A stretch of DNA of 64,000 nt from Owenia fusiformis (taxonomy: Eukaryota), in assembly GCA_903813345.2 (NCBI GenBank), contig CAIIXF020000001.1:10292001-10356000 (forward strand), in the 5' to 3' direction. Below are positions 1-64,000 of the stretch, one piece after another; the stretch's first letter is position 1; the number at the start of each line of letters is the position of its first letter. A program made the position numbers and the translations under genes. The notes under the pieces were generated by a model that had not been told where the DNA came from, ran no database searches, and was given only the letters and a program-made list of their open reading frames with translations.

Positions 1-2289
1 AATGATTCATCAGTCTGTTATCACACAAGATTAATTATATACAAATCTTTTGCACCCTGAGTGGCGTGTCTGAATCTTGCTTTACTGTTGTGAAATAAGT
101 ACCGATCTCTTTGAATGGTTGCCATTTTTTCAGTATTCACTTAGACTCACCACCATGTGGAATCAGCGGCTGTTCCACTGTCCTATAGGAGGAGTGGTTC
201 TATTCAGAAGATTAAAATGTATACAGCTGTATAATATAATATCTATATAATATATTTTCTAGGTTTTAGAGCATCCAGATTTTATTTAAAATCAAATTAA
301 TCCAGGGTTGTGTGTTTAAGTGTACTGTTTTTATTGAAATATAAAGTAAATTCAGCCTGGGAAATGGCACTATTCCCCACATTATACCTCACTTCATGTT
401 TCAAACTAACTTCTACACAATCTTTTTATCATACCACTGGTGAAATATTGGTGTCATGTTGGATTTTTAAATTTTTAGCCCTCATAAAGGATACCAAATT
501 TTACATGTGATTAACTTTTGGGGGATATCTTGTTTGCTGGCGGTCATTTTGGAACTTTTTTTTGATAAAACTTGTCATCCCGATTCCAAGAAAACCACTC
601 ATTAGATTCTTTCTTCATTCTTCAAATCATTCATTCATTCTTCAAATTCTTTCACATGATAGAGAATTCCAAATTCTAGAATTGATTATTTTTGGATGGC
701 CTCATGTTTTGGTGGTATGATTTCATTCATCTCATGGGCCTTGTTAAATTTCACTTTTTAAACAATCTGTTTCATCAGCAAGGGTTGATGGGGGGGGGGG
801 GGGTCATCACCATCATTTTCATGGTGGAAAGGGGAGGGGTGATCAAGCAGAGATCTAAATGCATGTAGAGTTTGGGATTTTTGAGATGACCCATTATGTA
901 GAAGATCAAGACCTTAATAGATTCCCATTATACTTCGTCAGCATCATGGGAAGGGATCTTTTAATCAGATCATCTTCCGATCATGCGAGTTCAGAATAAT
1001 TTTCCTTCCCCCTGCAGCAATCATATAGAATTATCCCCAATGTACCCTATCACATGGCAAAATTGCAGAACTTGTATATACTTAAATATTCAGCATGCTT
1101 GCATTGAATGGGCCTTCTGCAAACCCCTATTGGCACTTGCACAGTTTCTATTACACCTCTGTCTTGCATCAAGTCTCTTTCAAGTCTGCCCTATTATAGA
1201 TTTCCCCCTTATGTAGAAGGTGTGTATCTAAGTAGTGGGGGGAGGGGCAACATGGGCTTGATACAAGACTTATGAAGAGATAACTATAAGTGTTCTTTTT
1301 ATCTTAGAACTTTCCCATTTAATTGATTGATGCAAGGGGGAAGTTATTCTTGATGTTATTGAGATTGGCTTTTAACATAATGTCATGAATCTTTGCTTGT
1401 AGTTTCAGTCTCACCAGAATGCTTGTATTTAGCACTAATCAATCTAATGTATAATCTTCCATGTATAATTTCAGTCATTTAGAGAAAGAAGGGCTCAGTT
1501 TAAACACCTCTCATCAGTCTTTCCCTCTTGTTCAGTTCCATGGCTTAAGGCCTCTTGTCATAAATTGGCAGGGCCTTGTGTTATTACTATGGGTCTTATG
1601 TTCAACGGAGGCTACATTAATCATCTTATCATATATCCAAAAAAGCTAAGCACAAAGTTACATAATGCAAACATGAAGTCATATAGGTCCTAACCAAAAG
1701 TTACTCTGCTTTTGAGATGCAACAAGCTTATACATATACAGATACCTCTTGTGTTACACTATAGGCCTTGTGTGATACTTGTATGCCTTGTGTCATAACT
1801 AAAGGCCTTATAAGTGTATTCAGGCACATATTGACCCTAGGAACATGTTCCAAGCACCAGGCAAATGTAATCTGTAAAAAAGACAATGTTAAAACATTTG
1901 AAAATGAATTTGTATGTATGCACATCAACCTACCACATCTAGTTCTCATCTTTCTTTTGCATCTTCCTACTCCTTTATATGTCACAAACAACAAACAAGT
2001 GGTGACATATTGTTACAGCAACTGTTGTTGTGTGACCAGCATTCAGTATCTGCAACATATTGTTACACTTCTATAACCATTTGCTATAACATACCAGGTT
2101 ATGACATTTTTTCATGTTAATATGTTGTTATGTTCATTTTGTGGTGTTTTTGTTTTTTTATTTTATTTAAATACTATTGTTCAATTTTCCTTTGTAGCAC
2201 CCTTTCCGAATGGACATTTGATTTTGCACAGTTGCATCATGTATATTTTTATTTTAAAAATCTAAAATACTAAAGTGGATATTTTCTAG

Positions 2290-5200
2290 ATTCGCCGGTC
2301 GGTTCGCCATAGATTTCAAAGTAGCCCGCAGATGGCGTTGTTCTATGACATTATCACTACTATAACATCATTCATGGCCCTGGCGTATATAGGGATGCCA
2401 TTTGTAGTATTGGAGTTTATGGGAAGCTTATATGTGTACAGGTATTGTTTGTATGAACTACTATTACCTACACTACACAGGGTCTCGCTAGCTAATTAAA
2501 GGGTTGTGTCTTGTTTAGATTATTTACAGTATCAATGTTTATATTTACTACCTTGTTTCAATCACATTATTGCACCAAAATGGCAGTATATACAATTTAT
2601 GCCTTGTTTTGTTCAGTTCATAACAAGCAGATCACATCGTCAGTCACATTTGATCTACAGCAACCATACAGCGGCTGTGACTTCCTAAAATCGAGCGAAA
2701 TATGCAACATAAAATATATAGGGATTCAATACAATGTAGATTTTCTATATCGATTTTGTGAAGCTAGCCGCAGTACACCCACTGTTGAGCTAATTTGACT
2801 GAGGCTTTTACTCTTGTTTTGGATGACATCTAAACCCTTGGATGACTTCTAAACTCTAAGTTCAATTGACTTAATTTTGATTTCCACTCCATTGGTGCGA
2901 TAATTTGCTGTCTGTTTATGCTCAGCTTAAACGGGTATTTTGTAAAAACTTAGACAGAACAAGGTAGTTTTTCATTTAGTTTTTTTTGTATCCTAATCCA
3001 TGCTTTTTCTGTTCATTTTGTGGGGGTAATAAACCATTTTTGACCTATCACCTATCCAAGTGTTGACTGATGAAATTATATCTGAATACTGTAAAACGAG
3101 ACCAAACATGAGGTTTTCAGGGGGGGGGGTATCATTAACTGATTATTAATCCAATCACTAATATTTGAATTCCTTTATTCCTTTAACTTTTCATTTCATT
3201 TCGTTTAGTTTTTTTGTTTCCTTATCCATGCTTTTTCTGTTCAGTTTTTGGGGGTAATAAACCATACTTAACCTATCCAGAAATTGGCTGTTGAAATAAT
3301 ATTTCATAACTGTAAACCGAGACCAAAGTTGAGATTTTCAGAGAGAAATCATTTTACCTGTCAATATTTATAAATTTTTAATATAACTTTTAACTTTATA
3401 TAACTTTTATCGCTTGTCCAAATTAGTCCATATTTTGAATGATTTTGCTTTATGGCTGCCATGTGCATAGTCACTTTTATATTGAAGTTTTTTTCAAAAA
3501 TGTTTTAAAATTCAAATTAGCCTCCATTTTATATTGAAATGTATGATGTTTTTAATTTAAAGGTCGCATCCAAAGTTTGAAAATATGTTTTCACAATTCA
3601 TTTATTTACTATTGTTCTTGACTTTAAAAGTTATTTGTGAGATATTTGAAAAAATTGTTTTTAAGATAAAGTTGTCAGATTTTTATTTCTCAAATATTCA
3701 TATTTCCCGCCCTTTTTCAAATAATCTTTTTTAGTCGTCAAATATTCTACTCTACAGTGCAAAATACATTATCTTTTTAACACCATTGTGAAAATTGAAC
3801 AAAGGACGTACTATTTCAATAATAAAATGTCATATTATATGTGCCACTTAGATGTTTTAGCATTCTGCATTCTGAGTGACATAATGATGATTTTCTAACG
3901 AGGTTGAAAGAAGAATAGATACATCTTGAACCACTTTCATGCATGGATGAGTTAATTTCTCGCTTATTTATGAACCAATTTTCTTTTTTTCCATTTTTTA
4001 GACCAAAACATGTGATGACAAATGCTTAGTCTTGGTATGGATTATAGCTTATTGATGAGTGACCTCTAAAATTTTATTTTAAAAAAGCTCATTTTCGAGC
4101 AAAAAGTCCTTCAAAAACCACTTTTTCCTAAAAAGAATTTGAAACATTGGATAAGACTTCAATGTAAGCCAGAGTGGTTTAAACTTTACATGGGGCCTTT
4201 AAATATTATTCCATAGATTAATACATTTGAGGCAATTTTGAATTGTGGTACGTGCCACCCACTTTCATGTAGCACCACTCACGTGTGATGTAACACCGCT
4301 CATTTTAATCTACAGCGGTACTAACATGGACATGGGGGTAAAAGGCCTGGGTTTATTAAAGATTGGAACAGTGTTTATGTTCCAATGCAATGATGAAAGT
4401 ATGTTAGGGACATATCTGTCTGCCTATCCATTCATTTCATCCATATTTCTGGTAGAGAAAGAATTATCTGCAAAACACACATTTTTACCACCACTTTAAT
4501 AAGCATGCTAAAAGGGATGCTTTTTCTATTTTATTAAGTCACTACCAAGAAGGGTGACAATATAGCTACAGACTGGCATTCAGAGTCGAGCATCTGTAAC
4601 TTTCCACTTCTTGCAATTATCTGGAATATCTCAAAAGATGTTCAGATTGCCTTGAAATTTTAATACTACCAGTTCTCATTTTTTATGCAAAATATTCTAA
4701 ACCTAAATTTTAGGCAATACAGGTTATCAGTCCTCAGATTTTGGGCAATACAGGTTACCAGTCCTCAGATTTTAGGCAATACAGGTTACCAGTCCTCAGA
4801 TTTTAGACAATACAGGTAACCAGTCCTCAGATTTTAGGCAATACAGGTTACCAGTCCTCAGATTTTAGACAATACAGGTTACCAGTCCTCAGATTTTAGG
4901 CAATACAGGTTATCAGTCCTCAGATTTTAGGCAATACAGGTTACCAGTCCTCAGATTTTGGGCAATACAGGTTACCAGTCCTTAGATTTTAGGCAATACA
5001 GGTTATCAGTCCTCAGGTTTTAAGCAATACAGGTTATCAGTCCTCAGAGTTTAGGCAATACAGGTTACCAGTCCTCAGATTTTAGACAATACAGGTTACC
5101 AGTCCTCAGATTTTAGGCAATACAGATTACCAGTCCTCAGATTTTAGGCAATACAGATTATCAGTCCTCAGATTTTAGGCAATACAGGTTACCAGTCCTC

Positions 5201-8200
5201 AGATTTTAGGCAATTTAAGTTACCAGTCCTCAGATTTTAGGCTGCTTTGAAACACCTATAGACATTTAATGAGTACCCGGAGTAACTGTTTTCTAGTTTC
5301 AGCATATTAAACAGAAAACAGTGGTTTAATCTTGTGCTTGTCTCTTTATGTTTGATTCAGACTGGTTAAAATAAGGTTCACATATTGTATCAAGCTCATA
5401 TAAGAATCCATATTTGTTCATCATCTCACTGCCTTGAATCTGTTGAAGTGGGTATGCATTTGCAGAAACTGTTTTTTTTAATATCTTTTCCATATTTCCT
5501 GGTGATTTTCAGTATGCTTTTTATATTATTCACTTTTATTCAGTCATTTTTTTGCTCTTTCCACGTGCTTTGCAATGTAACATCTTATCCCCTCCGTATT
5601 TTCAACTGTATTTAGCTATTCCTAGACTCCATTGTGAGTGATATTTAAGTTGATTGTTTCTCAAAATATCTCATAATGATATAATTATCTTTTATTTACA
5701 TCTGCTATATAAATGTCTTTGTAAAGTACACATTCTATACATAAATGTGTGCTTTAAGTTATTTCTCTGCCTTGGTTTTGATTCTTTACCTTACATTCAC
5801 TTTTTTCAATTTTTTCTTTCTCTTTATTTAATGATTCTTTTCTTATTATTAACTTATGGTTTCAATGCCTGCATGCCAAGGTTTTTGCATATTTTTTTTG
5901 CATGAATCTCAAGCTACTTCATTATATATTTGTCACTCAGAGTATCCATCCTTTGTACTCCTCAAAATAAGGGCTTTTGGAGGATTTTCTACTCACCTAT
6001 CATCACTTATATATTACATAAAATCTTGGGCATTTTTGATTATGAAAAGATGAGGTACCGTGCGTCAGGTGCTTGTTAGATGTTCATCAAGGGAAATTTG
6101 TGAATGTTTTTCAATTTGCTTCCCATCCCTCCCCCCATCCCCATCTGGCTCTGTCCTGGAGATAACATGCATGGACTTGTTAGAAAAAGCCTTCTAATAA
6201 ACTTCAGGTTTCAGACAAACACCTTGACCCAAGTTTCTTCAATATAAGTGATATCTCTAGTATTAAATCAAGCGTGTGCAGCACTTATTTGAGATTTTGA
6301 AAATAGGCTTGTTTCACTTGAAAACCTATTGAAACCACTGAAAAATGACTAAGACTGGTATTTCTGGCATTGTGTCACTTGCATCAGTTAGAGGAAATAT
6401 AATACTAGAGAAGAGGAAATAATACTAGAGAAGAACACTGGTGAAGGAACATGGGGATGAGTTCTGGAATGATGTATCGGAGGATTATTTGGAAAAAGAA
6501 GTTGCATGACATGATAGGCTTGCCATGTTGTGTAGCTTTTGCTGTAAAAATGTCTGTATGTGCTGGCAAAATGCCTGTATACAGTGTGCATACAGAAACG
6601 CAAAAAAAAAAAAAAAATCGTAAAACCACAAAATCAATGATGACTGCATCGATTTGAATGTACCATGAAGCCATGTTTCTCTTCTTTTTAAAGATATGTC
6701 ATTCAGTCACATAAGGTCATGGTTGGCTGAATAATCATACATTTCGTTCAATGGGCCAAAGTTGGTGAATGTACCAAGTTTTAGACATTGCAAAGGTCAC
6801 GGGGCCAGTGCTATTGGAAGAAGGTGTGGCATCAACAGTTAAGTGTTCATAATCATACTCTTGCATTACATTTCATATCCCTCCATATGGCCACCATTTT
6901 TTGCACACATAGATGGACTCATCTCTCCATGTCATGCATGGCTCTTTGAGTCTTCTATGGGAACAGCAATCCATTGGTGATTTCTTTTCGAAGTGTTGCA
7001 ATATCTGGTAGAGGAGTGATGATTATTTTGCTCTTGAGATAGCTCCAAAGGAAAAAGTTAGAACAATTCAGGCCAGGAGATCTTCCAATAGCACCAGGCA
7101 GAAGCACTGACTTTTGCGATGTCTAAAACTTAGCTGACTTAGGCCCACTGTGCAAAAGGAATGATTATTCATCCAACCATTACCACAGGTACATGAATGA
7201 AATATCATCGAAAATAGGAAAAACTTGGCTTAACGGTACATTGAATGAAATGCAGTCATTTCTGGTTTCTTGGTTTTACGATTTATTTTGCTATTTTTTA
7301 TGAGCACTGTATATGTGCGTTTTCCTGCTCCATGCTTGAGTATACAGTATTATATAGCTACATGTATGAGTATACAGTACTGTACTGCTGCATGTTTGAG
7401 TATATAATAATATATAATATATAGCTACATGTTAAAGTATACAGTGCTATACTGCTACTACTAATAAATTGTTGATTATTTATGTTAACTGCTCTTCTTT
7501 TTCTTTTTCAATAATAAGCATGTTTACATTTTGATAAAGATTAAAACTTAAATATTTAATTTATTATTATTGGCTAAAATCATTTTAGAAATATATGATC
7601 ATTATATAATACAAAAGTCTTGGAATTAAAATTTTTAGATGATGATCGAGTTTGATTAAAATGATTATTTTTATTCAGAAATAACTTAAAAACTTTATTA
7701 AACATGTATAGCTTACCCTTGAATAAGATGATATAAGATGATCATGATCATCGTTGTATTACTCTTTTTAAAGATTAACTTCAACTAACCTTGGATCAAA
7801 CATACCTCCCCCATTTCTTGACTTACAGGGAAGCAGATTGTGAGTGGAAAGTTGAGACAATGATTCAGGCCCGTAACCAGCTTTTGCCAAGGGCAAAAAA
7901 ATTCCAGGGGGTTCAGATTTGAGCATTTTGGCCCAAAATCACTTGAAAGTGAAAGAATTTTTGACCAGGGGTCAAGGGGTGTGACCTGGTGATTTGATGA
8001 AAACTAATTCGATGAATGCCATCGATAACGTTGAAATAACTGAAAATGGTTTCAAGAATTAAATACAAGTAAGCGCAATAGTAAAAAGAAAATGAAAAAA
8101 TGATTTGAATCGCTATAATACAAATAAAAAATAAAGCCTTCTTTTCCTTGCCGAAACCCGAGATTGAACCAGGGACCTTTAGATTCCTGGCATATCAAGG

Positions 8201-9080
8201 ATAGCAGCCGCTTCAGTCTAACGCTCTCCCAACTGAGCTATTTCGGCGGTGGCTTGTCATTACACATTTATAGCCTTAATTGTAGTAGCATACAATTGAT
8301 ATGTATAAATGATTAATGTCAATTTTAAGTGATCGTGTTGACATTAATCACTAGTGTTTTAACATAAGGTTTACATCAATTGGATTATGTGTTGATCGAA
8401 CCTGAAAACAATTAGCTATTCAAAAATCCATGCACAGTGCATTGATATATGGAAAAATACATTCATATTTTATACGCATAACGTTTCTATATTTTTTGAT
8501 TTACTTGTGATTTTGCAAATAAAATTGGTGATTTTCTATCTTTATGGTTCTCTGACATGTTTTTTCAAAAAATAACATGGTTGATTCTTTGAATGAAACT
8601 CTCTAAATCGCAAGAGGCCACAGGTTAAAGTACGTTGAAGGTTTTAGAGGGAAGAAAGTGTCGAGATGCAAGGCTAGATGAAGTTCTTAACACATAGTTG
8701 AACAACTCTCACATAACCATTTAGACTTTACATTTTCACCCTAGAAATGTTGAGCATTTATAAAAATAAATAAAAAGAGCAAATTAATATTGGATTTTAT
8801 ATAATAAAAGAAGTTGAATTTACTTATCTATCAAACATTATAATCAATCTGTGTAATAGTTCAGAAAGGAATGGTTTTATATGGGTGTTGTTCACGTTGA
8901 CAGAATGTTGCATGTTACTTGATATCAAACTTGATGTCATTTCTTTCATGTTTCAGGTCATTGTACTTCTACATGCACATTGGCAGTCTGCTCGTCCTGT
9001 TAATCTTACCAGCCAAGCCTGCCTCCAGACCACCAAAAGATGGTGCCACTGTAGCAGAACCCGAGAAAAAGACCTCATGA
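2290..9080 (+). CDS. MBOAT1: MBOAT1/2-like lysophospholipid acyltransferase, 3' partial (last two coding exons 2290-2441 and 8957-9080; upstream exons lie before the window)
   Basis: Both exons have canonical splice sites and join in frame: IRRSVRHRFQSSPQMALFYDIITTITSFMALAYIGMPFVVLEFMGSLYVYR|SLYFYMHIGSLLVLLILPAK...EPEKKTS*. This resembles the MBOAT1/2 C-terminus (YD..T.....YT..PF..L......Y.S.YF.LH) and ends in a KKxx ER-retrieval motif. MBOAT1 versus MBOAT2 is not resolvable. Confidence 0.85.
2969..3340. repeat. Imperfect direct duplication, ~150-bp conserved block at ~230-bp spacing
   Basis: Block atccatgctttttctgttca...gggggtaataaaccat...accgagaccaaa...ttttcag occurs at ~2995-3120 and again at ~3225-3341. 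Confidence 0.7.
4707..5241. repeat. 31-bp minisatellite, ~17 copies (ATTTTAGGCAATACAGGTTACCAGTCCTCAG)
   Basis: Head-to-tail near-identical units with no spacers, in the last MBOAT intron. Confidence 0.95.
6582..7309. mobile_element. Tc1/mariner-type non-autonomous element (MITE) with long imperfect TIRs
   Basis: TA|CAGTG...CACTG|TA termini. The left ~200 bp (atcgtaaaacc...gactgcat...aatgtacc...ggttggctgaataatcat) is the reverse complement of the right end. Confidence 0.75.
8149..8247 (-). tRNA. tRNA-Phe: tRNA-Phe(GAA) with a 26-nt intron (8185-8210) at canonical position 37/38
   Basis: Reverse complement is GCCGAAATAGCTCAGTTGGGAGAGCGTTAGACTGAAG[CGGCTGCTATCCTTGATATGCCAGGA]ATCTAAAGGTCCCTGGTTCAATCTCGGGTTTCGGCA. 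The exons match the metazoan tRNA-Phe sequence, and a T-run terminator lies downstream. C61->T in the T-stem/B-box. Confidence 0.93.
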
Positions 9081-9285
9081 TGATAGCCCCAATAGGGAAA
9101 AACATTCTAGGATATTATCAAATAATATGACCCTATTGAATTCTAATATTGTATTGCATTTCTAAAAAGAGATGTTTGAATGTTATGTTTAAATGGGTAT
9201 GTGTTTACCTATAAAATGCCCACTTCGTTTCATACACAAAAATTACATGAGCCACATACTGTTTAAAATGTATCAATGTGCATTT

Positions 9286-9420
9286 TTATGTCACCACCAA
9301 AAGTGATGACATACTGTATAGTTATGGTCTCCAATTTTTTTGTGACGGCATTTGGCATCTTTGCATTGGGCGTCTGTCACAAAGGGTAGGTGGTGACATT
9401 TTGCATGTTAATGCCTTGTA
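9286..9420 (+). mobile_element. Short Helentron-type non-autonomous element (HINE-like); family dispersed through the window
   Basis: 5' T-run + ATGTCACCACC...GTGATGACAT hairpin, and a 3' GGTGGTGACATTTTGCATGTTAATGCCTTGT end. Related copies at ~2000-2120, 10480-10610, 15480-15530, 36595-36715, 42060-42175, 54545-54675, 55375-55510, 58560-58655 and 63020. Confidence 0.65.
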
Positions 9421-10478
9421 GCATGCTCCAATAAAATGTCGACTTTGAAGATTTGAACAGAAGATTTTCATGATCAGTTGGCTTGGTAGATCAGTTTGCA
9501 CATGGGCTGTCAATTAGTTGAATTCTAGTTGAAAGCCCATGGTTTGCATAAGGCATTCGGAAGTAAAAAAGGAATGTACAATGATTATTTGTAAAATATG
9601 TTGATGTATGCAGAAAAATAGTCAGTTTGTTAGATTTAGCAAATAGCTAACCTTGTGCGTGTTATGTATCTTTACCAAACCTTATTACGGACTCCATAAT
9701 GATAAAAATGCGATATTTGACATTTTTAATTTCTTAAATATAAATAACTGTGATGTAAACTGGCCTTGGTTTAAGCTGCATACAAGAATTTTCTACTATA
9801 TCAGCAGAAAATCATGAGTTCTGGAATTAAATTCTTTGACAACTTGCCTGAGATGTAAAACTAGCCTAACAATTTTCAAAATGAAATAATTAATAACCTC
9901 CTCTATTGAGCATGGGAGAAAGGATACTGAAGGCATAAGCAGTTTACAGGGTGGGCCCAATTAATGTACGATGGTAAATCATCAAAATTGTAACATGTAT
10001 CAGTTATTTTGCCATTGACAATCCAAAAGTTTGTCAAATGCAATTGAAATGTGCCATTTGCCTAAACATGTACATGTACAGTTATGGTGTAATAATGTGT
10101 AGTTCATCTGAAATGTTCCATTAGCCTATACATGGCACTATGGTGTAATTTTGTGTAGTGCATTAGAAATATCCCACTTGCCTATACATGGTGTAATTTT
10201 GTGTAGTGGATTTGAAATATCCCATTAATTGAGTAAACAAAATTACCCAAAACATGGCATTAAGGGCAATTTGTTAAATATTTAAAGATGAGATGTACAA
10301 AAGTATGTTACTGTATGTTCTTACTGTGTTTATGTTTAGTATACTTCATATACTAGTTCATGTAATGTAATGATGGTAGAGACACTGACACCAACATATG
10401 ATTTTTTTTTATTCTGTTTATATCAGACTTCTGTTTATTTTACTCACTTTAATTTACGACTTCCATTTCAGTTTAATT

Positions 10479-10610
10479 TTTATGTCACCACCACAAGTGG
10501 TGACATATTGTTATGTTCTCCAACTGTGGTGACGGGTGGCATTTGGAGTTCCGTGTCTGTAACACGGAAAAAATGGGAGATGGTGACATTTTGCATGTTA
10601 ATGCCTTGTT
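10479..10610 (+). mobile_element. Short HINE-like element, second full copy
   Basis: tttttatgtcaccaccacaagtggtgacatattgttatg...tctgtaac...tggtgacattttgcatgttaatgccttgtt. Confidence 0.65.
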
Positions 10611-10994
10611 GATGGTTGCAACTGGAATATAAAGGGTGGAGACATACTTAGAATTTCTGTATCTTGTTTTCACATGCTGGACATAATGTAATTCATGATC
10701 AATTATCATAATTATGGTATTTTTACATTTTTTTTAAAATGGTGTAATTAATAGCATTTGTAATATAATCCTGTGATTTAAGTTATACACAAAATAAATG
10801 AAGTATATTGAATTTGGTTATCAAAAGTTATTCTCTTCTGTTTTTGATTACAAGTAAGTCCCATTTAAAAGTATTCATCACTGATAGGGCTACATCTAAA
10901 AAACAAGGCTAGAAATTAGGCTCATTAAGTTGTTATGGGTAAGGACTGGGATGGGAGAGACCTTTTCAATGGACCTCACGGTGTGAATTGCTTG

Positions 10995-11175
10995 GTCGCA
11001 TGTTTTTAACAAAAAACGACTCATTCAAACGCACACAGACGCCAAAGTTTGTGTAAATGGCACCCCTGTGGTGCTCTATCGATTGACCGGAACGAGTGTA
11101 ACTGAGAAAGTTGGCATAGGGGTATTAAAAGGTTTAAGTGCGCTTGAATGAGCTGTTATTGTTGAAACATGTGAG
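10995..11175. mobile_element. Short MITE with ~38-bp imperfect inverted repeats
   Basis: cgcatgtttttaacaaaaaacgactcattcaaacgcac pairs with gtgcgcttgaatgagctgttattgttgaaacatgtg. Confidence 0.55.
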
Positions 11176-11181
11176 CATGTA

Positions 11182-11415
11182 CAGTGCTCACCATAAATTA
11201 ATGACAGCTGGATTTGCTGAAGTGAGGATTTCCCATGTTAAAAAGAAGAGAATTTTCAAAAGGCTATACATCAGTGGATGAGAGTATACAAAATGTAAAA
11301 TATACAAAACTTAAGGGATGTGTATCTAGGCATCATTGGAAAGTATGAAGTCTCAAATCATTATGATCTGGAAATGGTGATATAAAATCCAGGTGTCATT
11401 TATTTATGGTGAGCT
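11182..11415. mobile_element. Tc1/mariner-like MITE
   Basis: TA|CAGTGCTCACCATAAATTAATGACAGCTGGATTT at left; inverted aaatccaggtgtcatttatttatggtgagc at right, with the right tip degenerate. Confidence 0.6.
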
Positions 11416-11761
11416 CTTTAATTTGCATCGCGGAGCTTTTTGTTCTTTTTCGTGATACCTGCTGACAAGGCTCATTAATGCCTTGGTCACCTTTGCTCCA
11501 AGTTTCACTACGTCGCCCCGGCGATTGAGTATTTTGTTCAAAATTGAATACAATATTGAAAAAAACACTTAATCGGACGGGCGCTAGCCGATGCATTCAA
11601 GCATATGTGACCCAGGCATTACCAAGGCATATGTCCTGCGCGGGTGGATTGCGCCCACTGGCATACAAAAATGCACCCTGAGACTGCCATATTTTGCCAA
11701 TCAAATCAAAAGAACCATGGTTGATTAGGTTGATTTATGATTCATAGGTTGTTGATAGTCA

Positions 11762-12560
11762 TTTTTGGCTCACACAGTGAGCCTATGGGATCGACCAGGC
11801 GTCCGTCCGTTAGTCCGTCCGTCCGTTGGTCCATCCGTCAACATTGGCCGCACAAATTAAAACTGCTATTCGGATTGAGTCATATCCACAGTCATTTTAT
11901 GCATATCCATAATGCCTATTTGACCTATCATCGCCATTTCCCAAGTTCGCCCGGTTTCCAAGAAATTGCGGATTTTGACATCAAAAAGTCAAATTTTCTG
12001 TAAATACTAGACACTTTGTTGAAGTAGAACTTTCAAATAACTTGTAGTTGTTGCTGTATATGCAACTTATTTCCTCTGAAGATTTCAAAGCTCTTGGAAT
12101 TACAGTTTTTGGTGTTTACTCTATAAAATTTGACAAAAAGTAGGACTTCCCAACTTGCTTCAATTTCACCAAATTCTTTTTGAAAATCATCTACAAGTTA
12201 CCAGGAGTTCAAATCTGACATTAGTTTTAGGATTTGACCTTTACTTGACCTTCAGTGACCTTTGAAAGGTCAAAAAAGTTTTTTGGATGTAAATTTTGGT
12301 CAGCTTAATCACAAAAGACCTTACTGAGCTCTGAATATGTAAAATTTTCAAGGTCAAAGGTCATCAAACTAGGTCACACAACTGTGCTATCTAAGTTTCT
12401 CAAAGTTCGAGACTACAAATCCAAAACAATATTTTTGTTTGAAAGTCAGGATATACATTCTTCGAAGGTTCCAAACTGTGTGGGCACAGGACCGTGGGTC
12501 CTATTTTTTATTATACAAAAGTCAAAGTTTTTCAAAATGAGCAAAAGGTATTCTAATGTC
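11762..12560 (+). mobile_element. HINE/DINE-like Helentron-derived element (GCTCAC...GTGAGC subterminal hairpin, (CCGT)n microsatellite)
   Basis: tttttggctcacacagtgagcc followed by gtccgtccgt repeats. The internal module caacttgcttca...aatcatctac...tcaaatctgac...gatttgacc...aggtcaaaaa is shared with the satellite at 63180-64000. The 3' end is approximate. Confidence 0.6.
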
Positions 12561-13162
12561 TGTTTGGGAGCATTGCTTCCCATGACATATGAATCTTAAA
12601 ATGTAATTCATGACGTTTGAATCTAAACAATGTAATCCAGTTTCCTATGACATGAAATGTAATCTAGTTTTCTATGCTATAGGAATCTTAAAAATGTAAT
12701 CCAGTTTCTTCTTATTCTGGAAACATGTTCTTTTGTCTTCAACCTATAACACTCACTTATTTATTGAGCTACGGTTTCAACAACCAGAACCTATTTTGTA
12801 ATATTAAAAAGGACTGTATTTAATTGGACGATCTTTTGGAAATGGGAGTCAGAAATGAGTGTAAAGAAAGAACTTTCACTTGAATTTTAAAACATTTTTA
12901 AAATTGAATTTTAAAACGTTTTTAAAATTGGGAACTTTCTCCAACTTTCATTATTCCACACTTTACCCTTTAAGCATGCAACTTGAAAATTTTAATGAAA
13001 TAATGAAACAAAGCACTCATTGATAGATAGCAAAATTGCCATCGTGTATTTACCCAAAACCAAATCAGATAGCGGCCCTCGTCTGCTCTTACATCTGTAA
13101 AAATCTGTAAGAATTTGAAGTTGAATGGATAAGTAGTTTTCCTAGTTTGATGACAAGATTTA

Positions 13163-13552
13163 CTGTACTCCTGGTAGTTTCGGGAATTTTGAGAAAACAC
13201 AATTTCGCGGCTATTAAATTTCGCGGATTTCACTAGTTAAAATTTCATTATTCTCTGAATCCTCAAGCTTCTGTAAATAAAGTAACCTCATGTACAGTAA
13301 CACCTCTGTTACATTGTTATTTTTCATATATTTGATCTAATAAGACACTGTAAAAGACATTGTTGCTTAGAATCCCATTTAGAGCCTAATAAAACTGAAC
13401 AAACATTTTACAAATCACAAAACGCAATGGAGAATGAATTTCACAAATCCCGGGTATTTAATTGACAATTACAAAGATTAATTTTTGCGATTTTACCACA
13501 ATTGCGAAAAAGCGTGAAACTAAATCACACCCGAAAAATACCAGGAGTACAG
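13163..13552. mobile_element. MITE with TA target duplication
   Basis: TA|CTGTACTCCTGGTA ... TACCAGGAGTACAG|TA. Confidence 0.8.
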
Positions 13553-13662
13553 TATGTCATGTATGTGTTCTATATATATGCACACCCATCAGCACAAGAC
13601 GATGACAATCAACACTTTTTCAAGGTGTGATAATCCAGAGATCTCATAGTAGTCCACATAAA

Positions 13663-14796
13663 CTATTCTTGCAGTGCTTGAAGCAATAGACTGATCATAG
13701 ATTCATAGTATTCCATATTAAAGTGAATTCCATCCTGGTTCCAACCAGGTACCCTTTCACTGATTTTCATCACACCATAAAAAGGCCAAAATCTTGGATA
13801 TTGTTCTGAGAAGTATGGTATCAACTGTTTTTTAGCCTCGTTATACAACTCAACATTTTTAAACTGTCGATTTTTTACATCAGGATTGCTTTGCTTGGAT
13901 TCTTCCACAAATGTCGGTTCAAGCCATATAACTCGAGTCTCAGGATGATTTTTTATGCTGTTATTAACAACATCCAAAAACCAGGTAAATGTACGTTTAA
14001 AATTTGCAGCATCCCTCATACGTGTTTCGTGATGATTTGCGATTAGTAATATCAACTGAGGGTAAGCCTCATGCGACTTAAGTTGGAGATATTCATTAAA
14101 GATGAACTCTTGTGATGTTGGGGATTGTTCGCATGGCGCATATTGATTTGTTTTTCGGCACTTGTTTTTTGTTTTGCCATGTGGAAATCGCAATGTTGTT
14201 ATCTCAGTATCCATGAAGTATTCCATACTTACATACTCTATTGTTACATGCGAGCCACTATGACGGACATTGGATTTGCCAATCGAATCATTACTGCAAT
14301 TGTAAAGAAATGAGTCACAGCCATAGCACTCACGTGTATGAAAATACATATCTTCCTGAGGAATATTAGAAAAATATCTCATATCTGGTTCTTTATATCC
14401 TGCATTTTCCTTTTTCTCTAAACGGCATTTATATGTTGTTTTAAATGCATTAACAAATGCACGTGCATACCTTGTTGCAGTTGAATCTCCAACGAGAAGT
14501 ATGTTGCTAAGATTGTTGTTGAACAACATGTTGGGCATATCCACAAGTGTTGCAACGCAATCCTTCGCAATCCAGGACTGTTTGCTCCATACCCCTCTGG
14601 CATAGAATTCTCCATTCTCCAAAAAATAATTTTTCAAAAATTCAAGACTGCATTTTGGCTTCTTTCCTGTATGTTTTATCTTCGGCTGCTGAATAGTGTG
14701 GGGAGAGTCTGATTTTATCCAACTTACTCCAAGAATACCAATCCAAATACATATTCCTAGAGAAATCGTCAATACAAACTTGAATGGAGAATTCAT
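13663..14796 (-). CDS. SGNH-hydrolase/PC-esterase family type II membrane protein (putative glycan O-acetyltransferase/esterase), 377 aa, single coding exon
   Basis: Long intact ORF with an N-terminal TM (FVLTISLGICIWIGILGVSWI), G.W...W...C preceding LLVGDS (catalytic Ser block) and C-terminal DGIH (DxxH). This is the GDS/DxxH signature of the PC-esterase/NXPE/CAS1/TBL group. Confidence 0.85.
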   Translation of the reverse strand: MNSPFKFVLTISLGICIWIGILGVSWIKSDSPHTIQQPKIKHTGKKPKCSLEFLKNYFLENGEFYARGVWSKQSWIAKDCVATLVDMPNMLFNNNLSNILLVGDSTATRYARAFVNAFKTTYKCRLEKKENAGYKEPDMRYFSNIPQEDMYFHTRECYGCDSFLYNCSNDSIGKSNVRHSGSHVTIEYVSMEYFMDTEITTLRFPHGKTKNKCRKTNQYAPCEQSPTSQEFIFNEYLQLKSHEAYPQLILLIANHHETRMRDAANFKRTFTWFLDVVNNSIKNHPETRVIWLEPTFVEESKQSNPDVKNRQFKNVELYNEAKKQLIPYFSEQYPRFWPFYGVMKISERVPGWNQDGIHFNMEYYESMISLLLQALQE

Positions 14797-16794
14797 ATTT
14801 AGACGAAGGGAATATAGATAAAAATCTCACTGAGTTGATGGTATCACCCTCTATAATATTATCTCATCCAGACAGAGTATTGCAGAATCAATTAAAAAAG
14901 ATGAGCTTTCCAGGATATTTAGTTCCAATATTTTAGATTGATGTTTTATTGCCACAGAAACTTGTATCAGCACTCGGCAGGTATCTTCCTAGCAAGTCTA
15001 AACCAAGGCTTAAGATGTCACTAACATGTGCTATAGTTTTAGGGAAAGTCATACTACTTTATCGGCAACATACAGTATGGCATTTAATTGATCCATTCAA
15101 TTTCATAAGTAATTTATTAGATGGTCTATGAAATATTAAACTGACTTTGGAATGCAGGACAATGGGAATAGGAACTCATCAATTCATTATTCCGTGTCTC
15201 CAATAATTGAACTATGGTATACAACTCAACATTTAACTCCAGGGTTGGAATATAACATTTGAGGTGGGTGCCCTTGCTAACACCTTCAAATAAATTATTT
15301 TTCCAGTTAAAGACATTCAATGCAAGAACAAGTGTTACTTTGGAATGGCTCATCGATAAGATATTTCCCTGAGGATGAGTCATTCCGTGGTAACATATGG
15401 TTTGTCTTCAATTGAGAAATAGTTTTTTTAAGATAATACCAATGACACTGATCTGCTCAGTTCATGTACAACAACAATACTATAACAATATGTCACAACT
15501 TGTGGATATGTCACCACTTGTGGTAGTGATATAATAATGAAAAATTATGTTGTAAGACACCACTCCTAATGACCAGACTAAATTGTAATTTAACAGAACG
15601 TCTCCAAGATTCAGTTTCAAATATTTCTGAAAGTTTATTAACTTATACATGATATTTCTTTGATATTCATAGCTTTCCATCACACAATGATAACTGCCAT
15701 GGTTTATAACATCTTACAGTTCAACAGATGATGAGCACAATACTTTAGGTGTTTTGTCCAAAATATAGTTCAGTACACCAATCAAATATTTTTTTGTGAC
15801 AGTCAAAGCAATACTGTGCTATATAAAGGGATTTAACCATAAGAGACTTTCCTTTCAAAGTGAAATAATGCATCATCAATGGTAACATTTATTTTGTAAA
15901 GGCTTTATTCCTACTAACACTCAATTCATTGAATATACATGTATAAATAAAATCCACTGTGTGACAAAAAATGTTACCAGAGTCTCTATAAATCATTTTC
16001 ACTCTTGGCTTAACATAGTGAATTATAATTCAACAATAATAGCAAACATTTTATGAGGGTAAATTGAAAGTATATAGAATACCTGGATACATCCACTGCA
16101 TACATCCACTGCATACGCCTAATGCATATAAATTCCCAATTTTATTTAAAATACAATTATATCCATGATAACATGTTCAGGGAGAGAACCCCCAGTGTTT
16201 TCATATATTAAGATAATATGAAATTAACTTTTGCCTTTGTATAATTTTTTCAAGATGATATTTGGAGCTAAAGAAAGAATTTGGCTAAAGATATGAATTG
16301 GTGGAAATTGAATTGTAAAATATGATACAACTAGATCCAAGTTTAGAAAACAATCTCAGAAGCAAAATTGTAAAGCGAAACATTGAATCAGTACCATTTC
16401 GATAATTTGATTACTGCAATTTTTTTGCTTTTCTGATTTTAAATCATCTCAATTAAAATAACTTAATACATCTTTACATGAGGATATATTACAGTATATA
16501 TTTTGTACATTTTTTACAAGCCTACATTTATATTCAATATAAAAATACACTACCCACATATAATATTTACAAATACATAGTAGTGTTATAAAAAAGATAA
16601 TGTGATGTCTTACATTCATTTCTGTACATGTAAGTACAATAAACACATGTCATAGAAATTCTAATATTAACGAATTCACATATACAACAATCTTTAGTGA
16701 TATTTAATCATATACTGTACATGTATTTACAAAATACAATGTGTACCAAAATTATTACATGATTCAATGTGTGGATTTCATTGCACAAAACACA

Positions 16795-17083
16795 CAGTGA
16801 TAAATATCGCACTTTGAACATCAAAATGGCCATGATGTAATTTACCCAGCACGGCCAAAACCTAACACCCAATCAGATCAGTAATTTGTACTTTTATCTG
16901 TAAAAATTTCATGTTGAACAGATCGGCGGTTCTCGAATTTTGATATGATTTGTGTGGAGCTCGATTGATTGATTGGGCAGTTCATACGTGGCAGTTTCGG
17001 GATTGAGACCGGAGCTGTTACAGATGCATGCACTCCAATCAAGACAAAATAAAGTACTTTTTCAAAGTGCGATAAAATCACTG
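16795..17083. mobile_element. MITE with ~24-bp TIRs downstream of the ADAM17 stop
   Basis: cagtgataaatatcgcactttgaa ... ttcaaagtgcgataaaatcactg; interior is CpG-rich relative to the flanks. Confidence 0.6.
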
Positions 17084-17680
17084 AATATAAGCACACATTT
17101 TCATGATCATGAGATACAGATATGGCTATTTATACTTTGTCCTACTTAATAATGTCTCATTAAGAATCCATCAAATTCTTAGTGATATAAAGTTCATATA
17201 TCAAATGCAGAACTGACCTTCTTTAATGTAAATTGTCAACACATTAATCAGAGATAAGAGAGAGAGCTTATTATTTCTGAAATCCCAGTCTACAGCTTTA
17301 AAATACTGTATTTTGAGTTGTGTACCATTCCACACATTAAGTTTCTTAGATTTTGTGGATCTTTGCAGGATTTGTTGTTGATCAAATGTTCTACTTTATA
17401 AATTATCACAGATATTTCAACTGTATATACAACAATGTTTGATAGCCATGTTACTCTGGCGTACCTACCCACATAACCCAGTAGGCCTTATAAGGGATGA
17501 AATCACCATCATGGTACTTTCAGTTATCTACATTTTATTCTTGTATAATAAATAATATGTAGTCACGAATTATAGCTTATTGATGAAGTGTACTGAATTA
17601 GGCTAATACTAGTAATTAATGGACAAATACCACATGTATAGTACATATGTATAGTGATTTTCCAATCTAAATGCAGAGAT

Positions 17681-20600
17681 TCAGACAACAGTAGCAGGAT
17701 GGGGAACACCACCCCCTACTGTGGGTCCTGGCTCCATTCGTCGCACAACACTTCCTGCCATTGGACGCCTGGTCACACCCTCAATCCTGCGTACTCGATG
17801 ACGGTCTTTCTCCATGACACGACTGACATTCTGAAAATTCAACACACTTAACTGTATATCTTCTTTCATAGCTAATTATGTGCCACAAATATTTTAATCA
17901 GGTGATTTTTCAGTACCAGACTTGTGACAAATTGTCACCACTTCAAATCATTGGATCAAATCAAAAAGATAAATTTGTGAAGGAATCCTGCACAATTATT
18001 AATCTGTTCAAATAAAACAGCAAACAGAAAAAATAGAAAAAAGAAAATGTCAACACTTGACATTTGTTACAGATGCCAAACACCAACCACCGAAAGTCAA
18101 ACACCAAGCACCAAACTGGATATTACTGGATAAACCAGTAATACCTCTTTGGTACACGCTATATTCTTTATGGATCAACATTTAGAGGAAGGGGAATAGA
18201 AGGGGGCCCATATTCATAATAGTTTTTTATAATAGTTTTACATTAATATTACAAACCTCAGCACTCATCCAGCCAACTACATCTTTCTCTTCCCTTAGTC
18301 GTTTCTTGTCAATGTAACTGACGATACAACTGGCTGGCACCCATAGGATAATAGAGAACACGAGGATTGTACCCACAATGTTAGCACGCATAAATTGGAC
18401 TGAAAAATAAGAAAAATTATTGTACCACTACCTTTACGTCATTTTATGATTGGTCGAACATGTTGTGTATTGTAGCATGACTAACCTACATTACTCTTGT
18501 TCTGACATCAATGTGTATGACTTACATATTGTGTTGAGTTCAATTTGCATGGTTAACCAACTGTAGTGACATTAATGTGCATTGTATTGTAATCAATGTG
18601 CATAATGTACATAATTGTACTGACATCAATGACACTTGCTTAGTCATTGTAATAAACCCAATGTGCATCATAAACCTACTGCATTGACATCAATGTGTTT
18701 AGCTTACCTATTGTATTGACATCAATGTGCTTGATTTCCTATTGTATTGACATCAATGTACTTGACTTTCATATTGTATTGACATCAATGTGCTTAGCTT
18801 ACCTATTGTATTGACACCAATGTGCTTAGCTTACCTATTGTATTGACATCAATGTGCTTGGCTTACCTATTGTATTGACATCAATGTACTAGGCTTACAT
18901 ATTGTATTGACATCAATGTGCTTAGCATACCTATTGTATTGACACCAATGTGCTAAGCTTACCTATTGTATTGACATCAATGTGCTTGGCTTACCTATTG
19001 TATTGACATCAATGTACTTGGCATACATATTGTATTGACATCAATGTACTTGGGTCACATATTGTATTGACATCAATGTGATTGACTTACCTATTGTATT
19101 GACATCAATGTGCTCTATAATACTCCAGAACCTGGTGACCAGATCTTGAACTTGTTCTTTACAAATACCCTATAAAAGGAACAAAAAAATAATTGTGAAA
19201 AATGTATTATGGATTAAAAATGAGGTTTTAAACTTGAATTATTTGAAATACGAGAGCATTGATGATGTACACCATACAGTTTACATATACTGTAGGTATT
19301 TCTAACTGAGTAGCAAATTCCAATGAGCAAATTATTAGTGAAATGTGTGACAATGTAATAATCATTTTGGAAATTCTTCAGCAGATTCCAGTCTCTAAGG
19401 CATCAGTATATACAATTTGAACAAATCTGTCAACTGGTGTATTAATTATCAAAGATTGCAATTTTATGAAAAAATGGTCATTCTAAAATGAGCTGCCATA
19501 CTGAAAATTTCTTCTCAGAGATACAGACGAACAGAGGAATGGACAAGTGGATGAATGGATGGCTTCTCTATATCTCAATGAAAATTAAATGTTAATGTAT
19601 TCATAATGCTAAAACATACCGCTTCACAGTAGCCACGGACACATGGTTTTCCATCAGATAGTAAAATAGCCTTTCCATCTAGTTTGGTGTAAGGCGTACA
19701 TGTTGAGCCTACTTCTTTTTCTTTACAACACCAAAGACAAGCTTCCTCCACTGAAACACATATTATTGTAGTGTAGATGGATAATTGATGAAATGAGAAT
19801 GCTTCAAAGTATTCATATTCATAGTACACTATTTATATTATAAGTCAGTGTTATGATTGTTCAGGACCTCTGGAACAACCCTCATAGAAGTATAGTAGTT
19901 TTTCATATTTTAATAGAAGTTATTCTATGGTAAGAAATATGTGTATTGATTATGATTTAAGTCTGAAAATATACAGAGGAGAGGGTTGAAATTAATTTTT
20001 AATAGATTTTACATTATTCAAAGCCTCAGGGACATTATTGCAATTGTACATTGAAATCAATAAGTCATGGCTAAACAATGTAAATGTATATAAAATGTAT
20101 ATGTTTAATAATGTAGGAGATATATTAGCTACTAGTTGATGCCTTGAGGCATTGCTCCAAGCAATATCAAAAATCAATATCAACAACACGTAAGTAAATA
20201 AATATAGTATTTAGCTCTGCTTTTTGTTATCAATTGTTAACATTTTCAGAATGTATTGTTACTCAACAGATAAAATTGTACTAAGTGTGATGTTTGACTA
20301 TGCTTTATCAAGAACCATGAGAGCAGCATTGGGGATACTCCTCATTTACAATGCCTGCATCACAGAAATTCATGCTCAGACTGTATCTACTGAGAACACT
20401 GCTCAAACTGGACAAGAGGCTCAATCAGTTATTGTAGAACCCAAATCAAAGTGTGATACATCTGCATTCAAACACATTGAAGGTCAGAGCGGGTGTCAGA
20501 GTGAACACAATCAGTTGCAGGACTCTAAAGGGATGAGAAAAGATACACATTTAACCATAAAGGATGCTCAAATGCCACAGAAATCTCAAACTAAAGAACA

Positions 20601-23600
20601 GAATCAGTCCATGAAGAACAATGAATTAAAAACAAGTGTGACTGAGAATTGTGACACTACGGAATATTGTAGAAAGGAAGCTGATACCAAGAAAGCTAAC
20701 ACTAAAACATTTAACACAAATAGTAAAGGAGAATCAGATAAAGCTATTACTCAACAACCTGAGAAAAATACTGAACAGAAATCTGAAAGCGTAACATCAG
20801 TCAATCAAGAAGACAATGACACAGGGGTGATGCCCAAGAAAGAACGATTTGTTGTATACCAATGTCATGGCCATTGTGCAGGGTGGGGAGACAGAACACG
20901 TTCTATCATCATAGCCTACCTCATTGCTCTACTGATGAAACGCTCCTTTATACTGGACATAACTGATCCATGTAGTCTAGATGGTGTACTTGTACCAAAT
21001 AAAGTTAACTGGGCAAGGAGACTACCAAATGGGCTTTCCATTGTTGATGTAGAACACTATGTTAATACATTGCCTTCAAAACCTTTCGCTGACTTAATAA
21101 GCCAAGATAAAGACTTGAATGACATTTTCCCAGAAGATGTTGTTACCATAAAAAGCCCAATAGCAATAGTTGAACAGTTTGCACGAAATCCAAGACATCA
21201 CAAAGTGCTTGCATCATTGGGGTATGATATGTCAAGGTTTACTCAATGTAGAATGTATGCTATATTTTATGATGAAATTTTCAAGTTGAGTCCAAAACTC
21301 CAACATGAGCTTGATATATTTATATCAAAATCCAAAATACAGGAAGGTGGTCAGCTAATATGTGCACAGTTGAGAATGGGAGGCCCATATATAAAAGGAG
21401 ACATGAAATTTAACGACATGGAAGACCTTACAGTTGTGTGGGATTACATTAAACAATGTATAACTCCTGATACAACTGTGTTCATCACATCTGATGCTAA
21501 TGAAGTCAGGCAACAGGCAAAGAAAATATTTTCTAAAAGATGGATTGATCATGAGGGGTTTTCATCTCACATAGGATCTGGGGAAAGGGAGTTAAGATGT
21601 AAAGGACAGAGGAAAACTATTTTAGATTTCCATTCGTTGGCCCTTTGCGATTCGTTGATTGTAAGCACTGGGACTTATGGCCAGTTGGCAGCTTATAGAA
21701 GACAGCAAGGATTCAATGACTTTCACATTTTTAGCAAGAAGAAGATACACTAAACGTCATTTCTGGAACACCAGGCCAGGAAGGTGTTATTCCTAGCACC
21801 TGATTAAATAGCACTACCTCTGCTTTTGCGTTTATTTCAGACAACAGTTCCAGTTGTTACATTGCTTAAAACTTCTTGAAGACAATAAAATTTGGTTTCA
21901 TATTCAAATAAATCTTTTTTCAAAAGTGCAAAAATGTGTATATATGACAAGGATTGATATCACAGGGTGGGAATGTCTAGTTTTGGTAAAGCCTAAATCA
22001 CTTCAAAATCTTGAAAAAGTGCAAGTTAATTTTGCACATTTATTTCAGAATGTGGTCTATATCTAAAAAAGGGTCTTGGCCATATTTACAGTAATTTGGC
22101 ACTATTCATCCACCATATTTAGTATTTCCAACATGCTTGTATGTTTTTCACTCTATTTTGGGGAATATAAACAAGTTTTGTTTCACTATACATTAAAAAG
22201 TATAATTGATATAAATGACTTCAAATTAAAAATTTGGTTTCTGAACTCAAAGATGTCAATTTGGAATTGAACTTAGTGCTAGTTTGAGATTATTTCATGA
22301 TATAAATGCAAAATGAAAATAAAGTACTTACATTTATCACATATACAAGGCACCAATCCTTTGCTCTCACAGAAATTCACGCAAGCCCCATTTATACAAG
22401 TACCATTCTCTACGCACTCTGTACCATTATCTTTGCTTATGGGTGGTGGACAGACAGTGGTTCTCCCATCACAGTAAGCTTTACCCTCACACGTGGCATC
22501 AATTTCTGCCTCTTCTTGACACACCTCAGTAGTTGGGGCAATCTGACAGCCAATGCAGCATACCGTATTGTAAGAACTGTAATAAGAATTCAGACATCAT
22601 TTTATACAAATCTATACATGCATAACGTGCAAATACATCAGGACATCAATGGTTCTCTGCAAACTTCTAGCATCATTTTAATACACATCTTTCCATTTGA
22701 ATTCTGAAAATTAATCATCGGATATTTGGGGAAAAACTTGACATTGCTATAAAAATGCCCAAGAACAAGTGTACTAACCTGCACTTTGCATTTGGTCTGA
22801 GATAACAGTTAGGAGTACAACAAGGGTCCATATCCTTCTTTCCATTAACGCCAGCATCACATTCCTCTCCCTCCTCCACCTTAGAGTTACCACAGAACTT
22901 AGCAGCTTTCTCTGAAACAAGAGGATTTGACTTTTCAATATACTTCCTCATGCTTTTAAATTCATAGTTTTATTTATATTATAGATTCATTGCTAACTGT
23001 AAAAGGATCTGAAAAGAGACTATGTTTAAATTCCTCTCATTGAAATTACGATGACAGCAATAAATAGTGTAACATTTTGGCAGTAAAAAGCATATATGAT
23101 AATGTCCACCTTACAATTCTAATTTTATTTTCTAAAAATACTTTGAAATATCTGAGTTACCGATAATCAAGCTACAATTCATTAAAACAAAAAAAATTAC
23201 GCAGGAAATTCTATAGTTCTATATGTAAAAAGAAGTAATAAGCTTGAACTTCTAAAACTTCCGAAAAAACAAAGCCTAATGTTGACAGAGGGAACACTTT
23301 TCTTATCACAATTATATATACACCTTTCCATTAGCAGTCCAACATAATGGCCAGGTTATAGAACGTCTACTTACGTGTGAAACAGAAATCTGATTTTGCC
23401 TCCAATACACTGGAAACAAACCTCTTACTGCATGGAGAGAAATACTGAAAGAAACAAGACATGATGACACTCAGATAACAGTTTTTACCATGAACAAACT
23501 AATGAGTAAAATGTCATTTGTTTAAAAAATATGGATTTCAATTCACAAGATGTATTGGAGTTTTTATAATCTGTGCATGTTCCAGCAAATTCAAAACTTG

Positions 23601-26600
23601 TGTCTGACAAATATTCATATACGCCAACTCAATATATTCATATTCATACATATGGGTGGTAAAAAATTAAGGAGTGAGTTATCAAATTAAAAGAATGGTT
23701 AATTAAATCATCTTAAATTCAAACTATCTCCCGAAGAGATGGAGTGATTAAATATGTGCCCCTACTACATGATTTGTCAATATTTTGGATTATTATTTAA
23801 AATAAATATATTATTTAAAATAGATATATCATTTAAACGTAGGCAATCATTAACTGAATGATACAGACATATTTGCAATGTTTCCCTACCTTATTATTTG
23901 TGTCATATCCAGAGACTGAGTAGGCATACATGATGTACTTGCCATTATCAAAAGAGCCGGGTGAACAGGCCGCAGTATCAGGGTCATGCTCCGAGCCCCA
24001 GTTATGACCAAACTCTAGAATAGACGTCATCTGGATTAATACTTATATATTGAATGATGCAAATTGTCATGATCAGATTCTATAACAGTCTATTGTAACA
24101 GTCAAGATTGCAGAGTTAAAATATGATTGAAATATATTCTATGTGTACTCTATTGCAAACCCTTCTGTGCTGTTTATAAGCAATGTTCCAAAGGGAATAA
24201 TACAGAAAGTATGGTTAACAAACAGGTTATATATTTTTAATTGAAAGTATTGTTCTCCACAATTGGATTGATGACACAAAAACCAATTTCAATGCTATTG
24301 TCTGCTTAGTAGATACAGTTTAGTATTACAAACCATGAGCTGTAACAAGGTCAGCCTCTTGTGTCAGAATGCGATTGCCATAGCGATTAAGAGCACTACT
24401 CCATCCTGTGTTCAGGTACAGTGTGTACCCACCCTTGAAATATGCTGGAATAGTACATATTTAAGATATAGAAATCCTTCCTCAATGCAAAAATTTGCAA
24501 TGTTACAAAGTACTAATTTGCATGTGCAAATGTACTAAAATTACCAGGGAATTTGGCAGTGACTTAATTTGGCAGACTTAAACAATTTCCAAATTGAAAC
24601 ACCTGCCAAGCACAGTATTTGTCATCTCCTTTTATTTAACTATTTAGTATTTACCCTCTCAACAATTTTATGATATAACCAGCTGATGAGCAAATAAGAG
24701 ATTGACAATTCAATCAATGGCTATATAGAAACATTATTATCATAATAAATATAGTAATATATGATTTATTTAACAATAATTAAAATGTTTAAAGAAATAA
24801 TGAACATAATAAAACATGTTTTATCAAGATAAATATGTATTATTTTTATTAATATTGTTAATGTTATAGTTAGGGTAGAAAGATCGTGGGAAGAGGGGTT
24901 AACTGATGAAAGCGAAGAGGAAAGAGCAAATAACTATTTTTCTAAATAAATCTAAAAATCTAGAAAAATGAATGTAATCACAAAATCACAATTACAATAA
25001 CAAATGTATATAAAGAAATCACAAGTGGTGAATAATTGAACAAATGACTATTTCCTACTATGATTAGAAAGATAAGCTTCTATGAATAAAGCTAAAACAT
25101 ATAAGCTCAATTTTTGACACAGACAACTCGCAATGTGCCTAAATAGCTCACTGGAACTTGCTGGACATCTTTTATTGGAGGCAATGCAGAGTCAGTGTGT
25201 TCTGTTTTACTATTAAAATCTCAAAAATAAAAGATTCACATGTATAACTTCATTAATCTGAATTCTGGGCAAAGTTGCAAATAGCCTCATGGAGGATTGT
25301 AACTAAGTACTCCATCCTATGATGAGATAACCCCATAAGGATGAACTTTGATACACTCATTTGCTTTCCTCGATGCTCCATGGTGCAACCCCTGTCCCTT
25401 TCTATGACTATTACTTCCTGCTGGTATTTGCTTATATAAAGTGTCCCACAATGCAAAAACAAAATTTGAATTAAGTGGCACCCACCCACCCATCAGTACA
25501 AGGTGACGACAATTAGATGAAAAATTAGAATTAGATTCTAATTTAGATAAAAAATTAAAAATCTCAGGGATGATAGATATATGTTTATTTCACCCAGACA
25601 CCCATCCACCGTTTTATGGTAGTACTATGTGCATCCGTCCATCACCATTTTATAAATCTATTGAATGGAAGTTACCAAAATGGAGGTTATAAATGTGTTT
25701 CATATCAATAATGGATGAGCTGATGAACATGGATACAACAACATATGCTGATGAACATGGACACAACAACATATGCTGATGAACATGGACACAACAACAT
25801 ATGCTGATGAACATGGACAAAACAACATATGCTGTTGAACATGGATATAACAGCATATGCTGATGAACATGGATACAACATATGCTGATGAACATGGACA
25901 CGACAATAAATGCTGATGAACATGGATACAACAACATATACTGATGAACATTAATACAACAACATATGCTGATGAACATGGATACAACAACATATGCTGA
26001 TGAACATGGATACAACAACATATGCTGGTGAACATGGATACAACAACATATGCTGATGACCATGGATACAACATTGACAACAGTGAGTTTATAACACCAA
26101 ATATTCTCCTTATCCCTAAATCCTTCATTTAAATAAAATGCTCAAACTAAATACTCGGGGTGGAAGGTGTGACAATTGTGCAAAAAATGACTTTTTGAGC
26201 TGGATGGAATTTCTGTGTATTTTTCATTCTATTAGGGTGTCCTGCATAAGGGATTTCGCCTGCGAAGCATATAACTCTTGCGAACATATCTAAATATTGG
26301 TCCGAAGAAGACATACCTTGAATTTTTTCGAAAAAATTGGCTAAAAATGGAAACTACAAAAAGTTAAAATGTTCAACTCAAACAAAACTATAGCTATTTA
26401 ATATTAACACTATGTATTATTTAATGTTTTTCAGATGTTTAAGGACCTTCATTAGTGTACTAGTGTTTAGAAATAAGATAATTAAGGACAAAATTTGGCA
26501 TTTTTGACCATTTTCGCTTTCAGCAGTAACATATAGTTCCTTATATCTTGAGTTTAATGTTGACTGGTTGTTGTAATTTTGATCAAATCTGTTCTTGTAC

Positions 26601-29600
26601 ATGTCTTCTTCCATTTAAGATACAAAAAATGTATATTGGACCACCAATGGTCATATTAGAGCTTTCAGATCTCCCCTACCCCATTTATTATGAAAAATTA
26701 CTGAAACATATGAAAATGTAAAATAACTTGAATTTATAGACTTTAACAATGTTGTAGCTATTCTATATCAATATTTTGTATTATTTAATGTTTTTCAGAT
26801 ATTTCAGAACCTTTTATTGGTATACTAGTGCCTAGAAATGAGACATTTAAGGACAAAACTTGGCATTTTTTAATCATTTTAGCTTTCAGCAGTAACATAT
26901 AGTTCCTCATATATTGAGTTTTATGCTTACTGGTTGTTGCAATTTTAATCAGATCTGTTCTCGTAGATGTCTTCTTCCATTTAAGGTATAGAAAATGTAT
27001 AGTGGACCACCAATGGTCATATTAGAGCTTTCAGATCTCCCCTACCCCATTTATAATGAAAAATTATAAGAAAAATATGAAAATATAAAATAACTTGAAA
27101 CTATAAACTTTAGTTAAGTTGTAGCTATTCTATATCAATATTATGTGTTATTTAATCTTTTTAAGATAATTTAGAACCTTTATTGGTAAACAAGTGCCTA
27201 GAAATGAGACATTTAAGGACAAAACATGGCTTTTTTACCATTTTCACTTTCAGCAATAACATATAGGTCCTTATATCTTGAGTTTAATGCTGACTGGTTG
27301 GTGCATTTTTCGTCAAATTTGTTCTTGTAGATGTCTTGTTTCATTTACGATATAAAAAAATGTATAGTGGATGACCAATGTTCATAATGAGCTTTCAGAT
27401 CTCCCCTACCCCATTCATTAGGAAAAATGACCGGAAAATATTAATAAAAAGTAAAATAACTTCAAATTATGAACTTTTACAAAGTTGTACCTATTCTATG
27501 TCAATAATATGTATTATTTAATCTTTTTCTGATGTTTCAGGACCCTCATTAGTATTCTAATGCCCAGAAATGAGATATTTAAGGACAAATCTTTTTTTTC
27601 ATTTTCGCTTTCAGCAATAACGTATAGGTCCCTTTATATTGAGTTTTATGCTAACTGGTTGGTGCATTCTTGGTCAGATCTGTTCTTGTACATGTCTTCT
27701 TCCATTTAGGATATAAAAATGTATATTGGAAAACCAATGTTGATATTAGAGCTTTCATGTCTCCCCTGCCCCATTTATAATGTAAATGAAAAAGTAATTT
27801 CAAATCATAAACTTTAACAAAATTGCAGCTATTCTCTATCAATACTATGTATTATTTAATGTAACCTTCATTTGATTACATGTATCTAAAATTTGGCGTT
27901 TTTAGCATTCTGCATTTAGCAGTAGCATATAATTTTCCACAATTATAATTCTTTGATGATAGATTCATATATGTTTTCTATTGAATCTGTCTTCTTTGAT
28001 TTAAATTTAAGAAAATGTATGTAAGACAAACAATGTTTTTATTAGAGGTCTAAGATCTGCCCTCCACCATTTAATAAGAAAACCAACACAAATGTTATTA
28101 TTGCATGTTAATATTCGTAAACTTTTCAAAAGTTTAGCACATTTATTTGCACACTAAAATCAAAAAATGGCACATAAATGGGCAAAATGACAAATTTTTC
28201 ACTTTCAGCAATAGTTGTTTATATTTTTAGTTGAATGGTGATTGTTGATATATTTTAGATCATATATATTCAATTATGTGTCTTGTTATCTTCAAAGCAT
28301 GGAAAATGTGTTTTAAACACAAATATACATATTAGGGATAAAATTACTACACTACCATGTTTTTAAAAGATTACTCAAAAATAGAATAGTGCGAAATAAT
28401 TTTGTAACTTCACAGTTTACTCTCATATGAATCAAAGGATATGTCTATATATAAACATGATTGTTCACAACTCTCGAACTTAATCTAGCAACAGCCTGAT
28501 TTTTCAAATCTCCCTGGTTCTATGTTAGAGCTGCATTTAAGTCATTTTAAAGGTCTAAGTTGCTCATGACACCACAAGCTATATATTCAGATATGTAAGA
28601 TCTCTAAATAATTTTTATAGTTCTGAGAAACTCATCCTAAAATATTGTCCAACGATGTGCACTATGTTGTTTATTGCCACATGGACAGGTAGCAATACAC
28701 CCTTGACTAGAAACTTTGTATTTGCAATTTTCTCTGCCTTTTGCCATTTTACATTTGCCAATTGCCAAGGACATATGTTTTTTGTGTTGCTACGAAGGTT
28801 TGTTTGTGAGTACTGGTACAAGACACCCATCTTTGATATATCTTCAAATAGGTATTGCACTTTGAGATTCATAGTAATTTAGAATGCTACCTAAATGGAG
28901 GACATAAGAAACTTTAAGAGCTCAACTCTCATCCTCTTTGCAAGCAACAGACTGAATACAAATTCTCTCAACATTGAATTCCTTTGTCTTGTCTGCAGCA
29001 CTGTAATAGACATGGGCCATAAGGAGAGTGTCAACTTCTTCATTTCACAATGTTTGCATTTACCAAAATATCCCCAAGCCCAATATCCATCATGAACTTC
29101 CTAATTACACCACCCTTAGGTGTAATATGGAAATCACCAAGCCTTTGACAACATTGCAATTGATATGAGGGAATCACTCAGATGCGAGTAGGTAGTTACC
29201 AGTTTTGCCACCAGGTGGCTGATTCGGGGGAAATAACATGGCAGGGTATTACAAAATTCCCTTAAACTTGAATATGCATCAGTTTTAGTGGTTCACTTTT
29301 CAAATTACCCTTATGTATGTTATAGTTATACAAATTAAAATAAGTCCAGGAAAAGAAAATATTATCTGCCCAACACAAGAAAAGATATTTCACTTTTTGT
29401 AGTTTTACAACATGGGGTTATGGGGAATCTCCACGACCTAGAAGTCACATTTTCAAAGAAAATTAAATTTTCAAAGTTGATCAACTCTTTTCAAAACCAC
29501 ACTTTTAGATGTAATTTTATATGTAGATTCCAAATATGGCACCAGTTTGATTGAATTGTTAATTTTTTTTAATGACGTAAATCAAGATTATTTCTACTCG

Positions 29601-32600
29601 CATCAAGGATATTCAACCAATATGGCTTGATCACTGGTTATGATTATCACACTACTATACCCCATTACATTTTAATATGTTCCTAGTGTTCTACTATACA
29701 TTGCATAGATTCATGAGCAGTTTGCAACGTATTATTACCAGAAAGCCCAAATAGACAAAGATAGAGAATACCCGCCCCATTTGCAACTCAACTTTAAATG
29801 TCTAATTTTTAGACTTGTATACTCATGAAGTTCCTGAAACATCTGAAAATATCAAATAATACATAGTATTGATCTAGAATAGCGACAACTTTCTTAAAGT
29901 CTATACTTTGAAATTGTTTGGTTTTTATATTTCTGGTTATTTTTTCAAAATGGGGTAGGGGAGATATGTAAGCTCTCGTGTAATGTCAGGCTGTCCTTAC
30001 ATGTTTAAATACCTTAAATCAAAGTAGGCAGGCAAAAAAACAGATTTGTTCAAGAATCCATCAACCAATCAGCATAAAACTCAAGATAAAAGGAAATACA
30101 GTAATGTTATTGCTAAACGTGGAATTTTGTTCTTAAATGTATAATTTTTAGACACTAGTATATTAATGAAGGTCCTGAAACATTAATTATTCCATTCAAT
30201 AACACATAAGGAATGGCTACATCTTTGTTAAAGTTTATACTGGTAATTTGAAGTTATTTTTTATATTTTCTGGTCATCTTCCCTAATAAATGGGGTAGGG
30301 GAGATCTGAAAGCTCTAATACGAACATTGTTTGTCCACTATACATTATCAATACCTTAAATGGAAGAAAACATGTTCAAGAACAGATTTAATCAAAAATG
30401 CATCAACCAGTCAGCATAAAACTCAAGATATAAGGATTTATATGTTATTGCTGAAAGCAGCATTGATTAAAAAATGCCAAGTTTTGTCCTTAAATGTCTC
30501 ATTTCTAGTCACTTGAATACCAATAAAGGTTTTTAAAAATCTTAAAAACGTTAAATAACACATAATATTGATATAGAACAGCTACAACTTTATTAAAGTT
30601 TATAATTTCAAGTTATTTTACATTTTCATATTTCTCGTTTATTTTCCATAATAGATGGGGTAGGGGATATCTGAAAGCTTTAATATGAACATTGTTTGTC
30701 TACTATACATTTTCTATATCTTAAACGGAAGAAGACATGCACAAGAACAGATTTAATTGAAAATGAAACAATCAGACAGCATAAAACTCAAGATATGAGG
30801 AACTATATATTACTGCTGAAAGCGAAAATGATAAAAAAAAATGCAAAGTTTTGTCCTTAAATGTCTCATTTCTAGCCACTTGTATACTGATAAAGGTTCT
30901 GAAATATCTTAAAAACATTAAATAACACATAATATTTATATAGAATAGCTACAACTTTGTTAAAGTTTATAATGTCAAGTTATTTTATTTTTCATATTTT
31001 TGGGTAATTTTGTATAATAAATGGGGTAGGGGAGATCTGAAAGCTCTAATATGAACATTGGTTGTCCACTATACATTTTCTATACCTTAAATGGAAGAAC
31101 ACATGTACAAGCACAGATTTAATCAAAAATGCAAGAACCAGTCAGCATTAAACTCAAGATATAAGGAACTATATCTTAATGCTGAAAGCGAAAATGATTA
31201 AAAAATGCCAAATTTTGTCCTTAAATGTCACATTTCTAGACACAAGTACACTAATGAAGGTCCTGAAACATCTGAGAAACCTTAAATAACACATAATATC
31301 GATATAGAATAGCTACAACTTTGTTTGAGTTGAACATTTCGACTTTTTGTAGTTTCCATTTTTAGCCATTTCTTTTCTAAAATATTCAAGGTATGTCTTC
31401 TTCGGAACAGTATTTAGATATGTTCGCAAGAGTTATATGCTTCGAGGCGAAATCCCTTATGCAGGACACCCTGATAGAATAAAAAATCAGTAGAAATTCC
31501 ATCCAGCTTAAAAAGTCATTTTTTCCTTAACGGAGCCTCTTAGAAAATTTTCCACCCCGAGTAAAAAGCTGTGCGAATCAACCAATAGCTGTGAGTGTGA
31601 TGGGAAAACTATGGGTTTACATATTATGGGTTTACATATGTGATTACTGTGAACTACATTTACTTAAGTATATTCCAGTGAAAGTATTAAATCAATCATG
31701 TACTGGATATTAAACTTGTATAATCTTGTTTTCAGACATTCAACAAGGCTAAAAGATCCAGTTACTATGTCATCATTAATTACAAGTGATGTGTTTTGAC
31801 AAATTAAAATCAGGGTTGCTATGACATTTTCAAATCAATATTTCACAACCTTCTCTGACCACATTAGACAATTGCGAGGGGATTCATTGAACCATGAAAA
31901 TAAAGATGAAAATTACTTTCTGTCTATACATGTACCATGTTATAAATTATTTTTATTTAATCAAATTAAAATTTTCATATTAATTATCACACAATGTAAA
32001 ATCAAAATCAAACACCACATCAAAATGCCAAATACCATGCAAAATGCCATGTAATACTAATCAACATATGAAACAAGCCATTTTAATTGTGATTAAAAAT
32101 GCAGCACCCATCTACATTTATATTAAGTGTGCAGAAATGACACATGTTATACACATACTGACATAATAGTAACAGTAAGACACTGCAAACCACACCCAAC
32201 TAAAGCAACTCAAACTATGACACACTAAAAATTCATAATTGAATTGAATACGTTCATTTGAGCAGCCAGCCATCCTCCTATGCAGGTGTCTAGAAACCAT
32301 AGCTTCTTCTTCCCAAAAATGAAGAAGATTCTTCTTCCCAAAAATGAAGAAGAAATTCTGGATTTTGGAGCCCTGTGCTCGGAGGATGGCAGTCAGCATA
32401 TCGCATAATATTCCTCAAACTGAAGGCTTTTGTATCAAAGCCAAAAATAAACATATCTTTACATGCCTTTTATATGTCGCAATATAAAGCCCATTGTTAT
32501 GTGTCACGTAGAATGTATTCATTCCAATTATTACTTTAGTACAATATTAATATCACTAGTTGCAAACAGGATTGTATTTATTATATAATTTTCAAAGGAA

Positions 32601-35600
32601 AACAGTGAATGACAAGACTGTACAATTAATGTGTTGCACATGTCCAAACTTGAACGATTAAAGACAATTTTAAAAATACTTTCTTAAGTTATTAAAAATG
32701 TTAACCAACACAAAACACAATGAAATCTGCAACTAGGTAACTAGGTAACTAAGGGACGCATGAAGCTGTCAATCACCTGATGAGCAGATCCCGCCCACTG
32801 AGTAAGATCGAGGTGATGCGATATACGCTAGGCCTAACACGCCCCCTTCAAAGGGCAAATATGTAAAGAGATGGGACAAACAGAACTGCTTGTAATGAGA
32901 ATCACGGCTAAACACCTGAAATTGAAAATCCCCGAATGTGTACATCCTGTTACGTTATTAAACATTACTTAAGCATTTTGGTCGTTCACTATTAGGGATG
33001 CAATGCATTAGCTCAGCTATGACTTTTGTATTTCATCTGAAATAAATAAACATTCTATGTTCAACCCTATTAAGATTTACCATGCAACTCTTAATGATTT
33101 GACAGCCAATAAAGTTCTCGAAACAAACAGTTTGCCCATTAAAAAAATTCATCTCTCAGAACATATCATTTTTGAAACATCACCTAGTAGTTTTATATTT
33201 TTTATCTTTTCCAAAAACCTGACAACCGTGAACTTTTGCAGAAGAGTCAATTTTATCATGTTAAATCAGCTTTCTATCTTCTGTTTTTCATTTGTACTTA
33301 AAGCAGCTAAATTGTCAAATGATTAAGAGTCTGTAAGGACCCATGCATCTAACATTTCCATTTCCTGAAATCTAGGAAAGCAATGTGTATTAGTAATGCT
33401 TTATGGTCATAGTTCAAAAAACAGCCATTCAAAACCTTCTAAAATGCATACAGTAAATCCAAGATGCAATCCCAAAACAATTTTCCAGCTTAATTCAAGG
33501 ATAATCAAATGAGGCACTTGGCAGAGAAGTAGGAAGTGACCTCACGAAGCTAGACATTGTAGGGAATTGTGGGATGTACAGAGGAGATACACAGAGGATT
33601 TATTGAAGCTGTTTGTTGATATGGGGTTTTGTTGAGCATTGAGAAACCCATACCCCATGCAGGAGAATGTGATACCCTATGAATATTATACACTTGGGAA
33701 AATACATACTATTTGTTAGATCCCAATAGACGAATCACTATGTTCAGAGAGGTAAGGATTTTTGATGGTATAAGACACTCACAATGAAAATATCTCATAT
33801 TAAAATATATGACAATTAAGGAGAAGGAGGTAGAACATGATGTATGAAAGACTTTATTATCATGTGACTTTATTATCATATGATTACAATTGATTATCTG
33901 AATATGACATAATAATGTGTTATTTTAATAACAATTCTCCATGTTTCTTAATTTTTCATTGATGTAAAATTAATTGTGGCAGAAATTATAAATAATTAAT
34001 TGAACTGATTAATCAAAATAATGAATGGATCGTGAATTCTAAATCTCTCCTCAAAAGCATGATAAGTGTGTCCCCCCAACCAATCACAATCATAAAAAGG
34101 AGCCAGATGGAGTCTGGGTGTGACCCCCCCCCCTTCATAATTGAAATATTGAATTATAATATCATGTGCCATTTCCTGAGCTGGAATATTCTACCCTCAA
34201 TTAAACAATGTAAGGAGATGGAGCCTCAAAGAAACAGGTCATAAATTGTAACATGTTACTCAGTAGGCCTATAGCCATAGAAAATAGTTATGGGGTTAGT
34301 GATGTTAGTTAAACATGTGCCTTTAACAGAAGACTGTACATTAAACAGTAACTCATCCAACTCTTAACATCCAAGAAACCCTGACAGATCAGATAATCCA
34401 CAACATTGTTTCAATCTCTTTCATCATATTTAAGTCTCATCTTGTACATTTTGTAATCTTTAAACTTTCCAAAACGTCAATGTACTTTATATCTCATCTT
34501 GTACATTCAGTAACCTTTAGAATTTTTCAAAACAGCCATTTTATATATTCAATAAATTCAATGTACTTTATAAGGGACACAATCATCAATATTGTACCTA
34601 AAACTAATAAAATGGACAGCGTTGGATTTACATAGCTGCAGCATGTCAAATTAATTAGTTCCAGCTTTGCATAGCAGAAAACAGCTCCGAAAATCTTATC
34701 AAGTAGTTTATATTGAAATGCACAGACAAGAAAAGTGAAACCCTTCCACCCATTCACAATAAGCAGAATGTATCAGAACTTGTCATTTTGAAGTCAATAG
34801 AGAAAAAACAACTGGTGAAGAGACATCCCCTTCAGAAATCATCATTGAAACACTTGTTGAAAATTTGAAGAACAGTGCATATAGACTTATAGGAAATGGC
34901 ATACAATTACTTCAAAAGCACGGAGATCATCTTATCTGTCAGGATTCGAAACAATTTTTAGTTTGAACTCAATTTTGAACTCAATATCACAAAGGATAGC
35001 CCAAAATGTGAAGTGGTGCATATAAAGATATAGAGTTAAGAGTTATCATGAGCAATTTTCACTTTAATCACTAAACTGTCAAAAAGCTGCCTAGAAACAA
35101 GTATCTTGGAATCAGGGTGAAGGAGGAGTGCAATGTATGAATGGGCAATCGTAATATTGTTGCTAACATTCAATTATAGTAAATCATGCCATTTAATATA
35201 TATGATGCCACTGGTACAATTTTACTGCATGTTGCTAATTTTGAAGAACTTCTTCAATTGTGTAAGCAATGCCATGTTTATAACTTGTGTCATCATAAAT
35301 CTAAACCATCTTCATTCACTCGGCTCACATCAGTGGTCTGAATGCAGAGAATACTGAGTGTGCGAAGATGGAATCTAACCATTATATGCTGGCTTCACTG
35401 ATGTAACAGAATTTATAGGATATGATTATCCAAATGAGTTTGTTCTTAAGATGAGTAGAATAGACATTCACACCCTGGTTTCAAGATAAATGTTCAGGGA
35501 ACTATATGCTTTTATTTTTTTGACAATTTCTGACATTATTTTCATTCTCAAACTCAGTACAGACATGTTTATGCATGAGACACAGAGAGGCTGTTATACC

Positions 35601-38600
35601 TTTTGTACATACTCCCCCAGGAGTGTTGATATCAGGGGAACCAACATAAGACAAGCCCAACATGCCTATATCTCCCGATTCTACTGCCTGCGCAGTCATT
35701 AAATGCGCGAGACAAAATGCACTAAAATCATTACGTGAGAACACCTACAATGATAAATTAAGTAAAGGTTATCCTCAAATCTAATATCAATTTAGACAAA
35801 CAGCCGTTAATTTCTGAGAGACTCAAAAGTGATAACGGTAACAGCCTTTGAAGGCCCTTTATATGCACCCTCTGAATGTCAAATGCAAAGTGCATACATG
35901 TAGTAGGGTAATATGTTAACGTCAACTGGTAAATATACATAACAAACATTTAGAATAGCTTAATGCATCACATCCCTCTTAGTAATTAGATAAATAGTTA
36001 AAATAGATAACATATTAAGTTTTAAAGATCCATTTCATAAGTACAAATAACAAAACCAGACAGATGTTCAGTTAGAAATTCAAATGAAAATTTCAGGGAA
36101 AATTCAAATAGTTCAATAATTTCTGGAAACACCGTAGTGAATCATTTTTGAGTGATCATCAAATTGGTGAAATAAAGGCAAAATATTCAACAATATTCAA
36201 AGATTTACAATAGCGTAAAATAAGTATGACAGTTTACAAGTATGATTGAGACTAGGCTTGTACCCAACCTACAAACTTGCTGAATCACTTTCTAAATTAC
36301 AGAAATCTTATAAAGGTTCCCTTATGTATGGTAAATACTGATATATCATGAATGGGTGCAAGTGTACATATACTTACCTCTAACAAAGGCTTTGTTGGCC
36401 ATATTAATCTCTCCATGTTATAATGTTCCTCATTTTTGATGGTCTCAGTGGGCTCTTCGTGCACCCGGATCTACATAAAGAAAAATAGTGCTATATATGT
36501 ATACATAGCATGTTGGCATTTTTCACTCACTTCTATTTTGATTTAATATTATTATACATTTCTAAATAAGGTTCCTGCTACATTTAAAAAAAAATTAACA
36601 AGGCAATGATGTGCCAAACCACATACCATTTGTTACAGACACCAACTGCCAAAATGTGCATGCTGTTAAACTTGTACCTGCAAATGGTTACAAAAGTGTA
36701 ACATATTGTTACATATAAACTTATGAAGTTACCTCTTTTATTTCAAAGCCCATGCCTTTGTATGAAGAGTCAAAGTCTGTCCTACGATAGAGAGCATCAA
36801 CGCGGTCTATGAGCCCAATCTGAAATCCAATGAATCCTACTTCATTTATTTAGTCAACAACCCAACATACAGACTTATAACAGTATATTTAACCTACTAT
36901 TAGTATTACTAAAGAAATGTGCACATGGTGTTGAGTAAGAGAAAGTTCAAGTATACTCTAGTGATCCAGTCCATGGATCAAGCCCTTATTTTACCTCAGT
37001 TGCTACTTCCCTATCTTTCTAAAATATTTAAAGAGTCATGATCAATGCCTTTATGCTCTGTGTCAAGAACCTTTCCCCTTTTAACCTTTTTATCATCATA
37101 TAAGTCAGTGTTTTTCATTTATCACTCATAAATATTATTGAAGTGGTTGTAATAAGATTTACCAAATAGTTTGTAGTCCTATATATGTTACTCTGTCCCA
37201 TTTCCCTAAAGAATCTATAGTCGGCCACCAAAAGTAATGGGCAGGTATTCTTCGTTGGAGTGAAAGTGCTTTGTCTCTTTTCCCTAGCTTCACCTAAAAA
37301 AAGCAGCAAAAATATTGGAGAGCTCCTCATTGTTAATTCTTCAGTAATTAACATCCAGTTAAAAACAGCAATAATACATGTACTGGAGTTCAGTGAACTG
37401 GAGAAATTACTAATTCCAAAAACTAAGCCCGTAGATGCATATGTATATGAAAAATAAACAAATACTAAACACTAAAAATACTAACCATAATAAATAAATA
37501 AGTCACTGAAAAGAGCTGATGTTAAGAGCTGATGTAAAACAGTCAGTTCACCCAAGTGGGGGTCAAATGTATGACCTCTCGCTTTAGTGCTGTACCACTA
37601 AGCTACAGAATCTGTTGACTTTTCCACATCTACATTGCATATTATATAGCATAATACAGCCATGTCTTACATGCCCAGTTTCAGGAACTCAATACTAGTT
37701 TTACTTGTCTTTCCAGGTTGTCAATCAAACAATGAAATAGGAAATGAGACAGTTAAGCAATAATGCAAGGATTGCAGACATACCTTGGTTGTCATCTTCT
37801 ATAACGTGTCCTCCATCCTCTTTGGGATCAACATGGACGTAGCCACAGAAACTAGAACTGAAACACAAATGTTTACATCAATCAGACATGGGAGACAACT
37901 TTTGCAAAGACAGTAGGTAGGTATTCTTTGCTAATACTATATTTTCTTAACATGTAAAACTGTGGTCCTTTATTTCATCTGCTTATAGGTCTGATTGTTT
38001 TTCCCAGGTTTTATCTCAATGGCATTTGAAAAACTGTAGATAGAACAATGAGGCCAGAGCTTGATTGAATTTAGCACAAAATTTAACACCAAATGCTTTA
38101 TCTTGTTTTTATATTAGTAAATAGTTTAACTTAATTTCTTTTGTCTGAAATTCAGGATTACAATTTATACTTTCTGCAAAATATTTATTGTATTTATATT
38201 CACTATGGTAGCATTTAAGTCACGATTCTCTTGATACTAGAGCCATCTATCGGAAACTAAATGAACGAATGGATGAGGTGAGGTTCTTGAGCAGGATATC
38301 ATCTACTCACTGGGATATAACTAGGACAGAGCAAACACTTAGGTTTATAAATCTACAATAATCCAGTATTGATTTTATATGATTGTAATTCGATTCAATG
38401 CTTTGTACAATTTACTTTGGTCATAATAAAATAATAATAAACAAAGTCGAGATATTAAATGACCAGTATTAATTAAGAAATCACCATTGAAATCAGTTAA
38501 TTAAATATGCATATACTTAACAGAAAAAAAATCAAATAAAAGTAAGACTTTGGAGATCAAAAAATATTAAAATATTAAAAAGGTCAAGGAGATAATCTAA

Positions 38601-41600
38601 TTGTCTTTCTCTTAATAAATCAACTGACATGTCATCATCGCCATGTAAAGCTATCAATAACTGAAACATCACTAAGATCTATTCCAAAGTGAATGAATAT
38701 GGATTAGCAAAGCCTATTTTAATCGGCAATCATCTTACTTTTTATTATAAAAATTGTAAGCCATGTTGCAAAGAAGTTAATTCATTTTATGGGATACCAA
38801 TTTTCAACCCAGAGAACTGGTAAGTGCAAATTACATGTTGTTTGCTTTAATGGTGATAAGGTTTTTTATAAAAGGGATCCATGTTTTAGTAGTCAAGTAT
38901 CAATATAATGATCAGCTTATATCGTTACAATTACAGTGTATTGATAAGCAGGAAGAAATATCAAAATTTCTTGCACAAAATATACACCAAAAAGAATATC
39001 CTTAATTTTTGAAAAACTATCAATGTCTTCAAAATAAACTGAATTTATGAACTGAGTTGTGAGCTGAATAATACACAAAGGCAGTGATTTTCACTAGGTT
39101 GCTATTGCCTATTTACTTCAGAATGTCACCAAATTTCCACACAATGTAAACAGATTTGTAACGAGGTGCCGTGTTATTTAAGAATGTAAATGTTTTATGT
39201 ATCTAATGCAGTAAATAGAAACAATGATGAATGAAATTATATTACCTTGCTCATTACTAACATGTTATTGAATTTTGTAGATATAAAGACATGTTGGGAT
39301 TAGTAGTTCTGAGTCTATGGCTGAGATGGGCAGAGTGCATCCAAAAGAACATATTGATGATAATCGTTGATGACCTACGACCCGAGTTAGGATGTTACTA
39401 CACACCCGGCTCACCGTTCCATGGCAATATGCATACACCAAATATAGATCAACTTGCATCAAGGAGTGTTCTATTCCAAGAGGCCTATGTGCAGTATCCA
39501 CTATGCAGCCCGAGTAGATCTTCGTTATTTACTGGGCGGAGACCTGACACTGTCAAAGTTTATTCAAATGCCATCTATTGGAGAGAAACTGGTGGCAATT
39601 TTACAAGTTTTCCGCAATATTTGAAACAAAATGGCTACACTGTGCTTGCAACAGGAAAGATGTTACCAAAAAGTTCTAATGTAATGCAAGACCCTATATC
39701 ATGGACAAGACCAGTTGATGTACCCCGAAACATATCTGTGATTCGAGGGACTAAATCAAGAACACAGACCTTCACAGATAATTCTGCATATCTACGCGAT
39801 ATGGGAGTGGCAGATAAAGCAAAGGAATTTATGAATGAAATAGCTTCAGGAGAATCCAAGCCATTTTTCCTGGGGGTTGGATTCTATAAACCCCACCTCC
39901 CTTGGGTCTTTCCTGATCGCTATCTACAGTACTATCCCGAGGAAGACATAGCTCTACCCTCAAACCCTTACCCCCCAGAAAATATGCCTGACATTGCATG
40001 GACGGGACATGCAGCTATTTTTAATAAAAAGTACAAGGATATTGTAGCACTGAATATATCAGGAGACCAAAGGAGCAGCAGTGATCTACCCGATGAAGTG
40101 GTTCGACAACTTAAGAGATCATACTGCAGTTCTATATCTTACATTGACGACTTGGTTGGTGACATTGTGAAGCATCTTGAACACACAAAACTGGCTAATG
40201 ACACGATAATTGCATTCATGAGTGATCATGGCTGGCATTTAGGGGAGCATGGACGATGGGGTAAAGCAACAAGCTTTCATTTAAATACAAGGACACCACT
40301 AATGATCCACATTCCAGGTGTGACAGATAAAGGAGATGTCACACACGGTAAGGTGGAATTTGTTGACATCTTTCCCACTTTACTTGAAGCTGCTGGTGTT
40401 GAAGCGATTCCCAAATGTCCCCATATGTCCCATAGAATAGCTCTCTGCCATGAAGGTCATAGCTTTTTACCTCTTTTACACAAGCCGAAAAAGCGTTGGA
40501 AAGAAAATATATTCTGGCAAGTGAAATCAAAGAAGAGCACGATGGGGTACAGTGTGTACGACGGTAAATATCGCTACACAATCTGGACCCCTTATACGGA
40601 TAAAAGGGTTAAGATAATGAAAAAAGATATAATTGCAGAGGAGTTGTATGATCACATGACTGACCCTCAAGAGACAGTGAATGTAGCTAATAAGGAGCAA
40701 CATAGGAGACAGGTATGGAAGCTAAGAACAACATTGAAAGATGCTTTCAATAAAGGAATTTACAGTGAACCACAGTAGACTAGATAAGGAATAGTATGTA
40801 AAGTAAAGCATAATTCAGAACATTATGGTAAAGTAAAATAAAGTACAACACAGTATGGCAAAGTGTAATATAGTACAGTACAGTGTGGAAAAGTACAGTA
40901 CAGCAAGGTAAAGAGTAATCTAGTACCGTATAAAGTGATGCAGTACAGTATATAACAGAGCAGTACAATACTCAACTAATTGAATGATACAAATATTTAT
41001 TGCCCCAAATGAATGTACAGTATATTTCATTATGCCGAATCACCAGCATAGCAACACTCAACTGGCTGTTTTTTTTAATGTCAATATAGATCCCAATGAT
41101 CTGAAATGTAGTTTTCATGGCCTCAGCTACTTGTGGGTAAAAAATCAAGTCAAGTGTCGTGAATTTCTGAATAAATGCAGTGAAACCTGATACCTAATCT
41201 GAACACCACTGGGAACAGCTAAAAGTGTTCGGATAAGCAAGTATTCTCATTTCCAGTTTTTTAACAATAATTGGACTGAAAAAGTGTTCACATTAAGAGG
41301 TGTTCATAACTGAAAGGTATTCAGATATACAGGTTTTACTGTAAACTGTTCAACTGGGTAAATAAAACAAAATGATGTCGAGGAGTGAAATTAATGAATA
41401 ATTAAGACTTATTAATTCTAACTATTTAATGATATGGATGATCATTAGAGATGTCAGTCTATCAATCATTTCTATGTGTTGTTGATAAAATAAAAGCTTT
41501 GTTTCCCAATATGAAGATATCAATGTCTCGTGAAGATGTAGATGTAAAATATTTTTAAATCACCAATGCAATATGCAATATATACATAGAATGTGAATTT

Positions 41601-44600
41601 CTAAGTAATTTTCACCATAGTGTATTCATTATTACATCTGAATGTTTTCTAATGCCAAAGTTATGCAACATGTAGACTTTGTCAGGCAAGTTTTAGGGAC
41701 TTTAGCATGTAGGGAAAATTAACATATTTGGTACATTTCGAGTTTGTCGCCAATAAGATTGCTAATGATACCGGTAATTACAACATTTTTTAACTAAATA
41801 TCAGGATAACTGTAATTAAAACTATGTGTACATGTATTAATAATAAAAAAAACTTACTTTTGTCCTCCCTGAGATTGTTTATTTTTCAGATCATTTCGTC
41901 TATAAGCTATCATGGTATAGTTGTTAGACTCAGGTAAATGGCGCCATGAAGGCTAAAAATAGAATGATTGTAGAACTAAATGCAAGATATAACAAATCAT
42001 GAGTCCATTCATGTTTCAGTCAAAATGATTAAATATATGGATTTGAATTCAGTTGGAAAATGTCATTTGTTACAGATGCCGAACTCCAAACATTGCAGAT
42101 TGCCAGACCCAAAACACTGTCCTCAAAAAAACTGGAGACTATAAAAATATGTTACCTTGTGGTGGTGACATAATTATAGTGTTAAACAAAATGTAATTTC
42201 AGTTATATTTAAACACAAGCACCAAGATACCATCAATTGTAAGGTATTCATGAAGAAATCTAGAAGGTAGGCCAAAAAAGCAAATCTTAACATTGTCAAA
42301 TCGTTTTTCAATATGCTTTCTCTCTGATTCGTGTTTTAAATTTCATAACCCATAACAAATGTTTAGGTAAATATGATTTCTCTCAAAATTGATGTTTTTG
42401 CTGCACCATGTACACAGTAACACATCATATATTTTTCTGGGGTAAATGCTTGGCTGATACCCAGGCCATAGCCAGTAGGTAGGGGTTTCAAGGGGTTTGA
42501 GCAAACCCCCCTGGCCAAAAATTCTTTCAAAATCATGGAGTTTTCCACCATTTTGTGCACTTTTCGAGTGATCTGGGCCAATTGTCAAAGTTGAATCCCC
42601 CGTAATTTTTCAAAAAGTGAACCCCTAGTCCCCTACCCTCGGTGTATTTGTCCACCATTCATAAGTTGACACAACCACACTTTTTTGGTGTTTAACTATT
42701 TCATAACTCACCTCATAGACATATGTGTCATCTGGAGTTGTGATAGTTCCCGTCATTGCATCCCCCTCCCAGTAGGCATGCACCTCAGAGTGAAGCTCAC
42801 CTACAATATGATGTCATAAATACACATATTTTGGGAAACAAGAGGAGACAGTTCAACAATTCTGGAAGTCTTCATTATATCTATGTACATGGTAAGACAA
42901 AACTGCCATATGTACAGGAATATCTGTTAAATTGGAGGGCGGACTGAAAATGTTCGCATTGACTGGTGTTCATATGATGAGGTTGATAAGCAAATGAGTT
43001 CTCACATTTTCAGGTATTCACTTTGTGGAGGTATCAAAAAATACAGGTTTAAAAATGAATAAGTGAAACATAAAAGTGTACTTACCAAATACATGACCTT
43101 CATAGAAACCTCCCTCCTGCCATGGTACAAGTTTTTCGTTGTTTTTTCCATCTATTGAGACTACTTTAAAATGGTCATTTAGAAGGCCTCTCCTAGGCTG
43201 GAGATAAAGCTTGAAATGCCTGCAATATACCCATTATCGTTATTCTTAGTACACTGGTCAAGGAGTGAGCAATAAATTTGATTATTGGTCAACAGCATTT
43301 GTAAATTCTGTTCTAAATATGACATCATAATAATATAAAATAATCAGGGAATATCAAATTTCTTTTAATTTTTTTTCTTACATTTCTTATATTTTAGTAT
43401 CAAAATCAGATTGCTCTACAAAGATGTCACACGACACCTGGATGAATCCGTATAAAATATTGCATTTAAGAAAATTGCTAAAAACCAATATCAGTGATCT
43501 CCACTGGATTTTTTCTCAAGATTCTATTTTTACAATTCAGACTAAAATTGGTCAAAATATGGCCATTTTTCATGAATTTTGTCATTTTCAAGTGGGTTCA
43601 AATGGATTTTCAGGTGGATGCAAGACTATTTTCAAAATCTCATGTGGGTGCTGCGCCCACTTGCTTTAATGCTGGGGAGATCACTGTATAATATGAATGT
43701 TGTATAATTATACCTTCCGAGACTGTCAAACTCTACAACTTTATGTGTTGGTGAGCCCTCTACACTACGTTTGGTGATTGTATGTTTCATATGTACATGG
43801 TGAAGCGTCTCATAATAATGAAGTGAATTGTATAGACTGGATGACTCTGAAAATAAATGAACAACATGATTAGATACAGTATACACTATTTGCATACACT
43901 CCCCTTCAGAAGTTTGGCAACTTGAATTTATTAAAAATAGCATTTCAAAGACTTTCAATGTTTGATTTTCAATTTTGTTTACAATACCCATACATGTAGT
44001 TCAGCAATTCATGACATTTTAATTCACCAAAGTAATATTATGATGTAAAGAACATGTAACTTTAAAAACAATTGTTGAAGGTGTTAGGATTTGTAGTCAA
44101 ATGTAATGAATTCATACTCTGAGGTGGAATTAGTTCAGTTGAAACAATTAACCAGAGTGATGAACATTTGTCAAAATAAAATACTATTGATTTGGAAAAA
44201 TATGAACCCATTTCTCCGAACCAGCATAGTAGCTCATTAATGAGGTTTAAGGTAAATATAGAGTGTTACACAAAACTTGGCACCCGATTCAATTTTTTTT
44301 CAACTATAATATAAATGTGTCCTTATTTCACTCGATTAGGTATTGATTGACCAGTTATCTAATATTTGTAATTGAGAAGTTCAACTGAGGTGCATCAAAT
44401 TCTTGCCTGATTGCCAATATAATTGCTATTTGAAAGCAAGCTGGAGAAATGGCACTTTTGAACATATTGAGATGAAGCAAACAACAGAATTTTGATTCAA
44501 TCATTAGAAATTAAGGTGCCAATTCTAGAGAGGGATTTACATTTTTGTAATTATAAATTTTATATTCACTGAGTGAATTCTGGGAACATCAGCATTTTGA

Positions 44601-46339
44601 ATCCCTGTGTTGCATGATATTCTCCAAATGAAGAGAAAGGGGGCAATATGTAGAGGCTTAATGAAACTAGTACTGATATTTCTCTGATGACCATCAATAT
44701 AATGCTGTTGATAATGTTTTGACTGATATTGATGAAATTTCCCCTAAAATATATTTTTAAAACAATGCTAAATCTCTTTTGTCCAATAGACTAAGTAGTT
44801 CCCATGATTATTTCAGATGGTAAAAAGTAAGGCAGAGAAGATTACTATTAAACTCAAAACAAAGGAAATAGACAGAAAAAAGCTAAAACCTTCAATATGC
44901 AGAAATAAACGTAATCCCAGGGATGTACATGTAATATCATTGAATATGAAAAGCAAGTCTCATGTAAAAATGCCTCGCTCAAAGTAAAACTTCCATTCAA
45001 CAAACCAACATTATTTAAAGCCTACAAAATGCGCAAATAAATGTCATCCTAGGTTGGTAATATCGGTGAAGATAAGAATTAAGTTTCATCTACAAATGCG
45101 CCACTCATAGTGAAACTTCCATTCAACAAACCAACATTATCTAAAGCCTACAAAATGCGCAAACTAGAAAACATTAACTCCACAGAGTATCAAATCCCAC
45201 CTAACAAAATATGTCTTGATAAAAAGGGACCATCTTGAAAATTCTTTATTGAACAGACCACCCTTGTCCCTAGGCATCAGCATATGAAACTTGAACCAAA
45301 TTCATGAACTTGTATTTGGATTATCAAAGATTAGATTTTTAACAATAAATGGTGGCCATTTTGTACCCTTTGCATTGTACACTATATAAATAGCGTTTCA
45401 ATCGTTTCAATTGTTTCAATCAATTCAATGGTTTCAATGCTTGCATCATTTCCTAAATCTCAATGCTTAAGTCATTTTGAGCATTTCAATCGATTCGCCT
45501 TTGAAATTAATTTAAAGTTTTGCTGTTTGCGCATGTTTCGCCGTTTCAAGCATTTCAACCATATGAACAATTCATGACGAAATGGGCGAAACAATTGAAA
45601 AAAAAACGAACATGCACGTTTTTCGTTTCAAGCATTTCGCCATGGCTTTTCAACTGTTTCAATCAATACATCTCAAAAAATAAAATTACTGTTTCGCTGC
45701 TTTCGCCGTTTTAAGCATTTCAATCAATTCGCCTAAGGTGTTTTCACATTATCTTTCATTTCAATCATTTCGGCCTTTTCGCCCCCCATTTCAAGCATTT
45801 CGCCTGCCAGTGTACACACCCCTTAAGGAACATGACGTGTGTTTGTGCATGGGCTTTCAACTAGACAATCAAGTAATCCAATCAACCAAAAATTCAATCA
45901 ATCAATCAATCAATCGAACATATATGAATTTGAAATCAAGATAGATAGCTTGGTGAGGTGGTCTAGTTGAAAGCCCATGGTTTGTGGCACAGAGTACTGT
46001 GCTTACTCCCAAATAAAAAATAGTTTTTATCATGTTCTTCTTCACTTTATTTTATATTTTTGAATCCTTCAAAAATCATGTCGAATGGGGAATGGCTGCA
46101 TGTAGGTGATATTAGAGAGAGACGGGGAACCACAACGAGATGATTGGTGGTTGGGAGCACTAATGCTAAACTGAGATGACGAGCACCAGAAGATAACCCT
46201 CGGTATTTTCAGATGACGGCTGCATGATATCGCAGTACACAGGATTGGTGAAGCTCGGAGTAAATGTTTACTCACCATGTATTCCAATAGCTTTTGCTAC
46301 ATCCATAAAGAGAAGTGTGATTACTACAATCCACATCAT
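17681..46339 (-). CDS. ADAM17: ADAM17/TACE disintegrin metalloprotease, 19 coding exons, 743 aa
   Basis: Exons: 46276-46339, 43714-43846, 43086-43219, 42712-42800, 41858-41952, 37784-37857, 37163-37293, 36733-36819, 36378-36470, 35600-35744, 24334-24444, 23890-24014, 23375-23444, 22779-22911, 22332-22576, 19620-19750, 19091-19169, 18257-18399, 17681-17830. All are GT-AG and phase-consistent (2232 nt). Features: signal peptide, cysteine switch FCGYV, furin site [36 protein letters not shown] zinc motif, Met-turn, disintegrin [19 protein letters not shown]-like [29 protein letters not shown]. Confidence 0.96.
18685..19113. repeat. 32-bp minisatellite derived from the ADAM17 exon 17 3' end and its splice donor (~13 good copies; degenerate copies continue to ~18465)
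   Basis: Unit TTACCTATTGTATTGACATCAATGTGCTTAGC reads on the minus strand as GCACATTGATGTCAATACAATAG|GTAAGCTAA. The outermost copy is the real exon/intron junction at 19091/19090. Confidence 0.93.
20251..21753 (+). CDS. GT-B fucosyltransferase-superfamily protein (alpha-1,2/1,6/O-fucosyltransferase-like), single coding exon, nested antisense in ADAM17 intron 15
   Basis: ORF 20224-21753. Likely start is ATG 20251, just after a tttcag acceptor, or 20317 ([17 protein letters not shown] signal/TM). A low-complexity stem precedes CAGWGDR, CAQLRMG (motif I), FITSD (motif II) and [24 protein letters not shown] (motif III). Confidence 0.8.
   Translation: MYCYSTDKIVLSVMFDYALSRTMRAALGILLIYNACITEIHAQTVSTENTAQTGQEAQSVIVEPKSKCDTSAFKHIEGQSGCQSEHNQLQDSKGMRKDTHLTIKDAQMPQKSQTKEQNQSMKNNELKTSVTENCDTTEYCRKEADTKKANTKTFNTNSKGESDKAITQQPEKNTEQKSESVTSVNQEDNDTGVMPKKERFVVYQCHGHCAGWGDRTRSIIIAYLIALLMKRSFILDITDPCSLDGVLVPNKVNWARRLPNGLSIVDVEHYVNTLPSKPFADLISQDKDLNDIFPEDVVTIKSPIAIVEQFARNPRHHKVLASLGYDMSRFTQCRMYAIFYDEIFKLSPKLQHELDIFISKSKIQEGGQLICAQLRMGGPYIKGDMKFNDMEDLTVVWDYIKQCITPDTTVFITSDANEVRQQAKKIFSKRWIDHEGFSSHIGSGERELRCKGQRKTILDFHSLALCDSLIVSTGTYGQLAAYRRQQGFNDFHIFSKKKIH
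25718..26072. repeat. 28-bp minisatellite, ~12 copies (CATATGCTGATGAACATGGATACAACAA)
   Basis: Head-to-tail units that generate the spurious repetitive ORFs 25650-26128. Confidence 0.93.
26152..31563 (-). mobile_element. 5.4-kb foldback DNA transposon, probably an internally deleted Academ element, in ADAM17 intron 10
   Basis: Termini TACTCGGGGTGGAA...TTCCACCCCGAGTA flanked by AAA on both sides (or a TA duplication). Arms of ~1.8-1.9 kb consist of ~250 bp unique sequence plus 4-5 tandem ~365-bp units, inverted between the arms. The core (~28650-29250, minus strand) has decayed coding remnants NQP..K...NVV/RLGDFH...[17 protein letters not shown] and DGCLVPVLT...GKCK...C...CIATCPC. Confidence 0.8.
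37549..37612 (-). repeat. Degenerate tRNA-derived SINE head or tRNA pseudogene fragment
   Basis: Minus strand tgTAGCTTAGTGGtacagcac...gaggtc...tttgacccccacttgggtg: clear A-box, degenerate B-box, no intact cloverleaf. Confidence 0.35.
39291..40778 (+). CDS. Iduronate-2-sulfatase-like formylglycine sulfatase, 495 aa, single coding exon, nested antisense in ADAM17 intron 5
   Basis: Signal peptide; [23 protein letters not shown] (CxPxR), [25 protein letters not shown] and [12 protein letters not shown] motifs. An acceptor (ttttgtag, 39280) just before the ATG and a candidate donor at 38820 suggest a 5'-UTR intron. Confidence 0.93.
   Translation: MLGLVVLSLWLRWAECIQKNILMIIVDDLRPELGCYYTPGSPFHGNMHTPNIDQLASRSVLFQEAYVQYPLCSPSRSSLFTGRRPDTVKVYSNAIYWRETGGNFTSFPQYLKQNGYTVLATGKMLPKSSNVMQDPISWTRPVDVPRNISVIRGTKSRTQTFTDNSAYLRDMGVADKAKEFMNEIASGESKPFFLGVGFYKPHLPWVFPDRYLQYYPEEDIALPSNPYPPENMPDIAWTGHAAIFNKKYKDIVALNISGDQRSSSDLPDEVVRQLKRSYCSSISYIDDLVGDIVKHLEHTKLANDTIIAFMSDHGWHLGEHGRWGKATSFHLNTRTPLMIHIPGVTDKGDVTHGKVEFVDIFPTLLEAAGVEAIPKCPHMSHRIALCHEGHSFLPLLHKPKKRWKENIFWQVKSKKSTMGYSVYDGKYRYTIWTPYTDKRVKIMKKDIIAEELYDHMTDPQETVNVANKEQHRRQVWKLRTTLKDAFNKGIYSEPQ
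40790..40968. repeat. Degenerate pentanucleotide (AGTAC/AGTAA) low-complexity tract just after the sulfatase stop
   Basis: Runs such as agtacagtacagtgtggaaaagtacagtacagc. Confidence 0.6.
41178..41341. mobile_element. pogo/Tigger-like MITE; related copies at ~54900-55065 and ~58360-58494
   Basis: CAGTGAAACCTG ... CAGGTTTTACTG|TA termini with internal aggtgttc repeats. Confidence 0.6.
44986..45163. repeat. Direct repeat of ~51 bp, two copies 127 bp apart
   Basis: aaacttccattcaacaaaccaacattat(t/c)taaagcctacaaaatgcgcaaa occurs at ~44986 and ~45113. Confidence 0.75.
45845..45982. mobile_element. Small palindromic MITE with (ATCA)n core; shorter relative at ~9500-9545
   Basis: catgggctttcaactaga ... 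tctagttgaaagcccatg inverted ends. Confidence 0.6.
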
Positions 46340-46691
46340 CTTTGGTGTCAGTCGATAGTCCATTCTTCTATTATACGATTCCTAAACAAATCAGCATTTT
46401 AGACGACTTGGAATATGAAGTAAATACCACTTTAGTGGCCGTAAAAATAAAATTCCCACTTTCAAAGTTTTTCCTGATTCTACGGAGTGAATAAAATCGA
46501 AAGTAGGTCAAGTCAATTAACGAAATTTGATTGTTTAGCATAAATTATAAAATATTTAAGATACCTAATATTGTAACTTTATATCATTTAATTATAAAAA
46601 ATGTATATAATTGTACTCAAAAGCCAAAAACAGATTTAAATTTGTTTTCAAATTGCATTCACCTCAATCGACATATTATCGTCCAGCAAAC
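46340..46691. promoter_or_regulatory. Putative bidirectional promoter shared by ADAM17 and PRPF6
   Basis: Divergent start codons at 46339 (-) and 46692 (+) are only 352 bp apart; local CpG enrichment at ~46070-46760. Confidence 0.75.
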
Positions 46692-55295
<8,604 letters not shown>

Positions 55296-55710
55296 GTAAG
55301 ATGTTGATCATTTCTAGAGGATTGTGATTTGTAAAGTAGTGGTCTATATTATTGATTGTAGAAAAATAAGACTAGTGTGACTAGTGGTGACATATTGTTA
55401 TAGTCTTCAACTTTATCATGGAAGGTGTTCAGCGGTGAGCTGTTGGTGTTTGACGGTCGGTGTCTGTAACAAATAGCAGGTGGTGATATTTTGCTTGTTT
55501 TTGCCTTGTGTGTCCATTCCAAAACAAAGTTGATTTTCATATGATCTCATGAAGTTTTACAAAATGAAATCATCATTCGCCTGGTTTATCTAAATGAACA
55601 ACATAATGCTATAACCTGATAACAATATAATTTTAAATATTATGGAACTCAGTCTCTCAACTCTGACCCCATATACTCCAAAGGTAGAAATCACAACAGA
55701 CTACACTCTC

Positions 55711-55840
55711 AATAGACTTCAATACAAACCTTAATTTCCTGTAAACTTTGAAGCTTAAAAATGTTGCTGAACTTGCAATAGACTTCAATACAAACCTTAT
55801 TTCCTTTAAATTTTGAAACTTAAAAAATGTTGCTGAATTG
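55711..55840. repeat. ~66-bp tandem duplication
   Basis: aatagacttcaatacaaacctta...aaaatgttgctgaa occurs twice. Confidence 0.75.
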
Positions 55841-56682
55841 CCGAACCAATATAACAGAATGACAAGTGTAAATAAAAGTAATGATTAAGATGGTTTTACA
55901 GTTTTGTCAAATTGCATTGATGGTTGGAAATTGCAGGTTATTTTGGGAATATTTGTGTACTTTAGAATCAGAGATATTATAATAGGCATAGAGTTCCTTC
56001 AAGTATATTTAGAAACAGAAATATATATACTGTACAAAACAGAAATATGTTTTCATTTTCCATTGAATCAACAAAAATATACAGTATTATGTTTTTATAT
56101 GTTACTTTATACAATGATTCAACTTACAATGATAATGAACATCTTTACCAGATGACTTCAATGAATTTATAGACAAGCCAGCTACTTATTTTATTCGAAG
56201 CAAGATGTAATGTAAGGAGAGAATATTTTTTGTCATATCATGTTTTTGATGCTTATTTATTCAAACAAGCCATTGTAATCATCACATTCTAAGGTGTGGT
56301 GTTCTATTTGTATAAGCTGATATGCACACTCAATACATATATATGTAGATATAATTAATGATCATTTATTATAGAATTTTGGATACAACTTTAAGAAAGA
56401 AGTAAGTCCATATGGTTGGTCTATATATAAAGTATATTAGTTGTTCATGTTTATCCCATGATACCATTATTTACTTAGTCATGATTACTGAATATGATTT
56501 TGTTAAAACAGTCATGAATATCATGGGATAAAAAGCTTATTTACTGGTCAGGATTGAATATAAGTTTTGTTCCTCTGGACAATATGATATTTTCCACTCT
56601 CCCTCCTTTGAGAAATATTATATTGCCCCGAAGAATAAAACCCATACGCAATCCCTCCTAGTAAATAACCTTAGTGTATAAC

Positions 56683-59600
56683 TTAATCAGGGTAGTATCC
56701 CATATTGTCAGCCCCAGCATATCTTTGTGACAATTCTGTAAGTTTCCTTGGTGATACAACAAAGTCTTTGACATAAGCTGCATTGGCTACTTCCTGTCGA
56801 TGAATTTTTAGAGCTGGACCCCAGTCAGGAGTTGGGTTTGTAATAGTTTCTAGACTCTGGAATATATTTTTAGCTTGTATACTCTGAAATATTTTTCATT
56901 TATTTTATTATGTTATACCATGCTTTTTCAACCCCTTGTTACTTGCACTTTCATGAGAGAAATGTTGTGGCCTTCATCATTTAAGTAACTGGTGTTTGGC
57001 ATCTGTAACATTTGTTACACTTTTGTAACAATTTGTAAAAACTTCAAGTAATGTCCCGATTAAATCAACATGGCAACGGAAGGTCAGTGGCAAATATATG
57101 TGTGATTTTGTATGGCCCATTAAAGGGTTAAGGAGAGAAGAAATGTAGCAATGAAGCTCTTACCTTTAGCAAAGACTTTCCCTTGAGACACTCCTTGACA
57201 AATTGGTAAATAGCTACTAATGGAATAAATACAACTGAAATCATAGCTATGACCCATCCAATTCCAACCACCCAATCAGGATATTGTTCATTGCCGACTA
57301 CACGGTCTGTTTTGTCAATCGCCTCAGAAATGAATGCAAACTAAAAAGAATGTAACCTTATGATTATGCTATGTTTTGTGAAGAAATACAAAAAAGATAA
57401 GTCCAAAAAAGAATCAGTTCAGGAGTGTCCTCATTTATCACTGATAATTTGAAGCAGATCCTTAATTACTGAAAACAATGTCTTTTGTCTATCCCTGCCA
57501 CCTGTCAAACTTGTTATACTGTCCAGAAAATATCCCAAAGTATGAAACAATGTCTAATACTCTCCCCCTCCCACATCATTCAAGAAGCACGATCCCAATC
57601 AAAGACCATTAAAGTTAGGAATAAATATAAAGAGCTTTTGCCTTACCAGTATAACACAAGGTGTAACCACCCACCAGCAGATCATGAAGAGAGGTGCCGC
57701 AAAACAGTGCCCCACCATCACATAGATATCTTCTGCAAATCTACTAGCACCTAAAACAGGCATTTGACAAGGAGTGTAAATTAATTCTCATTTCTAATAG
57801 CTTGAAATAGAATTATTCAACATGAAAATATAATTTATTTTGAAATTGCTAGCCTATATTGCCTAATCCGTTAGGCAGCATCTTATGTATATTGTATTCA
57901 TATGCAGTTAAAATAAATATAATGAAATGAAATGAAAAATATGAAGCACCTAAAACAGAATGTTATCCCGTGGGGTCACATTTCTTATGAGACAATAATT
58001 TCATTGTTGTTAATGTTGAGACATTGAAATAAATGTCCCTTTTAATTTGCTCATAGTTTTGATACAGATTACTTAATCATGATACATGGTATCAACTATT
58101 TATAGGTCAAGTTACCATAGAACCATGCAACTGCGATACTCTCAAAAAATCCACATATCATGAATGCATATGGTACTGCATAGTAGTCCATCAGTCCGAG
58201 TACAGGCCCACCACCCTATAGTAACAAATGAATTAAAAAAAGTAATTAACATTTTTTGTGTATGAGAGACCATTGCAGTATAGGTTAGGCAATCCAAGTC
58301 ATCAACTTTGGTGGTTGCATCGTCTCAACATGGAGTGAAATGCATTGAAACTTGGAAAGTGGAACACCTCTGTTAGTGGAAAACTTTTCAGAATCCCAAG
58401 ACCAACGACTTAATGTTAAATGAAGTAGAAGACCTCCAAAGTGGAACACATTTTAGAAGTACTAAAGGTGTTCTACTTAAACAGGTTTTACTGTATAATG
58501 AAAAAATCACTTTTTATGTCATCAGTTCTGTTATAGTGTCCAACCTTTTTTATGGATGGTGTTTGGTGGCTTGAGTTTGGCAGTTGGCATTTGGCAGTCA
58601 TGTTTAGTGTTTGTAACAAATAACAGGTGGTGACATTTTGCATATTAATGCCTTGTTGAATACTCTTTTGCTGCTCAGTAAAATAAAGTATGCAGCATCG
58701 ATCATTGCTCAAACTTACTGGACACGTCAGTGGTATTCCTGCAGCAAATCCAATGATGCAAACCATCACCACTACATACACCTTATATTTATGAAGCCTT
58801 GGGAACTCATCAACGATTGCAGTGGCTATTCCTTCTATCACCCCAAACTGTAAATAAATTGAACCTTAAATAGATGAACATCTCCGCTCTAGTCAGATTG
58901 AGTGATTAAACAACCTTTGTGCAAGGGTGCATTGACATAACATGGTGACATACATCAGTGGCGTAGCGTCATATACGCATAAAACGCCATAGCGCACTCT
59001 CAAAGTTAAGAGAAAAGTGAATTTTTGATATTGAAATGACCCACGTTTAATATTCTGAAGTATTGGCATAACTTTTTATTAATCCAAATTATTTTTACGT
59101 AGTCGGAATTTCGTATTTTAAAATGCCCCAGAACGCTTCAAATGCAATCTAATTTTTCAAATTTTCTTGGGAGTAAGAACCCCCCCCCTCAAAGCTTGTT
59201 CGCTTCGCTCACTCATGGCGTACACTCATAAAATACCCACGCTACGCCACTGTACACGATGGTATAAAAGTCATTGGTCAATGGTGTGTGTAGGGGTACT
59301 TAAACACATTGGTCTTGTTTTTTATTAGAACTTTTTGTTGGTACTATTTAACCTTTATAGAAGTCACTGTGTGAGCATACTACTGAGATAATAAATACTC
59401 AAAGTAAAGCTTACCACACTGTCGAATCCAAGAGTTATGACCATAATGAAGAATAGTATGTTCCAAACATGAGGGACAGGCAGATAGTCAAAGGCTTGGG
59501 GGTATACAACAAATATCAGTCCAGGGCCTAAAGAAATATATAATGAATATATTATTATAGAAATATATTTGAATAAGAATTAATAATGAAGTTCATATCA

Positions 59601-62600
59601 ATGGTTTAATCAAAAAAGTTTGTCCATTTTTAGTTAACACTGTTATTTTGTCCCTCTCAGTATAAAACAGTTAACCCAATATCAGTTTTATCCCCATCTT
59701 TTAACTAAAAAAATGTTGAAATGTTGATATAAAAAAAATTGAAATTGAAGGTTGAAAACAAAATTTTAATAAAGGCAGTAATTTTTGGAGAACAGATTAT
59801 GAATATGGAAAACTGAAAAGGTGAGCTTAGAAAGGCAGATTCTACCTTCAGACAAAATGCCCAAAATCGCCATTAGCTATACCACCCTTTGAATTTGTAT
59901 CACTTATGAATTGTAAAATGGTTTAAATGCTGATTGCTGATAAGATCTCAAATGTGACTTCAATGATTTGATGACGTGAAATAAATATAAGCTTCTAATA
60001 AGGCAAAAAATGTATATCAAGTTTTTTGAAACAGATTATGATACAAGAAGGGTAGATTAAAAGTAATATTGACCTACCAGCTGTGGCTACATCTTGAACT
60101 TCGTTTCCCGTTTTGTGGGCTAGGGTCCCAATGAATGCAAACACAACAAAACCAGCAAAGAAACTAGTTAGGCAATTTCCAATTGATGCGAAAAGAGTAT
60201 CCCTGTTCATCAATTAGGAATGAAACAAAATTAGGCAATATTTCATGAATTAATATATGCAGAATATCATTTATATATATTTATCAGATCATTTTGAGTG
60301 ATGTCGTTTTTTGATGTGTTGTTATATACAAGGCAATGAAATGATATCACAAGAAATGATCTGATATTAGGGTCATCCCATGATTGATTTAAAATTGATT
60401 GCTTTAAAAAATGCAAAAAATGCAAATTTGTTTATCATATGAATATATTACTGATAGCTGATAACAAATATCAGCTATATGCAGCTGATAAATGATACCA
60501 CGCAGCATATGAGGCTAATAAACAATTTCTTTGAAAAATATCGCATGGATCTCAATAATATCAGAAATATCTCTTTGTGTTATTGTACAGATAACACAAT
60601 AATTGTGGGAAAACAATTGATTTTTAGTTCCACTAAAAACTGTCTGGGAGTATCACAAAAATATCACAGGTACTGTCTTGAAAGAATCTGAGGATCTACA
60701 TCTCAGATTCTCAGTCACAGATTAAAAAAGTCCACAAACTACTCGTATCTAGGATATCCATACACCTTTGAAGTCACTTAGATGTGGATGATCATTGTCT
60801 TGATCAATTTGAGATATTGCTCCTCCAAAAATACTTAAACAATTCCCTACTCTTTTTATTAGTATTTTTACCTGACGACATTGTTGTGGAACTTATTATA
60901 ACTGGAGAGGCCAATAAGAGATGCACCACTCATGCTTAGGGAGAAGAAAATCTGGGATGCAGCGTCTTTCCAAATCTGTGGTTCTTTTAGTTTATCCCAA
61001 TCAGCAACTTTAATATAATAGTTTATTCCATCTATGTAACCATCTTGTAAGCAAGCTATCACGAGTAGGGCTATGAGCACTGCGTATGGAAATAGTGCGG
61101 TGAAATATACAACCTAAGATGAAAAAATGATAAGAAATAAATATTTATCACATGTAGAAAGAAATAAACAACATTCAAAAATACCAAAAAGAGTTGTAAC
61201 ATCATATTCTTATTGTTTTGAATACCCTTTGCATTCATTTGACTTCACTGCTTAAAAGAGAGCTTCGTCTTCTTTCAAACTAAAATAAACCTGTGAACTC
61301 ACCGCGCCAATCAGTGTTCGTCGGCCAAATTTGACCGACGACCGACGTTCTATATATGGTCATTCCTTCTGACGTCACCGTTGTGCCCGGAATTGACCAA
61401 TGACATGCGCATATTTAATTAAAGTGCATTTGGCGTATGTTTCTTCAAGCTCGCTGATTGGTGGAAGAAAGGTCAGCGCGTAGGTCAAAAGTGATTTATT
61501 ACCCAAACTGTCACCGGTACCCGTCGTGGGGGCGGGGCTACTAAACTGTAATATGGTCTCTACTAGGCAGATTGTAGTTTAACTAGACTGCATGCAAGGT
61601 ATGTTTTGAAATGGATGGTTATTGAAATGTGTCTAGTAAAGTTGATGCCTAATTTTGTATCTGATTCAGCAAATAATTACTGCAAAGGGAGAATTAAGGG
61701 ATAGAGGACTATAGTTCTACATGTTCATGTGCAAGCTCTCGTGAAAATGTGTAACTTAACCATCCTTTTGTTTTGTTAGCCCACCCTGTATGAATTACCT
61801 TGCCACTAGATTTAATCCCTTTTAACATGCTTAAGAATACAAGCATCCATGATGCAAGTAAGCAAAAGATGAGGGGCCATTGGGGGTATCCAATGTTTGT
61901 AATATCAGCATTAACTACAGGAAAGCCAGCAAACATATAGCTGAAATATAAATGAAACAGGTGGGTTATGAAAGGAATAGCTGAAATATAAATGAAATAG
62001 TTGAATTATGAAAGGAATAGCTGAAATGTGGATGAAAGTCTACATGGAAATGTTTGACCAAATACTCCTTTAAGGAGCTACAGACTTTGGCTTTTTCAAT
62101 TCCAGTTTTGGGTGGACATTGTCTGGTTTAGCATTAGATGCATATGTCAGATTTTTGAATTGATTTTGCATAAAATATATTAGTTTTATACATTAAACTG
62201 TCAGTGTTGTTTTATGCCTTAGTGCTATGATGCCTGCTACAGTACAAGTTATGGGTGTGGTGATTTCCATACATAAGTTTGTTCATCGACTAGATGTTAG
62301 ATGGGAATTGCTATGCCCTGGTGTTGCTATTGTCAAGATTATGTACAATTTGTAATATCAGATAAAATTCATATTCTTACTTATTAAATTCAGCAGATGA
62401 ATATGTTGAATTACAACCTGAAAAAGAAAGAGTTCAAATTGTATTTTAAGTCTAGCCATGGATCACTGGCCAACTAAACAATAAATTGCATGAATCCAGA
62501 ATTGCAGAGCCTTACTCAAATAATATTGTGACCAGATACAAGTTGTTTTTTGAAAAATTGTAAGATGACTTTGGACACACAATATAGGCTTCGTTGAAGT

Positions 62601-62998
62601 ATCATTTTTAATGAGATCTAAAGGAGATCTGCATTTTTAACATTCACTTAAAAACTAAGTTAACATTTTCTTCTAATTAACTTTTTTCAGGTGTCCCCAT
62701 ATTATAAATAGTATTCTGGCCAAACAAAAGCCTCTACTGCCATCTATTTATCCATCTATATAGCAACTTCTCTGTTTGATATATGCAAAGTGAATATCCT
62801 CTCTGACAAGCAAGAACTAACTATGAAATTGTAATTTCATTCCTGTGTTCTTACCTTTTGAGTTATATGCATTCTCACATGTTGACCATGGTAATGTAAA
62901 AGTGAAGGAATTGACCAAATAGTATATACCCCAGCCAAGCACCATATTGTAATATATCATCAGAAGGAAAGCGGCAATATACCCTGCAAATCCAATTC
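56683..62998 (-). CDS. SLC6 (NSS) Na+/Cl- dependent amino-acid transporter, 3' 11 exons (TM3 to C-terminus); 5' exons lie beyond the window
   Basis: Exons 62855-62998, 62381-62417, 61799-61940, 60872-61113, 60078-60202, 59415-59527, 58719-58847, 58116-58215, 57647-57750, 57164-57340, 56683-56856, all GT-AG and phase-consistent. Motifs: IYYNMVLGW, LPWSTC, KGIKSSGKVVYFTALFPY, WKDAASQIFFSL, SSYNKFHNN, NCLTSFFAGFVVF, GPGLIFVVYP, PDWGP. Confidence 0.95.
58956..59252. mobile_element. MITE with CAGTGGCGTAGCGT terminal inverted repeats
   Basis: cagtggcgtagcgt ... acgctacgccactg; flanks tacat/tacac form an imperfect TSD. Confidence 0.8.
61937..62037. repeat. 40-bp tandem repeat (2.5 copies) containing the SLC6 splice acceptor
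   Basis: atagctgaaat...atgaaa occurs at 61937, 61977 and 62017; minus strand ATTTCAG|CTAT. Confidence 0.85.
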
Positions 62999-63017
62999 CT
63001 AAAAGGAAATATTTAAC

Positions 63018-64000
63018 TTTTTATGTCACCACCAAAAGTGGTGACATATTGTTATGGTCTCCGTTTTTTTGCGACGGCGGTTGGTGGTTGGCGGTTGGTG
63101 GTTGGAGGTTGGCGTCCGGCGTCCAGCGTCTGTAACAATTTCTTACAACTTCCTATAACTTAACAAATACTGTTTAGACTGACTTCAATTTTTTTCTAAA
63201 TCATCTACATGTTCTCAGAAGTTCAAATCTGACTTTAGATTTGACATTTGACCTTCAATGACCTTCTCAAGGTCAAAAAGGTCTTTTTTCAACTTGCTTC
63301 ACATTGACTAAATTTTTTACAAAATCATCTACATGTTCTCAGAAATTCAAATCTGACTTTAGATTTGACTTTAGATTTGACATTTGACCTTCAAATCTGA
63401 CTTTAGATTTGACATTTGACCTTCAATGACCTTCTCAAGGTCAAAAAAGGTCAAAAAGGTCTGTTTTCAACTTGCTTCAAATTGACTAAATTTTTTTTTC
63501 AAAATCATCTACGTGTTCTCAGAAATTCAAATCTGACTTTAGATTTGACTTAAGATTTGACATTTGACCTTCAATGACCTTCTCAAAGTCAAAAAAGGTC
63601 AAAAAGGTCTTTTTTCAACTTGCTTCAAATTGACTAAATTTTTTTTTTCAAAATCATCTACATGTTCTCAGAAATTCAAATCTGACTTTAGATTTGACAT
63701 TTGACCTTCAATGACCTTCTCAAAGTCAAAAAAGGTCAAAAAGGTCTTTTTTCAACTTGCTTCAAATTGACTAAATTCTTTTTTCAAAATCATCTACATG
63801 TTCTCAGATATTCAAATCTGACTTTAGATTTGACATTTGACCTTCAATGACCTTCTCAATGTCAAAAAGGGTCAAAAAGGTATTTTTTCATCTTGCTTCA
63901 AATTGACTAAATTTTTTTTTCAGAATCATCTACATGTTCTCAGAAATTCAAATATGACTTTAGATTTGACATTTGACCTTCAATGACCTTCTCAAGGTCA
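63018..64000 (+). mobile_element. HINE-like Helentron element carrying an internal tandem satellite array (units ~125-180 bp), truncated by the window end
   Basis: Starts tttttatgtcaccaccaaaagtggtgacat, then a (GGYGGTT)n microsatellite, then at least 6 repeats of aatcatctacatgttctcagaaattcaaatctgactttagatttgacatttgaccttcaatgaccttctcaaggtcaaaaa. Confidence 0.8.

Follow-up and report, generated by a model that had tools for sequence, protein, structure and literature searches.

A minisatellite copied from an exon end and its 5' splice site fills most of an intron in an ADAM17-like gene of the annelid Owenia fusiformis, with only the most upstream donor in use at steady state

An intron of an ADAM17-like gene in Owenia fusiformis is filled to about 90% by copies of a 32-bp segment that spans the end of the preceding exon and its 5' splice site, and a row of donor-like sequences therefore follows the authentic donor. 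The array lies in the window, by which we mean the whole 64,000-nucleotide stretch of DNA that was analysed; all positions given here are those of the window, and the gene is read from its minus strand. We judge, with a probability of roughly 75%, that the array is a minisatellite of the type known from intron 7 of human F7 (F7 IVS7) and from the amphioxus "mirage" repeats, that its downstream donors are silent and that it is a neutral passenger. It is most likely without a regulatory role. Neutral slippage, which a preliminary description made from the sequence alone had kept as its fallback, is the best-supported reading.

The host gene is ADAM17-like. The ORF of the upstream exon matches Pfam ADAM17_MPD (2.3e-11), exons further upstream match the Pfam families Reprolysin and Disintegrin, and a PDB search with the juxtamembrane and transmembrane (TM) exon peptides returned ADAM17 chains as the sole matches for both. 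The membrane-proximal domain and the juxtamembrane and TM segments are colinear with ADAM17, which places the gene with this protein. The array-bearing intron is 691 nt long and is framed as follows:

19091..19169, minus strand: juxtamembrane exon, 79 nt, phase 0 to 1, fixed by the RNA joints 19169 to 19620 and 19091 to 18399
18400..18425, minus strand: acceptor, a T-rich tract plus CAG outside the repeat, from the sequence and the RNA joint at 18399
18257..18399, minus strand: next exon, encoding the TM helix, matching human ADAM17 8snl_A residues 667-700 (E 1.1e-5)

The juxtamembrane exon peptide aligns to residues 639-663 of 8snl_A, and the two exon peptides keep the human spacing of 3 residues between 639-663 and 667-700, so nothing has been inserted into the protein. 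In the tblastn map the juxtamembrane exon corresponds, with a 100% match, to residues 652-677 of P0001, a protein of 774 aa whose source names it an ADAM 17-like protease of the annelid O. fusiformis. RNA depth over the TM exon is about 40-48x, and its donor is placed at 18257 by loose RNA ends. The exon had been numbered 17 in the preliminary description. Its end and donor are correctly given there, but the number is not: it is about the 18th coding block in a tblastn block list to which three absent blocks were supplied from the ORF list.

The anatomy of the array was obtained from repeat detection and from slicing the minus strand in a 32-nt register, which defines the units. Tandem Repeats Finder reports a repeat of period 32 at 18674-19114 (13.8 copies, 88% matches, score 665). 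The 22-nt motif of the exon end occurs 15 times with at most 3 mismatches, always on the minus strand and between 18494 and 19112, and it has no match in 100 shuffles of the sequence. No other copy of the unit was found within the window outside the array, which is composed of:

19081..19112, minus strand: unit 0, the boundary monomer, with the last 22 exon nt and 10 intron nt, GTAAGTCAAT
18698..19080, minus strand: units 1-12, well-kept 32-bp copies, of which unit 11 has 31 bp
18485..18697, minus strand: about 7 decayed copies, the old part of the array, from wrap-around alignment to the unit consensus

Unit 0 holds the authentic donor TAG/GTAAGT (the slash marks the exon-intron border), with its first intron base at 19090. 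The first monomer of the array thus straddles a border that is itself fixed by RNA joints. Together with the Tandem Repeats Finder result and the register slicing, this bears out the original claim that the 32-bp minisatellite unit is an ADAM17 exon end plus its 5' splice site. The location first reported for the array also stands, but the extent was given too short, owing to the decayed copies, among which Tandem Repeats Finder marks a weak 21-bp array (18562-18603). Units 3-6 and units 7-10 are identical at 123 of 128 positions, revealing a higher-order duplication of 128 bp.

The monomers further downstream repeat the donor motif, six times as TAG/GTAAGC, once as TAG/GTATGC and several times in weaker form. 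The sites and the stop codon that bears on them are:

18994, 18962, 18866, 18834, 18802 and 18707, minus strand: pseudo-donors TAG/GTAAGC, from unit slicing
18930, minus strand: pseudo-donor TAG/GTATGC, from unit slicing
19058 and 19026, minus strand: the two proximal copies, AT/GTGACC and AT/GTATGC respectively, from unit slicing
18898, 18525 and 18485, minus strand: donor-like sites beyond those listed earlier, TAT/GTAAGC, TAT/GTAAGT and TAG/GTTAGT respectively, from the sequence
19041..19043, minus strand: in-frame TGA on read-through past the true donor, from translation

All donor coordinates of the preliminary description, that of the true donor at 19090 included, recur in the unit slices. 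Units 1, 2, 6 and 10 have T at position -1, and the GT is missing from units 10 and 11. Translation agrees with the premature stop that had been proposed before the TM exon, as TGA 19043-19041 is carried by every donor from unit 2 outward and lies upstream of later junctions; the unit-1 donor gives a frame shift rather than this TGA. The read-through query came back as 42 aa, in agreement with a stop at the 43rd codon.

Splicing was assessed in three raw RNA-seq runs (X21, X22 and X23) of one study, added by species label. About 6-12% of each run was sampled, the RNA is steady-state, and joints were listed from 3 reads upward, those with one or two reads falling below the threshold. The joint between 18399 and 19091 was supported by 21, 29 and 46 reads in X21, X22 and X23, so that the true donor is the source of all 96 of the 96 listed junction reads into acceptor 18399. 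The three runs list no other joint into 18399 at 3 or more reads and no exon-skipping joint. Each of the five bins of 18740-19034 has a mean RNA depth of 0 in every run, and this argues against even single long reads from pseudo-donors. The bin 19035-19093, at a depth of 1.5-2.5, shows what is expected from its 3 exon bases alone at 29-49x. For the bin 18681-18739 (1.0, 0.3 and 1.2 in the three runs), we take the depth to come from true-junction reads whose short overhangs, of at most 32 nt, were misplaced on unit 12, because the first 22 nt of this unit equal the exon end. The steady-state share of the pseudo-donors is below about 3%. At the protein level, a word-based database search with a short query yielded 2 candidates; P0001 was the one match and covered the exon part only, i.e. 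the true-donor product, and no read-through or pseudo-donor isoform was among them. The most upstream donor is therefore the only one found in use in steady-state RNA across three runs of one study, with no alternative junction among the listed joints or in the array depth. The preliminary description had envisaged a poison-donor switch leading to NMD or a secreted ectodomain, to be read from a junction count of 19090 versus the pseudo-donors into 18399. This count, on steady-state RNA, attributes all listed reads to the true donor and, with a depth of 0 in 18740-19034, lends the switch no support.

Such an architecture is already described: PMC1557585 gives it for several genes, human F7 IVS7 among them, and PMC3087553 for the amphioxus "mirage" repeats. 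According to PMC1557585, the VNTR of human F7 intron 7 has a 37-bp unit with 4 exon bp in 5-9 copies, and its pseudo-sites are identical to an authentic site that is weak (UGG/gugggu). In F7, LMNB2 and PDGF the authentic, most upstream donor alone is used, and for F7 IVS7 both a 5'-to-3' oriented selection and exon-definition behaviour were shown by experiment (PMC1557585). The ADAM17-like array resembles F7 in its boundary-spanning first monomer, its row of pseudo-donors and the sole use of the most upstream site, whereas its unit holds 22 exon nt, its intronic copies number about 19 and its host is an annelid. Its authentic site is, unlike that of F7, near-perfect, and its pseudo-sites either depart from it at +6 or have degenerated. 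Boundary minisatellites whose proximal pseudo-sites are in constitutive use are reported, in PMC1557585, for intron 2 of human 6-16 (IFI6) and intron 13 of CBS; donors are reiterated after the authentic one there as well, but the two proximal copies of the ADAM17-like array have T at -1 and show no use in RNA. The "mirage" minisatellites, as described in PMC3087553, occur in Adh3 and the globin genes BflGb6 and BflGb9, have repeated donors that are mostly silent, and show concerted evolution, unstable length and length polymorphism. They share with the ADAM17-like array many AG/GT-bearing units and a regular splicing that is undisturbed, and differ from it in phylum and gene and in globin units of 150-160 bp, some of which copy the acceptor side (PMC3087553). 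In amphioxus such boundary-spanning repeats are reported to be a genome-wide feature. We found no literature joining Owenia or ADAM17 with a repeat of this kind.

In the reading we prefer, a 32-bp segment across the exon/intron boundary would have undergone tandem duplication within an intron that already existed, followed by amplification in 128-bp blocks, probably through replication slippage or unequal exchange. The exon end is the ancestral template, and the intronic copies would be non-coding passengers that carry donor-like sites incidentally. The spliceosome appears to use solely the site furthest upstream, TAG/GTAAGT, whose match to U1 is also the best, and to leave the downstream pseudo-sites silent at steady state, a silence that agrees with the 5'-to-3' oriented selection and exon definition of human F7 IVS7. 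Loss of the -1 G in the two nearest pseudo-sites may lower mis-splicing further, because proximal sites leak in the arrays of human 6-16 and CBS.

Donor strength was estimated from consensus counts and U1 duplex energies, both crude measures. The true donor scores 8/9 and -10.5 kcal/mol and the pseudo-sites 7/9 and -9.4 kcal/mol, while the adjacent genuine donors GCG/GTATGT and GAG/GTTTGT reach 6/9 and -5.5 and 6/9 and -7.7 kcal/mol, respectively. Since the pseudo-donors outscore both genuine neighbours on these crude measures, their complete silence is not trivial. The near-authentic U1 complementarity of the six TAG/GTAAGC sites would suit conditional poison donors, used at a low level or limited to a stage, tissue or stress, whose products undergo NMD or give a soluble ectodomain at a dose set by array length. 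So would the TGA present in every product from unit 2 outward, the masking of premature-stop products in steady-state RNA by NMD, and the human 6-16 and CBS arrays, where PMC1557585 reports constitutive use of proximal pseudo-sites. However, none of the 96 listed junction reads comes from such a site, array depth is 0 in three runs, and the word-based protein search yielded no read-through isoform. Moreover, the proximal sites, which are those used in the human examples, are weakened here, and the donor columns are not conserved above the adjoining tail. We consider conditional use unlikely. In poison exons and NMD-coupled unproductive splicing, use of an alternative splice site introduces a premature stop; the ADAM17-like array differs in having no observed alternative junction and in sites that are not conserved above background.

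The columns of the units vary to different degrees. Changed cells amount to 12/84 in donor columns 22-28, 15/60 in the adjoining non-donor tail and 2/240 in the exon-derived core. Donor motifs thus decay at the rate of the neighbouring intronic bases, and the preferential retention of GTAAG, by which the preliminary description would have recognised a functional array, is absent within this single allele. The core is a 20-mer, ACATTGATGTCAATACAATA, containing a 12-nt near-palindrome, ATTGATGTCAAT. Set against the other 12 columns, it has 2/240 rather than 27/144 changed cells and 1/20 rather than 11/12 variable columns (Fisher p 1e-6), counts that overstate the number of events, as the units stem partly from higher-order duplication and are not independent. 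Up to 13 successive columns are invariant (permutation p 0.0045). The same column-variability test finds no clustering of this sort in a 31-bp control array of the window (p 0.29); a second control array, at 25719-26073, is out of register through an indel and uninformative. Third codon positions of the exon-derived part, seven columns in all, are invariant as well, so protein-level selection spread by conversion is hard to invoke. The near-invariance of the exon-derived 20-mer is left unexplained by purely neutral decay.

These observations are also what would be expected if selection kept the 20-mer copies as a splicing-factor, dimeric transcription factor or U1-recruiting cluster, which would hold splicing to the upstream donor or adjust the expression of ADAM17. 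Two further observations point the same way: in the decayed units 116/139 core cells match, compared with 48/70 in the other columns, in a wrap-around alignment to the consensus that may be anchored on the longer core, and the two array substitutions of a second DNA sample, X2 (19054 and 19081), both spare the core. On the other hand, the non-independence of the units applies here too, folding of the intron RNA is not stronger than in shuffles (z -0.73), with no Rfam match, and short-tract conversion or mutagenic repeat junctions could mimic the pattern without function. We therefore hold a selected core to be improbable. We know of no binding factor for the 20-mer. A scan of metagenome contigs for the 20-nt core gave 3 loci, with a single match each and unrelated flanks, which we took as chance. 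There is a small chance that the array is either a selected homotypic binding-site array in at least 12 copies or a set of pseudo-donors active under other conditions; in the binding-site version it would secure exclusive splicing from the upstream donor against seven strong competitors, or determine the level of ADAM17 output.

Three further candidates were rejected. Masking of the pseudo-sites by RNA structure is not indicated by the predicted folding energy of the 801-nt exon-intron stretch, -180.1 kcal/mol versus -175.7 +/- 6.0 kcal/mol for 20 shuffles, and a search of the array and its surroundings against Rfam gave 0 matches at E up to 1. A recursive splice site (ratchet point) consists of a pyrimidine tract and AG directly before GTAAG; here each AG/GT is preceded by GTCAATACAAT, which is A-rich and without a pyrimidine tract. 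Introns have reportedly been described as arising from tandem arrays (Zhuo et al. 2007), and the array had initially been put forward as a natural example of intron gain. In the AGGT tandem-duplication model (PMC3265369 and PMC4974935), the GT of one copy and the AG of the following copy become the two ends of a new intron, and splicing it out gives back the ancestral coding sequence. The ADAM17-like array likewise has an AG/GT segment in tandem, but the acceptor of its intron, at 18400, and the unique T-rich tract before it do not belong to the array, and the exons on either side are colinear with those residues in human ADAM17; the duplication therefore took place inside an existing intron.

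The assembly was compared with the contigs of X2, which cover both array ends and inner parts (18150-18728, 18739-18815 and 18995-19114), differ additionally by a substitution at 18637, and, being built from short reads, break inside the array so that no single record spans it. These breaks leave room for a different copy number, but we regard it as very improbable that a shorter repeat was mis-assembled into the array or into its present length, given the cover of both ends and inner units by an independent sample, the raised word depth inside the array, exon borders fixed by RNA joints exactly as assembled, and distinguishing substitutions and a decay gradient among the units, which are rare in collapsed or inflated assemblies.

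If the array is the neutral F7-type minisatellite it appears to be, it would add one more natural case, possibly the first noted in an annelid, in which the first of many near-consensus 5' splice sites is chosen and the rest are passed over, and the F7-type preference for the most upstream site would then hold outside mammals as well. With a 79-nt exon and a 691-nt intron it offers a compact spiralian substrate for 5' splice-site choice. It is also a warning for annotation, since gene predictors could choose a pseudo-donor, which the annotated protein does not. The near-invariant 20-mer beside freely varying donor and tail bases is its sole feature out of the ordinary, and would matter if it reflected a true binding-site array or strongly polar conversion. 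The window is rich in minisatellites of about 30 bp, including those at 4707-5242 (17 copies) and 25719-26073 (13 copies).

Tandem Repeats Finder placed a 32-bp array on the minus strand at 18674-19114 (13.8 copies, 88% matches, score 665), across the end of the juxtamembrane exon (19091-19169) of the ADAM17-like gene and the intron that follows. Cutting the strand in a 32-nt register from 19112 showed that unit 0, the boundary-spanning copy, comprises the 22 final exon nucleotides (CACATTGATGTCAATACAATAG) and the 10 initial intron nucleotides (GTAAGTCAAT). The repeat search, the register and the RNA joints together confirm that the minisatellite is built from an exon end and its 5' splice site. 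We read it, with a probability of roughly 0.75, as a passenger minisatellite of a known boundary-spanning kind whose pseudo-donors, the donor-like sites of the intronic copies, are silent. A sequence check found the donor positions of the preliminary description all correct, for the true donor and the listed intronic sites alike.

19080-18698, minus strand: units 1-12, well preserved (32-nt register)
Down to about 18485, minus strand: about seven decayed units (wrap-around alignment to the unit consensus)
19090, minus strand: true donor, TAG/GTAAGT
18994, 18962, 18866, 18834, 18802 and 18707, minus strand: six TAG/GTAAGC sites
18930, minus strand: TAG/GTATGC
Two nearest units, minus strand: AT/GTGACC and AT/GTATGC

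Because the decayed units extend the array to about 18485, some 90% of the 691-nt intron is array-derived, and the oldest-looking copies are those most distant from the exon. The 22-mer, at up to 3 mismatches, occurs 15 times, all within 18494-19112, and none of 100 shuffled sequences contained a match. Units 3-6 and 7-10 are identical at 123 of 128 positions, so the array grew partly by a 128-bp block. Contigs of X2, the DNA run of a second sample, cover 18150-18728, 18739-18815 and 18995-19114 with substitutions against this allele at 18637, 19054 and 19081; the array therefore exists in another sample, differing at three bases. These contigs end inside the array, where X2 word depth is elevated. 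An assembly artefact is very improbable.

The ORF of the preceding exon matches Pfam ADAM17_MPD (2.3e-11), and ORFs further upstream match the Reprolysin and Disintegrin models. The sole PDB matches of the 26-aa exon peptide and of the next exon's peptide are human ADAM17 chains; the two align to residues 639-663 and 667-700 of 8snl_A, with a spacing of three residues between the blocks in both proteins. This colinear, equally spaced alignment indicates that the exon end is ancestral and that the repeat was copied from the exon. P0001, a 774-aa protein named at source ADAM 17-like protease, Owenia fusiformis, is the only database protein with this exon, and its match to an exon-plus-read-through query is restricted to the exon part. 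A tblastn map, with three missing blocks placed from the ORF list, makes the exon about the 18th coding block rather than exon 17 as first numbered. Upstream of ADAM17, exons of an SNF/SLC6 sodium:neurotransmitter symporter lie at about 57100-63020 on the minus strand (ORF 60868-61113 matches PF00209, 6.8e-27).

Donor strength was scored by the number of matches to a nine-position consensus and by the energy of the U1 duplex, using general motifs for the U1 end and the donor consensus. The true donor agrees at 8/9 positions (-10.5 kcal/mol) and the six GTAAGC pseudo-donors at 7/9 (-9.4 kcal/mol); the genuine donors of two neighbouring exons reach only 6/9 each (-5.5 and -7.7). Reading past the true donor gives 16 aa before a TGA stop at 19043-19041. 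All donors in unit 2 and beyond include this codon, so the expected stop before the transmembrane exon from donors at least two units out holds, and the unit-1 donor gives a frameshift.

RNA reads came from three runs of one study under the same species label (X21, X22 and X23; about 6, 6 and 12% of each run), mapped to 18150-19900 together with the X2 contigs; splice joints were listed from 3 reads and base differences from 1% of reads. The preliminary description had proposed counting junctions from the true donor and the pseudo-donors into 18399, the start of the transmembrane exon. In this steady-state RNA all 96 listed reads (21 + 29 + 46) join 18399 to 19091, the true donor; at the threshold of 3 reads the three runs revealed neither a second joint into 18399 nor one that skips the exon. 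The five array bins across 18740-19034 have a mean depth of 0 in all three runs and both orientations, and exon bins stand at 33-56x. Bin 19035-19093 has a depth of 1.5-2.5, as expected from its three exon bases at 29-49x, so no read extends past the true donor. Bin 18681-18739 shows 1.0, 0.3 and 1.2, beside an adjoining bin at 0; its reads would enter unit 12 by at most 32 nt, the first 22 nt of that unit equal the exon end, and we interpret them as reads across the true junction whose short overhangs were aligned to the nearest copy. Given the 96 joint reads and the zero array depth, steady-state pseudo-donor use is below roughly 3%. NMD could mask the products of conditional poison-donor use in the steady-state RNA sampled, but with a pseudo-donor share this low across three runs we consider such use, once suggested as a copy-number-tunable switch, unlikely.

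The same mapping showed exonic base differences at 19128, 19140, 19158, 18329, 18359, 19686 and 19737, none among the 22 repeated exon bases, that vary within and between runs (19128 G>A: 20/36, 17/31 and 8/58 reads) and look like allelic differences. In addition to the main joint 19169-19620, X23 alone has 6 reads with a joint 19170-19622 and one additional letter at the join; a differing base at the exon border probably accounts for these reads, not a separate splice. In the preceding intron, DNA word depth rises from about 90 in the flanks to 613-1090 over 19389-19447, and the RNA reads at this short stretch have loose ends to either side; the stretch is probably part of a dispersed repeat expressed elsewhere.

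The architecture is of an already described kind. According to passages of Borensztajn et al. 2006 (PMC1557585), the 37-bp VNTR in human F7 intron 7 begins with a monomer that straddles the exon-intron boundary, it carries 4-8 identical pseudo-sites that are functional yet silent, and an oriented 5'-to-3' process selects the most upstream site; in LMNB2 and PDGF the authentic site alone is used. A passage of PMC3087553 describes amphioxus "mirages", length-unstable tandem repeats across exon-intron boundaries of Adh3 and globin genes that reportedly leave regular splicing undisturbed. The ADAM17 array has a boundary-spanning first unit, a repeated donor motif and, in the steady-state RNA sampled, sole use of the most upstream donor, which are among the defining features of this class. 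Our searches on Owenia or ADAM17 with minisatellites, and on pseudo-sites with minisatellites, returned no published description of the locus. The array does not illustrate intron gain by duplication of an AGGT proto-splice site, as had been proposed, since the acceptor (18400) lies outside the repeat. A recursive splice site was rejected, there being no pyrimidine tract before the AG.

Such arrays are common in this stretch of genome, as the window contains several others:

4707-5242: 31 bp x 17; its unit contains an acceptor-like CCTCAG and a donor-like CAG/GTTACC
25719-26073: 28 bp x 13, inside an ADAM17 intron
26391-27786: about 366 bp x 3-4 (about 3.8), inside an ADAM17 intron
30211-31325: about 365 bp x 3.1, inside an ADAM17 intron
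63390-64000: 136 bp x 4.4

We compared each cell of units 1-12 with the consensus; as the units are partly block-duplicated and not independent, the following counts overstate events.

Columns 22-28, donor: 12/84 cells differ
Columns 29-32 and 1, adjacent non-donor tail: 15/60 cells differ
Columns 2-21, exon-derived core: 2/240 cells differ

GTAAG is thus not preferentially retained (12/84 against 15/60). The drift of the donor part resembles that of ordinary intron and speaks against selection for an array of donors. In these non-independent units, variable columns number 1/20 in the core and 11/12 elsewhere (Fisher p 1e-6). The longest stretch free of variation covers 13 columns (permutation p 0.0045), against p 0.29 in the same test on the 31-bp control array at 4707-5242; the array at 25719-26073, a second control, was out of register and uninformative. 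Decayed units match at 116/139 core cells versus 48/70 elsewhere, in an alignment that may be core-anchored and hence biased. The invariance includes seven columns that are codon third positions of the exon copy. Short-tract conversion, mutagenic repeat junctions and real sequence constraint are candidate causes. The core contains a 12-nt near-palindrome, ATTGATGTCAAT; the intron RNA has no folding advantage over shuffled versions (z -0.73), and the array region gave no match to any Rfam family. That the core makes the array functional is doubtful, and this invariant core is the sole feature deserving more work.

Elsewhere in the gene, the minus strand carries a pair of homologous metalloprotease-domain exons separated by about 2.7 kb, at 35598-35744 (peptide end GGVCTKG) and 32769-32954 (GGICSS), both matching Reprolysin_2. 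P0001 holds the whole of the former and just the C-terminal part of the latter. The arrangement suggests that one exon was duplicated in tandem, possibly giving a mutually exclusive pair, and that an odd gene model has joined the two. An intronless 505-aa ORF at 39261-40778 (plus strand), encoding a complete Sulfatase domain (1.6e-47) together with SGSH_C, is nested in an ADAM17 intron on the opposite strand. Two further long intronless ORFs, 20215-21753 (plus strand, 512 aa; nested within the ADAM17 intron that precedes the membrane-proximal-domain exon) and 13663-14826 (minus strand, 387 aa), have weak, sub-cut-off Pfam matches to XG_FTase (4.7e-4) and Lipase_GDSL (7.4e-3).
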